Source: a virus
Virus record (IMG/VR): IMGVR_UViG_3300043331_002222
Reading direction: 5' to 3' (one strand)
Length of the DNA stretch: 64,000 bases
Shown: piece after piece, positions 1 to 64,000 of the stretch
Position numbering within the stretch: position 1 is the first letter of the stretch
How the letters are laid out: every line of letters starts with the position of its first letter
Notes under the pieces: generated by a model
Databases searched by the model: none
What the model saw: only the letters and a program-made list of their open reading frames with translations
What the model was told of the DNA's origin: nothing
Position numbers and translations under genes: made by a program

Positions 1-71
1 CGCTTCCTCTCGGGTGCGGAACCAGCGCTGGCACCAGAGCCGGGAGCGGGTACGGGCTTTCGGTTCACCGT

Positions 72-2501
72 TCACTCAGGCCTCCACAAGAGCGGATCGA
101 CTACCCGCCAGCCCGTCCAGCGGCTCCCGTCAGAGCGGTCACGCTCGAACCCCGGCAGCTGCCCGAGGCGCTGGCTGAACTGCTTCAGCCCGGCTCGCTC
201 TCGCCAGGCGTCCGCGTCTCCGTGCTTCTTCAAGAAGTCCAGGTACGCGAGGTGGAACTCCTTCGTCCGCGCGCTCTGCTGGGCAGCCAGGGAGGGGTCG
301 TACAGCAGCAGGCCGTGTTCCTGCATCTGCCGCAGCACCTGGCTCACGTCGTCCAGGTCGTCGAACGCCGCGGCCCGCTCGAGCTGGAACTCGTGGGGGA
401 GGTCGTCCGCCGAGGCCCCGACCTGCTGCGCCCGGAAGCACCCCTCCACCAGCCTGCGGAGCAGGGCGCGCTGGACGCCCTCGTCCTCGAGGAACCGCTC
501 CCGCTTGTGCACGTCCTCCCGAGCCGGGCGCTGGTCGAACCGCACCACCACGAGGCGCTGGTAGACCGCCAGGTCGCTCCCCTTCACCCGGGGCACGCTG
601 TTCGCGACCACCACCGGGGTGAACTCGGGCACCCGCTCCAGGAACACGTCAGAGCGCATCCGCCGGGCCTGCATCGTCCCGCCCCCGGTCACCTGCTTCA
701 CCTTGTCCTCGTGGAGCTGCCAGGCGTGCCCGGCCTCCTCGCACAGGGCGACCCGGCAGTTCATGACCCGGAGCAGGTCCGGGCGGGGCTTGTCGTCCAG
801 GTTCCCCCTGAACAGCGAGGGACCGCCGATCCCGGCGTAGTCGCCCAGGGTCCGCTCTAGCGCCGAGGCCAGCTGGCTCTTCCCGGTGGTGGTCGGCCCC
901 AGCAGCAGCACCAGGTTCCGCCAGGGGTTGCCCCCGACGAGGCAGCTCCCCAGCACCCGGAACAGCACCTCCCGCCGCTCCTCTCCGGGGACGAACGTGT
1001 CGAGGTACTCGTCCAGCAGGGTGGACTCCGCTCCGGGGTCGTACTCGGTCGGGCACCACCTCGTCAGGAGGTCCGCGGGGTCCGGGTCGCGCGCCCCCCA
1101 CCCGGTCAGTGACAAGTCCAGGGTCCGTCCACCGCAGTTGAGCAGCCACGGGTGCTGGTCGAACTGGTCGAAGCGCCGCCCCAGGAACGGCTGGGCGTAC
1201 CGCAGGCACGAGGCGACGCCCTCGGCTCCCTCGAGCCGCCGGTTGCGCTGGCGCATGGTCTCCCGGAGCTCTTCCTCGACCTGCTCCTGCTCTCGCCACA
1301 GCGACTGGGCCAGCTCGCTGACGAGGAGCTGCGCCCGTTGGAGCTCGTCGTGTGCCCAGCGCCGGCCGTCCCAGCACAGCCACCCGGCCTCCGGGGTCCA
1401 GAGCAGCTGGCTGCCGTACCGGGCGACCAGGTCCGTGGCGTTCATGTAGTCGGTGTTCCGCTGCCGCTCGTCGCTGTGCACGACCGGGACCGTCCGAGCC
1501 TGCTCCTCCGTCTGCCCGTTCTGCCCGCCCTCGAGCACGGTCAGGAACTGCCGGGGGATCACCACGTCGCCGTCCGAGCGCGCCTCGTAGCGGTCGAACA
1601 CGTCGTTCACGAGCTCGGAGACGTCGTGCGCCGTCCAGGGCTCGCCCTCTCGGTAGGTCTGCAGGCCCTCCGCGACCCGGCAGGCCAGGCTCATCACCTC
1701 GGCCAGGGAGCGACCCCTGTCCCGCATCCAGCCGATGCCGCTCAGGAGCCAGTCGCGCTGCTCGCCCGCTGGGACCTCCGGCGCCCCCCTCAGCCACTCG
1801 TCAGGGCCGGAGAACACGGAGACACCTGCACCTCCACCGTTCTGACCAGCTGGTCTCTGCCTAGGCCGCTCCAGCAGCGCCCGCTCCTCGGGGAGGAGCT
1901 CGGTGGGTCGACACCACTCCAACCACCGGTAGAACCCGCCCGAGGTGTGATTCGAGGGCTCGACGAGGACGTAGCCACCCAGGCCCTTGATGTTCACCCC
2001 GGGGGACTTGCTGCCGTCCGGGAGCCAGAGCGCAGAGCGCCCGCCCGAGCCGAACCCGCTCGGGCAGCGCCGGACGACGTGCAGCCCACCGGAGCCTGAC
2101 TGCTGGTACAGGGTGGCTGGCGGGTCGAACCCGAACCGGGCGCGCCAGTCGTCCGAGAAGCGCTCGGTACGGGGGCCGCCGTTGCGGGGGTCGCAGTCGA
2201 TCACGAGGTCGTCGACGTCGAGTGCCCAGGCCCAGTTCGTCCGCGGCCACTGCGCGAGCCAGCCCTGGATCGTGGCGACGTCGGTAGTCGCGGCGTGCTG
2301 CCAGCCGCCAAGCCGAGGGTGCTTGCCGACGGCGGCGCAGTCAGGCTGCTGGCAGGCGCACGTCCCGTCGAGCAGTACCTCGTAGCAGGGGTGCACCCGC
2401 ATGCCCTGGACGGAGTAGTGCTGCAGCCACCAGGCTACGGTCTGCGGGTCCGCGCTATGGCAGGCAACTGGGTGGGTCAAGGGTGCGTCCCCTCGCCCCA
2501 C
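72..2501 (-). CDS. Bifunctional primase-polymerase fused to P4/D5-type SF3 helicase
   Basis: N-terminal Prim-Pol-like region (CACxxxxC..GKHP, WATTD, LVIDCDPRNGG, TGSGG-like QSGSGGLH, GGYVLVEPS); D5_N-like WLCWDGRRW; Walker A GPTTTGKS; exact start uncertain. Confidence 0.9.
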   Translation of the reverse strand: MGRGDAPLTHPVACHSADPQTVAWWLQHYSVQGMRVHPCYEVLLDGTCACQQPDCAAVGKHPRLGGWQHAATTDVATIQGWLAQWPRTNWAWALDVDDLVIDCDPRNGGPRTERFSDDWRARFGFDPPATLYQQSGSGGLHVVRRCPSGFGSGGRSALWLPDGSKSPGVNIKGLGGYVLVEPSNHTSGGFYRWLEWCRPTELLPEERALLERPRQRPAGQNGGGAGVSVFSGPDEWLRGAPEVPAGEQRDWLLSGIGWMRDRGRSLAEVMSLACRVAEGLQTYREGEPWTAHDVSELVNDVFDRYEARSDGDVVIPRQFLTVLEGGQNGQTEEQARTVPVVHSDERQRNTDYMNATDLVARYGSQLLWTPEAGWLCWDGRRWAHDELQRAQLLVSELAQSLWREQEQVEEELRETMRQRNRRLEGAEGVASCLRYAQPFLGRRFDQFDQHPWLLNCGGRTLDLSLTGWGARDPDPADLLTRWCPTEYDPGAESTLLDEYLDTFVPGEERREVLFRVLGSCLVGGNPWRNLVLLLGPTTTGKSQLASALERTLGDYAGIGGPSLFRGNLDDKPRPDLLRVMNCRVALCEEAGHAWQLHEDKVKQVTGGGTMQARRMRSDVFLERVPEFTPVVVANSVPRVKGSDLAVYQRLVVVRFDQRPAREDVHKRERFLEDEGVQRALLRRLVEGCFRAQQVGASADDLPHEFQLERAAAFDDLDDVSQVLRQMQEHGLLLYDPSLAAQQSARTKEFHLAYLDFLKKHGDADAWRERAGLKQFSQRLGQLPGFERDRSDGSRWTGWRVVDPLLWRPE

Positions 2502-2601
2502 CCCCGCGGTACTCCGAGGTGGAAGTCAGCACGCCTCGACCGTGGGGACGAGGCGCCCCTGGCAGCTGGCCGGGGGTCCACAGGATCTGGTTCACCTCGG
2601 C

Positions 2602-2630
2602 ACCCTACCACTCCTGGAGGTTTGCGACCA
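2602..2630 (-). promoter_or_regulatory. Candidate promoter upstream of primase (TGGTCG-N17-TAGGGT)
   Basis: One mismatch to the TGGAC[AG] -35 box seen at the other promoters; 17-nt spacer. Confidence 0.4.
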
Positions 2631-2685
2631 GAGCCGAGCGTGGTACAGTCTCCTTGTCCAGCTGGCTGGTTCACACCTCAGCTGC

Positions 2686-2717
2686 GAGAGGCCCCGCTTC
2701 CGCCAGCGGGGCCTCTC
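2686..2717. terminator. 12-bp perfect hairpin, probable intrinsic terminator
   Basis: GAGAGGCCCCGC-ttccgcca-GCGGGGCCTCTC just downstream of the 2730 stop codon; no clear U-tract. Confidence 0.6.
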
Positions 2718-2729
2718 CACGTCCCGGGC

Positions 2730-2993
2730 CTAGAAGTCGTGCAGGCACAGCGGGCAGAACCAGATACCGACCGCGGCCCGTACTGGCTGGTCCGGGTACG
2801 CCTCTCGCCAGGCCACCTCGAGGTCCTGGGCCGTCTGGTAGCTGTGTCCGCACTCGAAGCACACCTGGTAGGTCCGGTGGTCGTGGCGCTCGAGCTGGTC
2901 GTGCACCACGCAGTAGTACTCCCAGACGATGTCGAGCACCTGCTGCAGGAACCCCGCGAACGGGTCCGAGGTGGAGCGGATGGTGGTCTTCAC
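2730..2993 (-). CDS. Hypothetical protein with two CxxC motifs
   Basis: CFECG and CPLC; GTG start with AAGGAG RBS, overlapping the upstream stop. Confidence 0.65.
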   Translation of the reverse strand: MKTTIRSTSDPFAGFLQQVLDIVWEYYCVVHDQLERHDHRTYQVCFECGHSYQTAQDLEVAWREAYPDQPVRAAVGIWFCPLCLHDF

Positions 2994-3259
2994 TCGCTCT
3001 CCTTGGCTAGGGCGGCCCGGAGGGGCCGGAGGTCGACGACGGCGTACTGCTCGGTCCTGGTCGCCACGCTGTGGCCGAGGTACTTGACCGCGTGGTCGTA
3101 GCACTTCGGTCCCAGCGCCTCGGGCGGCAAGAGCTTGCCCCACAAGATGAACTCGGCCGGCGTCACGTAGGTCGCGAACGGCGCTGCCTCGTCACGGCAC
3201 TCCCGGCAGCACGTCAGTAGCGCTCGGGCCGCTCGCTCTAGGTCTGAGGTGGTCGCCAC
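2990..3259 (-). CDS. Hypothetical protein
   Basis: 3' part of ORF 2990..3550; start moved to VATTSDLE; coupled to neighbours. Confidence 0.6.
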   Translation of the reverse strand: MATTSDLERAARALLTCCRECRDEAAPFATYVTPAEFILWGKLLPPEALGPKCYDHAVKYLGHSVATRTEQYAVVDLRPLRAALAKESE

Positions 3260-3570
3260 CGTGGGTCTCCTCTCTGCAGGCCCTGGCCGTACGTCTCCCG
3301 CCACTCCTCGAGGCGGGTGACAGGGTCGACCGTGAAGCCGACCTGACCGTGGACGTACAGGTCGTAGAACTCCTGCGCCGCTCGGGTCTGGAGGGAGACC
3401 TGCAGGTGCAGCTGGCAGTAGAAGCACCGCCCGTCGTAACAGACGTTGGCGTCGTACGGCCGCTCGGGCTGGGTGCACGCCCACCAGCCCTCCTCGCCGA
3501 CCTTCGCGCTCAGGTCCGCTCCGTGCATCGGGTAGGTGTCGAGCTGCCACTCCTCGACGGGGACGGTCAC
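3238..3570 (-). CDS. Hypothetical protein
   Basis: GTGA overlap with the 3567 gene; globular composition. Confidence 0.6.
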   Translation of the reverse strand: MTVPVEEWQLDTYPMHGADLSAKVGEEGWWACTQPERPYDANVCYDGRCFYCQLHLQVSLQTRAAQEFYDLYVHGQVGFTVDPVTRLEEWRETYGQGLQRGDPRWRPPQT

Positions 3571-3800
3571 GTGCCCAGGTCTCCCACCGCGGAGTCCGCG
3601 ACCGCCCACGCGATCGACATGAGCGCGAACCCCACCGCCACCACCAGGGTGCAGACCAGCGCGTAGCGGGTCCGCTGGAACCGGGTGTCGTGGTAGGGCG
3701 GGTTGACCGCAGACAGGAAGCCCGTCACCACGAGGGCGAGTCCCGTGAGGAACCCACCCCCGACCACGATCGTCTGCCAGGGCTCGCTGAGTGCGATCAC
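3567..3800 (-). CDS. Small two-TM membrane protein
   Basis: Two hydrophobic segments; GTGA overlaps on both sides. Confidence 0.65.
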   Translation of the reverse strand: MIALSEPWQTIVVGGGFLTGLALVVTGFLSAVNPPYHDTRFQRTRYALVCTLVVAVGFALMSIAWAVADSAVGDLGT

Positions 3801-4078
3801 GGTGTGACCGCTCCGTCGTAGCGGGCCGACTGGTGCTCGATCGTAGTGAGCCGGCTCCCGCCCCGGTCGAGGGGGTTGCCCGGCTCCCGGTCGATGACGT
3901 GGAGCCTCGTCCCGTTGCGGTGGACGTCGTAGCCGGCCTGGGTGAAGTGCTCGGTGAGCACCTTGACCGCCTCCTCCCAGATCGCAGCCCGGTCCATGGT
4001 GCCGTACTTCGGCGCTCGGAGCTTGGCCTGAGCCTGCCGCATCACCTCGTTGGGCATACGGTCATCAGCTTGGATCAC
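3797..4078 (-). CDS. Hypothetical protein
   Basis: Stop/start overlaps with flanking genes. Confidence 0.65.
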   Translation of the reverse strand: MIQADDRMPNEVMRQAQAKLRAPKYGTMDRAAIWEEAVKVLTEHFTQAGYDVHRNGTRLHVIDREPGNPLDRGGSRLTTIEHQSARYDGAVTP

Positions 4079-4320
4079 AAGAGCTCCTCGGTCGGGTCGT
4101 GGTGGTCCGCTCCCTCGTAGCGCCAGCCCTGCTGCTCGAGGACCTCGCGGACCTCAGCCAGCGCGTTGCGCCGGCGGGTCTGGGCTGACCGTGACAGCGC
4201 GTGCTCCGGGTCGTGCCACTGCGGTGGGTGCACGAGCGCTCGGGCCATCCTCCACACGTAGGTCGGCTTCGTCAGCCGCTCTAGTAGCTGCTCGAGGTCG
4301 TGCTCGGTTGGTTTGGTCAT
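4075..4320 (-). CDS. Hypothetical protein
   Basis: ATG at 4320 overlapping the stop of 4317..4820. Confidence 0.6.
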   Translation of the reverse strand: MTKPTEHDLEQLLERLTKPTYVWRMARALVHPPQWHDPEHALSRSAQTRRRNALAEVREVLEQQGWRYEGADHHDPTEELL

Positions 4321-4820
4321 GCCGCTACCGTCCTCGGTTCGCAGGCCCTGACCTTGGTCACGGCCTCGACAGTCCCGTCGGCGATGGTCCGGGCGCTCGC
4401 CCGGAGCACGTCGTCTTGCTCCCACTCCTCGAGCGAGTCGAGATAAAGACCGATGTACCTGGACGACCAGTCGTCGTCGTTGACGCCGAAAGCCGCGAGG
4501 ACGTGCCGTGAGACCGACTCGGCCTCGAGCTCTCGCTGGTAGTCGGGACGGTAGCGCGCCCTCGCTTCTCCGTGCAACAGCACGTGGGCGAACTCGTGGG
4601 CCAGGACCTGGCACAGGTCCCAGGGCGGAAGGTCGCCGACGGTGACGTTCCGGTCCTCGAAGCTGGTCCGGCCCCGCAAGCCCTTGCGGGCGTTGTCGCT
4701 GCCGAAGTGCTCCAGGGCGAACTCGTCACACGCTGCTTGGCTGACGGTGAGGGTGTACCCCTCGTTGATGATGGCCTGCCCGATCATGCGGGCGACCCGC
4801 TGTGTCTGCATCTCATCCAT
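4317..4820 (-). CDS. Zincin metallopeptidase (IrrE/ImmA or ArdC-MPTase-like)
   Basis: LAHEFAHVLLH plus downstream ELEAESV; leaderless start MDEMQ. Confidence 0.75.
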   Translation of the reverse strand: MDEMQTQRVARMIGQAIINEGYTLTVSQAACDEFALEHFGSDNARKGLRGRTSFEDRNVTVGDLPPWDLCQVLAHEFAHVLLHGEARARYRPDYQRELEAESVSRHVLAAFGVNDDDWSSRYIGLYLDSLEEWEQDDVLRASARTIADGTVEAVTKVRACEPRTVAA

Positions 4821-4826
4821 GCGAAC

Positions 4827-4855
4827 ATCTTACACCTACTGACCGATGACGTCCA
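4827..4855 (-). promoter_or_regulatory. Promoter TGGACG-N17-TAAGAT, leaderless for 4820
   Basis: -10 box ends 6 nt before the ATG. Confidence 0.7.
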
Positions 4856-5615
4856 GCCCCTGGCTCAAGCGATCGAACACGTCCGTCCTGGCCGGGGATG
4901 GCGAGAGCTCCGGCTTCCGGTTCGGTGTCCGGCTCCCCCGAGCGCTCTGGTGCGCTGCTGGGCTGTACCACCACGGCGACGGCCCAGCGAGGGGTCCGGA
5001 GGGCTGGGTGGGATCCCAGCCACCCCGGTAGAGGAGCGCGACGAGCTCCTCGTAGGCCGTCTGCCAGTGCAGGTCCACGACGGGCAGCCCCCGCTCCAAG
5101 AATGTTCGGCGGATCAACTGGACCCTGGCCCAGCTCCGCCGGCCCGTGTCCTCGAGGTTGACCCCCTGGCGGGTCGGCCCCTGCCCGTTGTTGCGGACCA
5201 GCAGCCGAGGGAGGACCACGTTGACCGGGGTGTCCAGGAACGCGAACACGACCGGCAGGCCCGGCGCCCGCTCCTCCTGGAGGGTCCTCCACAGCTCCTC
5301 GCTCCGACCGATCACCAGGCTGGCCATCAGCCCCTCGAACAGCACGTGCTTGTGCCGGAGGCAGTGCCAGTGCAGCCACTCCCAGACCTTCTGGGTGGTC
5401 CCGCTCGAGAAGGCGTCCAGCCCCCCGGTCTTCGTGGTGGCCGAGTAACCGCCGAGGACGGCGAGGTCACCGGGGAGGAGCTGGGCGGTCAGCTTCGGGC
5501 GGAGCTTGTTCCACCCCCCCTCGTAGAGCTTGTCCACCGGCGGGTAGTCCCGCAGGAGCCGAGTCACGACCGAGGACTTCCCCGAGCAGCTCGAGCCCCG
5601 TACCTGTACGATCAC
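4836..5615 (-). CDS. P-loop nucleotide kinase, 5-hydroxymethyluracil-DNA-kinase-like
   Basis: N-terminal IVQVRGSSCSGKSS, AVLGGY..GGLD, VLFEGL, FAFLDTP..V..RLLVRN pattern; near an AADT-like gene; start moved to GTG 5615. Confidence 0.7.
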   Translation of the reverse strand: MIVQVRGSSCSGKSSVVTRLLRDYPPVDKLYEGGWNKLRPKLTAQLLPGDLAVLGGYSATTKTGGLDAFSSGTTQKVWEWLHWHCLRHKHVLFEGLMASLVIGRSEELWRTLQEERAPGLPVVFAFLDTPVNVVLPRLLVRNNGQGPTRQGVNLEDTGRRSWARVQLIRRTFLERGLPVVDLHWQTAYEELVALLYRGGWDPTQPSGPLAGPSPWWYSPAAHQSARGSRTPNRKPELSPSPARTDVFDRLSQGLDVIGQ

Positions 5616-5773
5616 CGTGGCCTCCTCGAGACCAGCCAGCTCCGGTGACGAGTGAACAGCCGGAAGTCGTAGCCCCACTCCCCCGTCTGGTACTCGACCC
5701 CGAGGCGGCGCCTACCACCCCAGTGGACGTAGAACGAGTGGAAGCTGTTCTTGGGTGGTCGGTCGAGGATCAC
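5612..5773 (-). CDS. Small hypothetical protein (53 aa, not in ORF track)
   Basis: VILDRPPKNSFHSFYVHW...; GTGA overlaps on both sides. Confidence 0.45.
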   Translation of the reverse strand: MILDRPPKNSFHSFYVHWGGRRRLGVEYQTGEWGYDFRLFTRHRSWLVSRRPR

Positions 5774-5970
5774 AGCGCATCTCCCCTCGTCCCGGTCCGC
5801 TTGCCAGCGCCCCGCCGGAGCTGTTCTGGGCCACCCTCGGTCGGGTCCGCCCCGCTACCGACCTCGGGCAGCCCCCGGGTGTCGCGCAGCCAGCGCCGGC
5901 CCTCCCGCCAGGTACGATGCCAGCTGCGAGGGCGCTTCGTGCCTTTGTGGTGCTGGCGCCGCCGGCTCAC
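5770..5970 (-). CDS. Small Arg-rich hypothetical protein
   Basis: Fills the gap with GTGA overlaps. Confidence 0.4.
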   Translation of the reverse strand: MSRRRQHHKGTKRPRSWHRTWREGRRWLRDTRGLPEVGSGADPTEGGPEQLRRGAGKRTGTRGDAL

Positions 5971-6422
5971 GTTTGGCCGTTCAGGAACAGGGTCGGCGCC
6001 GGGAGGCTGACCAACCACTCGTACTGGGCCTGGTTGGCTAGAGCGTTCGGCCGGCGAGAGCGCACCCAGCTGGCAGCCTGCGCCCCGCTGTAGCAGTAGC
6101 GCTCCCGGATGACCAGGGCTGCGACGAGGCAGGCTCGGTTGCGCCCAGCGTCACAGTGGACAGCGGTCCGGTAGCCCGCCTCGAGGAAGAACTGGACCTG
6201 CCGCACGGCGATCTGGAGCCCCTCCTCGTCGGGCTTCTTGCCGTCAGGTAGCGCGATGTGGCTCCACAGCCCCAGCTTCTGGAAGTCAGCGAGGACGTCG
6301 TCGGGCGGGACCCGGTGGTTGACGCTCAGGAGCGCTGTCACCCCAAAGCGAGTCAGCTGGTCCAGCCGGGTGGGTCGGCTCATGACCCAGAGCTGGTCGT
6401 CTACCTGCCAGGGACCGCTCAC
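5967..6422 (-). CDS. Dual-specificity/tyrosine-type phosphatase
   Basis: HCDAGRNRAC (HCx5R) loop, IALPDG general-acid loop, C-terminal RPNALAN..Q. Confidence 0.85.
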   Translation of the reverse strand: MSGPWQVDDQLWVMSRPTRLDQLTRFGVTALLSVNHRVPPDDVLADFQKLGLWSHIALPDGKKPDEEGLQIAVRQVQFFLEAGYRTAVHCDAGRNRACLVAALVIRERYCYSGAQAASWVRSRRPNALANQAQYEWLVSLPAPTLFLNGQT

Positions 6423-6667
6423 TTCGTTCCTCGCTTCCAGCGCTGGGCAGGCTTGGTACCCCACTGCACGTACTGCTCTCGCCACTCGTGATCGCGATGC
6501 TCGGTCCACCGGCTGAGCCTCTCTCGCAGTGACCCGTCAGCGACGTCGCGCTGCCAGGTGCGCCCGTTGCCGAGTAGCCAGGAGGTCAGGATTTCCCACG
6601 GTCCCCGGTACATGATCTGGAGGTAGAAGCGTCGCTGTTCGACGCTCCCCTTCACTCGGTTCGTCAT
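6419..6667 (-). CDS. Hypothetical protein
   Basis: AAGGAGACGAG-ATG start; overlaps the next gene. Confidence 0.55.
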   Translation of the reverse strand: MTNRVKGSVEQRRFYLQIMYRGPWEILTSWLLGNGRTWQRDVADGSLRERLSRWTEHRDHEWREQYVQWGTKPAQRWKRGTK

Positions 6668-6704
6668 CTCGTCTCCTTCTCGTCGTGCGGTCCAGCCTAC
6701 CACG

Positions 6705-7715
6705 TTAGTAGGCAACACCCTCGGGGTAGCGGGCGACCCAGAGGTCCTCGAGCTCCTTCCGCGGGCCGTTCCAACCGTTCACCTCGCCGAGCCACAGTGG
6801 GTCGAACACCTGCCGCCGCACGGTGTAGAAGCTGAAGTGCTCGAGCAGGTTGGTCTCCCACCGCGCCCAATAGTCCTCGGCCGTTCGGAAGAACATGAGC
6901 TCGCGGTCCTGTGAGCGGCCGGGGTACTTGTTCTGACCGCACGCCTGACGGTAGGTGCACAGCACCGTCTCGAGCTGGTACCAGTTCAGGTCGACGCCGC
7001 ACTCCTCGAGCCAAGCCTTGGTGACCTGTGCCAGGTCCTGCGCGATCGGGTCCGACAGCTTGGGAACCTGCTGCAGGGCTTCGGCGTGGCCCGGGAATAG
7101 CCGAGCCAGCGTCTTGCGGGGGTACTTGGCCCCGTCCGGCCGCATGTCGACCATCCGGGTCGCGAGCAGCCCCCGCTGGTAGAGGGTCTCGGTGGTCTTC
7201 ATCAGCGCGTAGCGGCCGAACCCCCAGGTCATCCCGTCGATGGAGTTCCACACGTCCTCGAACTGCTCCGGCCCCAGGTGTCGGACCACCGGCCAGTCGA
7301 CCTCGCACCACCGGCGCCAGGACTGCCACGCCTCGAAGAACCGCTGGCGACCCTTGACCGCTCGGCGCTCCTTGCGGATCGGCAGCCCCTCGCCCCAGTG
7401 CTCGTCGATCCACTTTGGAGAGAGGTCCAGCCCTCGCAGCAGCCAGTTCCACTGGGCCGCGGCCCCGGCGCAGGTGTAGCTGTTGACGAACGCGCCGGCC
7501 AGCAGCACGGCGGTCTCGTCGTCGAACGCCCGGAGGGCCTGGCTGGTCGTCCGGATCTGCGGGTCGGGTCCGCCGGCAGCCAGCTCCCACGTGACGTAGT
7601 CGAGGAACCAGAACCAGTGGTGGTTGCCATTGACCTGCGCCATGGACACGGGCTCGGCGAACCGCTGCCGCAGGTCAACGAGGCGCTCGAAGTCAGGTGG
7701 CGCTGTGATCGTCAC
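6705..7715 (-). CDS. Amino acid:DNA transferase-like protein (aGPT-Pplase2/AADT family, HhH glycosylase-like fold)
   Basis: GFGRYALMKTTETL and YQLETVLCTYRQ...KYPGRSQDRE motifs, C-terminal RRQVFDPLWLGEVNGWNGPRK; GGAGG RBS before GTG 7715. Confidence 0.75.
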   Translation of the reverse strand: MTITAPPDFERLVDLRQRFAEPVSMAQVNGNHHWFWFLDYVTWELAAGGPDPQIRTTSQALRAFDDETAVLLAGAFVNSYTCAGAAAQWNWLLRGLDLSPKWIDEHWGEGLPIRKERRAVKGRQRFFEAWQSWRRWCEVDWPVVRHLGPEQFEDVWNSIDGMTWGFGRYALMKTTETLYQRGLLATRMVDMRPDGAKYPRKTLARLFPGHAEALQQVPKLSDPIAQDLAQVTKAWLEECGVDLNWYQLETVLCTYRQACGQNKYPGRSQDRELMFFRTAEDYWARWETNLLEHFSFYTVRRQVFDPLWLGEVNGWNGPRKELEDLWVARYPEGVAY

Positions 7716-7971
7716 CTGCTGCCTCCTCCCGCCGGCGTAGCTCTTGGCGTACCCGGTCGTTGCTGGCGCTCGCAACGAACCAGACCAGCGCGACCAGTGC
7801 CGCGGTCAAGTACCACCGGAGGTCGCTCAACCAGATGCCGAGCAGTGACAACACGAACACCGCTACGAAGGCGACCCGGGTCACCCACTTGAAGATCACC
7901 CGAGACTGCTCGAGGCGGTCCGTCGTCGCTTCCCGGAGCATGCGCTCCGTCTCTGTCTTCCTGTCGTCCAC
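7693..7971 (-). CDS. Two-TM membrane protein
   Basis: Two hydrophobic helices; AAGGAG RBS. Confidence 0.65.
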   Translation of the reverse strand: MDDRKTETERMLREATTDRLEQSRVIFKWVTRVAFVAVFVLSLLGIWLSDLRWYLTAALVALVWFVASASNDRVRQELRRREEAAGDDHSAT

Positions 7972-7995
7972 GTCTCGTCTCCTTGGGTCGTCGAA

Positions 7996-8307
7996 CTACC
8001 GGCTGGGAACCGACCGCGGACCGCTAGCGGCCAGCACCTCGCGGTGCCTGAGCTGCTCGATCCGCTGCCGGCGCCGAGCGCGGCGGGCTGCGTGGAACGG
8101 CCAGACCACCACGCCGAGCAGCAGCCAGTAGCCGGCCACGACCATCCACACGGTCGTGATCAGCAGTAGGGCCAGGGGGAGCAGCGCTCCCCACCGCACG
8201 GCGGGGTGAACCTGGGGGTCCACCACCAGCTTCTGCCACAGCCGGCTGGCCGAGCCTCTGAAGGAGGCGGCCGACCGGGTGGCTTGCTCGCTCTTGAGCA
8301 TCACCAT
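7996..8307 (-). CDS. Membrane protein
   Basis: Long hydrophobic stretch; GAGGAG RBS before ATG 8307. Confidence 0.55.
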   Translation of the reverse strand: MVMLKSEQATRSAASFRGSASRLWQKLVVDPQVHPAVRWGALLPLALLLITTVWMVVAGYWLLLGVVVWPFHAARRARRRQRIEQLRHREVLAASGPRSVPSR

Positions 8308-8543
8308 CTCCTCGTCGTTGGGTCTGCTTCGTCCTCGCCTAGTCTTTCGAGGAACTGGATGCACTGCCAGCTCCACCAGCCGCCTGCGCCCAGTGCGAAC
8401 ACTACGGCCAGCGGCTTCCACAAGAGCGTGAGCAGCACGGTCAGGGCGAGCACCACCATCAGCCCGCCGAAGAACACCACGATGCACCCCACCAGTAGTA
8501 GAGCGCCGATGAGGACACCGCCGAGGGCACGGAGCCACTTCAC
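8301..8543 (-). CDS. Membrane protein
   Basis: Mostly hydrophobic 80 aa. Confidence 0.6.
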   Translation of the reverse strand: MKWLRALGGVLIGALLLVGCIVVFFGGLMVVLALTVLLTLLWKPLAVVFALGAGGWWSWQCIQFLERLGEDEADPTTRRW

Positions 8544-8791
8544 TGCCCGTCTCCGGGGGCGGGACCGATCGCTAGCGCTGGGGTCCAGTCCGCTGTGACT
8601 CCGTCGATCAGCCAGGTCAGGTGGACCGACCGGCTGACCGAGTCCCAGTCCCGCGCCACGAGCTGCGCTCCGGGCTGCGGTGGCTGGAACTCTGCGGTCT
8701 CCCAGTCCCAGAACCGGTGGGTCGGTTCGTCCTTCGGTCCCTCGAGGCGCTCGACGGTCACGTACGGCACGGTAGTCCGGACCAGCTTCAT
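8540..8791 (-). CDS. Hypothetical protein
   Basis: GAGGAA RBS before ATG 8791; overlaps neighbours. Confidence 0.55.
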   Translation of the reverse strand: MKLVRTTVPYVTVERLEGPKDEPTHRFWDWETAEFQPPQPGAQLVARDWDSVSRSVHLTWLIDGVTADWTPALAIGPAPGDGQ

Positions 8792-9042
8792 GGCCAGTTC
8801 CTCGGTCGTTGGGCTCGTTGCGAGAGGATCGAGCACCGCTGGATGCGCCCCACGAACCTCGCTCGGAGCGCGGCCCGGGTGTTGCGGGCGTCCTCCCAGG
8901 TGAAGTCCTCGGGCAGGGGGTACTCGATCCGGTTTCCGTCGTACAGCTGGATGTCCAGCCGCCAGCGAGGGTGGTAGTCTAGCTCCACCTGCTCGGTGGG
9001 AGCGGAAACGGGGATCAGCGTGCTTCCTCTCATCTCATCCAC
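8788..9042 (-). CDS. Hypothetical protein, first gene of the leftward operon
   Basis: Leaderless start MDEMR 6 nt after a -10 box. Confidence 0.6.
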   Translation of the reverse strand: MDEMRGSTLIPVSAPTEQVELDYHPRWRLDIQLYDGNRIEYPLPEDFTWEDARNTRAALRARFVGRIQRCSILSQRAQRPRNWP

Positions 9043-9048
9043 GCCAGC

Positions 9049-9078
9049 ACCTTATCTCCTGACCTCCCCACTTGTCCA
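9049..9078 (-). promoter_or_regulatory. Leftward promoter TGGACA-N18-TAAGGT
   Basis: Direct sequence match; lies at the strand switch. Confidence 0.75.
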
Positions 9079-9111
9079 CGCACCTCGGTGAAAGCCCCCG
9101 CGACCAGGCAC

Positions 9112-9140
9112 TGGACAACACCTTACAACCGTGGTAGACT
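9112..9140 (+). promoter_or_regulatory. Rightward promoter TGGACA-N17-TAGACT
   Basis: Direct match; ATG 9147 lies 6 nt downstream. Confidence 0.75.
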
Positions 9141-9146
9141 GGTCGC

Positions 9147-9653
9147 ATGGATGAGATGCGACGTGAATTCCGCCCCCGTGACCGAGCGGCCGAGGCCATC
9201 GCGGCCATCGACGCCGGCCTGGCCACCTACGCTGACGAGAGCGGCCAGCTCCAGAAGGACATCGCCGCCCTCGAGGAGCGGCACCTGGCCACGGAGCGGC
9301 AGTACCGCCAGGAGCGCGCCGCTGCAGCGGTGGACCGGCTGCTGGGGCCGGTCACCGAGGAGACGTGGCGTGGCTGGGACTACGCTGCCCGAGGTGACGA
9401 GGAGTACGGCGAGACCCGGGGCGACCCCAACGAGCACCAGTACTCCAGCCCCTGGGAGCGCGACGACCGCGCTCTGCTGCTGGTCCAGCTGGCTGGTGAG
9501 CGAGGCCTGACTCCCTCCGAGCTGGCGGCCCAGATGCACATCAGCCGGGGCAAGGCCTACCACAGCCTGGACCGGCTGCTTCACGAGCGGCGCAAGGTCC
9601 GCAAGCAGGGCCGGGGCCGGTACGTGGCCGTTCAGCGAGAGGAGGACCGGTGA
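9147..9653 (+). CDS. Coiled-coil plus C-terminal winged-HTH DNA-binding protein
   Basis: GLTPSELAAQMHISRGKAYHSLDRL...VRKQGRGRY. Confidence 0.7.
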   Translation: MDEMRREFRPRDRAAEAIAAIDAGLATYADESGQLQKDIAALEERHLATERQYRQERAAAAVDRLLGPVTEETWRGWDYAARGDEEYGETRGDPNEHQYSSPWERDDRALLLVQLAGERGLTPSELAAQMHISRGKAYHSLDRLLHERRKVRKQGRGRYVAVQREEDR

Positions 9654-10063
9654 CGAAGACCAAGGGCAACGGTGACTGCTTCGACGTCGCCCTGCGCCTC
9701 GGGCTGCTCGACCCCCTCGAGGGTGAGACCCTCCACATCGTGCACGGCCTGCCCCTCGGGACCGGTTCCGAGAACTACGACCAGCGGTTCTGGCACGCCT
9801 GGGTCGAGGTGACCCGGGTCGTGGACCTCCCCTACGAGGGTGGCACCGTGAAGGTCGAGTTCCGCGAGGTGATCGACCGCTCCAACGGCCACGACGTCCG
9901 GATGCCGGCCGAGGTCTACTACCACTTCGCTCGGATCGACCCGGACGAGCACCTCTGGCGCTTCACGCCCGACGAGGCTCGGGACCGGGCGCTCGAGACC
10001 GGGCACATGGGTCCCTGGGTCGAGGACGAGTCCCTCGGCCTGTTGGGCAACGGAGAGGACTAG
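9650..10063 (+). CDS. Hypothetical protein, possible papain/transglutaminase-like fold
   Basis: GDCF near the N-terminus and FWHAWVE. Confidence 0.55.
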   Translation: MTKTKGNGDCFDVALRLGLLDPLEGETLHIVHGLPLGTGSENYDQRFWHAWVEVTRVVDLPYEGGTVKVEFREVIDRSNGHDVRMPAEVYYHFARIDPDEHLWRFTPDEARDRALETGHMGPWVEDESLGLLGNGED

Positions 10064-10072
10064 TGGTAAGGT
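10044..10072 (+). promoter_or_regulatory. Promoter TGGGCA-N17-TAAGGT
   Basis: Matches the promoter family; followed by GTGACGAGAC leader. Confidence 0.65.
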
Positions 10073-10110
10073 ACCGCTAGTGACGAGACACAGACCAGGA
10101 AGGAACCACC

Positions 10111-10779
10111 TTGACCAGCTACCGTAGTGCCGTCCGGGAAGCCAAGAGCCTCCTGCGACGGACCGAAGAGGACCAGTGGCGCCTCGCCGAGCTCTCTTGG
10201 GAGCAGGTGACCCAGCGCGGCTACTCGGCCGTCAGTTGGGGGCGTGACATCGGCATCAGCAGCCAGCACGCCGGTCGTCTGGTCCGCCTGTGGGCGCTCC
10301 ACCGGGACGCTCCACAGCGACCCAGCTACACCGAGGCGTACGCTGCGCTGAACAGCCAGCCGATCAACTCCATCACCCGGCTCCGCGAGGCCCCGCAAGA
10401 GAAGCGCGCCGAGGTCGTCCACGACCTCTTCGCCGCCGACCCGGGCCTCGAGCGGGCGGTCCGAGCCCTGGACCCGCCCCCGTTCCGGAGCTACCGGGGC
10501 ACCGGTCTCACCGACGACGCAGAGAACGCAGCGGCCCTGAACCGCCGTACCCTCAGCGACACCGACGAGGCCGTCGACTACCTCCGGGGCGCCGCTCGAG
10601 AGCTGGCCCACGCCTTCGCGGCGCGGGACCGCGAGGGTGTCCAGGACGAGCAGGCCGAGAAGCAGGCGATCGAGGAGGTGACCCGGGCGCTGTCGATGTA
10701 CGTCGCGGCCGTCAACGGGACCACCACCGTTACCGACGCCGACCGGTTCTGGCTCGAGCAGGTGGGGGTGACACTGTGA
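10111..10779 (+). CDS. Hypothetical protein with N-terminal HTH-like segment
   Basis: SAVSWGRDIGISSQHAGRLVRLW; GGAAGG RBS, TTG start. Confidence 0.65.
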   Translation: MTSYRSAVREAKSLLRRTEEDQWRLAELSWEQVTQRGYSAVSWGRDIGISSQHAGRLVRLWALHRDAPQRPSYTEAYAALNSQPINSITRLREAPQEKRAEVVHDLFAADPGLERAVRALDPPPFRSYRGTGLTDDAENAAALNRRTLSDTDEAVDYLRGAARELAHAFAARDREGVQDEQAEKQAIEEVTRALSMYVAAVNGTTTVTDADRFWLEQVGVTL

Positions 10780-11315
10780 CCGCCGCTGCCGTCACCAGAG
10801 AGTGGAGCTCGATCGACCAGCTGGACGAGGCCCTCGAGGCCTACGTCCGGCTCAGCCGAGAGCAGGGCAGGGACCCGCAGGGGTTCACGTCCAAGACGAT
10901 CCGGGTGTTCGTCAACCGGATCAGGGAGAAGCTCAACCTCCCACCCACCAGCCCGATCCAGCTGGCGTCCATGCTGCAGTACTACCGCTTCGCTCAGGCG
11001 CAGCGAGTGCGCGGCCAGACCCCCCGCTATGTCATCGCCAGCCGAGGCTACGGGACCGCTACCCGGTGGTTCATCCTCGCCAAGCCGGGCAGCGACCCGG
11101 CGACGGTCCGCCACGCACGGCTGCAGCAGGCCGAGTGGGCCATCGAGGACATGGCCAGGCGCTGGGCCAGTGACGTGGCCCACGAGATCGCGCCGGCCCT
11201 GCGGGACGCGGTGGTCGACGAGATCATCGAGGACGCGGTGGCCGACGTCACCCGGCACGTCTCGGCGGTCCGGGAGGGCGTCGAGCGGCGCCTGAAGCGG
11301 GTCACCAAGGCGTGA
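10776..11315 (+). CDS. Hypothetical protein
   Basis: GTGA-coupled to 10111..10779; 3' part of ORF 10290..11315. Confidence 0.65.
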   Translation: MTAAAVTREWSSIDQLDEALEAYVRLSREQGRDPQGFTSKTIRVFVNRIREKLNLPPTSPIQLASMLQYYRFAQAQRVRGQTPRYVIASRGYGTATRWFILAKPGSDPATVRHARLQQAEWAIEDMARRWASDVAHEIAPALRDAVVDEIIEDAVADVTRHVSAVREGVERRLKRVTKA

Positions 11316-11406
11316 CCGACGACCTCGAGCTCGACCTGGAGCGCGCGCTGACCGTGCTCCGGGTCGACCTCGAGTCGTACCTGGAGGAGACGACCGAGGA
11401 GGAACC

Positions 11407-11559
11407 GTGCCCGACGAGCAAGACCACCCCGAACTGACCCAGGAGATGTTCGACCTCTTCGTCGTCGTGGACAACGGTGACGGTACCCAGGACGACGCCA
11501 AGCACGCCGAGCTCCGAGAGCTCGCCGAGGCTGGCCTGGGCCAGGGGTCGTTCGAGTGA
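11407..11559 (+). CDS. Small acidic hypothetical protein (50 aa, not in ORF track)
   Basis: GAGGAGG RBS, stop overlaps the endolysin GTG. Confidence 0.4.
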   Translation: MPDEQDHPELTQEMFDLFVVVDNGDGTQDDAKHAELRELAEAGLGQGSFE

Positions 11560-12473
11560 TCACGGGCAGCCAGCTCGAGACCGTCCTCCGCCGCTACGGC
11601 ATCGAGCTGGTCACCAAGGCCCAGTGGGGCGCGCGGCCGTTCGAGTGCCGCAGCTCCATGCCCACCCCGTCCCCTCGCTTCTACGACCACCACGCTGCGG
11701 TCGAGTCGACCGACGACGCCCAGGAGGTCCGGGCGCACCAGCAGTACCACATGGACCACAACGGCTGGTGCGACATCGCGTACAACTTCCTGATCCCGGA
11801 CCCGGCCACGGGCAACCTCGTCTACGAGGGGCGCGGCGTCGGTGTCTCGGGCGGCCACACCCAGGGGGAGAACACCGAGTCGCACGCGGTCTGCATCCTG
11901 GGCAACTTCGAGCGGGACCGCCCGGCCGCTACCACCCTCGAGCTGGCCGCGAAGCTCATGGCCGCTGGCATCAAAGAGCGGTGGTGGAGCGACGACATCC
12001 TCGGCCACCGTGACGCGCCGGGCGCCTCGACCTCGTGCCCCGGGAAGTACTGGTACGAGAAGCTTCCCTGGTTGCGCACGCGGGTCGACCAGATCCTCGC
12101 CGGCCCGACCCCATCACCCCTACCACCGAAGGACTGGTTCGACATGGCCACCAAGGCAGACCTCAAGGAAGTCGTCAACAGCGAGACTTCACCACTGCTC
12201 ATCCGGCCCACCCGGCCCGACGGCTCGATCCAGAGCAACGTGTTCATCGTCCGCAACGACTTCACCGCGAAGTTCTGGATCGGTGACTGGGACGCGGTCG
12301 CCATCATCGAGTACGTCAGCAACCTGCTGGACGCCGGTGCCTGGAACAGGCCGTTCAACCTGCCGGCCCTCCTCATGGACCAGATCCCAGAGCTCGAGAA
12401 CCCGGTGCTCGGCTTCAGTTACGCGCCGAAGGACGGCTGGAGGGAAGCTCTAGCAGCCCTCCGTCCTCAGTAG
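11556..12473 (+). CDS. Endolysin, N-acetylmuramoyl-L-alanine amidase (Amidase_2/PGRP-like)
   Basis: DHHAA, GWCDIAYNFLI, VYEGRG...GGHT, ILGHRD...TSCPG. Confidence 0.92.
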   Translation: MITGSQLETVLRRYGIELVTKAQWGARPFECRSSMPTPSPRFYDHHAAVESTDDAQEVRAHQQYHMDHNGWCDIAYNFLIPDPATGNLVYEGRGVGVSGGHTQGENTESHAVCILGNFERDRPAATTLELAAKLMAAGIKERWWSDDILGHRDAPGASTSCPGKYWYEKLPWLRTRVDQILAGPTPSPLPPKDWFDMATKADLKEVVNSETSPLLIRPTRPDGSIQSNVFIVRNDFTAKFWIGDWDAVAIIEYVSNLLDAGAWNRPFNLPALLMDQIPELENPVLGFSYAPKDGWREALAALRPQ

Positions 12474-12475
12474 CC

Positions 12476-12505
12476 TGGACGGTTCACCCTTCCTCGCGGT
12501 AGGGT
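12476..12505 (+). promoter_or_regulatory. Promoter TGGACG-N18-TAGGGT, leaderless for 12513
   Basis: -10 box 7 nt before ATGGACGAGACG. Confidence 0.7.
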
Positions 12506-12512
12506 GTCTCCC

Positions 12513-12713
12513 ATGGACGAGACGAAGAACCTGACGGTGGTCCAGCGACTCGCTCGTGACCACGATCCTGTGGCCGAGGCCGAGAGGCGCGAGGCCTACC
12601 TAGCTCGGAAGCGAGAGCGCTGCCCGCGCTACGTGGCCCACACCGAGCGGATGGCCGCCGGCGTGGACGGCCACGAGTCTCTGGCAACCGACAACCCGGG
12701 AGTCACCCGGTGA
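12513..12713 (+). CDS. Small hypothetical protein
   Basis: Leaderless MDETK start. Confidence 0.55.
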   Translation: MDETKNLTVVQRLARDHDPVAEAERREAYLARKRERCPRYVAHTERMAAGVDGHESLATDNPGVTR

Positions 12714-13159
12714 TTCGAGCCCTCCTCTGGCTGGGGTGGTTCCTCCGAGCGGGGCTCCACCAGCTGGCAGAGGAGGGCAACGCCGGCCGTCGCATCCGAC
12801 GGCGCTTCGACATAGATCAGATGGAGATTGACAGCATGGCAACCCGAACCAACCGACACAGTGGCGAGGTCGACGTCATCGACGCTGCGGCCGCGCTCGA
12901 TGACCACGAGGAACCACCTGCCGTGATCGAGACGACCGCCGATCCTCTCCTGGAGGAGCCCGCCTTGGAGCCGCGCCCGATCGACGTCGTCGTGAACGTC
13001 CGGTTGGCGCGCACCGAGCACGGCGCTGACGCCATCTGCGTGTACCTGCCGCACAATGGCCGGCTGACCGCAGCTGAGGCCCAGGAGCTGATGATCGACC
13101 TCGACATCGCCAAGCAGCAGGTCGCCAGCATCCGCACCGCCTGCGGGTTCACGTCCTAG
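12710..13159 (+). CDS. Hypothetical protein
   Basis: GTGA-coupled; start uncertain. Confidence 0.55.
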   Translation: MIRALLWLGWFLRAGLHQLAEEGNAGRRIRRRFDIDQMEIDSMATRTNRHSGEVDVIDAAAALDDHEEPPAVIETTADPLLEEPALEPRPIDVVVNVRLARTEHGADAICVYLPHNGRLTAAEAQELMIDLDIAKQQVASIRTACGFTS

Positions 13160-13177
13160 AAGGAAGGAGCTGGGCCG

Positions 13178-13621
13178 GTGGTCATGTCCACCCACGTGCT
13201 GCGCGGTTGGGACGACGATGTCCAGCGCCCCACCGAGTACGACGTCACAGCGGAGCTGCTGGCGTCGGCCTCCACGCACCGTGACGACCACGTCCGGCTC
13301 GTGCACGACTCCGGAGAGCACGCTCCTCAGGGCACCCGCTGTTCAGCCTGTCGGTGGTTCGAGGTGTTCATCTACCGCGAACGTGGTGGGACGTGGGTGG
13401 TCCAGACCGTCGGGCGCAGCCTCGTGCCCGGCGAGGACGACCGCTACCGAGTTCACTTCTGCCCCACCCCCCGCCGCGTCATCGCGGCCCTGGTCCAGAC
13501 CCGCGGTGAGGACGTGTTCGTCCCCAACACCGCCAAGCGGGCGCTGGACCAGGCCGCGGACGCCGATCCCGTGCTGGCGGAGGCGGTCGACCAGTTGCTC
13601 GAAGACGGCCTCGCCTCGTGA
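13178..13621 (+). CDS. Hypothetical phage protein
   Basis: AGGAAGGAG RBS; CSACRWFEVFIYR...WVVQTVGRSLVPGE. Confidence 0.65.
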   Translation: MVMSTHVLRGWDDDVQRPTEYDVTAELLASASTHRDDHVRLVHDSGEHAPQGTRCSACRWFEVFIYRERGGTWVVQTVGRSLVPGEDDRYRVHFCPTPRRVIAALVQTRGEDVFVPNTAKRALDQAADADPVLAEAVDQLLEDGLAS

Positions 13622-13622
13622 C

Positions 13623-13892
13623 GTGGACGAGCGAACTCGACTGGCCGTACGGCTCAGGTCGCTGGCCGACTCCCTCGCTCCGTACCTCGTCAGCGAGAAG
13701 GGACTGCTCAACGAGGCCGCGGACGCTCTAGATAAGCGGCTGTGCTCCAAGTGCCACGAGTGGAAGGCACCCGACGAGTTCTACGGCCCCAACCGGAACA
13801 CGTGCAAGGCCTGCCACCCTCGCCGTGACCGTGACCAGAACACCAACTACATGCGGGAGTACCGAGCCCGTAAGGCTCGGAAGAGGAGATGA
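13623..13892 (+). CDS. Zinc-finger protein (CxxC...CxxC, endonuclease-VII/HNH N-terminal-like)
   Basis: KRLCSKCHEWKAPDEFY...TCKAC; start GTGGACGAG. Confidence 0.6.
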   Translation: MDERTRLAVRLRSLADSLAPYLVSEKGLLNEAADALDKRLCSKCHEWKAPDEFYGPNRNTCKACHPRRDRDQNTNYMREYRARKARKRR

Positions 13893-13898
13893 GACGAG

Positions 13899-14861
13899 AT
13901 GCTGACGATCATCGTCGAGGGACCTGACCTGGTGGGCAAGACCACCTTCGTTGACCAGCTGACCGAGGTCCTCGCCAAGAGGCACTTGAACCACGCCCGG
14001 CTGAAGGCGAGCCAGCCTGACCCACCTGACCGGGACCCCTACCAGGAGTACGAACACGCGCTCGACGCCCTGAACCTCGAGTCCATCGACGTAGTCGTCG
14101 CGGACCGCTGGCACTGGGGCGAGACGGTCTACGGCCCCATCTTCCGGGGCCGGGACCGTCTCGAGGGTGCTGGTTGGCGCCACGTCGAGCTGGCACTGCT
14201 CTCTCACGGGACCCTGGCGGTGTACCTACACCAGCCGACCGAGGTGCTCCGTGCCCGGTACGCCGCTCGGGGTGACGACTTCATCCAGGGTCACCACCTC
14301 GAGCAGATCCAGCAGGGGTACGAGTGGTGCCTCCGCAACACCGCCCTCCCCACCCTCTCCCTGATCGACCCGAGCCCCTACCTCGCCGAGACGGTGGTCC
14401 AGACCCTGTTCGACCTCACCGACAGTGGCGCGAGCTGTACGGCAGACGTGTTCACGAGCTACGTCGGACCGCAGCGGCCCCTGGCGGTCCTCGTCGGAGA
14501 ACGGCGGGGTGGTTACTCGCACCTCGGTGATCGGTTCGCGTTCACCCCCCGCAACAGCGGAGCGGGTCGGTGGCTGCTCGAGGCGCTCCCCGAGCACCTG
14601 TGGCGTCACGTCGGGCTGGTGAACTCCCTCGAGGACGACCTACGAGACGTGTGGCGCTTCACGGGCACGCCCCACCTGGTCGCTCTTGGCGAGACCGCGG
14701 CCAGAGAACTGAAGAAGGAGCGCCTGCCCCACGCTGCGGTCCCTCACCCCCAGTTCATCCGACGGTTCCTGCACTCGCAGCTGTCGAGCTACGGTGAGCT
14801 GATCGCCACCCTGATCGGCACCGAGCAGGACTGCCGCAGTTGGAGAGGAGCCACCACTTGA
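13899..14861 (+). CDS. dNMP (thymidylate) kinase fused to a degenerate UDG-like domain
   Basis: IIVEGPDLVGKTT, VVADRWHWGETVYG; C-terminal LVGER...AFTP...AGRWL...LVALGETA...VPHPQF. Confidence 0.8.
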   Translation: MLTIIVEGPDLVGKTTFVDQLTEVLAKRHLNHARLKASQPDPPDRDPYQEYEHALDALNLESIDVVVADRWHWGETVYGPIFRGRDRLEGAGWRHVELALLSHGTLAVYLHQPTEVLRARYAARGDDFIQGHHLEQIQQGYEWCLRNTALPTLSLIDPSPYLAETVVQTLFDLTDSGASCTADVFTSYVGPQRPLAVLVGERRGGYSHLGDRFAFTPRNSGAGRWLLEALPEHLWRHVGLVNSLEDDLRDVWRFTGTPHLVALGETAARELKKERLPHAAVPHPQFIRRFLHSQLSSYGELIATLIGTEQDCRSWRGATT

Positions 14862-14962
14862 AGAAGCTCGCCGAGCAGGCAGTCACTCTGGTCGTTGCCG
14901 GCTGCCTCATCGCCATCTTCCTCGCCGGCACGCTCCGGCTCGTTGACTGGATCTTGCCGTGA
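14858..14962 (+). CDS. Small membrane peptide (34 aa)
   Basis: TTGA and GTGA overlaps; one hydrophobic helix; GAGGAG RBS. Confidence 0.45.
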   Translation: MKKLAEQAVTLVVAGCLIAIFLAGTLRLVDWILP

Positions 14963-15816
14963 GGCGCTACGACCTGCCGGACCTGCGCACCGGCTACGTC
15001 ACGCTCTGCGACTTGCTCCGCCACACCGGCAAGCTCGTCGCTCCCCGTGGTCAGCGCACCCTCGAGGTCGAAGACGCCGTGATCACGGTCGAGGACCTGA
15101 GCGACACTCTCCCGATCGGGGTGGGCCGGGGTGTCAACCTGCAGTTCGCGGCTCTGGAGGCTCTGCAGCTGGTCAGCGGGCTGTCCACCCCCGAGCTCCT
15201 CGTTGCGGTCCGGCCCGAGTTCTTGAAGTACCTCGAGGCAGACGGTAGCCAGCACGGAGCCTACGGTTCCAGAGTCCACAGCCAGGCGTCCAACGTGGTT
15301 TACAAGCTGCGCCAGGACAATGACTCGCGTCAGGCCGTCATCACCCTGTGGAACCCGCTCATCGACAACGAGCCGGGCCACGAGGACTACCCGTGCACCA
15401 TCGCGCTGGGGTTCCGGGTCCGCAAGGACAAGCTCAACCTCAGTGTCACGATGCGCTCCAACGACGCGTGGCTCGGGGTCGCGTACGACGTGTTCCAGTT
15501 CACCCAGCTCCAGCACACCGTCGCCGCTGAGCTCGGAGTCGCAGTCGGTAGCTACACCCACACCGCCTGGAGCCTCCACCTCTACGAGCGGGACTGGGCC
15601 AAGGTCGAGGAGCTTCACGAGCCCAGCGGAGTCGTTCACAACCTCCCGCATGGCATCAGCCGCACTTTCGCGAGGAAGCTGCTGACCGAGCCACACACCA
15701 TCGGCGTGTTCGACGGGCTAGAGCACCAGGAGGGACTCCTCGCACCCGGTGACACCTGGTACGTCCACCAGGCCCGCAAGGCCTGGGACGCTTACTACGA
15801 ACGGAACCCACTGTGA
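14959..15816 (+). CDS. Thymidylate-synthase-fold enzyme, probably dCMP (hydroxy)methylase-type
   Basis: PRG, AYG, SRQAV, DYPCT, MRSNDAWLGVAYDVFQF, SLHLYERD; Asp at the E. coli Asn177-equivalent position. Confidence 0.85.
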   Translation: MRRYDLPDLRTGYVTLCDLLRHTGKLVAPRGQRTLEVEDAVITVEDLSDTLPIGVGRGVNLQFAALEALQLVSGLSTPELLVAVRPEFLKYLEADGSQHGAYGSRVHSQASNVVYKLRQDNDSRQAVITLWNPLIDNEPGHEDYPCTIALGFRVRKDKLNLSVTMRSNDAWLGVAYDVFQFTQLQHTVAAELGVAVGSYTHTAWSLHLYERDWAKVEELHEPSGVVHNLPHGISRTFARKLLTEPHTIGVFDGLEHQEGLLAPGDTWYVHQARKAWDAYYERNPL

Positions 15817-16340
15817 GTGACGAGACCCGCGCCGACTGGGACGAGACCTGGCTCGAGGTGGCCCGTACGGTCGCCAAGCGCAGCCGCTGCGAGCGGGACC
15901 AGGTCGGAGCCGTGATCGTGGACCCGCGCAACCGGATTGTCGCGACCGGGTACAACGGCCCACCGGCTGGCTTTCCCGCCGGTGTGGGCACGTTCGTCCG
16001 TGGTCAGCGGAACGAGTTCGCCAAGCAAGTCCGTGACTGTTCCTTCTTCTGCAAGCGGGCCATGCACGGACCATCCAGCGAGACCCTTCACTCGTACGTG
16101 GACTGCTGCGCTAACCACGCCGAGGTCAACGCCCTGAGCGTGTGCGACCGCTCCGTCCGAGAGGGCGGCACCCTCTACGTCTCGAGCGACGTGTGCATGA
16201 CCTGCGCGAAGATCATCGCGAACTCGGGGCTGGTCAGGGTCGTGGTCGGTGCCCGGACCGACCGGGAGTACCGCCGGGCCAGCGAGGGTTACGCCTTCAT
16301 GCGGATGTGTGGCATCACCGTCGAAGAGGTCCTGCCGTGA
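15813..16340 (+). CDS. dCMP deaminase
   Basis: RSRCERDQVGAVI, ATGYNG, HAEVNAL, CxxC zinc ligands (VCMTC). Confidence 0.9.
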   Translation: MSDETRADWDETWLEVARTVAKRSRCERDQVGAVIVDPRNRIVATGYNGPPAGFPAGVGTFVRGQRNEFAKQVRDCSFFCKRAMHGPSSETLHSYVDCCANHAEVNALSVCDRSVREGGTLYVSSDVCMTCAKIIANSGLVRVVVGARTDREYRRASEGYAFMRMCGITVEEVLP

Positions 16341-16543
16341 GGTTGAACCCCTTCCCGTGCGGGTCCTTCTTCCGTCCGTACCGCTACGACGTCGTCGCCG
16401 GGCCGGTCGAGCAGCACCCGACCAAGCCCGTAGAAGACTGCGAGCCGGTCACCGAGACCGGACCAGCGATGACCGTCTGGAGGTGTCAACGACCGTCATG
16501 TGGACACACGTGGCGCCAGTTCGGGTGGGTACACGTCACGTGA
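16337..16543 (+). CDS. Small Cys-containing hypothetical protein
   Basis: GTGA overlaps. Confidence 0.45.
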   Translation: MRLNPFPCGSFFRPYRYDVVAGPVEQHPTKPVEDCEPVTETGPAMTVWRCQRPSCGHTWRQFGWVHVT

Positions 16544-16734
16544 GCGAGCTCACCCTCTGCAACTACTGCAAGCTGCAACTGATCAACGAGGAGGCCAAGG
16601 CCCGGGGCGCGACCGTGACCGTCAAGGCCGAGCAGCTCCTCTCGACCATGGAACCCTGGCTGGCGGTCCGGATCAGCGACCGGCACCACGTCGAGTGCTG
16701 GATGATGGAGCTCACCCCAGAGTGCTCGTGCTAG
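16540..16734 (+). CDS. Small hypothetical protein
   Basis: GTGA overlap; LCNYC. Confidence 0.5.
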   Translation: MSELTLCNYCKLQLINEEAKARGATVTVKAEQLLSTMEPWLAVRISDRHHVECWMMELTPECSC

Positions 16735-17072
16735 CAGGTAGCCTCGTCCAGAGCTGGGGGTTCGTCTGGTTCGTCGGCTCGATGGCCGGCGTGGTGTTCC
16801 TCGTCTGGTACGAGCGGCACCTGCGCAACCGAGCGGTCCGTGACCACGTGATCCAGGAGTACGGCCAGGACGTGCCCGTCCAAGGTGCGATCTACGTCGA
16901 CAAGGCCGGTCAGATCGTGGACCCGGACCCCAGTGACGGCGACCAGTCCAGCGAACACACGGCCGCGAACTTACTCGAGCCGGTGGAGTGGCTGGAGGGC
17001 ACCGAGCCCGTCCGATGCGACCGCTGTGGCCGAGAGATGGAGCACCGGCAGGCGGAGGACCACACGTGTTGA
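16728..17072 (+). CDS. Membrane-anchored protein with C-terminal CxxC
   Basis: N-terminal hydrophobic helix; CDRCG. Confidence 0.5.
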   Translation: MLAGSLVQSWGFVWFVGSMAGVVFLVWYERHLRNRAVRDHVIQEYGQDVPVQGAIYVDKAGQIVDPDPSDGDQSSEHTAANLLEPVEWLEGTEPVRCDRCGREMEHRQAEDHTC

Positions 17073-18841
17073 ACGACGTCCAGGTCCACCTCGTCGACTC
17101 GCTCAGCGAAGCGGTCGCCTTCGCGAGCTGGCTGCAGGGCCGGACCGAAGTCGCGATCGACACCGAGACGACCGGTCTGACCTACCAGGACCGGGTGCGC
17201 ATCCTCCAGGTCGGTGACGACCAGACCGCCTGGGTCCTCCCCGTGGAAGAGCCCCGCTCGTGGAGCGGCCTGGCCCTCGAGTACCTCCAGCCCTACCAGG
17301 GCTGGATCATCGGACACCACTGGAAGTTCGACGCCACGAAGCTGAAGCGAACGCTCGGGCTCGAGTGGGGCTGGCACCAGGTCCACGACACGATGCTCCA
17401 GTCTCGGGTGCTCGAGCCCCTCCGGTCCGCGGCGCTGAAGAACCTGGCCAGTCGCTACGTCGACAGCCGGGCGAACGTCGCGCAGCAGGACCTCGCCGAG
17501 CGGATGCAGGGTGGCAAGCACACGTGGGAGTCCGTGCCGCTCACCTTCGACCCGTACTGGTTCTACGCTGGTCTGGACTGCGTGTGGACGTACGGAGTCC
17601 ACCAGCAGCTCCTGCCCCGGGTCCAGGCAGTCAGTCCCCTAGCCTACGACCTCGAACGCGGGGTCTCGGCGGTCTGTGCTCGGATGGAAGCCCACGGAGC
17701 GCTGGTCGACCAGGTCGCTGCGGAAGAGTACCGCACCCAGCTCGACCGGTACGTCCGGGAGGCGGCCACGTGGTGCGTGGAGAACTACGGGGTGAAGCCC
17801 GGGTCGAATGCCGAGGTGGTCCGGGTCCTCGAGGGCGAGGGGTTCGAGTTCGACAAGGTCACCCGCACCGGTGCCAAGGCACTCGACAAGGAGGTCCTCG
17901 GCGAGATCGACCACCCCCTGGCCCGGGTAGTCCTCGCTCGGCGCCAGGCCCAGAAGGTCGCCTCGACGTTCCTGCGGCACTTCATCGACGACGTCGACGA
18001 GGACAGTCGGCTCCACCCGAACGTCAACACGTGCGAGGCCCGGACCTCTCGCATGTCGATGGACTCTCCGAACCTCCAGCAGCTGCCCCGGGTGGACGAG
18101 CGCAACCCACCCTCGATGATGGTCCGAAACTGCATCATCAGTGGTCCGGGTCACACCTTGCTGATGTGCGACTTCAACCAGATCGAGTGGCGGCTGTTCG
18201 CCTCGCTGGCCAAGGACGACAAGCTCCAGACCGCCTTCCAGGCTGACGACTTCTTCACAGAGATGGTCCGCCAGGTCTTCCAGGACCCGGAGGCGACCCG
18301 CAAGGACCCACGCCGGCAGACCACCAAGAACGCGATGTACGCCAGGATCTACGGCGCGGGCACCGCGAAGTTCGCCTGGACCGCCGGCATCAGCGAGGAC
18401 GAGGCTCAGCGCTTCACCGCGCTGCTCGACTTCACGTACCCCTCGATCCGCCAGTTCACCCGACGGGTCGAGAACACCGCCCAGGCTCGCCGTCACGACG
18501 AGGGTGAGGCGTACGTCCGCAGCCCATTGACCCGCCGGCGCTTCGTGATCGACGACGACTCGACGTACAAGCTGGTCAACTACCTGATCCAGGGCACAGC
18601 GGCCGAAGTGCTGAAGATGAAGCTCATCGAGCTCGCCGCCGCTGGCCTCGGTGACTACCTGGTCTGCCCCGTGCACGACGAGGTGATCCTCGAGGTGCCG
18701 GACGAGGACGTGGACGACGTGGCCCACACCGTACTGCGGATCATGAACGACCAGACTCTGTTCGCGGTCCCCATCACGGCCAGTCTCTCCACTGGCAAGC
18801 GGTGGGGTGAGAAGGTAGATTGGCAACCCACGACGAGATGA
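17066..18841 (+). CDS. polA: DNA polymerase, family A, with 3'-5' exonuclease
   Basis: ExoI DTETTGL; PNLQQLP; motif A DFNQIEWR; motif B KNAMYARIYG; motif C VHDEV; GGAGG RBS before GTG 17066. Confidence 0.95.
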   Translation: MLNDVQVHLVDSLSEAVAFASWLQGRTEVAIDTETTGLTYQDRVRILQVGDDQTAWVLPVEEPRSWSGLALEYLQPYQGWIIGHHWKFDATKLKRTLGLEWGWHQVHDTMLQSRVLEPLRSAALKNLASRYVDSRANVAQQDLAERMQGGKHTWESVPLTFDPYWFYAGLDCVWTYGVHQQLLPRVQAVSPLAYDLERGVSAVCARMEAHGALVDQVAAEEYRTQLDRYVREAATWCVENYGVKPGSNAEVVRVLEGEGFEFDKVTRTGAKALDKEVLGEIDHPLARVVLARRQAQKVASTFLRHFIDDVDEDSRLHPNVNTCEARTSRMSMDSPNLQQLPRVDERNPPSMMVRNCIISGPGHTLLMCDFNQIEWRLFASLAKDDKLQTAFQADDFFTEMVRQVFQDPEATRKDPRRQTTKNAMYARIYGAGTAKFAWTAGISEDEAQRFTALLDFTYPSIRQFTRRVENTAQARRHDEGEAYVRSPLTRRRFVIDDDSTYKLVNYLIQGTAAEVLKMKLIELAAAGLGDYLVCPVHDEVILEVPDEDVDDVAHTVLRIMNDQTLFAVPITASLSTGKRWGEKVDWQPTTR

Positions 18842-19140
18842 AGGAGACCCAGATGGACGACCGGATGCGCCCCGGCCTCGGTGGAGTCGGCACGGGACGT
18901 CCCGCCCGACTGCACGAGGCTCCAACGCCCACCCCACCGGCCCAGCCCAAGACGATCGTCGACATGTTCTCGAAGAGCGAGGACCCCGAGGTCCTCGAGG
19001 CCCGGCGTCGGGAGGCCCGAGCTCGAGCCCAGCGCCACGAGTGGCTGAGCTTCGGAGTGATCGCCCTCGTGGTCTGGCTGATACTGATCGCTGTGGCGGT
19101 CCTGCCGCCCCTCGTGTTCCACCTCTGGAAGACGTTCTAG
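18820..19140 (+). CDS. Membrane protein
   Basis: C-terminal TM helix; the start may be 18853 (AAGGAG RBS). Confidence 0.6.
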   Translation: MATHDEMKETQMDDRMRPGLGGVGTGRPARLHEAPTPTPPAQPKTIVDMFSKSEDPEVLEARRREARARAQRHEWLSFGVIALVVWLILIAVAVLPPLVFHLWKTF

Positions 19141-19338
19141 GTGCCAGAGACCCACGTCTCCGCCTTCAAGGTGAAGATGCAGGACGGGCAGCCCTCGGTC
19201 TGCGTGTGCAAGGGCTGCGGTGACGTCTGGTCGCACAAGCAGACGCTGCTCGAGGCCGAGGGCAACGGCGTGGACCCCGACGAGGCTTACCACCAGTTCG
19301 TCGAGGAACACAGCCCGCACACGGAGCGTCCCGAGTGA
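19141..19338 (+). CDS. Small hypothetical protein
   Basis: CVCKGCG; coupled to neighbours. Confidence 0.5.
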   Translation: MPETHVSAFKVKMQDGQPSVCVCKGCGDVWSHKQTLLEAEGNGVDPDEAYHQFVEEHSPHTERPE

Positions 19339-19778
19339 TCATCGTCGGCGTGGACCCTGGCCAGGTGACCGGTGTCGCCTGGTGGGACACCGAGACCGAG
19401 GCGTTCACGGTCACGGCCCAGTCCCCCGCGGATGGCGCGGTGATCAACCTGTGGCTCTGGCTCGAGCGGTTCGACCGGGAGGGTCACGAGGTCGAGGTCG
19501 CCTGCGAGCAGTTCGTGATCGGCCCCCGCACGCTCCGAGCCACGAGGCAGTACGACGCGCTGCACGTCGCCGGGGCGCTGAAGTTCAAGTGCACCCAGTT
19601 CTCGGTGCCCTACCACGAGTACCGGGCCAGTGACACCAAGCGCCTCGTGAATGACCAGGTCCTCCGCCAGTGCGGGGGCTACACCAGCAGCGACCACGTG
19701 AACGACGCCGAGCGGGTCGCACTGACTCACCTGGCGAACGTCCTCCCCAAGCAGTTCCATGCCGCGCGCCGAGGTTGA
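19335..19778 (+). CDS. RuvC-like Holliday junction resolvase
   Basis: IVGVDPGQVTG, VACEQF, HVNDAERVA. Confidence 0.8.
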   Translation: MIIVGVDPGQVTGVAWWDTETEAFTVTAQSPADGAVINLWLWLERFDREGHEVEVACEQFVIGPRTLRATRQYDALHVAGALKFKCTQFSVPYHEYRASDTKRLVNDQVLRQCGGYTSSDHVNDAERVALTHLANVLPKQFHAARRG

Positions 19779-21618
19779 CTACGACCGCGGTCGCGTAGTG
19801 TTGGAGACTTCGTGGGCTGAGAAGGACCTGGCCCGGCAGGTCCCCGGGATGAACTGGGACGGCCGCGAGAAGGTCTGGCACGCTCCGCTCTCGTGGGGGA
19901 CGTGCGTGACGCTGCGCGGCGTGTTCGGCGACCGCCTCGAGGTCGGCCCGCTCCTCCGACAGTGGGCAGCTGACGCTCGGGCGCAGTGGATCGACTACGG
20001 CCTGCTCTTGCGAGAGTCTACGGCCGCGGACCTCTATGACGCGGCGGGTGAGAAGTGGAACCCGGACCCACGGCTGTACCCCCCGCAGCAAACCGGAGTC
20101 GCGTTCCTGGCCCTTCCCGACGGCGGCGTCCTGCTGGCTGACCAGATGGGCGTGGGCAAGACACCTCAGGCCCTCGTGGCGCTGCGAGCGCTGCCCGATA
20201 CGCTCCCGGGGCTGGTCATCTGCCCGAACAGCGTCAAGGGCCACTGGGCCAACGAAGTGCCCACCTGGTTCCCCGAGGCTCACCCGTACGTAGTGAACGG
20301 TGGTGCCCAGTCCAGGCGCAAGGTCCTGCTCGAGGCCAGCGAGGACCCGCAGGCGCTGGTCCTGATCCACTTCGACGTCCTCCGGCTGCACTCCCGCCTC
20401 GCGGCGTACGGGTCGATCCGGCTCTCCCGCTGTCAGGAGTGCGGCGGCCACGACGAGCGGATCACCCCGACGAGGTGCGAGGTCCACCCCAAGGAGCTGA
20501 ACCACCTCGACTTCCGCACGGTGATCGTCGACGAGGCGCACCGGATGAAGGACTCCAAGGCCAAGCAGACCCGCGCGGCCTGGGCGGTCCTGCACCAGCC
20601 CTCGATCACCCGGCGCTGGGCACTGACCGGTACGCCGATCGCGAACAACGTCGGTGACCTGTGGTCGATCATGCACGGGATCGCACCGGCTGACTACCCG
20701 ACTCGCTCCGCGTTCATCGACCGGTTCGCCCTGCTGGCGTGGAACCGGTACGCGGCGCTGGACATCGTGGGCGTCCGGCCCGACACGGCCGAGGAGTTCC
20801 ACAAGATCCTGGACCCCCGTATGCGCCGGATGCTGAAGGCGGTGGTGCTGCCGTTCCTGCCGCCGAAGGTTCGGGAGGTCCGCGAGGCGCCCATGGCCAC
20901 GAAGCAGGCCCGGGCGTACCGAGCGATGGAAGAGCACCTGCTCGCCGAACTGGACGACGGAGACGTCGTGCTCGCCACGACCAACCTCGTGAAGGCCCTG
21001 CGCCTGGTCCAGTTCAGCTCGAGCTACTGCGAGGTCGATCCCGAGACGAACCAGCTCCGCCTCAGCGAGCCCAGTCCCAAGCTGGACGTGCTCGAGGAGG
21101 TCTTGCAGGAGCTGGGACCGGACCGGCAGGTCGCAGTGTGCGCAGCCTCCCGCCAGCTGATCGAGATGGCCGCGGCCAGGTTCAACGCGAAGGGGGTCAG
21201 CTACCGCCTGTTGACCGGCAAGGTCCCGCAGCACGAGCGGCAGCAGAACCTGAACGAGTTCCAGGCCGGTGACGCGCAGGTGATGCTGTTCACGATCGCC
21301 GCCGGCGGCGTGGGCGTCAACATGTCGGCCGCTGACACCATCGTGTTCCTGCAGCGCAGCTGGTCCATGCTCGAGAACGTCCAGGCCGAGGACCGGGTGC
21401 ACCGGGTCGGCTCGGAGCGACACGAGTCCGTGACGGTGGTCGACATCATCGCACCAGACACCATCGAGGTCCGCCAGCTGCAGAAGCTCCGAGAGAAGGC
21501 GACCCGCCTCGAGGAGATCGTCCGGGACCGTGACCGGCTGGCCAAGGCGGGGTACTCGACCGCCGAACTAGACCACGAAGAGCAGCAGCTCCTGGCTGGA
21601 CACCTCCTTGGCGGATGA
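19759..21618 (+). CDS. SNF2-family helicase
   Basis: LADQMGVGKT, IVDEAHRMK, ALTGTPI, GGVGVNM, QAEDRVHRVG. Confidence 0.93.
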   Translation: MPRAEVDYDRGRVVLETSWAEKDLARQVPGMNWDGREKVWHAPLSWGTCVTLRGVFGDRLEVGPLLRQWAADARAQWIDYGLLLRESTAADLYDAAGEKWNPDPRLYPPQQTGVAFLALPDGGVLLADQMGVGKTPQALVALRALPDTLPGLVICPNSVKGHWANEVPTWFPEAHPYVVNGGAQSRRKVLLEASEDPQALVLIHFDVLRLHSRLAAYGSIRLSRCQECGGHDERITPTRCEVHPKELNHLDFRTVIVDEAHRMKDSKAKQTRAAWAVLHQPSITRRWALTGTPIANNVGDLWSIMHGIAPADYPTRSAFIDRFALLAWNRYAALDIVGVRPDTAEEFHKILDPRMRRMLKAVVLPFLPPKVREVREAPMATKQARAYRAMEEHLLAELDDGDVVLATTNLVKALRLVQFSSSYCEVDPETNQLRLSEPSPKLDVLEEVLQELGPDRQVAVCAASRQLIEMAAARFNAKGVSYRLLTGKVPQHERQQNLNEFQAGDAQVMLFTIAAGGVGVNMSAADTIVFLQRSWSMLENVQAEDRVHRVGSERHESVTVVDIIAPDTIEVRQLQKLREKATRLEEIVRDRDRLAKAGYSTAELDHEEQQLLAGHLLGG

Positions 21619-21626
21619 AGTAAGGT
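21597..21626 (+). promoter_or_regulatory. Promoter TGGACA-N18-TAAGGT
   Basis: Direct match; GACGAGACG immediately before ATG 21650. Confidence 0.7.
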
Positions 21627-21649
21627 AACCACCTAGAAGGGACGAGACG

Positions 21650-23470
21650 ATGATCACTGGGGAGCAAGTCGTAGCCCGCCGCAGCACTGAGAAGCTCAGC
21701 CGCAAAGCGGCGGTCGCTCAGCTGACCCAACACGAGGGTGGCGACACCTGGACCACGGGACGGCTCGGCGACCTCGAGAAGGGCAAGAAGACATTCGCGC
21801 AGTTCCGCCCTGGAGAGCAGCGCAGCCTGGCTGCGTGGCTCGGTGTCGAGCTGCCACAGGTCCTCCCGGCTGGTGACGAGGCTGGTTCCGAGCGAGTCGC
21901 GGTCTCGCCCGGCGCCGAACCGAGCCAGCCGGGGGGCACAGTGTACGGTCCACACGACGACCCGGTCATCTGGCCGATCTTCGACGAGCGGGAAGAGGCT
22001 CACGTCGTTGAGGTCGAGCCCGGCCCAGCACCGGCCGGCATCCAGCTAGCCGACGGTTCCAGACTGCCGCCCAGCGACTACGACCTCGCCCGGCGCGCCA
22101 CCGTCGACGCCTACGAGGCCGTGATGAAGCGGTTGGGTGGCAAGCCCGCTCCGGGCTTCGGCTGGCCCAGCCAGTACCGAGCCGACAACTGCCCGCCCGA
22201 GGACATGCCTCGCATCATGCAGTGGTGCGAGAAGGTCCAGCACTGGCTGGACCAGGTGGACGCGGGCACGGGTCCGTTCCAGGTCGATGCGGCTTCCCCA
22301 CCGCATCACGAGGGCGCTGCGGCCGTCGAAGAGCAGCGATCCCCAGCCGCCGCCACGGCGGTCGCAGCGCCTCTCGAGCCCCTGTCACCCCCTAACGGTA
22401 CACTAGCCGACCAGGTCACCCCGACCGGCAACTCCACGTCCTCCGTGTCGCAAGCGCAGGCGGAAGAACTGGTCGGGGTGGCCGCCCTCTGGCGTGACGG
22501 CCTGCGCCGAGTCTCGAACTCTGAGCTGCAGACCTTCAAGCACTGCCGCCGGCGGTGGTGGCTGAGCTGGTACCGCGGCCTCCGTCTCACGGCCGAACCA
22601 GCCACTGGGGTCATGTCACTCGGCACCCGCATCCACAACGCGCTGGCCGGTTGGTACGTGCCGAACGGCCAGACCCCGGTCGACCCGCGCACCACCTTCG
22701 AGAAGATCATCGAGGAGGATGAGCTGGCGCTGGTCAGGGCGACCGCCTCCCTCGAGGGTGAGGTGGTCGCCTCCAAGCTCAGCGACTTCCAGAAGGAGGC
22801 CGAGTACGGCCGGGCCATGATCGAGGGGTACGTCCAGTGGCTGGCCGAGGAGGGAGCCGACGCCGGCTACACCGTGGTGGCGCCCGAGCAGGTCCTCCAG
22901 ACCATCATCGAGGTCAACTCGAAGCTGTCGGTCCTCCTGCAGGGCCGATTGGACGTTCGCCTCCAGCGCGACCACGACCTGATCCGCCTGTTCATGGACC
23001 ACAAGTCGGTCGGCAACTTCACCGAGCCGGCCCGTGTGCTGCCCAAGGACGAGCAGATGAAGACCTACCACCTGCTCGAGGACGCGAACCGGCAGCCCGA
23101 CGAGCCCCGGACGGAGGGCGCGCTGTACAACATGCTCCGCCGGGTGAAGCGCACCGCTGGAGCCAACCCACCGTTCTACCAGCGGCTGGAGCTCCGGCAC
23201 AATCCCATCACCATCGAGCGGTTCCGGGAGCGGTTGAAGGGCGAGGCCCTGCAGCTCACCCACACCGAGCGGATGCTCCAGGAGGGAGTCGACCACCACA
23301 TGGTCGCCTACCCTTCCCCGGGTGCCAAGTGCAGCTGGGGCTGCGAGTTCACCGCCGTCTGCGACATGTTCGACGACGGTAGCCGGGCTGAGGACTTCAT
23401 CTCGGAGCACTACGTCCAGGTCAACCCGCTGGACCGCTACGACAAGGACGAAGAGGCGCACGACGCATGA
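21650..23470 (+). CDS. Cas4/RecB-like PD-(D/E)xK exonuclease with long N-terminal (HTH-like) extension
   Basis: VSNSELQTFKHCRRRWWL, GTRIHNAL, GRLD..DHKS, QMKTY, CSWGCEFTAVC. Confidence 0.85.
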   Translation: MITGEQVVARRSTEKLSRKAAVAQLTQHEGGDTWTTGRLGDLEKGKKTFAQFRPGEQRSLAAWLGVELPQVLPAGDEAGSERVAVSPGAEPSQPGGTVYGPHDDPVIWPIFDEREEAHVVEVEPGPAPAGIQLADGSRLPPSDYDLARRATVDAYEAVMKRLGGKPAPGFGWPSQYRADNCPPEDMPRIMQWCEKVQHWLDQVDAGTGPFQVDAASPPHHEGAAAVEEQRSPAAATAVAAPLEPLSPPNGTLADQVTPTGNSTSSVSQAQAEELVGVAALWRDGLRRVSNSELQTFKHCRRRWWLSWYRGLRLTAEPATGVMSLGTRIHNALAGWYVPNGQTPVDPRTTFEKIIEEDELALVRATASLEGEVVASKLSDFQKEAEYGRAMIEGYVQWLAEEGADAGYTVVAPEQVLQTIIEVNSKLSVLLQGRLDVRLQRDHDLIRLFMDHKSVGNFTEPARVLPKDEQMKTYHLLEDANRQPDEPRTEGALYNMLRRVKRTAGANPPFYQRLELRHNPITIERFRERLKGEALQLTHTERMLQEGVDHHMVAYPSPGAKCSWGCEFTAVCDMFDDGSRAEDFISEHYVQVNPLDRYDKDEEAHDA

Positions 23471-24273
23471 CCGAGCTCTGGACACCGCAGCAGGCCATCT
23501 GGAGCCCGACCTTCTCCCTGCTAGTCCACGCACCGGCGAAGACCGGCAAGACGACCCTGGGTGGCACGTGCCCGCCGCCGGTCCTGATCATCGACTCCGA
23601 GTGGCGGACCCGCTTCCTCCCCTTGGCCGAGAGCCTGACTCAGATGTACGGCCGACCGGTCCGCCTCACCCAGTGGGTGCCGACCCAACCACCCCCTAGG
23701 TACAACGGCACGTGGGACATCTGCGTGGTGTACGTCCAGGACTGGCTCAGCGTCGTCCGGACCTACCAGTGGCTGCTCCAGGCCGAGCACGACTTCACCT
23801 CGATCGTCGTCGACTCGATCACCGACATCCAGCGGCGCTGCAAGCAGGCGCTGCGCGGCACCGAGGCGATGAAGATCCAGGACTGGGGCACCCTGCTGAC
23901 GGAGATGGACTCGATCATCCGCGGGTTCCGGGACCTGACCATGCACCCGACCCACCCGTTCAAGGTCGCTATGTTCATCGCTGAGACCCGGCAGAACCAG
24001 GCCGGCAAGTGGAAGCCCTACATGCAGGGCCAGATCGAGGTGGCGCTGCCCTACTGGATGGACATCGTCGGCTACCTCTACAAAGAGGCGACCGCGGACG
24101 CTAACGGGCAGATGACCGGTGCTGAGGTCCGCCGGCTCCTGATCAGCCAGCACCCTCAGTTCGAAGCGGGTGAGGCGGTCCAGGGCCGGCTCGGCCAGGT
24201 GGTCGACGAACCGAACGTTTACCAGATGTACACCCAGCTCTTCGGAAGTCCTAACGGCCAACACGCCGCGTAG
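23467..24273 (+). CDS. AAA_24/Sak4-like ATPase (recombinase)
   Basis: HAPAKTGKTT, IIDSE, IVVDSIT, lies between the exonuclease and SSB. Confidence 0.8.
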   Translation: MTELWTPQQAIWSPTFSLLVHAPAKTGKTTLGGTCPPPVLIIDSEWRTRFLPLAESLTQMYGRPVRLTQWVPTQPPPRYNGTWDICVVYVQDWLSVVRTYQWLLQAEHDFTSIVVDSITDIQRRCKQALRGTEAMKIQDWGTLLTEMDSIIRGFRDLTMHPTHPFKVAMFIAETRQNQAGKWKPYMQGQIEVALPYWMDIVGYLYKEATADANGQMTGAEVRRLLISQHPQFEAGEAVQGRLGQVVDEPNVYQMYTQLFGSPNGQHAA

Positions 24274-24306
24274 GCGACGAGACACAGAGAAAGGACACCC
24301 TCCACC

Positions 24307-25275
24307 GTGAGCGTGATCGACTTCAACGAAGCCATGCGGCGGGCCAAGACCGCCAGCTTCGAGCCCCTGCCCGACAACCAGTACGACATGGTCTGCCTCG
24401 AGGCGTCGTCCGAGACGACGTCGACCGGCAAGCCGATGATCAAGGCCAAGTGGCAGGTCGAGGCCGGCCCGTACGCCGGCAAGAAGGTCTTCGACCAGTA
24501 CGTGTTCTCGGCCGACAACGACAACGCCCTGTCGTTCTTCTTCGAGCACATGCGGTCGTTCGGCCTCGACGAGGCGTGGTTCAGTCAGGCCCAGTCGATG
24601 GAGCAGATCGCGGTGGCCCTGCCAGGACGGCGCTGCCGCATGGAGCTGGGGACCCGCATCTGGGAGGGCAAGCCGCGCAACGAGGTCAACAAGATCCTCC
24701 CGCCGTCGAGCCCGAACCCGGTCGCTCCCGCGGCCAGCATGGCCGTCCCCGGGGTGCCGCCGGTGCAGCCGCAGCAGGCCCCGCCCATGCAGCAGGTGCC
24801 CCAGGTGCCGCAGCCGGCGTTCCCGCCGCAGACCACGCAGGGTCCGCAGCCAGTCGCTCCACCGCCCCAACCAGCGTTCCCGCCACAGCCGGTGGCTCCA
24901 CCCCAGCCCCAGCCGCAGTACGTGCCGGGCGCGCCGGTGCCGCCCCAACCGCAGTACCAGCCGCAACCAGGCGAGCAGTTCGCTCCGGCGCCGCAGTACC
25001 AGCCGCCCCAGCCGCAGGTTCCCGCGCCTCAGCAGGCCCAGCCCGCTCCGCAGTACCCGCAGCCCCAGGTGCCACAGGCCCCGCCGGTGGCACCTCAGCC
25101 CCAGCAGCCCTACCCCCAGCCCCAGGCTCCGCCGCAGCAGCCGCAGCAGGCGGTCCAGGTGCCGCCTATGCAGGTGCCGGGCTACAACGCACCGCCCCAG
25201 CCGGTGCCGCAGCAGCCTCCCGCCGACGGGCAGGCCCCACCCCAGCAGGCTCAGCCGAGCGAAGAGCCGTTCTGA
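24307..25275 (+). CDS. DUF669-like single-stranded DNA-binding protein with Pro/Gln-rich tail
   Basis: FEPLPDNQY, STGKPMIKAKWQVEAGPYAGKKVF, RNEVNK; about 180 aa of P/Q low complexity ending EEPF. Confidence 0.85.
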   Translation: MSVIDFNEAMRRAKTASFEPLPDNQYDMVCLEASSETTSTGKPMIKAKWQVEAGPYAGKKVFDQYVFSADNDNALSFFFEHMRSFGLDEAWFSQAQSMEQIAVALPGRRCRMELGTRIWEGKPRNEVNKILPPSSPNPVAPAASMAVPGVPPVQPQQAPPMQQVPQVPQPAFPPQTTQGPQPVAPPPQPAFPPQPVAPPQPQPQYVPGAPVPPQPQYQPQPGEQFAPAPQYQPPQPQVPAPQQAQPAPQYPQPQVPQAPPVAPQPQQPYPQPQAPPQQPQQAVQVPPMQVPGYNAPPQPVPQQPPADGQAPPQQAQPSEEPF

Positions 25276-25276
25276 G

Positions 25277-25762
25277 GTGGACCTCAAGGAGTTCCTCGGC
25301 CTGCAGCAGGAGCTGCAGGTCGAGGCCTTCCACCGAGACCCCACCGTCCTGCGGGGAGCGGAGCGGTCAGCGTTCATCCTCTGGAACGCGTACGCCCTCG
25401 AAGACGAGGTGCACGAAGCGACCAGCGAGGTAAGCTGGAAGCCGTGGGCACAGGGCGACCGCTTCGACCGGGACGCGTTCCTCGGTGAGCTGGTCGACGC
25501 ACTGCACTTCCTCGGCAACCTCCTTCTCACCACGGTCGAACCCGACGGGTCGATCGACTCTCTCGCCAAGGAAGTCGGTGAACGGTACAAGGCCAAGCGC
25601 CAGCGGAACCTGGAGCGGCAGCTCGAGGGGTACGACGGCGTGTCGACCAAGTGCCCAGGCTGCAAGCGAGCCCTCGATACTGCCGAGGCAACGGTGACGG
25701 TGGACGGCTGCCTGTTCTGCCGTGGCTGCGGCCGGTTGCTCCAGGAGCCGGCACCCACGTGA
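25277..25762 (+). CDS. All-alpha (dimeric dUTPase/MazG-like) dNTP pyrophosphohydrolase with C-terminal zinc finger
   Basis: EDEVHE...SWKPW, ELVDALHF, KRQRNLERQ; CPGC...CRGC. Confidence 0.8.
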   Translation: MDLKEFLGLQQELQVEAFHRDPTVLRGAERSAFILWNAYALEDEVHEATSEVSWKPWAQGDRFDRDAFLGELVDALHFLGNLLLTTVEPDGSIDSLAKEVGERYKAKRQRNLERQLEGYDGVSTKCPGCKRALDTAEATVTVDGCLFCRGCGRLLQEPAPT

Positions 25763-25947
25763 CGACCATGGTCCGCCTCGACTGTGGTCACGTCTACGAG
25801 GCAGACCACAAGAGCGGTGACCGGTCGGTCGAGTGCTGCGAGACGCTGTACGGCGTCCGAGCCAACCTCCCGACCGAGGTCACCTACGAAGTACGCGTCA
25901 TCAGACCGGCACCCAAGCCGGACGATGAAGAAGAGGAGGGCACGTGA
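25759..25947 (+). CDS. Small Cys-rich protein
   Basis: LDCGH...ECC; GTGA overlaps. Confidence 0.5.
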   Translation: MTTMVRLDCGHVYEADHKSGDRSVECCETLYGVRANLPTEVTYEVRVIRPAPKPDDEEEEGT

Positions 25948-26600
25948 GAAGGACCATCACCAAGGCGCTTGGGCTGGCCGCGGCCGCCCTTCTCCTGGTC
26001 GCCGCTAGCTGCCAGTCGTCCGTCAACTCCACCACCCCGAGCGGGGTGAAAGTTCACTGGCAGCAGACTAGCTCAGCGACGCTGGAGCGAGAGATCACCG
26101 TCATCGTGCCGGCCGAGTACGCCTACAGCTCGACGATGTACGCGGTCAACAACGCTGTGCTGCAGGCCAACCGCTCGCCGTACCTACACCTCACCATACA
26201 CGTCCCGAACGTCGCACCGGTCTCGTGCCCGACCACCCACTGCGTGATCGTCACGAGGGCAGACCTGCCCTACCCGAACGTCGAGAAGACGACGTGGGGG
26301 TGGAACTCGGCCGGCCACATGTACGGCATCGCCGCCCGCGTGATTCTGGACAGCGTCCAGGCCAACGGCCTACCCCACCCGACCAACGTCTTGGTCAATG
26401 CCGGCTGTCACGGGATCGCCGGCCACGCTATGGGACTGAGCCACGGTGACATCGAGGGGCCGTGCCAGGGTGGCAAGCTGACCGGCACCGACCTCGCGAA
26501 CATCGCCGCCGCACACCGGCACCGAGACGCTGTGGTCTACGGTACGGCCTCCCAGGGGGCGGTCACGCTGAAGACGAGCGAGACGAGCGACGGGAGCTGA
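25944..26600 (+). CDS. Lipoprotein/secreted protein with degenerate matrixin-like motif
   Basis: Signal peptide with lipobox-like LLLVAASC; HGIAGHAMGLSH. Confidence 0.7.
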   Translation: MRRTITKALGLAAAALLLVAASCQSSVNSTTPSGVKVHWQQTSSATLEREITVIVPAEYAYSSTMYAVNNAVLQANRSPYLHLTIHVPNVAPVSCPTTHCVIVTRADLPYPNVEKTTWGWNSAGHMYGIAARVILDSVQANGLPHPTNVLVNAGCHGIAGHAMGLSHGDIEGPCQGGKLTGTDLANIAAAHRHRDAVVYGTASQGAVTLKTSETSDGS

Positions 26601-26604
26601 GGAG

Positions 26605-27828
26605 ATGCGGGCGGTCGACTGCCAGGGGTTCGCCGGGGGCTTCACCACGGGGGTGGTCCGGGCCGGCTTCAAGCTGGTCCACAAGGCGGAGATGGCGGCC
26701 GGCTTTGGCGTCGTCAACTGCACCAGTAACCGTCACGTCCTCGGCTACGACTGGCAGGTGCAGACCTGCGACCCGAGCGAGTGGGAGCCCGTCGAGGCGG
26801 AGTTCGTCTTCGGCAACCCGCCCTGCTCGGGTTTCAGCCTGCTGTCCAACCGCTCCTTCAGGGGCGTCGACAGCCCGATCAACCACTGCATGCACGCTCT
26901 CGTGGGGTACGCGGGGGCGATCGACCCCCAGGTGATCGCCTTCGAGAGCGTCGCGCAGGCGTACAAGGAGGGGCTGCCGCTCATGCGTCAGCTCCACCAG
27001 AAACTGATGGCGCAGACCGGCCACGACGACTGGCAGCTGTACCACGTGCTCCACAACAACCTCTCGGTCGGTGGTTGCGCCGTACGGCGGCGCTACTTCT
27101 GGGTGGCCAGTCGCGTTCCGCTCGAGTTCAGCTACCCCGAGCTCTCGTACCTCCCCACCGTCCGTGACGCGATCCAGGACCTCGAGCACCTGGCGCTGAC
27201 GTGGGAACTCCAGCCGTATGGCAGCCCGGACTTCGGCACGAGGTGGAGCCGCCAGCTCCGTGCACCCGGCGGGTACACGGACGGCCACCACCCGCTCCCC
27301 GACGACACCGGTGACCGCCGGCTGTGGGCGCTCCGCGAGCACAGTGAGCCCTGGGAGGAGGGAGAGACCCTGCGGGACTGGGCGCGCCGGACCTACGACC
27401 GGTTGGGCACCCTCCCCGAGCCGTGGACCCAGCAGCAGCTGCAGCGCCACGTCGAGAAAGAGTGGGACGGGTTCGGGTTCCACCAGCCGAAGCGGTGGCG
27501 CTACGACCGGCAGGCCCACGTGATCACCGGTGGCAGCCCGGGCAGCGTCGTGCACCCGACACAGTACCGCCACCTGACCATGCGCGAAGTCGCCCGGATC
27601 ATGGGCTTCCCGGACACCTGGCGGATCGCGCCCTACCGTGACAGCAGGACCATGAAGGAGAGCTGGGGCAAGGGCATCCCCGTCCACAGCGGCCTGTGGC
27701 TGGCGCGCTGCGTGCGCGCTGCCCTGGAGGGACGGCAGCCCGAGGGTGAACTGGCACCACACCAACTGACGCTGGACCAAGAGCACATCGTCGACGTGAC
27801 CAAGCCCCACCTCCGGGAGGTAGCCTGA
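26605..27828 (+). CDS. C5-cytosine DNA methyltransferase-fold protein with atypical cofactor motifs
   Basis: Motif IV GNPPCSGFS, VI FESV, VIII RRRYF, IX REVARIMGFP, X GKGIP, motif I DCQGFAGGF. Confidence 0.85.
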   Translation: MRAVDCQGFAGGFTTGVVRAGFKLVHKAEMAAGFGVVNCTSNRHVLGYDWQVQTCDPSEWEPVEAEFVFGNPPCSGFSLLSNRSFRGVDSPINHCMHALVGYAGAIDPQVIAFESVAQAYKEGLPLMRQLHQKLMAQTGHDDWQLYHVLHNNLSVGGCAVRRRYFWVASRVPLEFSYPELSYLPTVRDAIQDLEHLALTWELQPYGSPDFGTRWSRQLRAPGGYTDGHHPLPDDTGDRRLWALREHSEPWEEGETLRDWARRTYDRLGTLPEPWTQQQLQRHVEKEWDGFGFHQPKRWRYDRQAHVITGGSPGSVVHPTQYRHLTMREVARIMGFPDTWRIAPYRDSRTMKESWGKGIPVHSGLWLARCVRAALEGRQPEGELAPHQLTLDQEHIVDVTKPHLREVA

Positions 27829-27832
27829 AGAC

Positions 27833-28189
27833 ATGAGCGAGACCACTACCACACCGACTGACCGCGGCCGTCCAACGACGGTCGTGCAGCGGGACCTGAT
27901 GGTGGCCCGCCTGCTCCACGAGGAACCGCGCCCACTGCAGCAGGTGGCCGACATCGTCGCCGCCGGAAGCTGGCGGACCGCCTATAACGCGGTCTGCCGC
28001 CTGCGAGAGCGAGGCCTGGCCGAGCTCCACCGGACCGGGAGCCGCACCCCAGTCTGGCGGCTGACCGACCAGGGCCGTGAGTGGCTGACGGACAACACCG
28101 CCGCGGTGATGCCGCCGCAGGAGTCGGTCCCGCCGGCTCCAGAAGGCGGGCCGATCGCCCAAGCCGCAGGGTTCTCGACCGTCTACTGA
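27833..28189 (+). CDS. Winged-HTH protein
   Basis: PLQQVADIV...AYNAVCRLRERGLAE...WRLTDQGR. Confidence 0.7.
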   Translation: MSETTTTPTDRGRPTTVVQRDLMVARLLHEEPRPLQQVADIVAAGSWRTAYNAVCRLRERGLAELHRTGSRTPVWRLTDQGREWLTDNTAAVMPPQESVPPAPEGGPIAQAAGFSTVY

Positions 28190-28208
28190 GAATTCTTCCA
28201 ACATTCAC

Positions 28209-28237
28209 TGGACACGGCCGCGGGCAGGCGGTAAGGT
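28209..28237 (+). promoter_or_regulatory. Promoter TGGACA-N17-TAAGGT
   Basis: Exact match; followed by GTGGACGAGACG. Confidence 0.75.
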
Positions 28238-28243
28238 GTCTTC

Positions 28244-28505
28244 GTGGACGAGACGAGGACCAGCCGGCAGCGCAAGGCCGATACCAGGTCTCCCGGGAAG
28301 ACGAGTACCGGGCCGGCTGACTGCCTCCCTTATCCTGGCCGCGGCCGCCAGAAGCCGCACAGTAGTCACCGGGACCCGCAGAACGGGGTCCCCAGTCCGG
28401 AGGGTATGGACCGGAACCGGCCACCGCGCCGAGACACCTACCCCCGAGCCCGTCCCGGTGGCTACGCAACTATGGACCCGGCTCCGTTCGCGAGCCGGGT
28501 CTTTC
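28244..28505 (+). ncRNA. Candidate structured RNA or long attenuator leader
   Basis: Several stems and a 10-bp terminator-like hairpin at 28475-28501 followed by TTT. Confidence 0.4.
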
Positions 28506-28527
28506 ACGTTCCCAACACGGAGATGAG

Positions 28528-29466
28528 ATGACAGACACACAGGCAGACCAGACCTTCACCTCGGTGGAGGTCCCGTGGATGAAGATCGGCACGCGGGTCG
28601 ACCAGGCGGTCACAGCCGCCGAGGCGATCGAGCTGGCCGGTCTGAACTGGGAGGCCGAGCGCCGCCCGGCCGGCTACGTCGGTAACGACGGCAGCTGGAA
28701 GGTCCACCCTAACCGGGTCGCGATCGTCCGAGGGGACACTGACGAGGTGCTCTCCAACCGGGCCGAGGCCTACGAGGTGGTCCAGTACCGCGAGGCGTTC
28801 GACTTCGTCGACCGCATCAACCCGAACTTCGTGAGCGCCGGCAGCCTCGTGGGAGGCAAGCAGGCGTTCATGGTGGTCCAGGCACCGGAGCACACCCGGC
28901 TGGACCTGCTCGACGGGGAAGACCCGCACGGGCTGTACATCGTCATGCGGACCAGCCACGACGCGAGCCGTGGCATCGAGGTCGCACTGCTCCCCCTTCG
29001 GGACAAGTGCATGAACCAGCTCCACCTCCCGTCGCTGACGCGGGGGTCACACCAGCGGATGAGCTTCCGGCACACCCGCAGCGTGCACCAGAAGCTGGAA
29101 CAGGCCTCGACCCTGTTCACCAACCTCGACGCCTACGCCGAGGAGGTCCAGGAGACCGCGAGCCAGCTGGCCGCGATCGACCTCGAGCTCGAAGAGGCCC
29201 GCGCGGTCCTCGACGAGGTCGTGCCGAAGGACCTGAAGAGCCGAGAGGCCCGCATCGACCGCATCGCCAGCCTCTACCAGAACTCACCCTTGAACGGCTA
29301 CGCCGGCAACGGGTGGGGGTTGGTCAACGCGGTCAGCGAGTACCACGAGTACCACCACGGGGGCGAGCGTCGGAACCCGGCGACCCGCTTCCTGCAGGGC
29401 ATGGAGAACGGCTCGACCAACGAGGCGGTCCACCGCACGGTGGCAGCCCTCCGCCGCCGGCGGTAG
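28528..29466 (+). CDS. DUF932 / TIGR03299-type phage protein
   Basis: AIELAGLNWE, YEVVQYREAFDF, AGSLVGGKQAF, TSHDAS..C.N, WGLVNAVSEY. Confidence 0.85.
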   Translation: MTDTQADQTFTSVEVPWMKIGTRVDQAVTAAEAIELAGLNWEAERRPAGYVGNDGSWKVHPNRVAIVRGDTDEVLSNRAEAYEVVQYREAFDFVDRINPNFVSAGSLVGGKQAFMVVQAPEHTRLDLLDGEDPHGLYIVMRTSHDASRGIEVALLPLRDKCMNQLHLPSLTRGSHQRMSFRHTRSVHQKLEQASTLFTNLDAYAEEVQETASQLAAIDLELEEARAVLDEVVPKDLKSREARIDRIASLYQNSPLNGYAGNGWGLVNAVSEYHEYHHGGERRNPATRFLQGMENGSTNEAVHRTVAALRRRR

Positions 29467-29508
29467 GCTGGTTCCATCCCCAGCTGGCCCAGTCGGGTCC
29501 GCTAGCGA

Positions 29509-29536
29509 AAGGAGGCCCCGGCAACGGGGCCTCCTT
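29509..29536. terminator. Bidirectional hairpin terminator between convergent blocks
   Basis: AAGGAGGCCCCG-GCAA-CGGGGCCTCCTT. Confidence 0.8.
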
Positions 29537-29603
29537 CCGTCTCTGGTATCACGTCACCGCTGTGCCCGTGGTGGAACCTCGCGTGACTGAGTGGCTACAG
29601 CCC

Positions 29604-29852
29604 CTACGCCTGTGCCGGCTCTAGGACTCGCAGCTCGTGCAACTTGAACCACGAGACCTGGTCACTGCCGTGTAGGCTGCCGTCCGGTCTCGACCGGGTC
29701 GCGCCGAACACGACACCCCACTCCTTGTCGGTCCGGTTCACCTGGACGACGATCCCCTCGCGGCCGCGGTACTGCTTCCACGAACCTCTCGGTGGCCAGA
29801 GCTTCTCGTCGCGCTCGATCCGGACTCGGTCTCCTACTCGTGGCTGGGCCAT
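29604..29852 (-). CDS. Small SH3/KOW-like protein
   Basis: RVGDRVRI...YRGREGIV...EWGV...SWF...EL. Confidence 0.65.
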   Translation of the reverse strand: MAQPRVGDRVRIERDEKLWPPRGSWKQYRGREGIVVQVNRTDKEWGVVFGATRSRPDGSLHGSDQVSWFKLHELRVLEPAQA

Positions 29853-29869
29853 GGCGAGATCTTACCTCG

Positions 29870-30259
29870 TCAGGCTGCCATGGGTGTACTGGTGCCAATC
29901 GGCGGCGCGACCGAGGGGAGGGTCGCGTTCAGCCCTCCGCTCCTGGCCGTGAGCGGGTTGTAGATCCCGAGGTAGGTCCCGATCGCGGTAGCAGTCACGA
30001 TCGCCCACTGCAGAGCGTGGGCCTGGCTGATGACCGCGACACCGTCGCTCTGGACGGCGTTCTGGATCAGGTTGCCCAGCTCCGAGACTGCGACCGCGAC
30101 TGTGGCCTTGACCCAGGGTGGGTTCTCCGGCCGCATCAGCAGCCCGACCGCGAGCGGCACGATGAGACCGGTCAGGATCGTGACGAGGGTGTTGTTGATG
30201 GTGAACCAGGCGCCCGCCGGAGCGTCCGGCACGGGCGTCTGGAGGATCAGTGACAGCAT
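29870..30259 (-). CDS. Probable holin
   Basis: ILTGLIVPLAVGLL..VKATVAV; multiple TM segments at the end of the tail module. Confidence 0.65.
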   Translation of the reverse strand: MLSLILQTPVPDAPAGAWFTINNTLVTILTGLIVPLAVGLLMRPENPPWVKATVAVAVSELGNLIQNAVQSDGVAVISQAHALQWAIVTATAIGTYLGIYNPLTARSGGLNATLPSVAPPIGTSTPMAA

Positions 30260-30269
30260 GCAGCTCTCC

Positions 30270-30704
30270 TTATCCACTCGGTGCGACCTCGCAGCCACGG
30301 AGCGTGGTCTGGAGGTCGTCTGCTAGGTCGCAGATCAGCTCGCGGATCGCGGGGACCTGGGCGACCGCTCGGTTGATGGCCTCGGTCTGAGCCTGCTCCT
30401 CGGGAGTGACCTCCTGGAGGTCGTCGACGAAGGCCTTGAGCTCTCGGATCTGGTCAGCGTTCTCGTTGCTGACCCGGGTCTGCTCGGCGTCGTTCTCCTG
30501 GACGGCGTCCACGCTGTCATCCAGGCGCAGCACCAGGAGGAGGAGCCCGACGACGAGGACCCCGATGAGCGCTAGCACAGCGTACACCCAGCGGATCGAC
30601 CGCCACGTGCCGCCGGCTACCGTCTGGACGCTGCCCGCTGCGGCCTCGACCTTGTCGGCCGCCGCCTCGATCCGTTCACTTGGCCTGCGTGGTGTCTCTG
30701 CCAT
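30270..30704 (-). CDS. Membrane protein with coiled coil (lysis module)
   Basis: One TM helix followed by a heptad-rich segment. Confidence 0.6.
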   Translation of the reverse strand: MAETPRRPSERIEAAADKVEAAAGSVQTVAGGTWRSIRWVYAVLALIGVLVVGLLLLVLRLDDSVDAVQENDAEQTRVSNENADQIRELKAFVDDLQEVTPEEQAQTEAINRAVAQVPAIRELICDLADDLQTTLRGCEVAPSG

Positions 30705-30945
30705 CTATATCGTCCTTGCGCTTTGGGAACTTCGGCAGTCCCTCGCGGTACGCCCAGCCGGCGATGATCAGCACCAGACCAGTCACCTTCGTGTCGACCG
30801 CGTAGGTGTCGCTCGCCATGTCGACGATGAAGCTGACCGACCAGAGGCCCGAGACGACGTACGCGAAGATGAGCGCGAACCGCTGCCGCCCGTTCTGCGC
30901 CACGCGTCTACCACGTGCTGAAGAAAGGGTGAACCACGAACGCAC
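30676..30945 (-). CDS. Two-TM membrane protein (lysis module)
   Basis: Two hydrophobic helices; start uncertain. Confidence 0.55.
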   Translation of the reverse strand: MRSWFTLSSARGRRVAQNGRQRFALIFAYVVSGLWSVSFIVDMASDTYAVDTKVTGLVLIIAGWAYREGLPKFPKRKDDIDGRDTTQAK

Positions 30946-31008
30946 CGATCGAGACGAAGGCGAGCGCTTTCGCGAGCTCGATCAGCACCTCGATCGCCCC
31001 CGGATCGG

Positions 31009-32067
31009 TCACGGTGTCCTCCTTACCCGCTTCTCGTACTCGATAGCCCAGGACCACGCTTCGGCCCACTGCCAGGCCTGGTCCTCGAGCACGAACTGCT
31101 CTTTGACCGCGGCCCGGCCGGCTTCGCTCTGCTCGATCCTGAACCGCTCGTCACGCAGCAGCTTCTTGAGGCAGCCCTCCCACTGCTTGGGCTTCTCGGC
31201 GAGCAGCCCGACCCCGCTCTCGCGCTGCAGCAGCGTGTACTCCTCTCGGGGGCTCATCACGACCGGCACGCCACAGGCCATCGCCTCGAGGGGCTTGAGC
31301 CAGCTCTTCGCCGCGTTGAACGAGGTGTCAGCGAGCGGGGCGATCGTCACCCCGCTCTTCGCGACCTCTACCGGCCAGTAGTCGAACTCGACGGTGCCGA
31401 CGGCGGGGACGGACCGACCGTCCAGGCCGAGCGCATCGTCCACGCCGACGCCCGAGCCGATGACCTGGAACTCGGCTCCATCCCGGACCAGACTCCAGAT
31501 AGAAGGACCGAGGACCGACAGGTCGTCCGGGTGAGAGTGCAGGCTGCCGCACCACGTGATCCGCTTCCCGTCACGGTGGGGCACCTCGAGGAAGTGCTTG
31601 GGCACGTAGTTGTGTAGCACCCGGCCCCGCCCGTGCGGTGCGTAGCGCTGCAGAAGTTGCTCGGTCGAGCAGGTGACTAAGGTCGCGTCACGGCACGCCT
31701 GCTGGGCGGCTAGCCAGTTGTGCGCTGTGTTCGACTTCGGGTGCATAGCCGCGAACGCAGGGTTGCGGGGGTGGATGCGGGCTAGGTCGTCGTCCATGTC
31801 GATGATGACCGCCACGCCCTGGGCTCGGATGAGTGGGACCGCCTGCGAGATCAACGTGAACGTGGGCCGTTGGATCACGACCGCCGTAGCGTCACTGGGG
31901 ACGATCGCCCGGCGCATCCGGCCGTGCTGGTCGACGAAACCACCGAACATCGAGCGGTCACCGGGCACGACCACCTCGATCTCGATCCCCTCGGCCGCTC
32001 GGCCTGGCCACAGTAGCCGGTAGTGGCCACAGGCCCACATGTCCGATGGGTAGACGTAGACCTTCAT
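31009..32067 (-). CDS. GT-B (family 4-like) glycosyltransferase
   Basis: CGHYRLLWP, IIDMDDDL, VTCSTEQL, IAPLADTSFNAAKSWLKPLEAMACGVPVVMS. Confidence 0.88.
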   Translation of the reverse strand: MKVYVYPSDMWACGHYRLLWPGRAAEGIEIEVVVPGDRSMFGGFVDQHGRMRRAIVPSDATAVVIQRPTFTLISQAVPLIRAQGVAVIIDMDDDLARIHPRNPAFAAMHPKSNTAHNWLAAQQACRDATLVTCSTEQLLQRYAPHGRGRVLHNYVPKHFLEVPHRDGKRITWCGSLHSHPDDLSVLGPSIWSLVRDGAEFQVIGSGVGVDDALGLDGRSVPAVGTVEFDYWPVEVAKSGVTIAPLADTSFNAAKSWLKPLEAMACGVPVVMSPREEYTLLQRESGVGLLAEKPKQWEGCLKKLLRDERFRIEQSEAGRAAVKEQFVLEDQAWQWAEAWSWAIEYEKRVRRTP

Positions 32068-32342
32068 CCCGTGTCGAACTTCCCGATGATCCAGAACTGG
32101 TGCGGTGGGGTGAACACTACCGCGACCTGGTCACCCACCGCCAAGGCCGTGCCCGTGGTGACGTCGTGAGCCGGGACCGTGTCGAGCTCGCCGTCGAGCA
32201 GCACCTCGTGGATGCCGGTCTCTGGCGTGTCTAGCTCCTGCAAGCTGGCGCCCAGGAACTTCGCCTGCACGATCTGCGCCTGGACCCGCTCGAGGACGAT
32301 CTCGACGAGGGCCTCGAGGAACTGCTGGTCGATCGAGCTCAC
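32064..32342 (-). CDS. Small minor tail protein
   Basis: Position; LAVGDQVAVVF...WIIG. Confidence 0.6.
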   Translation of the reverse strand: MSSIDQQFLEALVEIVLERVQAQIVQAKFLGASLQELDTPETGIHEVLLDGELDTVPAHDVTTGTALAVGDQVAVVFTPPHQFWIIGKFDTG

Positions 32343-33451
32343 ACGAGCTCCTCCGGTGGGTAGGTCTGGTAGGCCGTGTGACGCATCGCGCTGCCCTCGT
32401 TCAGGGTCATCGTCCAGGCTCCCTCGAGGAAGCGCACGGCCTCGATCTCGAGCGTGTTGTAGTGATCGTGACGGGGGTCGTGCGGCCCTGAGAAGTCCAC
32501 GGTCTGCACCGCGAACCGGAACTCCCGAGCGATCCGGGTCGCAGCGATGGTCGCCTGGATCTTGGTCTCGATTCCCTGGAGCTGCTCACTGTGAGCGACC
32601 ACGTACCCTCGGTTGGCCGCCGAGTGTGGCGCAGAAGCTGGCACGCTGTAGCTGCCGACCACGTTCGCACCCGAGGCTCCCGAGCCGATCACGATGAACT
32701 TGTTCGGCAGCTGGAGCAGGTCGTCACTGAAGACGAGGGTGGGCCGGTAGATCCGGGGCGGACTGCTGTAGTCGAGCACGTCCGCCTGGTCGGTGGTCAG
32801 CGCGTCCGGGAACGGGTGTGACTGGCCCACGCCCGCGTTGTCGAAGTACAGGTCCGTGTACCCGATCATCGCCGCGAGCTCGTTGAAGATCCGCATCCGG
32901 TTGGTGCCGGCTGGCCACCCGATCCCCTCCTTGGAGTGCAGGACGTAGGCGGCCGGCACAACGTTGACGACGATCGGCAGGCCAGCGAGGATCTGCACCA
33001 TGCTCGTGGTGATGTTCGCGTTCGGCCGGACCGCGAACATCGAGGGAGTCGGCTGGTCGACGATCAGCCCCTGGTCCACCAGGTCGAAGTGCCCAGCGTG
33101 CAAGTCACGGGTCCCCGCCGGGTGGGACAGTAGCGGGCTCGAGAGCGGTTCGTGGGTCGACGAGGTGAACAAGAACCAGCCCTGTGGCCAGGCCGTACTG
33201 TCCTCGGTGATCATCTCGAGGAGGAGCCGGTCGCTGAGGGTGTTCACGTCGTGCATGGTGCCCGGCGGCAGGTTGACCCGGGTCAAGGTCCGCTTCACCG
33301 TCCGGCTGGTGTCGACGGACAAGCTGGGCGCCTGGTCCCGGTTGACCGGGAGCTCCCCCAGGTGCGAGCCGAGCTTGTCGGTCAGGGTGAAGCGCCAGGT
33401 GGACTGCCGCTGGCTACGCCCGAACAGGTCCAGTAGTTCGGTGGCGGACAC
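32339..33451 (-). CDS. Minor tail (hub/baseplate) protein
   Basis: Position after the large tail protein; WPQGWF, LPNKFIV, PHSAANRG, HDPRHDHY. Confidence 0.75.
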   Translation of the reverse strand: MSATELLDLFGRSQRQSTWRFTLTDKLGSHLGELPVNRDQAPSLSVDTSRTVKRTLTRVNLPPGTMHDVNTLSDRLLLEMITEDSTAWPQGWFLFTSSTHEPLSSPLLSHPAGTRDLHAGHFDLVDQGLIVDQPTPSMFAVRPNANITTSMVQILAGLPIVVNVVPAAYVLHSKEGIGWPAGTNRMRIFNELAAMIGYTDLYFDNAGVGQSHPFPDALTTDQADVLDYSSPPRIYRPTLVFSDDLLQLPNKFIVIGSGASGANVVGSYSVPASAPHSAANRGYVVAHSEQLQGIETKIQATIAATRIAREFRFAVQTVDFSGPHDPRHDHYNTLEIEAVRFLEGAWTMTLNEGSAMRHTAYQTYPPEELV

Positions 33452-36400
33452 CTAGGCCCCGCTCACCACGCTGGCGAGGATGGGCTCGGCGAGCTCGACG
33501 ACCTCGATGTTCGCGGTCCACAGGTCCGGCATGTCGGGACTCGAGAACTGGGTCACGGTCGGCACGTTCAGGCTGGCGTACCACGAGTTGCCGCACGTGT
33601 CCCTGACCACGAGGAAGTCGACCGGGGCCGTCATCAGGTCACGGAGCGGTCGCACCGCCTCGAGGCAGGGCACCTCGTTCTGGCACAGGGGGCTGACTAG
33701 CAGGGTCCGGTTGAACGCGACCCCGAGCTTCTCGGCCGGCCGGAACGCGAGCTGGTTGTCACGGCCATAGACCGCCTGGAGGGTGAGCTGGTCGGCGTCG
33801 AGGAGCGTGTACTCCCGAGTGGTCGGCAACCGGGTGTGAGCCTCGTTGTACGCGGCGTTGAGCTCGGGCATGTCCGGTGCGGTGAAGATCAGGTCCACGC
33901 CCTCGGGCGCGGGCACGGTCGTGCAGACCTCGGGTGACCAGTCACTGATCGAGCCGTCGGCCCGGCCCTGACGGATGCGGTAGCAGGCCGGGACGCCGTA
34001 GGGGACGGACCAGTCGTCGTAGCAGCTCGGCAGGAACTCAGCGACGTTCGACAGGACCACGACCTTCAGGTGGTAGTCCCAGGGCGGGCTAGCACCAGCG
34101 GTCTGCGGGATGATGACGCTCTGCTCACCGTCGTTGAGCACTGGCCTGATCCAGGCCAGCAGGCGCACGAACTGCTGGTTCGTGTCGCCCATGTCGACGA
34201 TCGTGGTCCAGGTCCCAGAGTGAGGCGAGGGCGGCGTGATGCTGGCCGTGTCACCGGCTCCGGTCCCGAACAGCGCGAGCAGGTGCTGCCCCCGCTTCGC
34301 GAAGACTGAGCACCCGATCGAGGTTCCGTCGAACGCCGGCAGTGCGGTGGCGACCTGCTCGATGACGGGCGGTCCGTCGTCACCGCGCACCAGGACCGAC
34401 ATCGCGGACCACAGGCTCGCCGGGATCACAGTGGCCGCCTTGGGCGGGGTAGCTCCGGCCGGGACCTGCTGCCACGAGGTGACGGAGCTGGTGCGACCCG
34501 AACCGCTCGCGTTCTCCAGCTCGTGGTCCGTGACGATGCTCGGCGACCCGGTGACCGCCCACGTGTTCGCGACGGCGATCGACTCGGCGCAGTCGTCCTG
34601 GAACGAGGTGGTCCCCGGCAGCAGGCTGTGGAAGTCCGGTGCAGCGATGACGGAGGCCTTCGGCCCGTCGATCTGGTTGCGGACCTCGACGTACCGGAAC
34701 AGCGTCGGCGTCCAGCTGGTATTACCGGGCGGAGTGCCTACGAGCAATGGAGCAGTCGAGTTGAAGATGTTGATCGTCCCGGCGGTCGTGACTGTGGCAC
34801 CCAACTGCGTCCAGACGATCCCGTTGTCCGACGTGTAGAACTTCACGACGTGGTTGCCCAGCCCGTCGTCGGCATCGACCGTACACCTGATCCAGTGCCA
34901 CGTCCCGTTGGTGAAACCGGTCGCCACAGTCGAAAGCCGGAGGTTGATCGTGCTCCCGTTGGTCGTGTAGAGGAAGGTGAGCGCCCCGGTCGCGAGGACG
35001 ACGAAGCCCCAGCCGACGTTGCTGGGTACTTCTCCCTGCCCGGCGATCGACTCCGAGTCGAGCACGGTACCGGGCGTCCAGTCCGCGAGGTTGACGTAGG
35101 CCCGGACGTCCAGGTCGGTGACCTCGAACTCCGCTCGGTTGGGCGCGATGAAGGCGGACGGGCTACCGGTCGTAGCCGGGACGGAGAGCGCGGTTCCGAG
35201 GGGGTTCATCCCAGTCCCGGTGACGTTCCACCCGAACGGCGCACCGAACGCGTGCCAGTGGCAGAACAGCAGCTCGTCACCCTCGGCGATCACTGACGGT
35301 GCGATCACCAGCGTCTCGCTGGTGTCGTCCTCGTGGTCGGACGCGCCGACCGCGGTCACGCTCACCTCGTCGGGTGTGATGATAGCGACGGTCTTACCGG
35401 CCTGGTCCCCGACCCGGCGCTCCAGCTCGTAGAACGAGAAGTCCTCACCCAGCTCGGTGGGTGACCAGCAGATCCGGGGGTAGGTGATCTCCGGGACGTC
35501 GCAGTCAGCGCAAATCGGCACGATCGGTTCGAGGCTGAAGTTGTCGAACACGAGGCTGGCCGTGTCACCTGCTTCGTCGAACTGGAAGCTGGCGCCCAGC
35601 CCGGTCAGCCCGTCCTTGAATGAGTCATCGACCGCCTCGACGTGCAGTGGACCGGTCGACCCGGACGAGTGGGTGAACGTCGCGCTGATCCGCGGCCCCT
35701 GGACCTCCACGGTCAGGTGCCCGGGCAGCGCGACGGTCGAGGCGAAGTCCGAGTCGATGACGGTGACGTTGGCTCGGCCGTCGACCTTAAAGATGATCAG
35801 GTGCCAGACCACTCCCCCGACGAAGATGGTGTCGCTCTTACCGACCGCGACGGCGTACCCGCGGTAGTCATCACCGTCGTCGGTCAACCGAGCGCGCACC
35901 ACGGCCCCGATGTCGACGATCCAAGCACCACTCAACAGTGGGTCCTCGAGCGAGTCCACGTCCAGCTGGACCCGGACGTCCGGGCTGGTCACGGTCGGTT
36001 GGGGGAACTGCAGGTCCTCGTAGGTCCCGGGGGCGATCGGGCTGTCCGTGTGCAGGATGATGTCGGCGTTCGTGCTGAGCGACCAGCTGTTACCGACCGT
36101 GTCGTCGAACAGGGTGTCCCCGACGACCTGGTCCTGGAAGCTAGGGTCGGCCCGCAAGTCGGTCGCGGCCAGCCCGGCGTAGACCCGGACCCGGTCGATG
36201 TAGCCGATGAACGGTTCACTGGAGGTCGAGTTGAAGCCACCGACCCGGGCTGGAGCCGTGCCCGCGAAGATCGAGGTGACGCCGGCGGTCACCCGCTCGG
36301 CAAGGAACGTGAAGCCGTCCTCGAACTTATCCGCTGTGTAGAACCGGACGGTGTGACCGCCCGCACCGTTGTCGACGTCGATCGCTACCCGGACCGCGAC

Positions 36401-38572
36401 CCGGCGCCGGTCAGGCGGTGGAGTTAGCGCGACCGGGCTCGTGTTGATGACCTGGGCACCGACCGTCCCGTCCGGCGAGTGGATGGTGCGCAGCTGCCCG
36501 GCCGTGTTGAGCTGGACCAGCACTGAGCGCTGGTCACCGGTGGTCGTCCACTTGGAGTAGATCGTGTTCGGGGTGCCCGGGGTCCAGTCCTCCGCCGAGA
36601 TCTCGGCGTCGATGACGATGTCGCCGGTGATGTCCAGGCTCGCCTTGTCACTGGTCTCGGCCTGCGAGACCGAGGCGCCGCTCAGGCTCAGGGTCGGCAG
36701 GGCCGGGACCCACCTCCCCTTCTGATTCAGTACCTCCATCGCGTAGCTGTGGAAGTCGAAGACCTCCCGCTCCCAGCTAAGGTCCGGCCCCAGCGTCGTC
36801 AGCTCGGGAGAGTCGAAGCTCTCGGTGATGACCTCTGGTACGACCGCGACCTTGTCACAGGTCGCCCCGTGGCCCGTGACCGACAGCACGGTGCTGTCCA
36901 GCCCCGTGACTTCCGGGGCCTGGGTGAACAGCACGAACTGGAGGTCGTCCTCGGTAGTGACGTTGAACGGGGTGACCAGACCACCGTTGGCCGGGTCGGA
37001 CGCCTCCCCGGTAGCGAAGCTCGCGAACGTCTCATCACCGGTCCCGAGGTCCTCGCTCTGCATGGTCGCGGCAAGCCAGGGGCTGAACTGGCTGCTGTTC
37101 GACGAGAGCACGAGGTCGAACGGGTTAGGGAACTGGATGCCCTCCCCGAAGTCGATGGTGACCGGCTTGTACTCGTTGCCGAACTCGTCGAGGTTGTTCA
37201 GCCCGCCGGGCAGCGCGTCGACCTCCTCGGGGTCGACCTCGAACGGCCCGGCGAACGGTGCCCCGGTAACGCTGGGAGCGAAGCTCACCGTGAGTGGCTC
37301 GTCTGGGTCCTCAGCGGTCGACAGGTTGAGCCGGACACTGCGGTACTCGGTCGACGGGCTGGGGTTAGCGATCGCGTTCTGCCGAGCCTCCACACCAGCG
37401 AGGACCCGAGCGCCCCAGGTCCGGTTGTACGGCTGACTGTCGACCGTGTCGACCCCGTTGTTGATGAGCCTGACGGCAGGCACGCCGTCGCGCAGCGCGC
37501 CCACTGCACCCGTGGGGAGGCTACCCGACAGCGTGGCCGGGAAGAAGTCCCAGTCGAGGCTCTCGAAGTGGACCGGCACGACGATCATCTGGTCGCTGAC
37601 GGTCCGGACGTCCAGGTTCGAGCTGAGCCCGTACTCGCTCTCGCCGTAGCCGTTGCGGATGACCAGCGCGTACTCGGTCCCGGCTACGACAGAAGCGGGC
37701 GTGCCGGTCGCCCCGGGCGCGTGGAGCGGCACCCGCACCCACTGGTTGACCTGGTTGGCCACGCCACTGGGCACCTCGAGGATGCCGAACCCGACGCGCC
37801 GCTCCGGGATCGAGTCGACGTGCATGTTGACCGTGTTGTAGGCGAAGCCGGCGTTGAACAGCTCGACGTCGAAGATGAGCCGTCGGTTGCCGACCGCCGC
37901 CGCGAACTGGCGGATCATGGTCGGCGTGACCTCGTGCCACAGGAGCGTGTCCCCGCTCTCCACCCACGCCTCGCCCATGTGGAAGTTGGAGTTGCCCCCG
38001 GGAAAGACCCTGGTCCACAGCCTCGGGTTGGCCACGTTGTTCATGTCACCCTCGCGGCTGACCCTGAGGTTGGTCGAGAACGCGACCCACTGGATGGCGA
38101 GGGAGATGACCTGGACGTTGAGGGGGTAGCTGGCCGCGTTCGGGAACCGCAACGTGGCCTGGCCGGCCGAGCTGTTGGCGTTCACTCCGACCGTGTCATC
38201 GGCGCCGAGGTCGCCGGCCTGAGGCGCGCCACCGCCGGGGTAGTGGGTCAGGTTGTTCGACGCCGTGATGGAGCTGGGGATCTGCGTGATGGTGTGCGGT
38301 GGGTCCGCGTCCAGGTCCGCGAACTCCATCAGCTCGACGAAGTACGGCAGCCGGTGGCCACCGAACAGGGCACTGGGCGTCAGCAGCGGGACGTTGGTCA
38401 GCGCTCCGCAGTAGACCGCTACCTCGTCGACCTCGCCCGTGCGCTGGGCGGTGAACCTGAGCACGTGCTGCGTCATCCCGGTCGCCGGGGTGGAGAACCC
38501 GGTGGTCCCGACACCGAGGTACTCCAGCCCCAGCGCGCCCGGGCCGTTCGGGTTGAACGTGGAGCGGGTCAC
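33452..38572 (-). CDS. Large minor tail/receptor-binding protein with two LamG/ConA-like modules
   Basis: 1706 aa, beta-rich; two similar DWTPG...DxDNGxGxHxVxFYT modules; directly after the tape measure. Confidence 0.75.
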   Translation of the reverse strand: MTRSTFNPNGPGALGLEYLGVGTTGFSTPATGMTQHVLRFTAQRTGEVDEVAVYCGALTNVPLLTPSALFGGHRLPYFVELMEFADLDADPPHTITQIPSSITASNNLTHYPGGGAPQAGDLGADDTVGVNANSSAGQATLRFPNAASYPLNVQVISLAIQWVAFSTNLRVSREGDMNNVANPRLWTRVFPGGNSNFHMGEAWVESGDTLLWHEVTPTMIRQFAAAVGNRRLIFDVELFNAGFAYNTVNMHVDSIPERRVGFGILEVPSGVANQVNQWVRVPLHAPGATGTPASVVAGTEYALVIRNGYGESEYGLSSNLDVRTVSDQMIVVPVHFESLDWDFFPATLSGSLPTGAVGALRDGVPAVRLINNGVDTVDSQPYNRTWGARVLAGVEARQNAIANPSPSTEYRSVRLNLSTAEDPDEPLTVSFAPSVTGAPFAGPFEVDPEEVDALPGGLNNLDEFGNEYKPVTIDFGEGIQFPNPFDLVLSSNSSQFSPWLAATMQSEDLGTGDETFASFATGEASDPANGGLVTPFNVTTEDDLQFVLFTQAPEVTGLDSTVLSVTGHGATCDKVAVVPEVITESFDSPELTTLGPDLSWEREVFDFHSYAMEVLNQKGRWVPALPTLSLSGASVSQAETSDKASLDITGDIVIDAEISAEDWTPGTPNTIYSKWTTTGDQRSVLVQLNTAGQLRTIHSPDGTVGAQVINTSPVALTPPPDRRRVAVRVAIDVDNGAGGHTVRFYTADKFEDGFTFLAERVTAGVTSIFAGTAPARVGGFNSTSSEPFIGYIDRVRVYAGLAATDLRADPSFQDQVVGDTLFDDTVGNSWSLSTNADIILHTDSPIAPGTYEDLQFPQPTVTSPDVRVQLDVDSLEDPLLSGAWIVDIGAVVRARLTDDGDDYRGYAVAVGKSDTIFVGGVVWHLIIFKVDGRANVTVIDSDFASTVALPGHLTVEVQGPRISATFTHSSGSTGPLHVEAVDDSFKDGLTGLGASFQFDEAGDTASLVFDNFSLEPIVPICADCDVPEITYPRICWSPTELGEDFSFYELERRVGDQAGKTVAIITPDEVSVTAVGASDHEDDTSETLVIAPSVIAEGDELLFCHWHAFGAPFGWNVTGTGMNPLGTALSVPATTGSPSAFIAPNRAEFEVTDLDVRAYVNLADWTPGTVLDSESIAGQGEVPSNVGWGFVVLATGALTFLYTTNGSTINLRLSTVATGFTNGTWHWIRCTVDADDGLGNHVVKFYTSDNGIVWTQLGATVTTAGTINIFNSTAPLLVGTPPGNTSWTPTLFRYVEVRNQIDGPKASVIAAPDFHSLLPGTTSFQDDCAESIAVANTWAVTGSPSIVTDHELENASGSGRTSSVTSWQQVPAGATPPKAATVIPASLWSAMSVLVRGDDGPPVIEQVATALPAFDGTSIGCSVFAKRGQHLLALFGTGAGDTASITPPSPHSGTWTTIVDMGDTNQQFVRLLAWIRPVLNDGEQSVIIPQTAGASPPWDYHLKVVVLSNVAEFLPSCYDDWSVPYGVPACYRIRQGRADGSISDWSPEVCTTVPAPEGVDLIFTAPDMPELNAAYNEAHTRLPTTREYTLLDADQLTLQAVYGRDNQLAFRPAEKLGVAFNRTLLVSPLCQNEVPCLEAVRPLRDLMTAPVDFLVVRDTCGNSWYASLNVPTVTQFSSPDMPDLWTANIEVVELAEPILASVVSGA

Positions 38573-41500
38573 CCTCGCACCCTCGCGGTGAACTCGAGGC
38601 CACGCCGGTCCAGTACCCGCTGGACCGCGGCCGAGGTGGCGGTGGCGATGCCAGTTGCGTCAGCGGTGCCCGTGACGTTGACGTTGACGTTGATGTCGCC
38701 GACGCTGTTCACGAACGAGTTGCCCGGTCCGACCCCGCTGACGCTGGGCGTGGCGAACAGCCCGGACTGCTCGAGGATCTGCAGGGAGCGGCGCAGGTCG
38801 TCGAGCGGGAGGATGGCCTCCCGGCCGTGCAGGATCGCCGGGGTGCCCGAACCGAACTCGCCGATGCCGCCACCCTGAAAGAACGGGACGCCCGGGATGT
38901 CGAAGCCGGGGGAGAGGTCCGGGAGCTTGATGGACTTGATCTTGTCGATCAGGTCACCGATCCACCCGATCGCGGTCTGGATGACGTCGATGACGCCCTC
39001 GATCGCCCGCTTCGCGGTGTTGATCGGTCCCGAGAGGAACCGCCACGCGTCCTTGAGGGCGTTGATGACCGGCGTGAACGTGCCGCGGATGAAGCTCGCC
39101 GCTGGCGCGATGACGTTGTTGTAGATGTTCGAGAGCGCCGAGCGAGCCGTGTCGATCGCGCCCTTGAGGACGTTGAACGCCGAGCGGGCACCGGTCAGCG
39201 CGGCGTTGAACACGCCGCTGATGAACGAGGCGACCGGCACCGCGACGTTCCGCCACAGGAACGTCAGGACCGAGATCACCTGCTGGATGGCCGGCATGAC
39301 GACCCCGAGGAACACCCGGGCCAAGAACGAGAGCACGGGGATGAAGTTGGCGCTGATGAAGCTCCACAGCGGTTGAAAGACGTTCTTCCAGAGGAAGATC
39401 CCGAGCGAGATCAGGGCACCGATCACCGTGAGCAACGGCCCGGCGACCGCGGCGACGATCAGACCCAGTACGGGGAGGAACAACGACTGCAGGAACTGCG
39501 CGAACGGGAGGAAGACGTTCTGGTACAGGAACAGCACGACCGTGGTCAGGACCTGCAGGGCGGGAATGATGATCGTGCTGAAGATGGTGGCCAAGAACTG
39601 GAAGACGGGGACGAACACCGCTTGGAGGAACTGACCGAACGGCACGAGGACCGTCTGCCAGAGCGCCACGAAGAAGTCCGCGATGGACTGGAAGACGGGC
39701 AGGAACGTCGAGGAGAGGAACTGACCGAACGGCACGAGGATGTCCTGGTACAGCTCGACGAAGAAGTCCGCGACCACCTGCAGGAACGGTCCCAAGTTGG
39801 ACGAGATGATGGTGGCCAGAGCACCGAACGCCATGGCCAGGAGCGAGATCTGGGTAGCGATCCCCAGCAAGACTGGGGCAGCGAGGTGCCGGATGAACAG
39901 CGTGACCAGCTGGAGGAGCGGTGGCAGCACCGGAGCGATGGCGATGAAGAGGTCCACGAGGCCCTGGGCGATCGCCTCCAGAGACTCGGCCAACGATGGA
40001 AGGACAGGAGCGAGCGCTTCGACGATCTCCAGAAGCGCTTCACCGAGCGCCTCGAGGACCGGTTCGAGGGCCTCGACGAGCCGCTCCAGCGCGAACGCCA
40101 GGCCACCGATGATGATGGCCGCCACCTGCTCCAGTACGGGCAGCAGTCGCTCCAGTACCGGTGCGAGGACCCGGATCAGGGTGAGGGCTAGGTCCAGGAA
40201 CGGTTGTCCGATCCGCAGTACCGCACCGAGGAGGACGAAGAGCACGTCAGCGAGCGGTTGGATGAGCGGCGCGATCAGCTCCAGCGCGTCACCCACCCGA
40301 TCGATCAGGATGGTACCGAAGTGCTCTAGCAACGGGGTGATGCTGTTGAGGACCGGTTGCAACTGGTCGAACAGGCTCTTGCCCAGCTCGATGACCCGCT
40401 CTACCAGCCCGAAGAACGCGTTGCGGAGTGGCTCGCTCGCCGCGACGATGCCGATCAGCAAGCCGGCCAGCGGGCTGATGCGTGGGATCAGCGCGCCCAG
40501 CGGCCCCAGCGCGGACGAGATCGCAGTGAGCGCGGCGCCCGCCCCGGCGCCGGCCAGCGGGATGAGGATGCCCTTCAGCGAGTCCAGCCCCTCGAGCACC
40601 GGGTCGATCAGGTCCGGGACCCGCTCTAGGAACCCGATGAGGGCCGTGAAGAACTCGCTCTTGGCGAACGTGGTGCCCAGCCCCTCGACCTTCTCGCCGA
40701 TGGCGTCGATGACCTCGGTGGCCGTGGTGAACGCTGTGGTGAGCGCGCCGCTGAACGGCTCGATGATGCTGGCGCCGAAGCGGGCGAACGCTGCGGAGAG
40801 GCCGCCGAGCGAACCGGAGAGGGTCTGGCGGAGCTGCTCCATCGTGCCGCCCAGGGCGACGGTCGCGCCGGCGATGCCGGTCGAGCCGTTGATGATGCCG
40901 TCGGCGAGGACGTCGATCGCCTCCTGGGCGGGAACGGCCCCGTCCGAGACCATCTTGCGCATCTCCTCGGTGGTGACCCCGAAGTGGTTGCCCAGGATCG
41001 CCAGAGCGTTGACCCCGACCTCGCTGAAGGCCAGGATGTCGTCACCCATGATCCGGCCCGTCGAGCTCACCTGACCGAACGCGAAGATCAGCCGCTCCGC
41101 GACCTCGTTAGCCCGCCCGCCCTGGGTCGCCGCGGCCTCGCCGATCGCGGTCAGGATGCCCGGGATCTTGCCCGCCTCGATGCCCATGGCGGACATGATC
41201 TGCGCGCCCCGGGCGAACTGGTCCAGGTTGAACGGCGTGCCCCGCACCACCTCGAGGACGTCGGCGAGCAGCTCGGCCGCAGCAGCACTGTCCCCGAGGC
41301 TGATCGCCAGGGCCGCGGTCGAGTCCTGGATAGTGGTGAGGCGCTGGAAGCCCTTGGTCAGACTGATCGCGATCCCGACACCAGCGGTGGCCGCCGCCGA
41401 GGTGAGCGTGGTCTGGATGAACTCGGCTGCTCCACGGACAGCGGTGCGCAGGCCGTTGGTGATCGCGCTCCCGATCTCCCGAGCGATGTTCACCCCGGCC

Positions 41501-41829
41501 CGGCCGGCCGCCCGAGCGAGGTCCACGAACGCCCCGGCGGCGGACCGGGCCGCGTTGAAGAACGCGTCATCGATGCCACTGGCAGCCTGGCTGGCCGCGT
41601 CGTCGACCCCGGTGAACCCAGTCTGGATCGTCTCGAGCGCCCGGAGCGAGTCACTCGAGGCCTCTCGGAACGCCCGAGCGACTCCAGACCCAGCGTCGGC
41701 GGCAGCGTCGTCGATCCGGCTCATCCGACGGATGAACTCGTCGATGGTCTGGTCCGCGCTGCGGGTGTCGGCCACGACCTCGACGAACGCCGAGGCGATG
41801 GGACCGGCACCCGCGGACGCGAACGACAC
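38569..41829 (-). CDS. Tape measure protein
   Basis: IASAFVEVVAD N-terminus, TPFNLDQFARGAQ tape-measure domain, amphipathic repeats, C-terminal EAILPL. Confidence 0.92.
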   Translation of the reverse strand: MSFASAGAGPIASAFVEVVADTRSADQTIDEFIRRMSRIDDAAADAGSGVARAFREASSDSLRALETIQTGFTGVDDAASQAASGIDDAFFNAARSAAGAFVDLARAAGRAGVNIAREIGSAITNGLRTAVRGAAEFIQTTLTSAAATAGVGIAISLTKGFQRLTTIQDSTAALAISLGDSAAAAELLADVLEVVRGTPFNLDQFARGAQIMSAMGIEAGKIPGILTAIGEAAATQGGRANEVAERLIFAFGQVSSTGRIMGDDILAFSEVGVNALAILGNHFGVTTEEMRKMVSDGAVPAQEAIDVLADGIINGSTGIAGATVALGGTMEQLRQTLSGSLGGLSAAFARFGASIIEPFSGALTTAFTTATEVIDAIGEKVEGLGTTFAKSEFFTALIGFLERVPDLIDPVLEGLDSLKGILIPLAGAGAGAALTAISSALGPLGALIPRISPLAGLLIGIVAASEPLRNAFFGLVERVIELGKSLFDQLQPVLNSITPLLEHFGTILIDRVGDALELIAPLIQPLADVLFVLLGAVLRIGQPFLDLALTLIRVLAPVLERLLPVLEQVAAIIIGGLAFALERLVEALEPVLEALGEALLEIVEALAPVLPSLAESLEAIAQGLVDLFIAIAPVLPPLLQLVTLFIRHLAAPVLLGIATQISLLAMAFGALATIISSNLGPFLQVVADFFVELYQDILVPFGQFLSSTFLPVFQSIADFFVALWQTVLVPFGQFLQAVFVPVFQFLATIFSTIIIPALQVLTTVVLFLYQNVFLPFAQFLQSLFLPVLGLIVAAVAGPLLTVIGALISLGIFLWKNVFQPLWSFISANFIPVLSFLARVFLGVVMPAIQQVISVLTFLWRNVAVPVASFISGVFNAALTGARSAFNVLKGAIDTARSALSNIYNNVIAPAASFIRGTFTPVINALKDAWRFLSGPINTAKRAIEGVIDVIQTAIGWIGDLIDKIKSIKLPDLSPGFDIPGVPFFQGGGIGEFGSGTPAILHGREAILPLDDLRRSLQILEQSGLFATPSVSGVGPGNSFVNSVGDINVNVNVTGTADATGIATATSAAVQRVLDRRGLEFTARVRG

Positions 41830-42164
41830 TAGTTCACCTGCCCCACGACGAAGCCCATCTCGCGGGCGGCCTGGATAGAACTGGCGGCAGCGTCCTCGTC
41901 ACCCTTCCACCACGATGGAACCTTCCTCGGCTTGGGCTGACCGTCGACTGTGAACATGTGGACCACAGTGTCTTCCTTGAGGAGCGCTTCGAACTTCTCT
42001 CGGTCTTCCTTATCGAGGTTCTGGACGACTCTGAAATAGATGAGGTTGAGGTACCGGTGGTAGGCCAGTTCCTCGGGGTCTACGCCTCGGCTGGCGCACC
42101 AGCCGTCGAACTCGTGGTGGTTCCGTCGTGCCCATTCTGCGAGGACAACGACGGCTCGGTAGGG
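41829..42164 (-). CDS. Tail assembly chaperone, second (-1 frameshift) ORF, not in ORF track
   Basis: Open -1 frame PYRAVVVLAEW...FDGWCASRGVDPEEL...LNLIY...VPSWWKGDEDAAAS; no own start; stop overlaps the TMP GTG. Confidence 0.75.
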   Translation of the reverse strand, partial: PYRAVVVLAEWARRNHHEFDGWCASRGVDPEELAYHRYLNLIYFRVVQNLDKEDREKFEALLKEDTVVHMFTVDGQPKPRKVPSWWKGDEDAAASSIQAAREMGFVVGQVN

Positions 42165-42541
42165 CGGCCGCTGTACCTGCCGATCAAGAATCGCAGGACG
42201 TCCTGCACCTGGTACAGGTCGATGGGCTCTGTGACCGACCGGAGCCGGTCAGCGAAGCGCTGCGCCGACTCCGGCAGCAGCACCTGGTCGAGGAACGCCA
42301 TCAGCCTGGCGTTCAGCCGTTGGTTGGCGGCCATCAGCTGCACGACCTGCTGCTGCGTGGCGTGGTCAGCGTCCAGGTCCAGCAGCGGAGCGAACTCACT
42401 CACGTCCGTGATCTCGCTGATGATGCCGGCGCCGACGAGGGGCACCGCCTCGAAGACGTCCCCGTCGATCTTGAACTTGATCGTGTCGGGGGCCTTCTTG
42501 GTAGGTGTTGCCCTGCTGAAGTCTTGGATCTCTTCCGTCAT
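42080..42541 (-). CDS. Tail assembly chaperone
   Basis: IKFKIDGDVFEA, ends YSGRPT plus a low-complexity tail; position before the TMP. Confidence 0.8.
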   Translation of the reverse strand: MTEEIQDFSRATPTKKAPDTIKFKIDGDVFEAVPLVGAGIISEITDVSEFAPLLDLDADHATQQQVVQLMAANQRLNARLMAFLDQVLLPESAQRFADRLRSVTEPIDLYQVQDVLRFLIGRYSGRPTEPSLSSQNGHDGTTTSSTAGAPAEA

Positions 42542-42840
42542 GTGATCTCCCTAGCAAGTGCGGTGCTGAGGAACGGGCGGCCCCGCAGGTACCTCGTACC
42601 ATTGTGGACGAAGAGCGCGTACCGCACGTTGGTGCCTACTCTAACTACAAGCTGGTCCGCTCCGCGAGGGACGGGCCGGGTGACCTGAATGGAAGACCTC
42701 AGGCGGCCTTTATCTACTGGGCAGAGCCGCTTGGCATCGTTGTGCACCTTCAGCCCGGTGATGTACAGCCGGTTGCCCACCGGCCCGCCGGTGGAGTGCA
42801 AGATCCGAGAGATCGCGCCACGGTTGACCTCGACCGTCAC
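42538..42840 (-). CDS. HK97 gp10-like neck/tail completion protein
   Basis: AKRLCPVDKGRLRSSI, VGTNVRYALFVHNGT, RPFL. Confidence 0.8.
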   Translation of the reverse strand: MTVEVNRGAISRILHSTGGPVGNRLYITGLKVHNDAKRLCPVDKGRLRSSIQVTRPVPRGADQLVVRVGTNVRYALFVHNGTRYLRGRPFLSTALAREIT

Positions 42841-43367
42841 GGGCACTCCAGGCACGGCGGGTAGCCGACAAGGACCTGCAGCGTCGAGCCCGAGCACCCA
42901 CCCTCGGGTCCGACCGTGAGCTGGTCACCGTACGTCCAGTTGTGCGGCCCCGGCCCGACGAGGGTGTCCATCGCCGGCGTGTCGTTCAAGCAGCAGGCGA
43001 CCCCGTCCCAGAGCTGCTCCATGTCCAGCATGGCCTCCTGGGCCGCGATGTCGAGCTGCTCACAGGTGGGTGGCCGACCGTTCACCCCGACCGGCGCGCA
43101 CCGGGCGACGGTCACGAGGTAGACCACGACGATGAACGGCGCCGCGCAGTTGCGCGGCGTGTTGAAGTCCGGGATCGGGAACGTTCTCGACGGGTAGCGA
43201 CGGACGACGCTGACGGTCAGCTGTCCACCGGCGTCACCGCTGCAGCAGTTCTCGATCGAGGGCTCGAGCCCTGGGACCACGCAGTGCCTCGTCGGGCAGC
43301 GCGCCCCGAGGCGCGTGCAAGCGCAGTCCAGTAGGTACGCCGCGAGATCGTAGAGACGGCCGTCCAC
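42837..43367 (-). CDS. Probable tail terminator
   Basis: Position; Cys-rich ENCC..GQLTV, GPEGGCSG. Confidence 0.65.
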   Translation of the reverse strand: MDGRLYDLAAYLLDCACTRLGARCPTRHCVVPGLEPSIENCCSGDAGGQLTVSVVRRYPSRTFPIPDFNTPRNCAAPFIVVVYLVTVARCAPVGVNGRPPTCEQLDIAAQEAMLDMEQLWDGVACCLNDTPAMDTLVGPGPHNWTYGDQLTVGPEGGCSGSTLQVLVGYPPCLECP

Positions 43368-43371
43368 CGCG

Positions 43372-44172
43372 TCACCCCACGATGCGCGGTGGCGGTCGGT
43401 CCGGTGAGTACGCCCGCGCCCGGTCCATCAGGCCCCGGGGGTTGTACCGTCGGATGAACAGGTCGGGCAGCAGCACCCCGGTCAGCCCACTGTCGAGGAG
43501 CTTGACCGGGTCGAGCGTGAACGTGACGCCCTGCCGGGTGACCTGGGTGACGTACGGCGGCAGCTCGCACTCCAGCCCAGCGCACGCCTTGGCGAGCTCG
43601 CAGGCGTACTTCGCAACCGCCAGCTGCCCGAGAGCCGGAACCGGCTCTCCGAACTTCACCTCGAGGAGCAGCGTGCCCGGGCCACCGGTCACCTCGTAGT
43701 TCTGGCAGCGTGGCCACTCGGCCCCGACCCGAACGAGGCGCTGGTGGTCGTACACGAGGTAGTCCGACCCGCTAGCGAGCGGGGAACCGTCCAGCGTGAC
43801 CGAGACGACCTCGTGCACCGGGTCCGGCAGTAGGATCTCGCTGAAGCTCGTGCACGAGCACTCGCCTGCGCAGTTACCACAGGCGAGGTTCAACCACACG
43901 CCACCGACCAGAGCCGGCCACGGGTACCCCCAGTGGTTCCAAACGATACCGTCGCTCCACAGGAAGTCTGGTGGCCACTGGTCGGTGCAGTCCCGTCGGC
44001 AGGGCCGGAGCGTGACCGCGCAGTTTCCGAAGCGCTGGCCAGTCGCCAGCCACAGCGCCTCGCTAGCCGCTTCGAGGGCGAGCCCAGTGACGGCCGGCGC
44101 GATGCCTAGCTCGATGAAGTCACAGCACGAATCGTCGTCGAACGGCCACGGTTCGCAGAGGTAGCCGTACAC
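43372..44172 (-). CDS. Head-to-tail adaptor
   Basis: ASEALWLATGQRF..C.VTLRPC, ACELAKAC, VTRQGVT, TGVLLPDLFI. Confidence 0.8.
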   Translation of the reverse strand: MYGYLCEPWPFDDDSCCDFIELGIAPAVTGLALEAASEALWLATGQRFGNCAVTLRPCRRDCTDQWPPDFLWSDGIVWNHWGYPWPALVGGVWLNLACGNCAGECSCTSFSEILLPDPVHEVVSVTLDGSPLASGSDYLVYDHQRLVRVGAEWPRCQNYEVTGGPGTLLLEVKFGEPVPALGQLAVAKYACELAKACAGLECELPPYVTQVTRQGVTFTLDPVKLLDSGLTGVLLPDLFIRRYNPRGLMDRARAYSPDRPPPRIVG

Positions 44173-44176
44173 ACGA

Positions 44177-44839
44177 CTACAGGGCGACCGAACCGCAGCC
44201 GGTGATCACCGGCAGGGGCAAGGCCGCGATGTTGAAGCCGAAGTGGGCGTTGGGTGGCACGGCACTGATCCAGTCGACCGCGGTCGGACCACCTCCCCAG
44301 AGCGGGCTCGCGATACCCGACTTGCCCGAGAGGCTCCACTCCAGCACGTCGTCCTGGATGGTGAAGTCGTTGAACCGGCCGGCGCCCACGTTGGGGAAGG
44401 CCCAGTACACGTGGTTCTGGACCGCGCCCGCACCGCAGGCCTGGCCGCTGACCTTCTGCCAGACCTCCAGGCTGAAGCGCTGGGTGACCGAGCCCTCGGT
44501 GACCCAGAAGCCGGTCCCGGTCGCCGGAGCGCCGGTCACGACCACCGGCACGCCCGTGATCAGGTTGACGACGTCCGGGTCGACTGCGCAGAACTGGACG
44601 GCGAGGTCGACGCGGCGGAACTGGTCGGGCCCCACGTCGTTGACGCAGAACTCACCGTTCGCCTTGCGGAGCTGGTACTCGGTGCCGTCCTCGTACTGCT
44701 GGGTCACCCCGACCTGCACGAAGCCGTCGGTCACCACCTGGTTGCCCACGCCCGTGACGGGCACGCCGCACTCGTTCAGACGGACGATCCGCATCCGCGT
44801 GCCCTGGATGGGTGCCGCGCACAGGGTCGGCTGCGCCAT
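44177..44839 (-). CDS. Major tail protein
   Basis: GTRMRIVRLNECG, YEDGTE..KANGEFC, FCAVDPD, FSLEVW. Confidence 0.82.
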   Translation of the reverse strand: MAQPTLCAAPIQGTRMRIVRLNECGVPVTGVGNQVVTDGFVQVGVTQQYEDGTEYQLRKANGEFCVNDVGPDQFRRVDLAVQFCAVDPDVVNLITGVPVVVTGAPATGTGFWVTEGSVTQRFSLEVWQKVSGQACGAGAVQNHVYWAFPNVGAGRFNDFTIQDDVLEWSLSGKSGIASPLWGGGPTAVDWISAVPPNAHFGFNIAALPLPVITGCGSVAL

Positions 44840-44842
44840 GGC

Positions 44843-45127
44843 TTACTCCTTCGTGTGCTCGTCGATCAGGTCGGCGATCTCGTCCCGACCCATGTCGTCG
44901 GTGACGGTCAGACCGAGAACGTCGGTCGCGTAGGCGGCCTGCGCGTCCCGACCACTGCCGGAACCGGTACGGGGCGGTGGCGCAGACAGGCCGGGAGCCG
45001 CCTGCACCACCGCCTCTGCGGCGCCCACCGCGTCCTCTGGTGTCCCGTCGTAGCGGGTGAGCCGACGGAGAGTCGGCTTCCCGTACAGCTTGTCGTGCGC
45101 GTCGTGGAAGTGCTCTTCGGTAGCCAT
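44843..45127 (-). CDS. Small virion-module protein
   Basis: GGAG RBS; C-terminal MGRDEIADL helix-extension-helix-like. Confidence 0.55.
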   Translation of the reverse strand: MATEEHFHDAHDKLYGKPTLRRLTRYDGTPEDAVGAAEAVVQAAPGLSAPPPRTGSGSGRDAQAAYATDVLGLTVTDDMGRDEIADLIDEHTKE

Positions 45128-46029
45128 CAGCTGCTCCCTCCGACCGCTCCGGTCGGGATACCGCCCAGTCGGACCGGGACCGCGAAGTGGCAGCAGTCCC
45201 AGCCGATCACGTACGTCCGCTCGGCAACCAGTACGACGTCGTTGCGGGCACGGTCGAGGGCTTCCACCAGTGGTCGAGTGACCTGGATCGGCCCCCGCCG
45301 TACAGCGACCGCACCGGTCGCGTACAACCAGAAGACTCCACCGGTCGGACCGGACCCGTCTGGCGCTGTGCCCGGGTAACCCGCCCCGGCCGCCACGAGG
45401 TGGCCAGCCGGGGAGCGCAACCGGACTCCGTCCTTCGTCACGAGGGTCTGCGAGGTCAGGTGGGCCAGTGCCTCGGGCGGAACGTGTAGTACCCCCTCGT
45501 GCCCGTAACACTCGGCCAGCGCACCCTCCAGCAGCCCGACGCCCTCGACGATGTCGACCGGTGAGCCCGTGATAGTGACCGCCGCGGTCTGCTCGATCTC
45601 GACCGTCCCCGGGAACGGGCTCCCGGTGACCCCGGTGTCCTCCGCGAGGTGGGGGAGCGTACCCCGGGTGCCGGTCCAGAACTCGAACTCGACGGCCCTG
45701 GCCTCGCCGTTCGTGAGCGCGGCTACGACCCGGGCCTCGTACTCGTCCCAGTTGCCGACCGGTCCGCACACCGGCATCGAGTAGACCGTGAACGGGTTCG
45801 CGGCCCGGGTCTCCCAGACGCCGGTCGGCACCTTGGCCTCCGGCGAACCGGTCGCTGGGCAGACCTCGATCGTGACCTGAGCGGGCGTGCAGGCGTCCGG
45901 CTCGAACCGGACGCCCATCTGCCAGTGCTCGTCGGTCTCGACCGGGGTCTGTGAAACCGAGAAGAGGCCGTAACTGAGGGGGGTACGGGTGGGAGCGGCG
46001 ACCAGGTTGCGGCCACCAGTCATCACCAT
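45127..46029 (-). CDS. Second capsid protein (major capsid pentamer-type)
   Basis: Directly after the major capsid gene; YGLFSV, HWQMGV, NPFTVY, EARAVE, VAAGAGY, AERTYV. Confidence 0.7.
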   Translation of the reverse strand: MVMTGGRNLVAAPTRTPLSYGLFSVSQTPVETDEHWQMGVRFEPDACTPAQVTIEVCPATGSPEAKVPTGVWETRAANPFTVYSMPVCGPVGNWDEYEARVVAALTNGEARAVEFEFWTGTRGTLPHLAEDTGVTGSPFPGTVEIEQTAAVTITGSPVDIVEGVGLLEGALAECYGHEGVLHVPPEALAHLTSQTLVTKDGVRLRSPAGHLVAAGAGYPGTAPDGSGPTGGVFWLYATGAVAVRRGPIQVTRPLVEALDRARNDVVLVAERTYVIGWDCCHFAVPVRLGGIPTGAVGGSS

Positions 46030-46082
46030 CTCGTGCCTCCCTCAGTCGTGCCGTGGTCCATGGGATCGGCTGGCCTAGTCGA

Positions 46083-47837
46083 CTAGACCAGCGCCACCCC
46101 GTCCTGGTTGGCCGCGCCGGTGGTACCGTCGACGGTGAAGTCGACCGTGACCACGCGGGAGAGGTGACCGATGCGCGCCACGAGGTGGCACTCTTCGGTC
46201 CACGCTGCGGTGTGGTCGTTGCGGGCGTTGAGCACGCTGTCTCGGACGACGCCGAGGTCCAGGTCCAGCCCGTTGCCGAGGACGAACGTGCCCGCGGCGT
46301 AGATGAGGAACTGGACGGCGGCCGGCCACGCGGTCCGGGCGGTGGCCTGGCCGGGGAAGTCGCCGCTGCCGACCTGCCAGTCGCTGACGAACTGGACCCT
46401 GACCAGCCGCTGGTCGAACCAGCTCATGATCTGAGCGTCGCTGACCGCGAGCAGGTCCTGCCCAGTCCGCTTGGCGATGTCGCTGCGGATGGCCTCCTTC
46501 GACCACCGCGGCAGGACGACCTCGAGGATGTCGTCGTCGCACATGCGGAACCGCTCCCGGTAGTCCGCGGCCTGCAGGCCGACGGCTCCGAGGAGCCCGG
46601 TGGTGATCGGGCTGTCGGTGCCGGTCACCGTGACGGCGGTCGACTGCGCCACCATGTCGGCGATGTGCCGCTGGTTCATCACGTGCCGGTGTGCGCTCAT
46701 CGTCAACCTGATGTGGTTCTGGATGAGCTCCGGGAACGCCGACTCGGTGAGGTTGCCGGCCGTCACGCAGATGCCGTGGCAGTCGAGGCGCTCCTCGTTG
46801 AAGGTCGGGCAGTCGGGCCGTGCGCACGGCTTGGTGGGACCAGCACCGCCGGTCGCAGCGGCGATGTCGTCGGTCTCGGTCCACAGCCACACGTCGTCGA
46901 GGACGTCGCTGATCGACGGGCTGGTCGGGAACCGGATGCCGCCCCGGGTCACGCCCACGGTCGGCACGTCGACGATGCCATCGTCGCAGGCGATGTTGAA
47001 GAAGTCGTAGATGATGGTGCTCGGTGCGCACCACCCGCCGGCCGCCACGAGGTGCTCGGGGTCGGCGCTGCGCTTGACGACGTCCCAGATCTGCTCGGGT
47101 GTGGCGTCTCGGTCGAGGACGATGTCGAACTCGCGCTTGACCGTCGCCACCGTCGCCTGGCCACTGGGGTTGCCCAGGGTCTTGGCCCGGCGGTGCACGG
47201 CGTCGGCGAGCTTCTCGAAGTCATCGAGCTGACGGCCCGCCGCGTAGCTGGGGACGTCCGGTGCGACCAGGACCATCGCGTCCTGTCGTCCACCCAGCGA
47301 CGGGTCCGGCGCCCGGCGCCGCACCTCGCTGAGCGGCACGTTCAGGCGCCGCCTGGTCGGGATGGACAGGGTGCCACCCTGGTCGCCGGCGGGCTGGGCC
47401 TCTGGGGCCAGCGTCACCGTGGTCTGGGTGGCTGCCTCGACCGGTTCGGCCGGGGGCTCCGCGGACTCCGTGGGCTCGGCCGGGGGTTCGCCACCCTCGC
47501 CGCCCTCGTCTCCCTCACTGCCCTCGGACTGCGCGGTGACCCCGACGCGGGTGGCCAGTTGGTCGAGCTCGGCCGCCATGTCCTGGCGCTCGCTCTCGCG
47601 GCGCTCCTTCTCGGCGGTGACCCGGTCCATCGCCAGCGCGATGGTGCGGGCCTCCTCGAGCGCCTCGCGGGTCAGGTCCCCGCTGCGCAGTGCGTTGAAC
47701 GACTCGAGCAGCGTGCTGCCGAGGGTCTCGAGCTCGTCGGCCGGCATCTGCGTGAGGTCCTCGGGGATCTCGACGCTCTCGCCTTCGACGTGCTCGTCGA
47801 ACGTGAAGATCCAGCTGAGACGCCGGCTCTCTTGCAT
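46083..47837 (-). CDS. Major capsid (hexamer) protein with N-terminal scaffold-like domain
   Basis: AAGGWCAPSTIIYD, VTRGGIRF, PELI, NDHTAAWTEE; AAGGGAG RBS before ATG 47837. Confidence 0.9.
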   Translation of the reverse strand: MQESRRLSWIFTFDEHVEGESVEIPEDLTQMPADELETLGSTLLESFNALRSGDLTREALEEARTIALAMDRVTAEKERRESERQDMAAELDQLATRVGVTAQSEGSEGDEGGEGGEPPAEPTESAEPPAEPVEAATQTTVTLAPEAQPAGDQGGTLSIPTRRRLNVPLSEVRRRAPDPSLGGRQDAMVLVAPDVPSYAAGRQLDDFEKLADAVHRRAKTLGNPSGQATVATVKREFDIVLDRDATPEQIWDVVKRSADPEHLVAAGGWCAPSTIIYDFFNIACDDGIVDVPTVGVTRGGIRFPTSPSISDVLDDVWLWTETDDIAAATGGAGPTKPCARPDCPTFNEERLDCHGICVTAGNLTESAFPELIQNHIRLTMSAHRHVMNQRHIADMVAQSTAVTVTGTDSPITTGLLGAVGLQAADYRERFRMCDDDILEVVLPRWSKEAIRSDIAKRTGQDLLAVSDAQIMSWFDQRLVRVQFVSDWQVGSGDFPGQATARTAWPAAVQFLIYAAGTFVLGNGLDLDLGVVRDSVLNARNDHTAAWTEECHLVARIGHLSRVVTVDFTVDGTTGAANQDGVALV

Positions 47838-47971
47838 GACGGGCTCCCTTGGTACTGAAGCGACCTGTTGGTTCTCCGTTGGAGGGGACCAGGTCTCGCT
47901 CCGTACCCTCTGGCCCTGGGCCGTCGGGCTGGCGGCTTCGGTGGCCGCCCGCGCCATGCGCGATCGCGGGC

Positions 47972-48002
47972 AGTGTACCACGAGGTGTGGGGGTGCTGTC
48001 CA
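47972..48002 (-). promoter_or_regulatory. Capsid-operon promoter TGGACA-N19-TACACT (extended -10 TGG)
   Basis: Family match with a longer spacer; divergent from the 48013 promoter. Confidence 0.55.
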
Positions 48003-48012
48003 GCACGCTCAC

Positions 48013-48041
48013 TGGACACGGCCTCGATCGTAAGGTAAGGT
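48013..48041 (+). promoter_or_regulatory. Promoter TGGACA-N17-TAAGGT, leaderless for 48049
   Basis: Exact match; ATG 7 nt downstream. Confidence 0.75.
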
Positions 48042-48048
48042 CTCGGCC

Positions 48049-48336
48049 ATGGAAGAGACGAAGATCCTCAAGCCCAACCCCATCAGCACCACCCAGTTCA
48101 CCTGGGACAAGGCGTCCAAGACCTTCATCGGCGAGATCTCCAGCACCCACGGCTTCGGCCGGGTGTACAACGACTCCGCCGACGAGGGGCTCACCCTCGT
48201 CTCACAGTGGACCGGTCGTGAGATGGTGTTCGTGGTGGAGCACACCGAGCGTGACCAGGACGGTGACGTTCAGTTCTGGCTGCTCAAGCCGGTCGATCGC
48301 TCCCTGTGGGCGACTGTCAAGCTGTTCAACGACTAG
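48049..48336 (+). CDS. Hypothetical protein in an opposite-strand cassette
   Basis: Own promoter and terminator; globular sequence, RVYNDSADEG...KLFND. Confidence 0.75.
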   Translation: MEETKILKPNPISTTQFTWDKASKTFIGEISSTHGFGRVYNDSADEGLTLVSQWTGREMVFVVEHTERDQDGDVQFWLLKPVDRSLWATVKLFND

Positions 48337-48341
48337 CTAGG

Positions 48342-48364
48342 AGCCCCCGGAGACCCCGGGGGCT
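48342..48364 (+). terminator. Intrinsic terminator
   Basis: AGCCCCCGG-agacc-CCGGGGGCT followed by TCTTCG. Confidence 0.7.
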
Positions 48365-48384
48365 TCTTCGTGCCCAGAAACTTC

Positions 48385-48414
48385 TGGACGACGCTTGGCC
48401 TTGGTAGGTAAGGT
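48385..48414 (+). promoter_or_regulatory. Promoter TGGACG-N18-TAAGGT with no downstream protein gene
   Basis: Family match. Confidence 0.65.
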
Positions 48415-48420
48415 GTCGGT

Positions 48421-48705
48421 CCGGTAGAGGACCCACCTCACGGCCGTGAGGGGGGTTGTGAGTGACAGAACGAGGGCTCCCTCTCTTCTCGGGGAACCCG
48501 ACCCATTGTGACGGTACGAAACCAGCCGTGACCAGGGCTCTCCCACCAACGGCAAGTGCTGAGGTGGTGATCCCGAACTCGAGGCGAGCTACCTCGGGGG
48601 CCGTGGCGGAGGTTGCGCTCCCGTACTGAGCTCGTCGGAACGGCCTGCAACGCCCAGAGAGGCCGACGTTGGGGGTAGGCAGTCCCCCCTCACACCCTCT
48701 ACCAC
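48421..48705 (+). ncRNA. Candidate structured ncRNA (about 285 nt)
   Basis: 5' GGTAGAGG pairs with 3' CCTCTACC; at least six internal hairpins; own promoter. Confidence 0.5.
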
Positions 48706-49268
48706 CGTCCGGGCGCCCCCGAAGTGTTCTGCCCGTCGATGGTCCAGACCCACGTGACCTCGTCGACGTGGTGGAACTTGGCCCCGAGCCGGTTCATCTG
48801 CATCCAGAACTCCCAGTCGTCGCCGCTGAAGCCAGCGTTGATCGGCGGCGGGAAGTGGCACTGCCGAGCGAGCTCCCCTCGGACGAGTGCCGTGATCGGG
48901 AACGTGTGCGGTACGTTGGGGTCCCACTGCTTGCCACGGTTGCACGCGATCGGATCACCGCCACCAAGGCTGGGCGTGTACCACGGCCACACGATGTCGG
49001 CCTCGGTCGTCGCCTGTTCCCGCAGCAGGGTCTCGAGGTGGTGTGGGAGGAGCTGGTCATCGTCGTCAAGGAACGCGACCCACTCGCTCGTGGTCGCCAG
49101 CAGGGCACGGGTCCGGGTCGGCCCAGCGCCCTCCTTGTCATGGTCGACAGCGATCGAGACGTGCTCGGGCGGCACGGTCTGTGACCACACGCTGGGCAGG
49201 CACCGGTTGAGCAACGACTGGTTCCGTGGCGGGATCGAGGGGATGACTACCGCGATGCCGCTCGCCAC
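48699..49268 (-). CDS. GT-A (family 2) glycosyltransferase
   Basis: VVIPSIPPR, EGAGPTR, VAFLDDDD, DDWEFW; GGGAGG RBS before GTG 49268. Confidence 0.88.
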   Translation of the reverse strand: MASGIAVVIPSIPPRNQSLLNRCLPSVWSQTVPPEHVSIAVDHDKEGAGPTRTRALLATTSEWVAFLDDDDQLLPHHLETLLREQATTEADIVWPWYTPSLGGGDPIACNRGKQWDPNVPHTFPITALVRGELARQCHFPPPINAGFSGDDWEFWMQMNRLGAKFHHVDEVTWVWTIDGQNTSGAPGRW

Positions 49269-49885
49269 GACTGTCCTCCCACGCCGGCCCCGAGGTGAAG
49301 CCGCCAGGTCCGGTGTGGCACGTGCACGAACTTCGCGTGAATGTCGAGCAGCCGGTTGAGCAGTGCCCAGTCCTCGCACTGCCGGTACCGCTCGTACTCC
49401 TCGCTGTCGTGACTGGGGTAGCCACCTACGGCCTCGAGCATCGAGCGCCGGACGAGGATGGTGGCCGGGATGAACGCGTGCTGCCGCATGTGTCGGGCCT
49501 GCTCGGGGCCGAACGCGACTCCGAGGGGACTGCGCAGCATGCCGTTGACCGGACACGCGAGCTTCTCGTCGCTCGAGATGTTGCCCATCTCGTCGTAGAG
49601 CTCGAACCACGGGTAGACGACGTCGGCCTGCTGGCTGTACGCGGCCATGACGCACCGGGCGAGGTGGTCCTCGTTGAACTCGTCATCGTCATCGAGGAAG
49701 GCTACAAACTCGCTCGTAGCCCGCCGCCACGCCTTGTTGCGGGTCGGCCCCGCGCCCTCGCCGTCTCGGTCCACCTGCACGATCGTCTCGTCTGGTGGCC
49801 AGAGCTGGACCTCGACCGAGGCAAGCGCCCGCTCGAGCAGCGCCTTGCGTGGCGGGATGGTCGCGATGCAGACGGAGACGCTCAC
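49247..49885 (-). CDS. GT-A (family 2) glycosyltransferase
   Basis: VCIATIPPR, EGAGPTRN, VAFLDDDD, EDWALL. Confidence 0.88.
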   Translation of the reverse strand: MSVSVCIATIPPRKALLERALASVEVQLWPPDETIVQVDRDGEGAGPTRNKAWRRATSEFVAFLDDDDEFNEDHLARCVMAAYSQQADVVYPWFELYDEMGNISSDEKLACPVNGMLRSPLGVAFGPEQARHMRQHAFIPATILVRRSMLEAVGGYPSHDSEEYERYRQCEDWALLNRLLDIHAKFVHVPHRTWRLHLGAGVGGQSWRAASR

Positions 49886-51063
49886 AGGACCGTCGGCACG
49901 GGGAGGGGAACGATCCACTTCTCGACCCCGAGGTCGCGCTTCAGGACATCCGCAGCGTAGTTCCAGGCGAGCAAGAGCACGGTCTGCTCGTGCCACGCCC
50001 CGGCGTACGGTGGCCGGATCTCGATTCCGGTGTTCGGGATGAAGCGGCCCTGCTTCGCCAGGGTCGTGTCCGTGACATGGCTGACCTCGGCATCGTCCAG
50101 TCCGCAGAAGTGCAGGAGAGTCGTGGCCTTCGCTGGCGCGCCGAACCCCATGACGTCGTGGTGGGACAACAGGTTGAGCAACCGGTCCCGGACCCGCTCG
50201 GCCCGGCCCTGGAAGCCCCGGTACGCGACCAGGTCCCGCAGCCACGCCTCTTGCGCGAGCAGGTAGTCCCGCTGGTGGCAGGACACCCGTCGCTTCACGG
50301 CCTGGACCCGGATACTGCCGCCCTGCCGGTCGGTCTGCTCCACGGCCGCGACGTACAGTCCGTGCTGCTCGAGCGCTCTGCTAAGGCTGGTCAGGCTGAA
50401 GAAGTTCCGGTGCTCGTGGTAGACGAGGTCGAATGCGTTGTTGAGCAGCAGGTCCGGGAGGTACTGGACCTCGACGTAGACAACCCCGTCGTCCGCCACG
50501 AGCAGGGCCGCGCCAGCGAGCACGTCACTAACGTCCTCGACGTGAGCGAGCACGTGGTTCAGCACCACCACGCCGGGTCGCTGCACGAACCCGTCGGCGA
50601 GCTCGATGGCGAGCGCTCGGCTGAACGGCTCGTCGACGACGTTCAGCCCCCACTCCTGTGCCCGCTTGACCGGGCCGGTCGCCGGGTCCACCCCGAGGGC
50701 TGGCCCGTTCCCGGTGAAGTGCCGAAGGAAGTCCCCGTCGTTGCAACCGACTTCGACCAGGCCCTGCTGGACTAGGGCACCGTGCCGTGACAGGACCCGC
50801 ATCGCGTACTGGCCGTGGTAGTTCGACAAGGGCAGGCTGGCCGAGCTGTAGAAGCTGTAGCCGGTCCCGAACAGCTCGCCGGCCGGGACGACCTCGAGCA
50901 GCTGGGCCAGCCAGCAGCCGGTGCACACCGCGACCTGTAGCGGGTAGAGCGGCTGGCGCTCGTTCGCAGTCTCGGTGTACGCGTCAGCGATGGGGCTGTA
51001 GCCCAAGTCGAGGAAGAGCTCGAGGCCGTTGTAGCCGCAGGCAGAGCAGGTGGTGCGGATCAC
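49882..51063 (-). CDS. NDP-sugar C-methyltransferase (TylCIII/TcaB9-type)
   Basis: N-terminal CSACG...C..C zinc site, LDLGYSPIAD, VEVGCNDG, NHVLAHV, YHEHRNFFS, GFGAPAKA, LLAWNY. Confidence 0.9.
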   Translation of the reverse strand: MIRTTCSACGYNGLELFLDLGYSPIADAYTETANERQPLYPLQVAVCTGCWLAQLLEVVPAGELFGTGYSFYSSASLPLSNYHGQYAMRVLSRHGALVQQGLVEVGCNDGDFLRHFTGNGPALGVDPATGPVKRAQEWGLNVVDEPFSRALAIELADGFVQRPGVVVLNHVLAHVEDVSDVLAGAALLVADDGVVYVEVQYLPDLLLNNAFDLVYHEHRNFFSLTSLSRALEQHGLYVAAVEQTDRQGGSIRVQAVKRRVSCHQRDYLLAQEAWLRDLVAYRGFQGRAERVRDRLLNLLSHHDVMGFGAPAKATTLLHFCGLDDAEVSHVTDTTLAKQGRFIPNTGIEIRPPYAGAWHEQTVLLLAWNYAADVLKRDLGVEKWIVPLPVPTVL

Positions 51064-51587
51064 GAGGTAAACCTACCAGCGTAAGCGCGCACCACGTACT
51101 GCCAGCGCTGGTTCGGGTCGACGATCGGCCAACCTCCCTCGATGCGGTCGAGGCCCAGGTCCCAGACCCGCGGCCAGCCCGCCTCGAGCAGGAGCTTCTC
51201 CACGAGCGGGCCGCTGGTCTCCCACTGGTGGACGTCCCCGGCCCACCGGCCCGCTCCGTGCTTGATCGCCTCAAGGGTACCCCAGCTCCAGTCGAATGTC
51301 CCATCAGCGATCATCTGCTCGGCGAGCGGGACGTCCGGTCCGACCGCGACGAGGACGCAGCCCTCGCTGTGCGCGCACCAGAGCAGCTGCTCGCAGAGCC
51401 CGAAGCAGTCGTCCCGGGTGAGGTGCTCGAACAGGTGCCCAGCGTAGACGTGAGTGACCGCGCTCCGCCAGTGCTCGGGGAGCGGCCCGGTCAGATCGAC
51501 CCGCTCGTCCACTCGGTGGGGCGTCTGGAAGTCGACGTTCACCCAACCGGGCTGGTAGCGGTCAGCGCAGCCGAGGTTCAGCCGCAC
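51060..51587 (-). CDS. Small class I SAM-dependent methyltransferase-like protein
   Basis: RLNLGCA...GWVNVD, YAGHLFEHL. Confidence 0.8.
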   Translation of the reverse strand: MRLNLGCADRYQPGWVNVDFQTPHRVDERVDLTGPLPEHWRSAVTHVYAGHLFEHLTRDDCFGLCEQLLWCAHSEGCVLVAVGPDVPLAEQMIADGTFDWSWGTLEAIKHGAGRWAGDVHQWETSGPLVEKLLLEAGWPRVWDLGLDRIEGGWPIVDPNQRWQYVVRAYAGRFTS

Positions 51588-52207
51588 GGTTCCTCGGCGT
51601 AGTACTCACCGGGCACGAACCGGAGCCGGGTGTGCTTGGTCGGCGGTCCCTCAACGGTGGGGAGCAGTCGCACGGGCAACACTCGGAAGTCGAAGCTGAC
51701 CCTGGTCCGCCCCGTGTCGTTGAGCTTGTTGCCGTGCAACCGCTTCGCAGCCGAGAACTCTGCGATCTGCCCTGGCCACGCGTTGACACACTGGAGCTCG
51801 CCGTCGTCGTCTTGCACCCACAGGCTGGCTGACCCGTGAGCCGCGGTCAGCGGCAGCCACATGGTCACCTCGTCGAGGGGGTGGTGGTACTGGGCGTCGG
51901 TGTGCAGCTCGCCGACCGCGGTGTTGCCCGGGAGCTGGACCCGGAACGTGGGCACCCGTTGGTAGTAGAACGGCTCCTCGACCCGCTCGGCTACGACCTC
52001 CCGCACGAACGCATCGTAGACCCGCTGCCACGTGTGGAAGTCGCCGTAGAACAGTGGGTGCCAGGGTGACTGCTGGTCGGTCTGCCAGGTCCGCTTGGGT
52101 AGGTCGGCTTCGAGTCCGTAGAGGCTGGTGACGCCGAGCGACAGCCGGACCAGCTCTGGGAACGGGTACTCCGTCAAGTCGTAGTCGAACAGCTCCCAGG
52201 GGGTCAC
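51578..52207 (-). CDS. StrG-like 2OG-Fe(II)/DSBH-fold protein
   Basis: FDYDLTEYPF, YQRVPTFRVQLPGN, HTD..H (HxD...H), LHGNKLNDTGRTRVSFDFR. Confidence 0.75.
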   Translation of the reverse strand: MTPWELFDYDLTEYPFPELVRLSLGVTSLYGLEADLPKRTWQTDQQSPWHPLFYGDFHTWQRVYDAFVREVVAERVEEPFYYQRVPTFRVQLPGNTAVGELHTDAQYHHPLDEVTMWLPLTAAHGSASLWVQDDDGELQCVNAWPGQIAEFSAAKRLHGNKLNDTGRTRVSFDFRVLPVRLLPTVEGPPTKHTRLRFVPGEYYAEEPCG

Positions 52208-52821
52208 GCCAGGCTCCACTTCTGACGGTACAGCTCGGCGGCCTCGCGGCACTTAGCGGCGCTCTCTTCGCTCGAGTACCCCTCGAGGTTGTGGTGCCAC
52301 GTGTCGACGTCCACGACCACTGCCCGCTTGCCGGCTGCCCGGACCTGCATGCCGATCTCGTCGTACCCGTGGAACCAGGTGAACCGCGGGTCGAAGCGCA
52401 GGTTCTGCACTAGCCAGGGTGACAGCACCATGATGCTGCCCTCGAGGAGGGTGACGTCGCCCTCTCGCTGACCGAAGTCGATCAGCCGCCGGTCGGTGCG
52501 CTGGTGACCGACCGGGCTGTGGTTCCACCAGTAGATCGACTCGCCACCACCACCCGCGACCCCGACCATAGCCACGTCTGGGTTCCGTAGTGGAGCGAGG
52601 AGCTTGGCTTCACCGTCCAGGTCGAGTAGCTCGAGGTCGTCGTGGACCAGCACGAGGGCCTCGAGGTCAGCGTGGTACTGGACCGTGTCCAGGACCTCGT
52701 TGTAGGCCCGCACGATCCCGGGGTACCCGTGCTTCGTGAACGTGGGCCGGCCCCCGGTCCACGGTGCGACGTACTGGTTGAACTTCTCCCAGCTCCCGAC
52801 GCAGCAGCCGTAGACGATCAC
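52204..52821 (-). CDS. StrF-like glycosyltransferase (Glyco_tranf_2_5-type)
   Basis: IVRAYN, LVHDDLE, VGVAGG, LLEG..M, FDPRF..FHGYD. Confidence 0.75.
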   Translation of the reverse strand: MIVYGCCVGSWEKFNQYVAPWTGGRPTFTKHGYPGIVRAYNEVLDTVQYHADLEALVLVHDDLELLDLDGEAKLLAPLRNPDVAMVGVAGGGGESIYWWNHSPVGHQRTDRRLIDFGQREGDVTLLEGSIMVLSPWLVQNLRFDPRFTWFHGYDEIGMQVRAAGKRAVVVDVDTWHHNLEGYSSEESAAKCREAAELYRQKWSLA

Positions 52822-53465
52822 CGGTGACCCCACTTGGCCTGGAACGTCCGGCCGTCCAGCCCGGCCTGGTGGGCCAGGTCCGGCCGCGCAGTGTACTCTC
52901 CGACCCGGAGGTTCGGTGCCGGTGCCCCGGCTACGATCACCGTGCCGCAGCGCTGGCGGGCCTGCCAGTCCACGTCCGTGTCGCAGTACCACCAGTGGAG
53001 TGACTCGTCAGCCCGGAGTCCCTGCTCGCCGGGGAGCATGAACGCCCACGGGCACATGCGATCTCCGCCGTTCGACAGCTCCCGGAGCAGGTACGGACTC
53101 GAGATGGCCTCGTAGCTGTGGGCCGAGGCCGCGCTAGCACCCCACTCTCGCAGCCCGGTTGCGACCCGGTCGTACCAGTCGGGTGGGACTACGACGTCGT
53201 CGCAGAGGAGCGCGACCTCCCACGTGCCCTTCTCGGGCTCGCTCGCCGAGATCGCTTCGAGCTGCGTGTTCCACAGTCGAGCGAGGTTGGGTGGCTGGTC
53301 CGGGACGTTCAGGATCACGACTCCGTCGGGCCACTCACCGTCGACCGGCGGATCACTGGCGTTGTCCACGACCGTGACCTGGTCAACCTGCGGAAGGACC
53401 GCAGCCACGCACTGCCTGAGCAGCTCGAGGCGGTTGTGCGTGAGCACGACCGCGTGCCTAGCCAC
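52818..53465 (-). CDS. GT-A (family 2) glycosyltransferase
   Basis: VVLTHNR, VVDNAS, LLCDDV, WWYCDTD. Confidence 0.85.
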   Translation of the reverse strand: MARHAVVLTHNRLELLRQCVAAVLPQVDQVTVVDNASDPPVDGEWPDGVVILNVPDQPPNLARLWNTQLEAISASEPEKGTWEVALLCDDVVVPPDWYDRVATGLREWGASAASAHSYEAISSPYLLRELSNGGDRMCPWAFMLPGEQGLRADESLHWWYCDTDVDWQARQRCGTVIVAGAPAPNLRVGEYTARPDLAHQAGLDGRTFQAKWGHR

Positions 53466-53468
53466 GGC

Positions 53469-53669
53469 TCAAGCGGGGTTGTGCGTCGTCAGCGTCCCGT
53501 TGACCTGACGCTTGAACACCACCGCGTCGATGTAGCGGTCGAACGTGGTCCTCGAGCCGTCTGGCGAGATCACCGTGAACTGGGGCGGTGTGTGCCGTCC
53601 GCTCGCGATCGCAGCCGCCACGTCCGGGCTGACCGTCTGCCGTGCCTTGCCGCAGCTTGTGCACCCCAT
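53469..53669 (-). CDS. Small head-module protein
   Basis: MGCTSCG N-terminus; coupled to the protease gene. Confidence 0.6.
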   Translation of the reverse strand: MGCTSCGKARQTVSPDVAAAIASGRHTPPQFTVISPDGSRTTFDRYIDAVVFKRQVNGTLTTHNPA

Positions 53670-55708
53670 CAGCGCTTGACCACCTTCCTGACCCGGAGGG
53701 TCCCGTGTCCATCTCCTCGCTTCTGCAGCTCGCGGTAGCGCTCCGCTCGCTCCTCGGTCACGACCCCAGCGGCGGTCAGCGCGAGCATGTCGTCGTTGTC
53801 CATCCGCGCCCGCATCCGCGGCACGGGGAACCCAGGGACGTTGACCGCGAGGATGGCGACGAGCTGCATCCGGCCACCGATTCGGCGCCAGTCACCGCTG
53901 AGCGAGGCACTGCGCAGCTCGCGGAGCCGTCGCTCGCTCAGCCCGGGTCGGACCGAGCCAGCGACCCAGATGCCGTACTGGTCCTCGCCGACCACGACGT
54001 CCGCCGCAGCGAACCCGGTCTGGTCGTAGTGGGCCGCTGCTGGCGCGGCTCCGTACCGCGCTGCGGCGTGACCGGTTCCCAACGTGACGTGACCGACTCC
54101 GACGAGCTTGCCCTCGCGGGTCTTCAGCTCACCCTTGAGGAAGTAGGAGTAGGTGGAACCGCGCGGCGGAGTGACGCAGCGGTCGGCGAACGTGGTGTGG
54201 CACGTGCCCCACAAGCACAGGTGACCGTAGGCCTTGCCACCGTCGTCGATCGTCCACGGAGTCGGCCCGGGCAGCTGGGGGTTCTTGATCCAGTTCCCCG
54301 GCGGGTAGAGCGGCGCGATCACCTCGTCGTTCCCACCGACCCGGACCGCCGAGGCGACCAGGACGTCCTCGAGGGCTGCGAGCTCGGGCGGGGTCTTGCC
54401 CCCGGCCCGGAGGTGTCCGGCCAGGTGGCTGTGGACCGCGGACCGGTCACCACCGGGGATCGACGAGCCGCCCCTGGCCCCGTTCAGCGCGGCGATCCCG
54501 GCCGAGCATGCGGTCATGTTGGCCGGCCCGCCCGGGCTGTTGTGGTGGGGGAACTTCAGGTCGGCCTTCACGACCTTGCCGTCTTCGACGGCGCCGTCGG
54601 CCATCCACGCGTACATGCCCCTCGCGGTCGCTACCGGCATCGGCGAGGGGAGGCGCGACTGGACCGAGCCCGCGTCCCAGCTACCCTCAGCGGTACCGGT
54701 CTTGTGACCAGAGATCGCTCCGAACGTCTCCACGGGGTGGGAGAGAGCTGCCACGACCACGTCCTCCTCTTCGAACTCCTCCACCGTACCGAGGTGGATG
54801 CGCGCCTCGACGAACGCCGGCAGGGCCACCATGGTCGCACCCCGGAGCCGGCCTCGGTGGAACACCACCTTGTCGGGCGGCGGGCCGAACAGCATCAGGA
54901 TGCCGTCCTCACCTTCGTCCGCGGTCTCCTCTGCGGGTGTGTCCGGGAACACGAGCTCGACGTCACTGTCCTTGACGCTGTCGACGTCGACGCTGATCCC
55001 ACCGGCGAGCTCGTTGCGCAGGTCTTCGGTGACCGGTGCGTCCCGCTTGATGACGCCCCACCCCCGGATGAGATTGCCGTCTCGCTCGATGCGCTGGATA
55101 CGCCCGACCACGATCGAGTGGCCGTGTCGCTCTTCGGACTGCTCCTGCCAGCTGAGCGGAACTACGACCTCCTCGAGGTCGGGCCACTCGAGGCTGCCCG
55201 GGGCGAACTCGCGCCCGTCCCCGGTCTCCGTCCCCTCAACGGCCAGGACCCCGTGCCACGGCTCGAGGGGACCCTCGAGGGCCATCTCCTCGTCGTTGTC
55301 CATGCACGTACCATCCGGCATGCGGTGCTGGTTGGGACCGCACTCCTCGCGCTCGTCGTCCTGGTAGGACTGCCCGCGCCGGTTGCGCCGAAGGCGCTTA
55401 TCCCGGTCCGTGCCCTGGTTGGGCCTCCCCCCGAACCCACCGTTATCGGTGGCGTTGGTGAAGCTGTTAGTGACGGCCATGGTTGCGACCTCCTCGGCCT
55501 CGGGCCGATTCACGACCAGTTGTACCAGTTCCTCCGCCAGCTCGGCCAGCCCCTGGTCCGCCTCCGAAGCGTACAGGGCCGCGAGCTGGTCCTCAGCGGA
55601 GCTCCGCGTGGCGTGGCAGAACTCGGCCTCGGTGTCACCCTTCTTCACGATGCCAAACGGCCGCGAGGCCGGACAACCGGGTGCGTTCGCTACGATGTCC
55701 CAGGGCAC
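53669..55708 (-). CDS. Capsid maturation protease / prohead protein
   Basis: WHGVLAVEGTETGDGR, HGHSIVVGRI, GISVDVD, GATMVALPAF; C-terminal GHLCLWGTCH...AGSVRP...LSGDWR. Confidence 0.78.
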   Translation of the reverse strand: MPWDIVANAPGCPASRPFGIVKKGDTEAEFCHATRSSAEDQLAALYASEADQGLAELAEELVQLVVNRPEAEEVATMAVTNSFTNATDNGGFGGRPNQGTDRDKRLRRNRRGQSYQDDEREECGPNQHRMPDGTCMDNDEEMALEGPLEPWHGVLAVEGTETGDGREFAPGSLEWPDLEEVVVPLSWQEQSEERHGHSIVVGRIQRIERDGNLIRGWGVIKRDAPVTEDLRNELAGGISVDVDSVKDSDVELVFPDTPAEETADEGEDGILMLFGPPPDKVVFHRGRLRGATMVALPAFVEARIHLGTVEEFEEEDVVVAALSHPVETFGAISGHKTGTAEGSWDAGSVQSRLPSPMPVATARGMYAWMADGAVEDGKVVKADLKFPHHNSPGGPANMTACSAGIAALNGARGGSSIPGGDRSAVHSHLAGHLRAGGKTPPELAALEDVLVASAVRVGGNDEVIAPLYPPGNWIKNPQLPGPTPWTIDDGGKAYGHLCLWGTCHTTFADRCVTPPRGSTYSYFLKGELKTREGKLVGVGHVTLGTGHAAARYGAAPAAAHYDQTGFAAADVVVGEDQYGIWVAGSVRPGLSERRLRELRSASLSGDWRRIGGRMQLVAILAVNVPGFPVPRMRARMDNDDMLALTAAGVVTEERAERYRELQKRGDGHGTLRVRKVVKR

Positions 55709-55711
55709 GCG

Positions 55712-58700
55712 CTACCCCTGTCCTGTCAGGGGGTTGCCCGCGGTCAGACTGACCGGCGGCAGCCCACGGTCGACCGCGAAGTCGTACGCCAGGGCGAGTA
55801 CGTCGAGGATCGGAGCGTCGATCTGCTCCACCGTCATCTCGACGTCGCCCAGGTCCGAGTCCGCGAGGTCATGGCCGACGGTCGCCGCCCACCGGTGGTG
55901 ACCGTCGACGACGTAGTCGTCGTTCGACGTGAAGATGCTCCGGTTCGGGTCGAGCCCCCCTCGCGCCACGACGTCCTCGATAGCAGCGACCTTGGTCCCA
56001 TTGAGCTCCATCTGGGTCGCCTTGAGGTGGCTGGCAGGCCGCTTGACCCGCTTCATCTCGATCCCCATGCTGGCCAGGTGCTCCCGGAACGCCGGTGCCA
56101 GGTCCACCTCGCCACGGCTGTCGCGAGTCAGGTTCTGGTCGGCCCACGAGCCGGGCTCGGGCACTCCACCGAGCTGCGGCATCTGAGCCCGAGTCAGTCC
56201 CTTGTGCTCAGCGCAGAACAAGTTGGTGCCCTTGACCGACACGTCGCACAGGTCGTAGGTCTCGGCCTTCTCGCCCGCGTCCACGGCCGCTTGCGCCCGC
56301 TTGGCCAGCTCATCGAGCAGGGTCGCGACCCGGTCGGGCTGGTCTAGCTCGACCTTCTTGCCCTGCGCCAGTAGGTCGATGGCCTCCTGGACGTCACTGG
56401 TGTGAATCGGGTCCTGGTCACTGAGCATCGTCCGGGCGAGCCCGTCAGCCGAGAGGTTCTTGAACACCTCGGCCGAACCCTCCGAGCGCCGACCGCGCCC
56501 ACCAGCGTGACTCTGCTGGTCGTGCTTGCCACGCTGGTGAAAGGCCAGCCCGAACTCCTGAGCGAGGTCCTGGTCGTGAAACCCGCTCTTGTCGAAGCGC
56601 CGAGCGAACTCGTACCCGAGGTCGAGCTCGTCGATCAGGTACTCGATTCCCTCGACCGTGCCCTCGTCTACCTCGAGGTCGGTCCGCTGCTCTTCGCTCA
56701 GGACAAACGTCTCGAGGTCGTCGAGCTCGGCCTTGACGAGGTTGCCCTCGCTGTCCCACGGGTTCGGGATCAGGGTCTCGGGCAGCAGGACCGCCTTACC
56801 GGTTCCGGGGCTGCCCGGCGCACCAGCCCAGACCGCGGTGTTGACCCCGTGGTACTCCGAGGCCATGGCCTGCCGGCCCGCTCCCTCGTACATCGAGGAG
56901 TGCTCGAGGTAGGCCTGGTACTCTCCGTGCCGGTCGAAGCCACCGCCCACACCGGCGTGACCGAACACGTCATGCACGGCCCGGAACCGGTCGTACTCGG
57001 GCGTGGTCATCAGCGTGTGGTTGCCACCTAGTCCCGACTGGAGCGTGATGTGCCGGTTGTTGCGCAGGTCCGCGGCCTGGCTGGCCGCGTCCGGGTAGGG
57101 GTCCCCGGCGCTGAACGGGCTGAAGTCGACCGAGATCCCCATGCCGCCCTCGCTCTCGGGCCGGGTCATGAAGTCGAACATGCGCTCGTTCTGCCGTTTG
57201 AACTCGTCGTACGCGGCCTGGACCCGGGGATCGTCAGAGCCGTCGGCCATCCCCTCCCACTTCTCGGCCACGAGGTCGGCCTTGGCGAGCGGCGCTGGTA
57301 CCTCGCTGATGTCAACGTCGGGGTCGGGCAGTCCCTCCTGGTCCCGGTAGCGCTGAGCACCCTCGACGATGTAGTCGACCTCCGGATACTGCTCGCGCAC
57401 CTCAAACAGCAGCGCGTGCTTGACGTCCGGCGGTAGCCCGTTGACGAGGCGGCCGTGCCAGTCGAACAGGGCCTCGCCCTCCATACGGGGGTGAGCCTCG
57501 AGGTACGCGTCGACGCTGCCGACGCCCGGGATGCTGAGGTCGCTGCTGCGCCGCCGGCCACCCGCGTGTGACTGCTGATCGTGCTTCCCGGGCAGGTGGA
57601 ACGTGGAGGGTGCCGCTAGCCCGCCGGCGGCGGCGACCGCGACGAGCTGCTCCTGCTCGTCCGAGAAGACCCACAGGACTGTGCACCGGCAGTTGATGAC
57701 CTCTTCAGCCGGCCCGTCCGGGTCACCCGGGAACTTCAGCCGACCGTCACCGACCTCGAACGGGTCGAGCAGCCCGACCTGCTGGCCGTTGGCCCGCCGG
57801 TGCGTGTCACGGGTCCGACTGTCGTTGGTGGCCAGCCACTCCTTGCCAACGGGCGCCTCTTCCCCGAGCAGCTGGACCTGCGCGAACGCCCCGGCGTTGT
57901 ATGCGCCCACGACCTCGGTCCGCGCGATGGTCTGGGCGCGAACTCGGGTTGATGCGAGGACCTCGCGGACCCGCCGGGCAAGCTGGTCGATGTCCTCGCC
58001 AAGGCCGATCCCGTCGAGCAGCTGTAGGCGGGTGCGCCGCCACAGGTCGTCCCCGACACCGACGAGACGGTTCCGAGCCTGCATCAGATGTACCTCGGCG
58101 ATGGTGCTGGCGAGGTCGAAGCTGACCGGGAACTGCGAGATGTAGTCGATCAAGACCGTAAGGGTGTCCCGCGCACCGTCATGCATGAACACCCCGATCT
58201 GGGGCATCAGAGTCGAGATGAGCTCGACTCGCCAGGCCTGCTCGATCGCGGTCAGATCGTCGACGCTCACTGCAGCCGGGTCGACCGAGGCGAGGATCGA
58301 CTGTCCCAGCGGGAAGTCATAGGTGTTGTCACCGTGCGCGAAGCGCAGCCGGTCGAACATGATCGGCCCTGTCCGGTCGAGCGCCTCGCTGACGTGTCGG
58401 TCGGTCGGGTTGTAGGCCAAGGTGACGTGTGGCACCCAGGGCTGGTGCTGCTCGGGCAGCTGCCAGTCCTCGGCTCCGGCCGCGACCTGCGAGTCCTGTA
58501 GCGCCTTCATCGCCAGACGCCGGACCTCGGGCAGCCACGCACCGCCGATCCCGAGCACCAAGGCCGGGTCGTCACCGTTGGGGTTGAACCGGTTGACCGA
58601 GAACGCGTTGCCCTGGTACAGGGTCAGGTCCTCGGCCTGAGCGTCTAACGTGTCGCGCAGCTCGCTAACGAGCTCATCGGGCATCTCGGCGGCCTCACCG

Positions 58701-59032
58701 AGGAACCACAGGGTCAGGTGGAGCTCCTCGGACGGCTCGCCGCCCTCGAGCACGAGACGGTCGAGGTCCCGGTCCTCTGGGACCAGCGCGAGCATCGCAC
58801 CCGTGTGCTGCTGGCTCCCAGCAGCGGTCACGAACTCGCCGAGTGACCCGGTCCCGGCCCGGATGGCCCGGCGGAGCGCCCGGTCGACCAGGCCCTGGAA
58901 GCGCTCGACCCGTTGCTCGAGGTTGAGCTCGTCGGTGGCGTTGACCGCCGCCGCAGTCAGTTCCTCGGTACCGACCTGCCTGGCGAACATCTCTTCCTCG
59001 GTGAACTTCGGGTCAGGTTGAGACAGCAACAC
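55712..59032 (-). CDS. MuF head-morphogenesis polyprotein (2H phosphoesterase + MuF + HDxxGH domain + ParB-like domain)
   Basis: HLTL/HVTL pair; RAQTIARTE..KEWL..RTRDTH..FPGDP..INCRC; RAVHDVFGH; VDGHHRWAA. Confidence 0.85.
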   Translation of the reverse strand: MLLSQPDPKFTEEEMFARQVGTEELTAAAVNATDELNLEQRVERFQGLVDRALRRAIRAGTGSLGEFVTAAGSQQHTGAMLALVPEDRDLDRLVLEGGEPSEELHLTLWFLGEAAEMPDELVSELRDTLDAQAEDLTLYQGNAFSVNRFNPNGDDPALVLGIGGAWLPEVRRLAMKALQDSQVAAGAEDWQLPEQHQPWVPHVTLAYNPTDRHVSEALDRTGPIMFDRLRFAHGDNTYDFPLGQSILASVDPAAVSVDDLTAIEQAWRVELISTLMPQIGVFMHDGARDTLTVLIDYISQFPVSFDLASTIAEVHLMQARNRLVGVGDDLWRRTRLQLLDGIGLGEDIDQLARRVREVLASTRVRAQTIARTEVVGAYNAGAFAQVQLLGEEAPVGKEWLATNDSRTRDTHRRANGQQVGLLDPFEVGDGRLKFPGDPDGPAEEVINCRCTVLWVFSDEQEQLVAVAAAGGLAAPSTFHLPGKHDQQSHAGGRRRSSDLSIPGVGSVDAYLEAHPRMEGEALFDWHGRLVNGLPPDVKHALLFEVREQYPEVDYIVEGAQRYRDQEGLPDPDVDISEVPAPLAKADLVAEKWEGMADGSDDPRVQAAYDEFKRQNERMFDFMTRPESEGGMGISVDFSPFSAGDPYPDAASQAADLRNNRHITLQSGLGGNHTLMTTPEYDRFRAVHDVFGHAGVGGGFDRHGEYQAYLEHSSMYEGAGRQAMASEYHGVNTAVWAGAPGSPGTGKAVLLPETLIPNPWDSEGNLVKAELDDLETFVLSEEQRTDLEVDEGTVEGIEYLIDELDLGYEFARRFDKSGFHDQDLAQEFGLAFHQRGKHDQQSHAGGRGRRSEGSAEVFKNLSADGLARTMLSDQDPIHTSDVQEAIDLLAQGKKVELDQPDRVATLLDELAKRAQAAVDAGEKAETYDLCDVSVKGTNLFCAEHKGLTRAQMPQLGGVPEPGSWADQNLTRDSRGEVDLAPAFREHLASMGIEMKRVKRPASHLKATQMELNGTKVAAIEDVVARGGLDPNRSIFTSNDDYVVDGHHRWAATVGHDLADSDLGDVEMTVEQIDAPILDVLALAYDFAVDRGLPPVSLTAGNPLTGQG

Positions 59033-59033
59033 C

Positions 59034-59756
59034 CTAGTCCTCCATCATCCGGTTGAGCTCGTTGATGACGGCCTCGGACCGGGGGAAGTACGCCCGGTCG
59101 TTACCCTGGACCATGGCGACCGCCTCGGCGATGTCTTCCATGGGAGAAACGTCACCGTACGACGTGTCACTCACCCCACCGGGTGGCAGCCCCTCGGCCT
59201 CGAGGGCACGGTCGATGATCCCATCGGCAGCATCGTGGATCATGGACCGGACGACGACCACGTGGACCTGGTCACGCCGGAGCTGGGCTACGTCGAGCGT
59301 ACCGGACTCCTGCAGGGCCGCATATGTGGCAACGTGACCCAGCTCGTGGTCCACGATCCAACTGGTCTCGTGGAACGACAGGCTGTTCTCGTCGAGCACG
59401 GCGACTGTCATCTCCCCGGGCTTGGGTTTGAGTCCCCACTCCTCGGCCCCCCACGGGGGAATCGTGATGCCCTCGATCGAATCCGAACCCAGGGCGTCGA
59501 TGCCGACTTGCTGGTCCATCGCAACGAACTGCACGGTGCCCAGATCGTTCTCCGGAAAGCGCTCGTTGAACCGCTCTATGCCGGCCTCGATCTCGGCCCG
59601 CTGCTCAGACGAGAAGTCCATTCCACCACCGAGGGTGGGGCCAAACCTGGCCCGGGCCTGGCCGCCAGTCGTCCTGCGCCCCCTGCCGCCAGCGTGGGAC
59701 TGCTGGTCGTGGCGCCCCGGGAGGTGGAACGTCTCGTCGTGTACCAGCGCTGGCAC
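59034..59756 (-). CDS. Zincin-like protein with N-terminal FHLPGRHDQQSH motif
   Basis: HELGH plus SYG..EDIAEAV. Confidence 0.7.
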   Translation of the reverse strand: MPALVHDETFHLPGRHDQQSHAGGRGRRTTGGQARARFGPTLGGGMDFSSEQRAEIEAGIERFNERFPENDLGTVQFVAMDQQVGIDALGSDSIEGITIPPWGAEEWGLKPKPGEMTVAVLDENSLSFHETSWIVDHELGHVATYAALQESGTLDVAQLRRDQVHVVVVRSMIHDAADGIIDRALEAEGLPPGGVSDTSYGDVSPMEDIAEAVAMVQGNDRAYFPRSEAVINELNRMMED

Positions 59757-59757
59757 G

Positions 59758-61554
59758 TCAGCTCCTCACGGGCTGCGCCGCTCGGAGCGCGACGACGAGG
59801 GCCTCCCGGTCGTAGCCGAACCCCTTGGTCAGCAGCGTGCAGCAGTACGTGTCCAGGCACTGCACGGTGATGACCGGGTCGAGCCCGAGTTCGGCCGCGG
59901 TCTCGGGTAGCCGGTCCCAGGCCCGAGAGAGCAGCTCCTGGGTGTCCGTGACTCCACCGACGCAGCAGTGGGCCTGCTCGGGCGGGCAGTCGACCAGCGC
60001 CTCGGGCTGTGTGGAGCGGTACCGGCTTCTGATCCGGTTCCCAGCCCGCTCCAGGGCTCGGAGTACAAACCCCTCGAGGACCAGCACGGAAGCCGCCGGC
60101 GGTGTGCCCTCGGGAACCTCCCGGGGTGAGTTGCGGGTGAGCGGTGGCCCGTTGGTGTCGCTGCCCGCCTGATCGATGTCCTGACCAGGTAGCCCGGGCT
60201 GGGGACCCTGCCCGTTACCAGCCACTCCCGGTGCAGACGCGGGAGCGGGTGGCTCGATCCCCAGCCCGGCGAGCGCGGTCGGCGCGAGCATCGGGTTCGC
60301 GACCAGCTTCTTGTACGCCCAGTTCTCGATCTCGCTCTGGTCGGGCTTGTCGTGCTCGCTCATCCCGGTCTCACGCCGCAGAGCGTCCCCATCGACCTCG
60401 CCCCGGTCGTACAACAGGACCGCGTTGGCGGAGCGGTCCGGTCGGGTCTTCAGGTTGGCCGTGTTGGCCCAGATGATCAGCCCCTCGGTGTCCTCCCCCT
60501 GGGCCGAGAGGTACGGGTGAAGGTAGCCACCGGTGAGCGCGCCGGTCACGACCTCGAGGAGGGGCTCGGCGTGGATCTTGACCCCGGACTCCTCGAGCTG
60601 CCACGCGCCCCAGTGGCTCATGTCGCCCAGCCCGGTCAGGACCTCGGCCGGCACGTCCAACGCGATCGCACCCTGCCGTAGGGCCGAGTTGCGCAGGTCG
60701 ATGACGTGCTCCGAGAGCAGGGTCGCGAAGTCCAGGTGGTTGAACTTGTCGACCAGCTCGGCCGCGACCTCGACGGGGATCGGCACGAGCTGCGCCGCTG
60801 ACCCCGGAGTCTGGACCGCGGTCATCATCACGTCCATGACCTCGGTCACGAACGGGTGAACGCCCTCCGGCAGCTCCTTGCCCGCAGCGGTCGGGAACGA
60901 GGCCTCGGTGGGGAACACCAGGATGCCCGCCGAGGCGATCCGGCTGGCCAGAACCGCGTCGATGTACTGGCCGATCCGCCGGAGCTCTCGCAACGAGCTG
61001 AGCGCGGCTCGGGCTGGGCTGTCCGGCATCCAGTAGTAGCGCTCGTCGGGCCGCCAGACCTTGACCACGAGGGTGTCATCGGGGAGGACGACCCAGTTGC
61101 GCCCCACGTCCACCTGCAGCTCGTACACCGCGGGGTTGGTCGGAGTCGCGGGCTTCTTGAGCCGCAGGACGTCCTCGCTGTAGACCTTCCAGCTCTCTCC
61201 GTCACCCTGGTCGGTCGCGACGAGGTAACCGACGCCGGGCACTGTCAGGTACGTGCCCAGCGCCTTGAGCATCGCGGTCTGCCCGTCGAGCCCGCCGGCG
61301 AGGGCGTCCACGGCGTCGACCGCCGGCCCCGAGGTGAGCGGCTCGGGCTCGCTCCCGGGCCGGACCCGGGCGGCCTGCAACCTGGCCCGGCTGACCAGGT
61401 TCGAGATCCAGTTGGCCGCGAAACGGAGCGGACCCGAGTCGTGGTAGAACGCCCACGCCTCGTCCTGCCAGGCCTGCTTCTGACGCCGGGGATCGTCGAG
61501 GCGGCTGCCCTCGAGGACCTGCGCAGCCGCGGTCAGGCTACTTGGCTTGGTCAC
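59758..61554 (-). CDS. Portal protein
   Basis: WQDEAWAFY, LRFAANWISN..SRARL, SRIASAGIL, VPAEVLTG...HW; position after terminase. Confidence 0.88.
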   Translation of the reverse strand: MTKPSSLTAAAQVLEGSRLDDPRRQKQAWQDEAWAFYHDSGPLRFAANWISNLVSRARLQAARVRPGSEPEPLTSGPAVDAVDALAGGLDGQTAMLKALGTYLTVPGVGYLVATDQGDGESWKVYSEDVLRLKKPATPTNPAVYELQVDVGRNWVVLPDDTLVVKVWRPDERYYWMPDSPARAALSSLRELRRIGQYIDAVLASRIASAGILVFPTEASFPTAAGKELPEGVHPFVTEVMDVMMTAVQTPGSAAQLVPIPVEVAAELVDKFNHLDFATLLSEHVIDLRNSALRQGAIALDVPAEVLTGLGDMSHWGAWQLEESGVKIHAEPLLEVVTGALTGGYLHPYLSAQGEDTEGLIIWANTANLKTRPDRSANAVLLYDRGEVDGDALRRETGMSEHDKPDQSEIENWAYKKLVANPMLAPTALAGLGIEPPAPASAPGVAGNGQGPQPGLPGQDIDQAGSDTNGPPLTRNSPREVPEGTPPAASVLVLEGFVLRALERAGNRIRSRYRSTQPEALVDCPPEQAHCCVGGVTDTQELLSRAWDRLPETAAELGLDPVITVQCLDTYCCTLLTKGFGYDREALVVALRAAQPVRS

Positions 61555-61903
61555 GCACGCTCTCCAAGGTCAGCTCGTCGAGGGCCTGCTGGTTCGTCAG
61601 GTGATCGTGCAGCATGACGGCGAAGCCGCTCACCAGTGCTCCACTGACCCAGACCAGGGCTGGGAGCGCCAGGTCACTCGACCACCAGGTCAAGAGGGTG
61701 ACCAGCCCGCTCACGTAGAACCCGGCGCACCAGGGACACGTGACCAGGTAGGCTCCCGTCGAACCCTCCCCGGCCCGTCGGACTACCCAGTCGCGTACTC
61801 GAGCCACGGGTGGCAGCGTCGCCCTGGTGACCACGTACGTCGCGTAGGCCGCTGTCAGCCAGACGGCGAGGAACGTGGCGAACACGGGGCTGATCATAAT
61901 CAC
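61538..61903 (-). CDS. DUF1360-like membrane protein
   Basis: TM helices with LVTCPWCAGFYVS. Confidence 0.75.
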   Translation of the reverse strand: MIMISPVFATFLAVWLTAAYATYVVTRATLPPVARVRDWVVRRAGEGSTGAYLVTCPWCAGFYVSGLVTLLTWWSSDLALPALVWVSGALVSGFAVMLHDHLTNQQALDELTLESVRDQAK

Positions 61904-61925
61904 CAGCCGCCCGAGGCTGCCATGG

Positions 61926-63920
61926 CTAGTTGAAACGACCGCGGTTGCGAAGCAGCGCGCTGGCCAGCTCGTACTCCTCTTGAGCGGCCTGCTTCTCGGC
62001 CTCGGTGGGCTCGACCGGCCGGTAGATGGGGCCGACCAGCTGGTGTCCCGGAGTCCGGGGCCGGTCGTAACGGGTCTCGGTCAGCACCCGTGCCGGGACC
62101 GGCAGGCTGGCCGCCTTGTGCCGCTCCCAGTACGCCATCAGCAGGGCCTCGGCCCGGTCCGGGCTGGCTCCGAGGCGCTGGCTGAGCTCGCTCTTCGGCT
62201 CGATCTTGATCTTGCCGTTCGTGGGCAGGACCTCGTAGGTGGCCGCGCACAGCTCCCCGAGGACGTCCACGTCCACCTCGGCGAGGTCGACGAGCCGGAG
62301 GCGGCACAGCTCCCGGAAGTTCCAGTACAGCTCGGCCCGAGCGTTCAGGTACTCGTCGCTAGACGGCTTCTCGCTCGACTTGAACGCCACGACCTCGGCG
62401 TCGTGCAGCAGGGTGGACCGGTCTCGCACGGTGGGCTGGTGCCGGGTCGAGATCCGCTTGAGCTCGCTGACCATCCCGTGGCCGACCCCGGTCGCGTCCA
62501 CGACGACCCGGGTGACTCCCCACTCTCGCAGCTGCGTGGCGACCTGGGTGGCCAGGGCGACCGTGTCTCCCTCGTCAGCCCAGACTCGCTGCCGACCGGC
62601 CCGTGGTCCCCGCCGCTCCCGGAGGACGGTCCGGTCCGCGCCGTCCCCGGCGACGTCCAGCCCCGCGCAGACGGGCGTGTCCTCGGGCAGGTCCAGCGTC
62701 GTGCAAGCGACCGCCCAGCTGAACGGCACCGTGCCGTTGTCGGCGTCGGTCGGGAACACTCCCTCGACCTTGGCCTGGTAGATCGCGCTGCGCTCCCCCC
62801 AGACGGCCCGCCGGTCCTCGGCCCAGCGCCTCGAGATCAGACTGGCCGCGACGTGCTCACTGACCGGCTCCCCGGTGAAGTTCGGGGTGGCCGAGGCGCC
62901 GACGTGGATGACGTTCCACGAACCCGGGTCGGTGACGTCGGTCGAGACCGTGACCGCCCCGTCACCGGTGTCGGCGTACTCGTGGTGGGCGTGACCCAGC
63001 GGGCTGGCCCCGCAGACCTCGCCGAACGCGGTGTTCGCATCATCGGGGTTGCCGATCGCGAGGAAGCGGCTCTCCTCGTTCGAGACCAGGGTCGAGGCGG
63101 CGTCCCACAGGCTACGGGGGATGCCGCACGCCTCGTCGAACACCACGAGGACGTAGCGGGCGTGGATGCCCTGGAACGCGTCCCGCTTGTAGTCCGGGGG
63201 CTTGCGGCCCATCGCGACGAGCTCCGAGCCGATGTACCACTCGCTGGTGAGGTTGACCCGGCCCTGCAGTCCGCCCTTGGTGTGCAGGCGCCCGATCTCG
63301 CGCCAGAGGATGGCGCGGACCTGGCTGGCGGTCGGGGCGGTCGTGACCACGAAGGCCGTGCCCGGCGGGTGGACGTCGTTCCACCACAGGACGCACACCG
63401 CCGAGCCAAACGACTTGCCGATCGTGTGGCAGGTGTGGACCGCGGTGCGGGGGTGGTCCCGGACCGACTCGATGATCCCGCGCTGCCGGCTCCAGAGCTC
63501 GACTCCGAGCCGGTCCCGTGCCCAGGCGACCGGGTCCCGGAGGTAGAGGGAGTCCTTCGGGTCAGCCCGCTCGACGACGTTCCCGACGTTGAAGTGGTCG
63601 ACCGCGTGGGCAATCGGGTCCCCGGGGTCGGCCGCGAACCCGACCACCGGGTTCTCGACGAGGTCGTCCAGACCCCACCCCGAGGTGACCACGCTCAGTC
63701 CCACCGGAACGGCCAGCTGACCAGGGCGGGAGCCGTTGTCGGGTGCTGCCTTGTCCCGTCGGGTGTCCCTGGCAGGTGTCCTGAGGTCAGCGCTCAGGTC
63801 GGCGAACAGGTCGTCCACGACCGCCACCCTAGCACCCAGAGGGTGGACAACATCTTCCATCATGTGGTAAGCTGGCTCCATGGACGAGATGACGAAGATG
63901 AGCGGCCACCAGCGGCGCAA
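61926..63920 (-). CDS. terL: Terminase large subunit (true start probably GTG 63818)
   Basis: LWSRQ, Walker A variant CHTIGKS, Walker B VVFDEA, IGNPD, nuclease GLDVA..G.D, VVDATGVG, SPDRAEA. Confidence 0.92.
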   Translation of the reverse strand: MRRWWPLIFVISSMEPAYHMMEDVVHPLGARVAVVDDLFADLSADLRTPARDTRRDKAAPDNGSRPGQLAVPVGLSVVTSGWGLDDLVENPVVGFAADPGDPIAHAVDHFNVGNVVERADPKDSLYLRDPVAWARDRLGVELWSRQRGIIESVRDHPRTAVHTCHTIGKSFGSAVCVLWWNDVHPPGTAFVVTTAPTASQVRAILWREIGRLHTKGGLQGRVNLTSEWYIGSELVAMGRKPPDYKRDAFQGIHARYVLVVFDEACGIPRSLWDAASTLVSNEESRFLAIGNPDDANTAFGEVCGASPLGHAHHEYADTGDGAVTVSTDVTDPGSWNVIHVGASATPNFTGEPVSEHVAASLISRRWAEDRRAVWGERSAIYQAKVEGVFPTDADNGTVPFSWAVACTTLDLPEDTPVCAGLDVAGDGADRTVLRERRGPRAGRQRVWADEGDTVALATQVATQLREWGVTRVVVDATGVGHGMVSELKRISTRHQPTVRDRSTLLHDAEVVAFKSSEKPSSDEYLNARAELYWNFRELCRLRLVDLAEVDVDVLGELCAATYEVLPTNGKIKIEPKSELSQRLGASPDRAEALLMAYWERHKAASLPVPARVLTETRYDRPRTPGHQLVGPIYRPVEPTEAEKQAAQEEYELASALLRNRGRFN
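63844..63873 (+). promoter_or_regulatory. Rightward promoter TGGACA-N18-TAAGCT
   Basis: Family match; ATG 63880 lies 6 nt downstream. Confidence 0.7.
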
Positions 63921-64000
63921 GCTGAAGGCTAAGCTCCGAGAACTCCGGTGCCGGCGTTGCCGGAACCAGGCACTCAGCTGCTCGATCGCCCTGGGAGAGT
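63880..64000 (+). CDS. Partial leaderless ORF (MDEMTKM..., runs off the window)
   Basis: Open to the end of the window; MDEM start shared with other leaderless genes. Confidence 0.5.
   Translation, partial: MDEMTKMSGHQRRKLKAKLRELRCRRCRNQALSCSIALGE

What the first reader, a model, noticed from the sequence alone, without database searches (positions are those of the whole stretch)
4836..7715. Kinase plus amino acid:DNA transferase: post-replicative pyrimidine hypermodification in a high-GC actinophage
Seen: a P-loop kinase (GSSCSGKS) and an HhH-like protein with FGRY and LETVLCTY..KYPG..DRE motifs in one operon. Established: in ViI-, M6- and PaMx11-type phages a 5hmU DNA kinase phosphorylates 5hmU in DNA and an AADT replaces the phosphate with an amino acid. 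Inference: this phage makes an amino-acid-modified pyrimidine. The PLP-enzyme/radical-SAM tailoring genes of those phages are not visible here, so the end product may differ.
Basis: partly seen in the sequence, partly recalled or inferred. Interest (0 to 1): 0.8.

Follow-up and report, generated by a model that had tools for sequence, protein, structure and literature searches.

The report
Phage DNA-base kinase, transferase, phosphatase module
An uncultured soil phage of high-GC bacteria carries a DNA-base kinase and a group-transferring enzyme of the kind that decorates phage DNA, but always with a third, undescribed phosphatase partner and fed by an enzyme built for cytosine rather than thymine precursors, so it probably makes a DNA base nobody has described.

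Summary
On the minus strand, in one transcription unit, lie an AADT-family transferase (6705-7643), a DSP-type Cys phosphatase (5967-6422) and a P-loop kinase (4836-5615).

- **Kinase:** it falls in the family of the proven 5-hmdU DNA kinases M6 gp54 and PaMx11 gp49.

Three things change the picture.

1. **Phosphatase partner:** this AADT clade always has the phosphatase directly downstream (40/40 loci, with natural AADT-DSP and DSP-kinase fusions). No paper searched describes that partner.
2. **Cytosine-type precursor:** the phage's thymidylate-synthase homolog has the dCMP-hydroxymethylase signature, not the dUMP one. One AADT residue and the kinase lineage track that route. I favour hydroxymethyl-cytosine as the substrate (about 55%) over hydroxymethyl-uracil made through the adjacent deaminase (about 38%).
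3. **Altered co-substrate pocket:** it has Tyr, as in the ΦW-14 putrescine transferase, so an amino-acid adduct is unproven.

No PLP, radical-SAM or FAD tailoring genes were found in the genes scanned. Earlier scan notes recorded phosphatase-AADT pairings on other DNA and flagged the phosphatase and hydroxymethylase in this window. Verdict: a new variant of a known pathway. Chemistry is untested.

The parts
9049..9078 (-). Promoter-like site (TGGACA-N18-TAAGGT) that opens the minus-strand transcription unit holding the module
   Evidence: Pattern search: 9 matches in the window against 0.48 expected; only two are on the minus strand.
8788..9042 (-). First gene of the unit, 84 aa, no known family
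   Evidence: GC3 0.81; no Pfam hit.
7693..7971 (-). Small gene, 92 aa, with hydrophobic stretches, directly upstream of the transferase; unknown function
   Evidence: GC3 0.82; no Pfam hit.
6705..7643 (-). AADT-family (aGPT-Pplase2 / PUGT-fold) group:DNA transferase, 312 aa; catalytic Cys229 and Glu225 in LETVLC
6419..6667 (-). Possible small gene (82 aa) between transferase and phosphatase; low confidence
   Evidence: Open frame with GC3 0.75 whose stop abuts the phosphatase start; no PHROG hit. L004 has a 57-aa gene at the same place.
5967..6422 (-). DSP-type Cys phosphatase, 151 aa (public aa from 6383); general-acid Asp in PDG, P-loop HCDAGRNR
4836..5615 (-). P-loop DNA-base kinase of the 5-HMUDK family, 259 aa (Walker A GSSCSGKS)
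   Evidence: phrog_800 6.6e-11, the family of M6 gp54 and PaMx11 gp49. BLASTP to gp49: 27% identity, 2e-14, full length. Pfam PF18748 E 0.017, below cut-off.
4827..4855 (-). Next promoter-like site of the same family; marks the end of the unit and drives the IrrE/M78-like gene 4317-4820
   Evidence: Pfam Peptidase_M78 weak hit for 4317-4820.
13899..14861 (+). Thymidylate-kinase-like dNMP kinase (supply line)
   Evidence: phrog_761 1.4e-18. Same position in Actinomycetia phage DSL-LC01.
14959..15816 (+). Thymidylate-synthase homolog with the dCMP-hydroxymethylase signature (143 D, 147 T, 169 D, 177 D, E. coli ThyA numbering)
   Evidence: Pfam PF00303 1e-21. Best solved relative is MilA CMP hydroxymethylase, 5.4e-20. 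Diagnostic positions read with PMC13326640 and PMC8670742.
15813..16340 (+). dCMP deaminase; its start overlaps the hydroxymethylase stop by 4 nt
   Evidence: Pfam PF00383 3.5e-18; phrog_174 2.7e-40.
25337..25762 (+). dUTPase_2-family NTP pyrophosphatase (possible exclusion of a canonical dNTP; specificity unknown)
   Evidence: Pfam PF08761 34.3 bits, above cut-off; phrog_18650 3e-31. The family is common in ordinary actinophages.
26605..27828 (+). C5-cytosine-methylase-fold protein; in my loci it occurs only beside cytosine-type hydroxymethylases
   Evidence: Pfam PF00145 1.2e-15; co-occurrence table.

Best explanation
This is a three-enzyme, post-replicative DNA base hypermodification module, fed by a nucleotide-level hydroxymethylase. 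Step 1 (inferred from diagnostic residues): the TS homolog hydroxymethylates dCMP. The Tmk-like kinase and host enzymes take the product to the triphosphate, and the phage DNA polymerase I puts a 5-hydroxymethyl-pyrimidine into DNA. Step 2 (inferred from family membership): the P-loop kinase phosphorylates the hydroxymethyl group on DNA. Step 3 (inferred from fold and conserved catalytic residues): the AADT-type transferase flips the base out, Cys229 attacks C6, phosphate leaves, and a nucleophile adds to the exocyclic methylene. The nucleophile is unknown. The pocket carries Tyr as in the PhiW-14 putrescine transferase, so an amine or polyamine is at least as likely as an amino acid. Step 4 (role inferred, linkage shown): the DSP phosphatase is an obligatory third component. 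Most likely it removes a phosphate carried by the DNA, either left-over phosphomethyl groups or a phosphate on the attached group. I commit to 5-hydroxymethyl-cytosine as the base acted on in this phage (about 55%), with the deaminase serving dTMP supply as in T4. That the locus is a kinase/transferase/phosphatase hydroxymethyl-pyrimidine hypermodification module at all, I put at about 0.85.
Against: Every characterised AADT and 5-HMUDK acts on 5-hydroxymethyl-uracil, and none is known for cytosine. The window's AADT groups at 100/99 with one from a ParB+TET locus (L002), which should make 5hmU from T (PMC13229309). The same module also travels with Asn-type dUMP hydroxymethylases in 9 loci. 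PUGT's O4-contacting Glu-Thr pair is unchanged here. The deaminase is translationally coupled to the hydroxymethylase, and the nucleotide kinase is thymidylate-kinase-like; both would suit a route from hm-dCMP to hm-dUMP. Both Pfam hits of the window's own proteins are below the gathering cut-offs. The kinase clade has weak support (SH-aLRT 84, quick tree). The residue-148 signal rests on about 17 distinct sequences and three inferred changes. No chemistry was measured. The phosphatase's substrate is pure inference: its fold is a generic DSP.
Confidence: 0.5

Rival explanations
1. Same three-enzyme module, but acting on 5-hydroxymethyl-uracil. The cytosine-type hydroxymethylase makes hm-dCMP, the coupled dCMP deaminase converts it to hm-dUMP, the Tmk-like kinase phosphorylates that, and hmU replaces part of T. 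The kinase and transferase then work as in M6, PaMx11 and PhiW-14.
For: All known family members act on 5hmU (PMC8989533). The hydroxymethylase and deaminase genes overlap by 4 nt. The nucleotide kinase is thymidylate-kinase-like. The window's AADT is sister to one in a ParB+TET locus. The O4-contacting Glu-Thr is kept.
Against: T4 carries the same hydroxymethylase and deaminase pair yet makes hmC DNA, not hmU (established knowledge). The combination marks modified-cytosine contigs in MetaGPA. A complete relative has the module and the Asp-type enzyme but no deaminase. AADT residue 148 and the kinase lineage track the precursor route, which would be unnecessary if the DNA substrate were the same.
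Confidence: 0.36
2. The two proteins are ordinary housekeeping enzymes, an NMP or dNMP kinase and an HhH DNA repair glycosylase, that happen to be neighbours. No base hypermodification takes place.
Against: The PUGT match stands 7 Z units above the glycosylases and covers the whole protein. The catalytic Cys/Glu of AADTs is present. The kinase's best families are the proven DNA-base kinases. A separate Tmk-like dNMP kinase exists elsewhere in the genome. Transferase, phosphatase and kinase are syntenic in 39-40 of 40 loci and fused in some.
Confidence: 0.04
3. The module is real, but the DSP phosphatase does not act on DNA. It prepares a small-molecule co-substrate by dephosphorylating a phospho-compound that then serves as the nucleophile, or it acts on a host or phage protein.
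For: Some relatives carry an inositol-1-phosphate synthase beside the module. Fourteen loci have a HAD phosphatase directly upstream of the transferase, which shows that phospho-metabolite handling is common in these clusters. The DSP fold matches protein, lipid and RNA phosphatases equally well. No DSP residue tracks the precursor route.
Against: The DSP is universal in the clade while the accessory genes vary. It is fused to the DNA-acting transferase or to the DNA kinase in independent lineages, which suggests it works at the same site. The minimal window version has no co-substrate biosynthesis gene beside it.
Confidence: 0.25

Closest known systems
Pseudomonas phages PaMx11 (gp46 PUGT/AADT, gp49 5-HMUDK) and M6 (gp51, gp54): glycine-based thymidine hypermodification (PMC8989533, PMC11472151)
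   Different: About 13% sequence identity to PUGT. Trp146 is replaced by Tyr. There is no FAD, PLP, radical-SAM or acetyltransferase tailoring. A DSP phosphatase lies between transferase and kinase and is absent from the M6 and PaMx11 loci. The TS homolog is cytosine-type (177 Asp) rather than uracil-type (177 Asn).
Delftia phage PhiW-14 gp109 putrescine:DNA transferase with gp37 kinase (alpha-putrescinylthymine)
   Same: Tyr at the PUGT Trp146 position, which hints at an amine rather than a carboxylate-bearing nucleophile.
   Different: Only a weak profile match (13.5 bits). No DSP within 30 kb of gp109. The genes are dispersed rather than in one operon.
ParB-TET/JBP-AADT-kinase cassettes of actinophages (Gordonia phage Wooper and relatives; Rhodococcus phage Tonitrus, PMC11955845) and metavirome clade C1 T-dioxygenase clusters (PMC13229309)
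   Same: Actinobacterial phages with an AADT next to a 5-hmU DNA kinase. Some members of the window's own AADT clade (L002, L006) use ParB+TET as the source of the hydroxymethyl base.
   Different: The Gordonia and Microbacterium AADTs fall outside the DSP-linked clade (long branch, 99/99), keep Trp, and have no DSP. The window uses a nucleotide-level hydroxymethylase and not a DNA dioxygenase.
T4 hydroxymethyl-cytosine pathway (gp42 dCMP hydroxymethylase, cd dCMP deaminase, gp1 dNMP kinase, gp56 dCTPase), followed by glucosylation
   Same: Cytosine-type hydroxymethylase, dCMP deaminase, dNMP kinase and an all-alpha NTP pyrophosphatase in one genome.
   Different: After replication, T4 uses glycosyltransferases on 5hmC. 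Here the post-replicative genes are a base kinase, an AADT-type transferase and a phosphatase, a combination not reported for cytosine.

Membership tests
AADT / aGPT-Pplase2 (Pfam PF18724; PUGT fold) | Match to the family profile above Pfam's gathering score | tested here: inconclusive
   The window protein scores 20.4 bits against a cut-off of 26.2. Members of the same well-supported clade pass (L037 39.1 bits, L035 42.5 bits), and 22 of 30 homologs carry a precomputed PF18724 hit.
AADT / aGPT-Pplase2 (Pfam PF18724; PUGT fold) | Two-helix-bundle PUGT fold, distinct from HhH glycosylases | tested here: met
AADT / aGPT-Pplase2 (Pfam PF18724; PUGT fold) | Essential catalytic Cys (C6 adduct) and the neighbouring essential Glu (E-T-x-x-C) | tested here: met
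   Glu225, Thr226 and Cys229 align with PUGT Glu243, Thr244 and Cys247. Cys is invariant in 30 of 30. Essentiality comes from PMC8989533.
AADT / aGPT-Pplase2 (Pfam PF18724; PUGT fold) | Co-substrate-holding Trp146 and Lys150 of the glycine transferases | tested here: not met
   Lys is kept (Lys149), but Trp is Tyr in all 30 clade members. Tyr also occurs in the PhiW-14 putrescine transferase. This speaks against 'glycine transferase', not against the family.
AADT / aGPT-Pplase2 (Pfam PF18724; PUGT fold) | Transfer of a nucleophile to phosphorylated hydroxymethyl-pyrimidine in DNA | not testable with these tools
   Needs enzyme assays.
5-hmdU DNA kinase (5-HMUDK; Pfam PF18748, phrog_800) | Profile match to the family | tested here: inconclusive
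   Pfam 15.1 bits against a cut-off of 27. But phrog_800 gives 6.6e-11 over the same profile region as M6 gp54 (2e-39) and PaMx11 gp49 (5e-30). Its 61%-identical homolog P0037 scores 26.5 bits against the cut-off of 27.
5-hmdU DNA kinase (5-HMUDK; Pfam PF18748, phrog_800) | Full-length similarity to an experimentally proven member, and a Walker A loop | tested here: met
   BLASTP to PaMx11 gp49: 27% identity over 196 residues, E 2e-14, with GSSCSGKS aligned to GTSGSGKS. A profile of the syntenic kinases scores gp49 at 161 bits and gp54 at 138 bits.
5-hmdU DNA kinase (5-HMUDK; Pfam PF18748, phrog_800) | Substrate is 5-hydroxymethyl-uracil in DNA | not testable with these tools
   Indirect evidence points the other way. 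The kinase sits in a clade found only with cytosine-type hydroxymethylases and apart from gp49 and gp54.
Dual-specificity (Cys-based) phosphatase, Pfam PF00782 | Profile above cut-off, C-x5-R P-loop, general-acid Asp, DSP fold | tested here: met
dCMP hydroxymethylase (T4 gp42 / MilA type TS homolog) | ThyA positions 177 Asp (cytosine), 143 acidic (hydroxymethyl product), 169 Asp (not a 5-hydroxy-dCMP synthase), catalytic Cys146 | tested here: met
   The window reads 143 D, 146 C, 147 T, 169 D, 177 D. The rules are taken from PMC13326640 and PMC8670742. The best solved relative is MilA.
HhH-GPD DNA repair glycosylases (rival filing) | Family profile match and top structural similarity | tested here: not met

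The most novel reading that the evidence does not exclude
This phage, and the clade that shares its cytosine-type hydroxymethylase, hypermodifies cytosine rather than thymine. A dedicated kinase lineage phosphorylates 5-hydroxymethyl-cytosine in DNA. An AADT with Met148 and Tyr145 replaces the phosphate with an amine-type group. A DSP phosphatase, obligatory in this clade, carries out a DNA-level dephosphorylation step, either erasing unreacted phosphomethyl groups or trimming a phosphorylated adduct. That would be the first kinase-dependent, non-glycosyl cytosine hypermodification and the first Cys-phosphatase acting on a DNA base substituent.
Probability: 0.4. Interest if true: 0.85.

Novelty: new variant of a known kind. 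Interest (0 to 1): 0.68.

Why it matters
Phage DNA hypermodifications defeat restriction enzymes and CRISPR nucleases, and they supply enzymes for DNA labelling and epigenetic sequencing. The kinase/AADT chemistry is so far known only for thymine-derived bases in a handful of phages.

This work defines a large, uncultured clade: 229 phosphatase clusters at E 1e-30 or better, with recurrent detection in soil and rhizosphere metagenomes. In that clade the pathway always includes a Cys-phosphatase, and it is plugged into three different precursor routes, one of them cytosine-type.

If the cytosine reading holds, it extends the chemistry to a second base. It would also yield a 5hmC-specific DNA kinase and transferase, which would be directly useful for 5hmC mapping. 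If the uracil reading holds, it documents an undescribed hm-dCMP deaminase route to 5hmU. Either way, the phosphatase is an unassigned step in a pathway that was thought to be mapped.

Tried and rejected
- **Close relatives in isolated phages:** megablast of 4000-9000 and tblastn of the transferase against 50,697 phage records found nothing. More typical clade members reached only distant, half-length matches in Gordonia, Mycobacterium and Microbacterium phages.
- **Whole genome:** none is held for this window.
- **Complex prediction of AADT with DSP:** score 0.00, no verdict. This counts neither for nor against binding.
- **Word-based homolog search with the DSP:** it returned only the protein itself.
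- **DSP fold search:** it could not discriminate protein, lipid and RNA phosphatases.
- **dUTPase_2-family pyrophosphatase:** I hoped it would tell dCTPase from dUTPase, but the family is common in ordinary actinophages and gave no answer.
- **C5-methylase argument:** I first took the C5-methylase as an argument for unmodified cytosine. I dropped that after seeing it occurs only with cytosine-type hydroxymethylases and after an earlier scan note questioned its being a methylase.
- **Literature search for an hm-dCMP deaminase route:** nothing relevant.
- **Small ORF in the DSP-kinase gap (5612-5854):** no family and poor coding statistics.
- **tRNAs:** none.
- **P0187:** the 350-residue C-terminal part of this 496-aa DSP protein has no Pfam match.
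- **P0150:** its contig was too short to be informative.
Full report
**What is there.** The window is nearly a whole phage genome. The public contig holding its proteins is 66,166 nt. It is 66-71% GC, with a replication module, a lysin, a tape measure, a MuF-like head protein and long tail genes. All 1,326 phage records matching its DNA polymerase I are actinobacterial phages, at 38% identity or less. The stretch recurs in many soil and rhizosphere metagenome runs.

GC3-guided gene calling places three co-oriented minus-strand genes in the finding:
- a transferase-like gene, 6705-7643;
- a phosphatase, 5967-6422;
- a P-loop kinase, 4836-5615.

A promoter family, TGGACR-N17/18-TANNNT, gives 9 hits against 0.48 expected. 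It has only two minus-strand copies in this part of the window, at 9049-9078 and 4827-4855, so the three genes share one transcription unit.

**The transferase.** On its own, the protein hits only Pfam ADDT (PF18724), and below the cut-off.
- It has 30 database homologs, 22 with a precomputed PF18724 hit.
- An alignment of these shows invariant P-D-P, R-x-E-R-R, G-R-Y...K, C...Q, Y and D columns, all kept in the window.
- The AlphaFold model is confident (pLDDT 94.5).
- Mapping the published PUGT active site (PMC11472151) onto the window gives Asp24→Asp27, Tyr51→Tyr56, Glu92→Glu92, Lys150→Lys149, Glu243→Glu225, Thr244→Thr226, Cys247→Cys229 and Glu265→Glu248. The Cys and its neighbouring Glu are the residues shown essential in M6 gp51 and ViI gp247 (PMC8989533).

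**The kinase.** Its Pfam HMUDK hit is weak (E 0.017). Its PHROG hit to phrog_800 'terminase small subunit' looked odd until I found that the two experimentally proven 5-hmdU DNA kinases, M6 gp54 and PaMx11 gp49, are annotated 'terminase small subunit' in RefSeq. They are strong members of phrog_800 (2e-39 and 5e-30), and the window kinase matches the same profile region at 6.6e-11.
- A profile of the kinases syntenic with this AADT clade scores gp49 at 161 bits and gp54 at 138 bits.
- Direct BLASTP to gp49 gives 27% identity over its full length, E 2e-14, with the Walker A loops aligned.
- A separate thymidylate-kinase-like dNMP kinase exists elsewhere in the genome.

So this kinase is not the housekeeping nucleotide kinase.

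- In six assembled relatives and 33 IMG/VR loci, the phosphatase lies directly downstream of the transferase on the same strand in 40 of 40 loci, counting the window.
- The kinase follows in 39 of 40. The exception runs off its contig.
- L037 encodes a single 503-aa ADDT-DSPc protein, and L035 a 354-aa DSPc-P-loop-kinase protein.
- A full-library profile search with the phosphatase finds 229 representative clusters at E 1e-30 or better. Among the best 149, 6 are AADT-DSP fusions and 5 are DSP-kinase fusions.
- Both informative stand-alone members picked across the ranking sit directly after an ADDT gene.
- The M6, PaMx11, PhiW-14, Gordonia phage Wooper and Microbacterium phage MO526 loci have no such phosphatase.
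- The DSP-linked AADTs form one clade (99/99), far from those references.
- Three searches of the paper library found no work linking a DSP-type phosphatase to these pathways.
- Earlier notes of this scan recorded phosphatase-AADT pairings on other DNA and the phosphatase in this window.

The linkage is therefore shown. The role is inferred.

**Which base?** The window also encodes, on the plus strand, a Tmk-like kinase, a TS homolog and a dCMP deaminase upstream of the polymerase.
- The TS homolog's best solved relative is the CMP hydroxymethylase MilA.
- At the diagnostic ThyA positions it reads 143 Asp, 147 Thr, 169 Asp, 177 Asp. The homologs of M6, PaMx11, a ViI-like phage and an SPO1-like phage read 147 Asn, 177 Asn.
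- By published rules, 177 Asp means dCMP, 143 acidic means a hydroxymethyl product, and 169 Asp excludes the flavin-type 5-hydroxy-dCMP synthases (PMC13326640; PMC8670742). So the enzyme should make hm-dCMP.
- My 'T4-like' comparator, AV110, is a Mosigvirus carrying 169 Asn. It is an RB69-type enzyme, which is still cytosine-specific.

Across the 40 loci the same module is coupled to three supply lines:

| Supply line | Loci | Travels with |
|---|---|---|
| Asp-type TS homolog | 8 | C5-methylase-fold gene (7 of 8; the eighth locus is cut short); usually a deaminase, a Tmk-like kinase and an NTP pyrophosphatase |
| Asn-type TS homolog | 9 | none of these |
| ParB and/or TET | 5 | none of these |

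Arguments for uracil:
- Every known family member acts on 5hmU.
- The window's AADT is sister to a ParB+TET one.
- The deaminase overlaps the hydroxymethylase gene.

Arguments for cytosine:
- T4 has the same enzyme set and makes hmC (established knowledge).
- MetaGPA found that set specifically in modified-cytosine contigs.
- A CheckV-complete relative has the Asp-type enzyme and the module but neither a dCMP nor a dCTP deaminase.
- AADT residue 148, beside catalytic Lys149, is Met in 8 of 8 cytosine-type and 0 of 14 uracil-type loci. It flips in both phylogenetically independent contrasts: L002 against WIN and L001, and L039 against L021 and L032.
- The kinase lineage follows the precursor route better than the AADT lineage does. 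All cytosine-type kinases fall in one clade away from gp49 and gp54, and L002's kinase sits with the TET-type kinases (quick tree, moderate support).

I favour cytosine at about 55:38, and I mark this as inference.

**What is attached?** No PLP, radical-SAM, FAD, acetyltransferase or amidotransferase gene was found in the genes scanned. The window is therefore a minimal version, while relatives add HAD, FkbM-type methyltransferase or inositol-phosphate synthase genes. In PUGT, Trp146 holds the glycine carboxylate. That residue is Tyr in all 30 clade members. The PUGT authors note the same Tyr in the PhiW-14 putrescine transferase, and I confirmed it. 'Amino acid' is thus unproven, and an amine is at least as plausible.

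**Verdict.** The family assignments are supported. The interpretation needs three amendments: an obligatory phosphatase, a cytosine-type supply line, and an altered co-substrate pocket. This is a new variant of a known pathway, and no step has been tested chemically.

Noticed in passing
L042:13686-14249, L043:14218-14787; phrog_800: The experimentally proven 5-hmdU DNA kinases M6 gp54 and PaMx11 gp49 are annotated 'terminase small subunit' in RefSeq, and phrog_800 carries that name. Automatic annotation will therefore mislabel DNA-base kinases as small terminases. A ViI-like phage has the same label on the gene beside its TS homolog.
   Followed up: yes
window 26605-27828; loci L001, L003, L004, L008, L009, L012, L014, L016, L018, L019, L036, L039: A C5-cytosine-methylase-fold gene occurs only in loci with the cytosine-type hydroxymethylase backbone, and never with Asn-type or TET loci. 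An earlier scan note proposes it is not an ordinary methylase.
   Followed up: partly
L047 (Actinomycetia phage DSL-LC01, OQ999401.1 76373-95029): This phage has the same Tmk-like / Asp-type TS / dCMP deaminase / Pol I backbone (TS 47.5% identical by tblastn) but no transferase-phosphatase-kinase module between helicase and nuclease. A glycosyltransferase and a UDP-galactopyranose mutase follow instead. The module looks like an insertable cassette.
   Followed up: partly
Relatives: 14 loci with HAD, 10 with Methyltransf_21; context of P0040: Accessory genes vary around the constant core. A HAD hydrolase lies directly upstream of the transferase in L004, and HAD homologs occur in 14 loci. An FkbM-type methyltransferase lies next to the DSP in some loci. 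An inositol-1-phosphate synthase occurs in one locus. Different end products are likely.
   Followed up: partly
P0048, P0066, P0160, P0166: Proteins of 506-1030 aa contain two to five tandem copies of this DSP domain. Their context was not examined.
   Followed up: no
L045 (Escherichia phage AV110, Mosigvirus): The gene annotated 'deoxycytidylate 5-hydroxymethyltransferase' carries Asn at ThyA position 169. According to PMC13326640 that is the signature of 5-hydroxy-dCMP synthases, so the annotation is probably wrong.
   Followed up: partly
window 5616-5966 and 6423-6704: Unlike the tightly packed relatives, the window has gaps of about 350 nt and 280 nt around the phosphatase. The second may hold an 82-aa gene (6419-6667). 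The first has no convincing ORF.
   Followed up: partly
window 49882-53465 and 31009-32067: An NDP-sugar C-methyltransferase and glycosyltransferase-like genes sit among the structural genes, and a GT1-family glycosyltransferase sits near the tail genes. This may be virion glycosylation, or possibly DNA glycosylation. It was not pursued.
   Followed up: no
window 55712-59032: A 1106-aa MuF-like head protein carries an N-terminal 2H phosphoesterase (2'-5' RNA ligase superfamily) domain.
   Followed up: no
L041 (Microbacterium phage MO526, OR941552.1): An unannotated AADT homolog is followed by an FAD-type oxidoreductase (annotated D-amino acid dehydrogenase) and a kinase homolog. This resembles the PaMx11 pathway but sits in an actinophage.
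   Followed up: partly

What the first reader, a model, noticed from the sequence alone, without database searches (positions are those of the whole stretch)
14959..16340. Cytosine-type TS homologue coupled to a dCMP deaminase: a possible alternative route to 5hmdU, or a 5hmC-based pathway
Seen: RSNDAWLGVAYDVFQF aligns without gaps to E. coli TS RSCDVFLGLPFNIASY, placing Asp at Asn177. Established: Asp here specifies cytidylate substrates (T4 dCMP hydroxymethylase, MilA), whereas dUMP hydroxymethylases of HMUDK/AADT phages keep Asn. So the precursor enzyme does not match the downstream thymidine-hypermodification genes. Inference, two options: (a) dCMP -> hm-dCMP -> deaminase -> hm-dUMP; or (b) the kinase/AADT pair acts on 5hmC, giving an aminoacyl-cytosine modification.
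Basis: partly seen in the sequence, partly recalled or inferred. Interest (0 to 1): 0.85.

Follow-up and report, generated by a model that had tools for sequence, protein, structure and literature searches.

The report
Phage dCMP hydroxymethylase with coupled deaminase
A soil phage encodes a thymidylate-synthase relative built to hydroxymethylate dCMP, not dUMP, coupled to a dCMP deaminase; the pair is a known way of replacing cytosine in phage DNA, but this genome also carries a kinase/transferase set so far tied only to hydroxymethyl-uracil, so it makes either an undescribed cytosine decoration or hydroxymethyl-uracil by a new route.

Summary
The 285-aa protein (14959-15816) has the thymidylate synthase (TS) fold. 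It has Asp where E. coli TS has Asn177, the catalytic Cys146, Asp at Leu143, Thr at His147, Met at Gln165, and keeps Asp169, Ser167 and Arg126'. By published residue rules this is a dCMP hydroxymethylase. It is not a dUMP hydroxymethylase, not an XP12-type dCMP methylase, not a 5-hydroxy-dCMP synthase and not a CMP enzyme. Its best solved match is MilA. The deaminase (15813-16340) overlaps it by GTGA and resembles T4 cd.

A TS(Asp177)+deaminase+PolA+pyrophosphatase cluster is already a published signature of cytosine-modified phages, so the pair alone is not new.

Of about 55 metagenomic loci with the same AADT-phosphatase-kinase trio, 31 carry an Asn177 enzyme, three a TET/ParB dioxygenase, and nine (at least three lineages) an Asp177 enzyme. 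Seven of the nine have an adjacent deaminase. One complete genome and one 83%-complete record have no detectable one.

My odds are about 0.4 that the trio acts on 5hmC and about 0.25 that hm-dC nucleotides are deaminated to hm-dU. I found no paper describing either.

The parts
13899..14861 (+). dNMP (thymidylate-type) kinase, residues 1-160, fused to a C-terminal domain of about 155 aa with a UDG-like fold. It is the predicted kinase for the modified dNMP.
   Evidence: phrog_761 thymidylate kinase, E 1.4e-18. Full-length homologues lie directly upstream of the Asp177 TS in DSL-LC01 (34% identity over 320 aa) and AXL3 gp29. The C-terminal domain matches UDG-superfamily models at TM 0.66-0.79; this is a lead only.
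14959..15816 (+). TS-family dCMP 5-hydroxymethylase (predicted). Key residues: E67 (E. coli E58), R124 (R126'), D143, C146, T147, M165, R166, S167, D169, D177, H207, Y209.
15813..16340 (+). dCMP deaminase, T4-cd-like, translationally coupled to the TS gene by a GTGA overlap. Zinc motifs H102/E104 and C128/C131. Cys-rich insertion at about residues 54-100.
   Evidence: PF00383 E 3.5e-18 and phrog_174 E 2.7e-40. Full-length alignment to T4 cd (1vq2), E 3e-12. The insertion is shared with deaminases next to other Asp177 enzymes and is absent from the XP12, PaMx74, PaMx11 and SN1 deaminases. Junction sequence.
25277..25762 (+). All-alpha NTP pyrophosphatase (dimeric dUTPase/MazG type). It is a candidate dCTPase or dUTPase that clears the competing dNTP.
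   Evidence: PF08761 E 2.9e-8 and phrog_18650 E 1.9e-32. Among the pyrophosphatases compared, only T4 gp56 matched (29% over 85 aa, E 1e-5 in a tiny database).
6705..7643 (-). Amino acid:DNA transferase (AADT, aGPT-Pplase clade 2), divergent. The open frame extends upstream to 7775.
   Evidence: PF18724 E 4.6e-4, below the curated cut-off. 22 of 30 homologues carry PF18724. The PaMx11 gp46 active-site residues D24, Y51, E92, R94, K150, E243, T244, C247 and E265 are all conserved.
5967..6509 (-). Dual-specificity (Cys-X5-Arg) phosphatase, conserved between the AADT and the kinase.
   Evidence: PF00782 E 2e-9; HCDAGRNR motif. A homologue follows the AADT in nearly all of the roughly 55 related loci.
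4836..5678 (-). P-loop DNA kinase related to 5-hmdU DNA kinases (5-HMUDK).
   Evidence: GSSCSGKS P-loop. tblastn hits only the kinases of Yua/M6-like phages and PaMx11 gp49, at 26-33% identity. Orthologues in related loci carry PF18748 or PF18751.
26605..27828 (+). C5-cytosine DNA methyltransferase homologue that co-occurs with Asp177-type TS genes in trio-bearing phages. Its role is unexplained.
   Evidence: PF00145 E 1.2e-15. Present in 8 of 9 Asp177-type loci and 0 of 31 Asn177-type loci. Present in records G001, G002 and G006 and absent from the TET-type records G004 and G005.

Best explanation
The 285-aa protein is a folate-dependent dCMP 5-hydroxymethylase. Cys146 attacks C6 of dCMP. Asp177 reads the N3/N4 face of cytosine. 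The C5 methylene intermediate is hydrated because an acidic residue, Asp143, replaces the water-excluding Leu143 of TS. With the upstream dNMP kinase and a gp56-like NTP pyrophosphatase it forms a T4-like pre-replicative pathway that puts 5hmC into the phage DNA. The translationally coupled deaminase is a T4-cd-like dCMP deaminase. Its default job is the uracil/thymine branch: dCMP to dUMP, then dTMP through the host enzyme, since the window encodes no ThyA, ThyX or DHFR. The kinase-phosphatase-AADT trio at 4836-7643 then most likely works on the hydroxymethyl groups actually present in the DNA. That means it would phosphorylate 5hmC and replace the phosphate with a nucleophile, giving a C5-substituted methylcytosine. 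Shown: fold, diagnostic residues, gene order, and recurrence of the combination. Inferred: substrates, products, and which base the trio modifies. Sub-confidences: dCMP hydroxymethylase 0.8; 5hmC in virion DNA 0.65; trio acting on 5hmC 0.4.
For: (1) Residues. D177, T147 and M165 match T4 gp42. D177 and M165 are also seen in the MilA alignment. The Asn177-type hmU enzymes have N/N/N and ThyA has N/H/Q. D143 is the acidic residue that PMC13326640 (section 24) links to hydroxymethyl products. D169 is kept, so this is not a 5-hydroxy-dCMP synthase (section 28). S167 and R124 match the deoxyribose-type residues of PMC5175136.
(2) Structure. The AF2 model (pLDDT 94.5) matches MilA at TMq 0.80-0.84 over about 290 columns. 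TS and T4 gp42 match at about 0.6.
(3) Phylogeny. The XP12 and PaMx74 dCMP methylases group with E. coli ThyA (support 98/91). The window clade (99/97) sits with the dUMP hydroxymethylases (88/85).
(4) DHFR. XP12 and PaMx74 have DHFR next to their TS-deaminase pair. The window has none.
(5) Experimental precedent. AXL3 has an Asp177-type enzyme, a homologous long kinase, a pyrophosphatase and a deaminase. Its DNA resists 35 of 37 restriction enzymes and is cut only by the AATT and TTAA cutters (PMC7504290). TS(Asp177)+deaminase+PRA-PH+PolA marks experimentally C-modified contigs (bioRxiv 10.1101/2024.12.05.627091).
(6) Link to the trio. In L023 (record 92 kb, 100% complete) the gene order is AADT, phosphatase, 5-hmdU-kinase homologue, dNMP kinase, Asp177 TS, in one run. 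L069 has the same genes in that order, with a C5-methyltransferase gene between the DNA kinase and the dNMP kinase. Neither record has a PF00383 deaminase.
(7) Deaminase type. The window's deaminase is T4-cd-like and unlike the XP12/PaMx74 type.
Against: All characterised AADT/5-HMUDK systems act on 5hmU. The window's AADT is sister to one linked to a ParB/TET gene pair of the published T-dioxygenase type (tree, support 100/97; PMC13229309), and the two share active-site residues. It keeps the Glu-Thr pair whose bound metal contacts thymine O4 in PaMx11 gp46 (PMC11472151), which gives no sign of retuning for cytosine. Seven of nine Asp177-type loci do have the deaminase right after the TS gene. 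A C5-cytosine methyltransferase travels with the Asp177-type loci, which is odd if all cytosine is replaced. The L023 enzyme has Asn, not Asp, at position 143. No biochemical data exist for any member of this clade.
Confidence: 0.4

Rival explanations
1. Reader's route (a). dCMP is hydroxymethylated. The coupled deaminase then converts 5hm-dCMP or 5hm-dCTP to the 5hm-dU nucleotide, which replaces dT in the DNA. The trio acts on 5hmU as in PaMx11, M6 and ViI. On this view the Asp177 enzyme plus deaminase is a two-step substitute for a dUMP hydroxymethylase.
For: The deaminase is translationally coupled to the TS gene. It is adjacent in 7 of 9 Asp177-type trio loci, against 1 of 31 Asn177-type loci. 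The same trio is otherwise fed by 5hmU sources, namely Asn177 enzymes or ParB/TET dioxygenases (PMC13229309). The AADT active site, including the Glu-Thr metal site that contacts O4, is unchanged. Seven phage deaminases linked to Asp177 enzymes gave 5hmdU in E. coli DNA when 5hm-dC nucleotides were supplied, and one deaminated 5hmdCTP in vitro (bioRxiv 10.1101/2024.12.05.627091). A co-occurring C5-methyltransferase implies that unmodified cytosine remains.
Against: L023 (complete) and L069 have the Asp177 enzyme and the trio but no deaminase. TS-deaminase adjacency is general for Asp177 enzymes in phages that lack the trio, such as DSL-LC01, Sixama, AXL3 and PW916, so it is not specific to the trio. 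The deaminase is T4-cd-like, not of the XP12/PaMx74 type. AXL3 DNA is blocked at G/C sites and cut at AATT and TTAA (PMC7504290).
Confidence: 0.25
2. Two unrelated systems share one genome. The TS-deaminase-kinase genes are a plain T4-like 5hmC pathway. The trio acts on something else, is promiscuous for both 5hm-pyrimidines, or is a relic.
For: In the window the two gene sets lie about 7 kb apart on opposite strands. Isolates with the Asp177 module lack the trio: the AADT query found nothing in the phage collection, and the kinase query hit only Pseudomonas-type phages.
Against: The combination recurs in at least three lineages and is contiguous in L023 and L069. The catalytic residues of all three trio proteins are intact. 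The window has no other source of a hydroxymethyl pyrimidine: no TET and no second TS.
Confidence: 0.15
3. XP12-type scheme. The enzyme is a dCMP methyltransferase that makes 5-methyl-dCMP. The deaminase converts 5-methyl-dC nucleotides to dT nucleotides.
For: Asp177 plus an adjacent deaminase is exactly the XP12/PaMx74 arrangement. Five of seven TS homologues tested in bioRxiv 10.1101/2024.12.05.627091 made 5mdCMP.
Against: Position 143 is Asp here but Asn in XP12 and PaMx74, and position 147 is Thr here but Pro in those two. The window enzyme is not in the ThyA/XP12 clade. There is no DHFR. The fold is closest to the hydroxymethylase MilA. A methyl product would give the kinase and AADT nothing to act on.
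Confidence: 0.07
4. Despite Asp177, the enzyme uses dUMP, as a thymidylate synthase or a dUMP hydroxymethylase. The deaminase simply supplies dUMP, as the database annotations of its relatives imply.
For: Relatives are annotated as thymidylate synthase, or as deoxyuridylate hydroxymethyltransferase in PW916. A deaminase feeding a dUMP hydroxymethylase is the SPO1 and SH-Ab 15599 scheme (PMC8989533, PMC13458397).
Against: Asn177Asp switches TS to dCMP, and the reverse change switches T4 gp42 to dUMP (cited in PMC8670742 and PMC13326640). Three correlated positions (147, 165, 177) separate this clade from all verified dUMP enzymes. The annotations are automatic.
Confidence: 0.05

Closest known systems
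T4 pathway: gp42 dCMP hydroxymethylase, gp1 dNMP kinase, gp56 dCTPase/dUTPase, cd dCMP deaminase
   Same: The enzyme set is the same. It includes a TS homologue with Cys146, Asp177, Thr147, Met165 and an acidic residue at 143, and a deaminase with the T4-cd-type Cys-rich insertion. There is a weak gp56 match.
   Different: The TS homologue is only about 22% identical to gp42 and lies on a very long separate branch. The window has no phage TS (td) or DHFR and no identified DNA glucosyltransferase. The kinase carries an extra UDG-like domain. The genome also has the AADT trio, which T4 lacks.
MilA, the CMP 5-hydroxymethylase of mildiomycin biosynthesis (PDB 5b6d, 5jnh)
   Same: It is the best sequence match (E 5e-20) and the best structural match (TMq 0.80-0.84), including the C-terminal helical region. 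It has Asp at both 177 and 143 (PMC13326640).
   Different: MilA has Ala and Lys where the window enzyme has Ser167 and Arg124, the residues that select ribo- versus deoxyribo-nucleotides (PMC5175136). MilA works in antibiotic synthesis, not DNA synthesis.
XP12/PaMx74 dCMP methyltransferase with a 5mC-nucleotide deaminase (mSCD-B5 class)
   Same: A TS homologue with Asp177 is followed immediately by a PF00383 deaminase, with a pyrophosphatase or hydrolase nearby. This is the published signature of C-modified phages (bioRxiv 10.1101/2024.12.05.627091).
   Different: Those TS homologues are ThyA-like (Asn143, Pro147, Leu165), are accompanied by DHFR, and make a methyl group. Their deaminases lack the T4-type insertion and are only 27-31% identical to the window's.
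Thymidine hypermodification systems of PaMx11, M6/Yua, ViI, SP10 and PhiW-14 (dUMP hydroxymethylase + 5-HMUDK + AADT)
   Same: The post-replicative enzymes are homologous. The window has a P-loop DNA kinase and an AADT with the full catalytic set, including the essential Cys and Glu.
   Different: Their precursor enzyme has Asn177, Asn147 and Asn165. The papers read here do not report a Cys-X5-Arg phosphatase in them. The window subfamily always has one between the AADT and the kinase.
Stenotrophomonas phage AXL3 (also DSL-LC01 and Gordonia phages Sixama, Forza and GMA2)
   Same: These are cultured phages with the same long kinase, Asp177 TS and deaminase module. AXL3 DNA is refractory to enzymes with G/C in their sites (PMC7504290).
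   Different: No AADT or 5-HMUDK homologue was found in them. AXL3 has its own ThyX. The modified base in their DNA has not been identified chemically.

Membership tests
dCMP 5-hydroxymethylase (TS superfamily; T4 gp42/MilA type) | Thymidylate synthase fold with the catalytic Cys146 and Glu58 | tested here: met
   PF00303 E 1e-21. C146 and E67 are invariant. The AF2 model has pLDDT 94.5 and matches the TS/hydroxymethylase fold.
dCMP 5-hydroxymethylase (TS superfamily; T4 gp42/MilA type) | Asp at E. coli Asn177 (cytosine rather than uracil) | tested here: met
   D177 in the window and in 120 of 120 homologues.
dCMP 5-hydroxymethylase (TS superfamily; T4 gp42/MilA type) | Acidic residue at E. 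coli Leu143 (lets water reach the methylene; hydroxymethyl rather than methyl) | tested here: met
   D143, three residues before Cys146 (motif EDYPC). It is invariant in 46 aligned homologues. The rule comes from PMC13326640 section 24.
dCMP 5-hydroxymethylase (TS superfamily; T4 gp42/MilA type) | Ser167 and Arg126' (deoxyribonucleotide rather than ribonucleotide) | tested here: met
   S167 and R124 are invariant. The rule comes from PMC5175136.
dCMP 5-hydroxymethylase (TS superfamily; T4 gp42/MilA type) | Converts dCMP plus CH2-THF to 5hm-dCMP plus THF | not testable with these tools
   Needs an enzyme assay or an in vivo nucleoside LC-MS assay.
XP12-type dCMP methyltransferase | ThyA-like clade, a non-acidic residue at 143, and an accompanying DHFR | tested here: not met
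   XP12 and PaMx74 group with E. coli ThyA and away from the window clade. They have NVPCP where the window has DYPCT. DHFR is adjacent in XP12 and PaMx74 and absent from the window.
dUMP hydroxymethylase (SPO1 gp29 / PaMx11 gp51 type) | Asn at 177 (with Asn at 147 and Asn or Cys at 165) | tested here: not met
   The window has D, T and M at these positions.
5-hydroxy-dCMP synthase (RB69 gp48 type) | Asn replacing Asp169 | tested here: not met
   D169 is retained and invariant. The rule comes from PMC13326640 section 28.
dCMP deaminase (PF00383, T4 cd-like) | H-A-E and C-x-x-C zinc and catalytic motifs, plus the T4-type insertion | tested here: met
   H102, E104, C128 and C131. Full-length alignment to 1vq2 at E 3e-12.
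5mC/5hmC-selective deaminase (mSCD-B5 class) | Preference for 5-substituted dC nucleotides, and kinship with the XP12/PaMx74 deaminases | tested here: inconclusive
   Adjacency to an Asp177 enzyme is met. Identity to the XP12 and PaMx74 deaminases is only 27-31%, and the insertion differs. Substrate preference cannot be tested here.
Amino acid:DNA transferase (AADT, PF18724) | Family profile match, and the catalytic Cys, Glu and metal site of PaMx11 gp46 | tested here: met
   The window protein's own Pfam score, 20.4 bits, is below the 26.2-bit cut-off. However, 22 of 30 homologues carry PF18724, and D24, E92, R94, K150, E243, T244, C247 and E265 are all conserved.
5-hmdU DNA kinase (5-HMUDK) | P-loop kinase homologous to verified 5-HMUDKs; phosphorylates 5hmU in DNA | tested here: inconclusive
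   Homology is distant: 26-33% identity to PaMx11 gp49 and the Yua/M6-type kinases. Orthologues carry PF18748 or PF18751. The base it acts on is untested.

The most novel reading that the evidence does not exclude
The 5-HMUDK-like kinase, the Cys-X5-Arg phosphatase and the AADT act on 5-hydroxymethylcytosine in DNA. The product would be a C5-(substituted-methyl)cytosine. That would be a post-replicative, phosphate-activated hypermodification of cytosine, a chemistry so far shown only for thymidine. It occurs in at least three phage lineages. In one of them (L023) the likely donor is an inositol made by neighbouring genes.
Probability: 0.35. Interest if true: 0.8.

Novelty: new variant of a known kind. 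Interest (0 to 1): 0.6.

Why it matters
Taken alone, the TS homologue and deaminase are another member of a known, widespread phage strategy for replacing cytosine. What is unreported, in the literature I could search, is the recurrent pairing of a cytosine-type hydroxymethylase with the kinase/AADT machinery of thymidine hypermodification. One of two things must follow. Either these enzymes also decorate 5hmC, which would open a new family of cytosine hypermodifications and new enzymes for labelling 5hmC. Or phages make 5hmU DNA by deaminating hydroxymethyl-dC nucleotides, which would be a new pre-replicative route. A handful of heterologous expression assays of an already established format can test both. 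The analysis also shows that "thymidylate synthase" and "terminase small subunit" annotations hide these enzymes in many actinophage and Pseudomonas phage genomes.

Tried and rejected
- Megablast of 13000-19000 against 50,697 phage records found nothing.
- No whole genome is held for the window. The longest contig carrying its proteins is 66,166 bp, so the window is most of a metagenomic phage genome.
- BLASTP of the AADT candidate against the SN1 clade-1 and clade-2 aGPT-Pplases was not significant. Only the short ETVLC motif matched. Family membership was settled through homologues and active-site columns instead.
- tblastn of the window with DHFR, TET, ThyX, the PaMx11 FAD lyase and acetyltransferase, the M6-type PLP and radical-SAM enzymes, and T4 beta-glucosyltransferase gave nothing significant.
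- A sequence search of the kinase C-terminal domain against PDB chains found nothing. The UDG-like assignment rests only on Atlas structural neighbours.
- The Tet_JBP family search of records G001 and G002 was negative, but the control genomes did not ring either, so it is uninformative.
- I looked for an AADT residue switch that would signal cytosine rather than uracil recognition. None was found at the positions known from PaMx11 gp46.
- I looked for sequencing runs with raw or long reads that might show base-specific miscalls. All 24 holders are soil or rhizosphere metagenomes kept as contigs only, so there is no modification signal.
- A literature search for a 5hmC DNA kinase or an aminoacyl-cytosine found nothing. 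The 2018 5-HMUDK paper does not mention a test on 5hmC DNA.
- The glycosyltransferases at 31009-32067 and 52204-53465 were considered as 5hmC glycosylases. They lie among tail and head genes next to a sugar C-methyltransferase, so virion-protein glycosylation is the more likely role. They are not counted as part of the pathway.
Full report
**What is there.** The window is 66-71% G+C and reads as most of a tailed-phage genome. The longest contig carrying its proteins is 66,166 bp. Near-identical DNA occurs in at least 20 soil and rhizosphere metagenome runs.

Genes were picked by third-position G+C. On the + strand between 13.9 and 21.6 kb they run as follows:
- a thymidylate-kinase-like protein of 320 aa (13899-14861);
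- the TS homologue (14959-15816);
- a dCMP deaminase (15813-16340);
- DNA polymerase I;
- a RuvC-like protein;
- an SNF2 helicase.

The TS stop and the deaminase start overlap as GTGA. The same kinase-TS-deaminase-PolA-RuvC-helicase order is found in Actinomycetia phage DSL-LC01. It is also found, with insertions, in Gordonia phage Sixama.

**The observation.** It aligns without gaps to E. coli ThyA and puts Asp on Asn177. T4 gp42 also has Asp there. The verified dUMP hydroxymethylases of SPO1 and SP10, and those of the thymidine-hypermodifying phages PaMx11 and SN1 (M6-like), have Asn.

All 120 closest database homologues have Asp177, together with Thr at 147 and Met at 165. T4 gp42 has the same triplet. 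The dUMP hydroxymethylases have Asn/Asn/Asn, and ThyA has His/Gln/Asn.

**Which reaction.** Published rules allow a finer call.
- *Substrate base.* Asp177 selects dCMP (PMC8670742; PMC13326640 section 24).
- *Methyl or hydroxymethyl.* A bulky Leu143 excludes water and gives a methyl product. An acidic residue there is typical of hydroxymethylases. The window enzyme has Asp143 (EDYPC), invariant in 46 aligned homologues.
- *Hydroxylase.* Asn at position 169 marks the flavin-dependent 5-hydroxy-dCMP synthases (PMC13326640 section 28). Asp169 is retained here.
- *Sugar.* MilA's preference for CMP depends on Ala and Lys where TS has Ser167 and Arg126' (PMC5175136). The window enzyme has Ser167 and Arg124, so it is deoxyribo-type.

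Independent lines agree with a hydroxymethyl product.
- The best solved sequence match is MilA (E 5e-20, against 7e-15 for the best TS).
- An AlphaFold model (pLDDT 94.5) matches MilA at TMq 0.80-0.84 over about 290 columns, against about 0.6 for TS and T4 gp42.
- In a maximum-likelihood tree the verified dCMP methylases of XP12 and PaMx74 group with E. coli ThyA (support 98/91). The window clade (99/97) lies in a group with the dUMP hydroxymethylases (88/85).
- XP12 and PaMx74 place a DHFR beside their TS-deaminase pair, as a dihydrofolate-producing methylase requires. The window has no DHFR, no second TS, no ThyX and no TET.

I therefore read the protein as a dCMP 5-hydroxymethylase, with about 0.8 confidence. 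No member of its clade has been assayed.

**The deaminase.** It has the H-A-E and C-x-x-C motifs. It aligns over its full length to T4 dCMP deaminase, including a Cys-rich insertion. That insertion is shared by the deaminases next to other Asp177 enzymes (DSL-LC01, Sixama, AXL3, L013). It is missing from the deaminases of XP12, PaMx74, PaMx11 and SN1.

T4 itself pairs gp42 with such a deaminase, which feeds dUMP to thymidylate synthesis. So the coupling does not in itself call for new chemistry.

The pairing is also already described. In MetaGPA viromes, 70% of dCMP deaminase genes on cytosine-modified contigs lie within 3 kb of a TS homologue, mostly with Asp177. PRA-PH pyrophosphatase and PolA are the other common neighbours. 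Several of those deaminases convert 5-methyl- and 5-hydroxymethyl-dC nucleotides (bioRxiv 10.1101/2024.12.05.627091).

The window matches that architecture. It adds a pyrophosphatase (25277-25762) whose only match among those compared is T4 gp56.

One cultured phage with the same module, AXL3, has DNA that resists 35 of 37 restriction enzymes. Only the AATT and TTAA cutters digest it (PMC7504290). This fits modified cytosine and accessible A/T sites.

**The mismatch with the hypermodification genes.** On the minus strand at 4836-7643 lie three genes.
- A P-loop kinase. Its only phage relatives are the 5-hmdU DNA kinases of Yua/M6-like phages and PaMx11 gp49, which are often mis-annotated as small terminase.
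- A Cys-X5-Arg phosphatase.
- A divergent AADT. Its own Pfam score is below threshold. However, 22 of 30 homologues carry PF18724, and every catalytic and metal-binding residue defined in PaMx11 gp46 is conserved (PMC11472151).

A scan of IMG/VR with an alignment of this AADT subfamily returned 55 loci. Nearly all have the phosphatase and the kinase directly downstream.

I classified the neighbouring source of the hydroxymethyl pyrimidine within ±10 kb:

| Source next to the trio | Loci | Deaminase in locus | C5-methyltransferase in locus |
|---|---|---|---|
| Asn177-type enzyme | 31 (22 distinct AADT sequences) | 1 | 0 of 31 |
| TET/JBP with ParB | 3 | none seen | 0 of 3; none in the two searchable whole records (G004, G005; both about half complete) |
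| Asp177-type enzyme, window included | 9 (7 distinct) | 7, directly after the TS gene | 8 of 9 |

TET/JBP with ParB is the published T-dioxygenase class (PMC13229309). The mismatch is therefore real. It is a minority state but a recurrent one.

On the AADT tree the Asp177-linked proteins fall in at least two separate places. The window's protein is sister to a TET/ParB-linked one.

**Route (a) or route (b).**

For (a):
- the trio is otherwise always fed by 5hmU sources;
- the AADT keeps the Glu-Thr metal site that contacts thymine O4;
- the deaminase is coupled to the TS gene;
- deamination of 5hm-dC nucleotides by related phage deaminases has been seen experimentally;
- a C5-methyltransferase implies that unmodified cytosine persists.

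For (b):
- in L023 the order is C5-methyltransferase, myo-inositol-1-phosphate synthase, HAD hydrolase, AADT, phosphatase, 5-hmdU-kinase homologue, dNMP kinase, Asp177 TS, in one run;
- in L069 the arrangement is similar;
- the whole records (92 kb, 100% complete; 106 kb, 83% complete) contain one TS homologue and no PF00383 deaminase;
- TS-deaminase adjacency is equally the rule in phages without the trio;
- the deaminase is of the T4 pool-balancing type;
- the AXL3 and MetaGPA data say that genomes with this module carry modified cytosine.

A caveat on (b): the L023 enzyme has Asn at position 143, as XP12 does.

I rate (b) at about 0.4, (a) at about 0.25, unrelated or promiscuous systems at about 0.15, an XP12-like methylase at about 0.07, and a dUMP enzyme at about 0.05. 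Mixed outcomes, with 5hmC and some 5hmU both in the DNA, are possible.

**Novelty.** The TS homologue and deaminase are new members of known kinds, and the Asp177 diagnostic is textbook for this field. I did not find the link to the AADT trio in the literature. Searches for a 5hmC DNA kinase or aminoacyl-cytosine found nothing, and the papers on thymidine hypermodification describe only dUMP hydroxymethylases or dioxygenases as sources (PMC8989533, PMC13229309, PMC13458397). This makes it a new variant of a known kind. It can be tested with established heterologous assays.

Noticed in passing
window 14391-14861 (residues 165-320 of the kinase): The thymidylate-kinase-like protein carries a C-terminal domain whose Atlas model matches UDG-superfamily proteins (TM 0.66-0.79), including PolA-UDG fusions of phages. 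GERRGG and HPQF stand where family-4 UDG motifs A and B would be (the motif recollection is my own). The long form is conserved upstream of Asp177 TS genes in DSL-LC01, AXL3, L023 and L069.
   Followed up: partly
window 5967-6509 (-), and nearly all of L012-L069: A Cys-X5-Arg dual-specificity phosphatase sits between the AADT and the DNA kinase in almost every locus of this AADT subfamily. The thymidine-hypermodification papers I read mention no such component. It might remove unreacted 5-phosphomethyl groups.
   Followed up: partly
window 26605-27828; L023 7097-8251; records G002 and G006: A C5-cytosine methyltransferase homologue accompanies the Asp177-type TS in trio-bearing phages: 8 of 9 loci, against 0 of 31 Asn177-type loci and none in the TET-type records. 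This is hard to reconcile with full replacement of cytosine. Another first-stage note flags unusual motifs I and X in it.
   Followed up: partly
L023 8310-10966: In a complete 92-kb phage genome, a myo-inositol-1-phosphate synthase and a HAD hydrolase lie immediately upstream of the AADT-phosphatase-kinase-dNMP kinase-TS(Asp177) run. This suggests inositol as the group the transferase attaches to the base.
   Followed up: no
window 14858-14962: A 34-codon hydrophobic ORF fills the gap between the kinase and TS genes. Its TTG start overlaps the kinase stop (TTGA), and its stop overlaps the TS start (GTGA). It could be a coupled micro-gene or chance.
   Followed up: no
window 49882-53465 and 31009-32067 (-): An NDP-hexose C-methyltransferase, GT-A-like glycosyltransferases and a GT1 glycosyltransferase lie among head and tail genes. 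This looks like actinophage virion glycosylation rather than DNA glycosylation.
   Followed up: no
window 55712-59032 (-): A 1106-aa MuF-domain head protein has an N-terminal 2H (LigT-like) phosphoesterase domain.
   Followed up: no
L009 11986-12555 (PaMx11 gp49), phrog_800; L007 3280-4098 (PW916): There are annotation errors in public records. The verified 5-hmdU DNA kinase PaMx11 gp49 and its PHROG are labelled 'terminase small subunit'. The PW916 Asp177 enzyme is labelled deoxyuridylate hydroxymethyltransferase.
   Followed up: yes
window 13000-21000: Near-identical DNA (over 80% of sampled words) is present in nine soil or rhizosphere metagenome runs from 2020 and 2025, and in part in 15 more. 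The phage is widespread in soil.
   Followed up: no

What the first reader, a model, noticed from the sequence alone, without database searches (positions are those of the whole stretch)
26605..27828. C5-methyltransferase fold with Asn->Lys in motif X and a remodelled SAM motif: possibly not a methyltransferase
Seen: the catalytic PC (GNPPCSGFS), motif VI Glu (ESV) and motif VIII Arg are intact, but motif I is DCQGFAGGF (canonical DLFAGxGG) and motif X is GKGIP (canonical GNxVP). Established: the engineered Asn->Lys change at this motif X position (M.MpeI N374K) turns a C5-MTase into a carboxymethyltransferase using carboxy-SAM; C5-MTases without SAM can also couple nucleophiles to 5hmC. Inference: a natural enzyme that installs 5-carboxymethylcytosine or another non-methyl group, or tailors 5hmC made by the Asp-type TS homologue. 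Caveat: no CmoA-like carboxy-SAM synthase was recognised in the window.
Basis: partly seen in the sequence, partly recalled or inferred. Interest (0 to 1): 0.85.

Follow-up and report, generated by a model that had tools for sequence, protein, structure and literature searches.

The report
Lysine-bearing methylase relative tied to hydroxymethylcytosine
This phage gene belongs to a large, uncharacterised, phage-only branch of the DNA cytosine-methylase family that always has a lysine where the methyl donor normally sits and is found only in phages that also make hydroxymethyl-cytosine, so it probably does some untested chemistry on that modified base, not ordinary methylation or carboxymethylation.

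Summary
ORF 26605-27828(+) is a confident C5-cytosine-methyltransferase fold (Pfam E 1e-15; AF2 pLDDT 94.6; Z 30 to DNMT1). It keeps the catalytic PPC cysteine, the motif VI Glu and the RxR arginines. Lys356 sits at the motif X Asn position, ENV is ESV, PCQ is PCS, and motif I is remodelled.

The Lys defines a family: K in 138 of 145 representatives, N in none. The family looks phage-only.

The carboxy-SAM reading is not supported. CmoA was not found in the window, in 4 cultured carrier phages or in 32 long viral contigs, and was over cut-off in 0 of 301 sampled Actinomycetota genomes. True CmoX homologues, including one in a Streptomyces phage that carries its own CmoA, keep canonical motifs and use Arg.

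The family instead accompanies a thymidylate-synthase homologue with the dCMP-hydroxymethylase signature (D143/D169/D177) in 34 of 34 checked cases. A MazG-like pyrophosphatase is usually adjacent, and most loci hold a T4 beta-glucosyltransferase-like protein. Two sister phages with the same replication module lack both genes. Some members are fused to a 5-hydroxymethylpyrimidine DNA kinase domain or to O-methyltransferase-type domains.

Best reading: a post-replicative enzyme of the 5hmC pathway; its reaction is unknown. The scan noted the same pairing earlier on other DNA (e1-2862946).

The parts
26605..27828 (+). C5-cytosine-methyltransferase-fold gene (P0001, 407 aa) of the Lys-type ('GKG') phage family
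   Evidence: PF00145 E 1.2e-15. AF2 pLDDT 94.6. VIA-align Z 30.4 to DNMT1, 28.4 to M.HaeIII, 24.2 to CmoX 8yf3.
26617..26643 (+). Remodelled motif I, DCQGFAGGF (D5-F13). The canonical Phe is Gln and the first Gly is Phe.
   Evidence: Alignment to M.HaeIII and to CmoX homologues. Conserved as D-[CV]-Q-G-[FL]-A-G-[GA]-x in the family.
26812..26838 (+). Motif IV, GNPPCSGFS, with catalytic Cys74
   Evidence: PPC is present in 131-132 of 133 aligned representatives.
26944..26952 (+). Motif VI, ESV (Glu114 kept; the canonical Asn is Ser)
   Evidence: E in 145 of 146 and S in 141 of 146 aligned representatives.
27085..27099 (+). Motif VIII, RRRYF (R161, R163)
   Evidence: R161 in 147 of 150 and R163 in 150 of 150.
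27667..27675 (+). Motif X, G355-K356-G357, with Lys at the position of M.HhaI Asn304
25277..25762 (+). MazG-like / dUTPase_2 nucleoside-triphosphate pyrophosphohydrolase. This is the usual immediate upstream neighbour of the family and a candidate dCTPase.
   Evidence: PF08761. phrog_18650 E 2e-32. Upstream of the gene, median about 1 kb centre to centre, in 53 of 85 loci.
27833..28189 (+). Small winged-helix protein, translationally coupled downstream. In some relatives it is fused to the C-terminus of the methylase-like protein.
   Evidence: HTH_29 weak hit. TrmB/MarR-like C-terminal extensions in P0016, P0131 and P0122.
14959..15816 (+). Thymidylate-synthase homologue with a cytosine-hydroxymethylase signature (D143, D169, D177 in E. 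coli ThyA numbering)
   Evidence: Best PDB match is MilA CMP hydroxymethylase, E 5e-20. Signature residues, read with the rules in PMC13326640.
13899..14861 (+). dNMP (thymidylate-type) kinase homologue next to the TS homologue
   Evidence: phrog_761 E 1.4e-18. dNK weak hit.
15813..16340 (+). dCMP deaminase
   Evidence: PF00383 E 3.5e-18.

Best explanation
The gene encodes a member of a phage-only clade of C5-cytosine-methyltransferase-fold enzymes that belongs to the 5-hydroxymethylcytosine (5hmC) DNA-modification pathway. It is neither a stand-alone SAM methylase nor a carboxy-SAM carboxymethylase.

Shown:
- The fold, and the residues for flipping a cytosine-type base and attacking C6 (Cys74, Glu114, Arg161/163), are conserved.
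- The residues round the methyl-transfer site are systematically changed: Asn to Lys356, ENV to ESV, PCQ to PCS, and motif I remodelled.
- The gene is present only where a dCMP-hydroxymethylase-type TS homologue is present.

Inferred:
- The phage replaces C by 5hmC before replication, using the TS homologue, a dNMP kinase and a MazG-like pyrophosphatase.
- The enzyme then works on DNA after replication, using covalent Cys-C6 catalysis for the SAM-independent hydroxymethyl chemistry that ordinary C5-methyltransferases show as side reactions in vitro.
- That chemistry would be either exchange of the 5-CH2-OH hydroxyl (or a phosphate ester of it) for another group through an exocyclic methylene intermediate, or aldehyde addition to cytosines that escaped replacement.
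- Lys356, at the spot where the methylsulfonium normally sits, would act as general acid/base or would bind the anionic leaving group.

The exact product is not known.
For: (1) Lys356 is a family signature: 120 of 120, then 138 of 145, with no Asn. PPC, ESV and RxR are near-invariant.

(2) Co-occurrence with the TS homologue:
- It is present in 31 of 32 long IMG/VR carrier contigs and in 24 of 24 that are at least 90% complete.
- All 34 checked (window, 4 cultured phages, 29 contigs) have D143/D169/D177. Per PMC13326640 this is the hydroxymethylase signature, not the methylase or 5-hydroxy-C synthase signature.
- In the phage collection, the 13 Gordonia records with this TS type are exactly the 13 with the Lys-type gene.
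- Kurnik carries a different, T4 gp42-like Asp-type TS yet keeps the Lys-type gene.

(3) Co-absence: Arthrobacter phage Atuin and Microbacterium phage Cece share the PolA-helicase-exonuclease-RecA-like module at 36-39% identity, but have neither a ThyA-family gene nor any PF00145 gene.

(4) Neighbourhood: the usual gene order is BGT-like GT-B protein, sugar-nucleotide genes, MazG-like, then the methylase-like gene. The BGT-like protein is in 55 of 85 loci, and its best PDB matches are four T4 beta-glucosyltransferase entries.

(5) Fusions: HMUDK_hel, the 5-hydroxymethylpyrimidine DNA kinase domain, at E 5e-40 in P0248. FkbM-type or UbiG-like methyltransferase domains in at least 10 representatives.

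(6) Cofactor site:
- The motif II acid is missing in about a quarter of the family, including all four cultured carrier phages.
- The positions of the two adenine-stacking aromatics of CmoX are Gln7 and Met30 here.

(7) The family was not found in 185,579 species genomes by two family-specific peptide patterns. Its nearest Atlas clusters are 98-100% viral.
Against: There is no biochemical datum for any member.

Glu29, the glycine-rich loop and Asn42 are kept in the window's subfamily, so an adenosyl cofactor may still bind.

An engineered Asn-to-Lys enzyme still methylates with SAM.

The carriers share a conserved replication module. Part of the co-occurrence may therefore reflect common descent rather than functional coupling, and the co-absence test rests on two sister genomes.

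T-even phages make and glycosylate 5hmC without any such enzyme, so its role must be accessory.

In the window itself the BGT-like gene is absent.

The position of the Lys side chain relative to C5 could not be measured.
Confidence: 0.45

Rival explanations
1. It is an ordinary SAM-dependent C5-methyltransferase that methylates cytosines left unmodified in phage DNA, or particular sites. The Lys would be a neutral or tuning change of this clade.
For: Complete C5-MTase fold with all catalytic residues. Glu29 and the G-rich loop are kept in the window's subfamily. M.MedI-N377K still methylates more than 99% with SAM.
Against: It does not explain the strict conservation of Lys, ESV and PCS over 33-60% identity. 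It does not explain the loss of the motif II acid in a quarter of members. It does not explain the both-or-neither pattern with the hydroxymethylase. The TRD is alignable across the whole family rather than swapped as in restriction-modification methylases. The family was not found in cellular genomes.
Confidence: 0.22
2. It is a natural carboxy-SAM-dependent cytosine C5-carboxymethyltransferase. The Lys would bind the carboxylate as in M.MpeI N374K, or as Arg350 does in CmoX.
For: A basic residue at this position is what confers Cx-SAM use in the engineered enzymes and in SpCmoX.
Against: No CmoA in the window (positive control: the same query finds 83 phage records). None in 4 complete carrier phages. 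None in 32 carrier contigs, 24 of them at least 90% complete.

CmoA was over cut-off in 0 of 301 sampled Actinomycetota. Three full-length matches fell below threshold, one of them in the unpublished genome G038.

Streptomyces phage TurkishDelight has a CmoX-type enzyme (SPPC, ENV, QxRxR, G-R) and brings its own CmoA-like and amide-ligase genes.

The conserved neighbour of the Lys family is a BGT-like glycosyltransferase, not an AMP-forming ligase. If C5 of the phage's cytosines is already occupied, nothing can be transferred to it.
Confidence: 0.07
3. It acts on cytosine-containing (host) DNA, while the phage's own 5hmC DNA is immune. One example is C5 protonation by the Lys leading to C-to-U deamination or covalent trapping, as a host-shutoff or DNA-degradation aid.
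For: An enzyme harmful to C-DNA would be tolerable only in phages that lack C in their own DNA, which also predicts the strict dependence on the hydroxymethylase. C5-MTases deprived of SAM are known to deaminate C (established knowledge, not tested here). The Lys sits where the electrophile normally is.
Against: Fusions to a hydroxymethylpyrimidine DNA kinase domain and to O-methyltransferase-type domains, and the position inside the sugar/GT module, point to tailoring of the phage's own base. There is no direct evidence.
Confidence: 0.12
4. It is a catalytically silent DNA-binding or base-flipping protein, for example a reader or scaffold for the neighbouring glycosyltransferase.
For: Remodelled cofactor site. 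Adjacent or fused winged-helix domain.
Against: Near-invariant Cys, Glu and Arg catalytic residues across a very divergent family argue for chemistry.
Confidence: 0.05

Closest known systems
Canonical DNA cytosine-C5 methyltransferases (M.HaeIII, M.HhaI, DNMT1 catalytic domain; Pfam PF00145)
   Same: Same fold including a DNMT1/HaeIII-like target-recognition region: Z 30.4 over 350 residues with DNMT1, Z 28.4 with HaeIII. Same PPC cysteine, motif VI Glu, RxR and motif IX.
   Different: Motif X Asn is Lys, ENV is ESV, PCQ is PCS, and in motif I Phe is Gln and Gly is Phe. The motif II acid is absent in about 25% of the family. The family is phage-only and is tied to a dCMP-hydroxymethylase gene.
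CmoX, the natural DNA cytosine C5-carboxymethyltransferase of Synechococcus phage S-B43 (PDB 8YF3; PMC12783734)
   Same: A phage-encoded C5-MTase-fold enzyme with a basic residue in place of the motif X Asn, installing a non-methyl group as a handle for hypermodification.
   Different: CmoX has Arg, SPPC, canonical FxGxGG, ENV and QxRxR. It travels with CmoA, an amide ligase and ParB-like genes. The window protein shares none of these. It is structurally no closer to 8yf3 (Z 24.2, rank 38) than to ordinary methylases. No CmoA was found.
Engineered M.MpeI N374K and M.MedI N377K
   Same: The identical Asn-to-Lys change at motif X.
   Different: Those are single substitutions in otherwise canonical SAM pockets and need supplied Cx-SAM. 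M.MedI-N377K still methylates with SAM. Here the whole cofactor side is remodelled and no Cx-SAM source is evident.
T-even phage 5hmC pathway (gp42 dCMP hydroxymethylase, gp1 dNMP kinase, gp56 dCTPase, beta-glucosyltransferase)
   Same: The carrier phages have the analogous set: a D143/D169/D177 TS homologue, a dNMP kinase homologue, a MazG-like pyrophosphatase and, in most loci, a BGT-like GT-B protein.
   Different: T-even phages have no C5-MTase-fold component. Its presence is the new element.
Phage C5-MT plus TET/5mYOX route to 5hmC (bioRxiv 10.1101/2023.12.21.572611)
   Same: A phage-specific C5-MTase clade linked to 5hmC and to glycosyltransferases.
   Different: There the methylase makes 5mC for oxidation after replication, and no TS homologue is needed. 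Here the TS homologue is always present. No Tet_JBP match was seen in 32 carrier contigs, but that search's control was silent.

Membership tests
DNA cytosine-C5 methyltransferase superfamily (PF00145) | Overall fold and Pfam match | tested here: met
   PF00145 E 1.2e-15. Z 25-30 to HhaI, HaeIII and DNMT1.
DNA cytosine-C5 methyltransferase superfamily (PF00145) | Catalytic Pro-Cys (motif IV), motif VI Glu, motif VIII RxR | tested here: met
   PPC74, E114, R161/R163, all near-invariant in the family.
DNA cytosine-C5 methyltransferase superfamily (PF00145) | SAM-binding motif I FxGxG | tested here: not met
   DCQGFAGGF: the Phe position is Gln7 and the first Gly is Phe9.
DNA cytosine-C5 methyltransferase superfamily (PF00145) | Motif X Gly-Asn facing the methyl donor | tested here: not met
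   G355-K356. No Asn in 145 aligned representatives.
DNA cytosine-C5 methyltransferase superfamily (PF00145) | Methyl transfer from SAM to C5 | not testable with these tools
   Needs an enzyme assay.
CmoX (Cx-SAM-dependent cytosine C5-carboxymethyltransferase) | SPPC motif and Arg at the HhaI Asn304 position (the authors' search criteria) | tested here: not met
   NPPC and Lys356. CmoX homologues of S-CRM01 and TurkishDelight show SPPC and G-R.
CmoX (Cx-SAM-dependent cytosine C5-carboxymethyltransferase) | A Cx-SAM synthase (CmoA) in the phage or host | tested here: not met
   No CmoA in the window. 0 of 4 and 0 of 32 carrier genomes. 0 of 301 Actinomycetota over cut-off. The rest of this phage's genome, if any lies beyond the 64-kb window, is not held.
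CmoX (Cx-SAM-dependent cytosine C5-carboxymethyltransferase) | Neighbouring AMP-forming amide ligase (CmoY) or ParB-like genes | tested here: not met
   The neighbours are MazG-like, a lipoprotein and a wHTH in the window, and a BGT-like GT plus sugar genes in relatives.
T4-type pre-replicative 5hmC pathway (context of the gene) | TS homologue with Asp at ThyA 177 and 143, and Asp kept at 169 | tested here: met
   DYPC...RSND...AYD in the window, and the same in all 34 checked.
T4-type pre-replicative 5hmC pathway (context of the gene) | dNMP kinase and dCTP-removing pyrophosphatase | tested here: inconclusive
   Homologues are present (phrog_761, phrog_18650), but their substrate specificity is unknown.
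T4-type pre-replicative 5hmC pathway (context of the gene) | 5hmC actually present in virion DNA | not testable with these tools
   Needs LC-MS of virion DNA.

The most novel reading that the evidence does not exclude
A natural C5-methyltransferase-fold enzyme has given up SAM. It uses Cys-C6 covalent catalysis to rework 5-hydroxymethylcytosine in DNA, exchanging the hydroxyl (or a phosphate ester of it) for another nucleophile through an exocyclic methylene intermediate. Lys356 would act as the acid/base or the leaving-group binder. This would be the first dedicated enzyme for chemistry so far known only as an in vitro side reaction of methylases, and a new route to hypermodified cytosines.
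Probability: 0.3. Interest if true: 0.9.

Novelty: new variant of a known kind. Interest (0 to 1): 0.72.

Why it matters
If the family works on 5hmC, or otherwise transfers something other than methyl, it adds a new enzyme class to phage DNA hypermodification and explains a gene that is routinely annotated 'methyltransferase' in actinophage genomes. Enzymes that derivatise C or 5hmC site-selectively are also wanted as tools for epigenome sequencing, as the engineered Asn-to-Lys methylases already show.

The family is directly testable. Four groups of cultured phages (GodonK-like, GMA2, Kurnik, DSL-LC01) carry it, some on the genetically tractable host Gordonia terrae 3612.

Even the mundane outcome would be informative. 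A methylase that serves as a back-up in 5hmC phages would be a new piece of anti-restriction biology.

Tried and rejected
- No whole genome is held for the window, so the rest of the phage or host could not be searched.
- Megablast of 14 kb against cultured phages found nothing.
- The earlier-findings look-up by sequence found nothing.
- Literature searches for the family, for Kurnik, for GMA2 DNA modification and for 5hmC-tailoring methylase homologues found no characterisation. The MetaGPA paper and the 5hoC paper do not mention such a methylase.
- CmoA was not found in the window, in carrier phages or in sampled Actinomycetota.
- HMUDK_hel and ADDT were each found in only 1 of 32 carrier contigs, so the kinase/AADT route is not the general partner.
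- The Tet_JBP search gave 0 of 32, but its control was silent, so it is uninformative.
- The fused class-I methyltransferase domains and the DSL-LC01 upstream methyltransferase do not match CmoA. They are FkbM or UbiG-like.
- The conserved 450-aa neighbour was tested as a possible CmoY-like ligase. It folds as a GT-B and is closest to T4 beta-glucosyltransferase.
With a tighter alignment it found no relatives.
- Model coordinates are not exposed, so the Lys-to-cofactor geometry could not be measured.
- Complex prediction was not used, because no protein-protein claim is made.
Full report
**The gene.** ORF 26605-27828 (+) encodes 407 aa (P0001). It lies in a plus-strand replication and nucleotide-metabolism operon of a high-GC (about 68%) phage-like window. 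A GGGAG/GGAG ribosome site precedes it, and it is translationally coupled to the genes on either side. It matches Pfam PF00145 at E 1.2e-15. An AlphaFold2 model built on 44 homologues is very confident, with pLDDT 94.6 and pTM 0.93. The model superposes on DNMT1 (Z 30.4, 350 residues), prophage methylase 3g7u (Z 29.1), M.HaeIII (Z 28.4), M.HhaI (Z 25.3), CmoX 8yf3 (Z 24.2) and M.MpeI (Z 23.4).

- HMMER aligns WGKGIPV with the IGNAVPV of M.HaeIII, which puts Lys356 at the motif X Asn.
- Motif I reads DCQGFAGGF: the canonical Phe is Gln7 and the first Gly is Phe9.
- The catalytic PPC (Cys74), Glu114 and Arg161/163 are present.
ENV is ESV, and the residue after the Cys is Ser, not Gln.

**The Lys defines a family.**
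- Among the 120 closest proteins (45-61% identity) Lys356 is invariant, as are NPPCS, ESV, RxRYF and RE.AR..GFPD.
- An exhaustive HMMER search gave 160 cluster representatives at E below 1e-30. Of the best 150, the position is K in 138 of 145 aligned, R in 2 and N in none.
- Cultured carriers are Micrococcus phage Kurnik, the GodonK-like Gordonia phages, Gordonia phage GMA2 and Actinomycetia phage DSL-LC01. All have G-K.
- Two subfamilies exist. Subfamily A has K-x-E29, NPPCS and GFAGGF; it makes up about 75% and includes the window. Subfamily B has R-x-[S/A/G], [T/C/V]PPCS and GLAG.; it makes up about 25% and lacks the motif II acid that binds the cofactor ribose in class-I methyltransferases. 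The four cultured carrier phages also lack that acid at the aligned position.
- The target-recognition region is alignable throughout the family.
- The family looks phage-only. The nearest ESM-Atlas clusters are 98-100% viral, and two family-specific peptide patterns found no relative in one genome each of 185,579 prokaryote species.

**The carboxy-SAM reading.** A natural cytosine C5-carboxymethyltransferase is now known: CmoX of Synechococcus phage S-B43. It has Arg350 at the HhaI Asn304 position and needs a phage CmoA. The authors retrieved 5,615 homologues by SPPC plus Arg, mostly with CmoA, amide ligases and ParB-like genes nearby (PMC12783734). I tested those features.
- EcCmoA by tblastn finds nothing in the window, although the same query finds 83 phage records.
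- TIGR00740 finds nothing in the four complete carrier phages or in 32 long IMG/VR carrier contigs, 24 of them at least 90% complete. The E. coli control was positive.
- In 301 Actinomycetota genomes drawn evenly from the phylum, none has CmoA over the curated cut-off. Three have full-length sub-threshold matches, one of them in the unpublished genome G038. Five named actinobacteria have none.
- An actinophage that does have a CmoX-type enzyme brings its own CmoA. Streptomyces phage TurkishDelight carries ParB, ParB, C5-MTase, a glutamine-amidotransferase/Asn-synthetase-like gene and a CmoA-like gene.
- Gordonia phage Evaa, on the same host strain as GodonK, also has a CmoA-like gene.
- The TurkishDelight and S-CRM01 enzymes show canonical FxGxGG, SPPC, ENV, QxRxR and G-R, none of which the window protein shares.
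- An engineered N377K enzyme still methylates fully with SAM (PMC12015181). The Lys alone therefore decides nothing.

**What the family does travel with.**
- Every carrier has a ThyA-family homologue: the window, all four cultured phages and 31 of 32 long contigs. The one exception is 80% complete.
- All 34 that I could read have Asp at E. coli ThyA positions 143, 169 and 177.
- By the rules set out in PMC13326640, N177D means cytosine substrate, an acidic residue at 143 means hydroxymethyl and not methyl, and D169N marks 5-hydroxy-C synthases. The signature here is therefore that of a dCMP hydroxymethylase.
- In the phage collection, the 13 Gordonia records holding this TS type are exactly the 13 holding the Lys-type gene.
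- Kurnik has a different, T4 gp42-like Asp-type TS but keeps the Lys-type gene.
- Arthrobacter phage Atuin and Microbacterium phage Cece share the same PolA-helicase-exonuclease-RecA-like module at 36-39% identity, yet have neither a ThyA-family gene nor any PF00145 gene. The pattern is both or neither.

**Neighbourhood and fusions.**
- Clustering the ORFs of 85 loci gives a conserved order: PolA, SNF2 helicase, Cas4-like exonuclease, AAA_24, DUF669, a 450-aa protein (55 loci), sugar-nucleotide genes (NAD epimerase, nucleotidyltransferase plus kinase, STELLO/RGP-like), MazG-like pyrophosphatase (53 loci), the methylase-like gene, and then a small protein, WhiB or DUF932.
- The 450-aa protein has no Pfam or PHROG match. 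It folds confidently (pLDDT 86.7), and its four best PDB matches are T4 beta-glucosyltransferase, the 5hmC-DNA glucosyltransferase.
- About a quarter of the representatives are longer than 480 aa.
- Their extensions include the helical domain of the 5-hydroxymethylpyrimidine DNA kinase (E 5e-40, P0248), FkbM-type methyltransferase domains (seven representatives), UbiG-like domains (three), and a winged helix that matches the window's separate downstream gene. One member carries an intein.
- None of the extra methyltransferase domains resembles CmoA.

**Interpretation.**
- The conserved Cys, Glu and Arg residues say that a cytosine-type base is flipped out and attacked at C6.
- The genomic evidence says that the phage's cytosines are made as 5hmC, and that the enzyme is kept only in that setting, next to enzymes that act on the 5-hydroxymethyl group.
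- A 5-substituted cytosine cannot accept a further group at C5. Either the enzyme reworks the 5-CH2-OH group, or it treats the few cytosines that escaped replacement.
- Both are SAM-independent reactions that C5-methyltransferases are known to perform weakly in vitro: aldehyde addition and removal, and exchange of the 5hmC hydroxyl. That is established literature recalled from my own knowledge and was not tested here.
- A Lys at the site of the methylsulfonium would be well placed as acid/base or as an anion binder. The variable adenine-contact positions and the missing motif II acid in a quarter of the family fit a site that no longer has to hold SAM.
- This mechanism is inference. I put it at about 0.45 for 'a 5hmC-pathway enzyme doing non-methyl chemistry', and about 0.3 for the specific exchange chemistry.
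- Rivals: an ordinary SAM methylase as back-up (0.22), attack on C-containing host DNA (0.12), carboxymethylation (0.07) and a silent binder (0.05).

**Caveats.** The carriers share a replication module, so their co-occurrence is not a set of independent events, and the co-absence test used two genomes. The window's own phage lacks the BGT-like gene and instead has a kinase, phosphatase and ADDT-like trio on its left arm. No experiment exists for any member.

**Earlier notes of this scan.** One note on another genome reported the same pairing of a hydroxymethylase with an odd phage-only methylase (e1-2862946). Notes on this window flagged the Asp-type TS and the kinase/AADT pair (e1-5360941, e1-5360936). 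I used these as leads and checked them here as far as stated.

Noticed in passing
window 4836-7775 (-): A putative P-loop kinase (4836-5678; no Pfam hit, and its only PHROG match, 8e-12, is to a 'terminase small subunit' family), a dual-specificity phosphatase (5967-6509, DSPc 2e-9) and a weak ADDT (amino acid:DNA transferase) match (6705-7775, E 4.6e-4, below cut-off). This looks like a second, post-replicative hydroxymethylpyrimidine hypermodification module. It is rare among the other carriers of the Lys-type gene: HMUDK_hel and ADDT were each found in 1 of 32.
   Followed up: partly
window 25944-26600 (+): A 218-aa protein with a lipoprotein-type signal (…LLLVAASC) and an H..G..H-like metal motif sits between the MazG-like gene and the methylase-like gene. 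It has no Pfam or PHROG match and no counterpart at this position in related loci.
   Followed up: no
L027:4466-5815 and 54 other loci (cluster c4): A conserved 450-aa protein without any family match folds as a GT-B and is closest to T4 beta-glucosyltransferase. It is probably an unannotated family of 5hmC-DNA glycosyltransferases in actinophage-like viruses. It is absent from the window.
   Followed up: partly
L125 (Streptomyces phage TurkishDelight 88817-93606): A complete CmoX-type cluster in an actinophage: two ParB-like genes, a C5-MTase with SPPC and G-R, a glutamine-amidotransferase/Asn-synthetase-like gene and a CmoA-like gene. This predicts 5-carboxymethylcytosine-derived DNA in a Streptomyces phage.
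   Followed up: partly
P0248, P0239, P0147, P0150, P0152, P0232, P0255, P0127, P0135, P0138, P0184, P0209: Natural fusions of the Lys-type domain: to a 5-hmdU DNA kinase helical domain, to FkbM-type or UbiG-like methyltransferase domains, and one member interrupted by an intein with a LAGLIDADG domain.
   Followed up: partly
window 31009-32067 (-): A GT-B-type glycosyltransferase (Glyco_trans_1_4) lies among the tail and lysis genes. It has homologues at the same relative position in 24 related loci. Whether it glycosylates DNA or virion proteins is open.
   Followed up: no
L251 (Arthrobacter phage Atuin): Sister phages with the same replication module carry ThyX inside the module, and a MazG-like gene but no ThyA-family hydroxymethylase and no C5-MTase-like gene.
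   Followed up: yes
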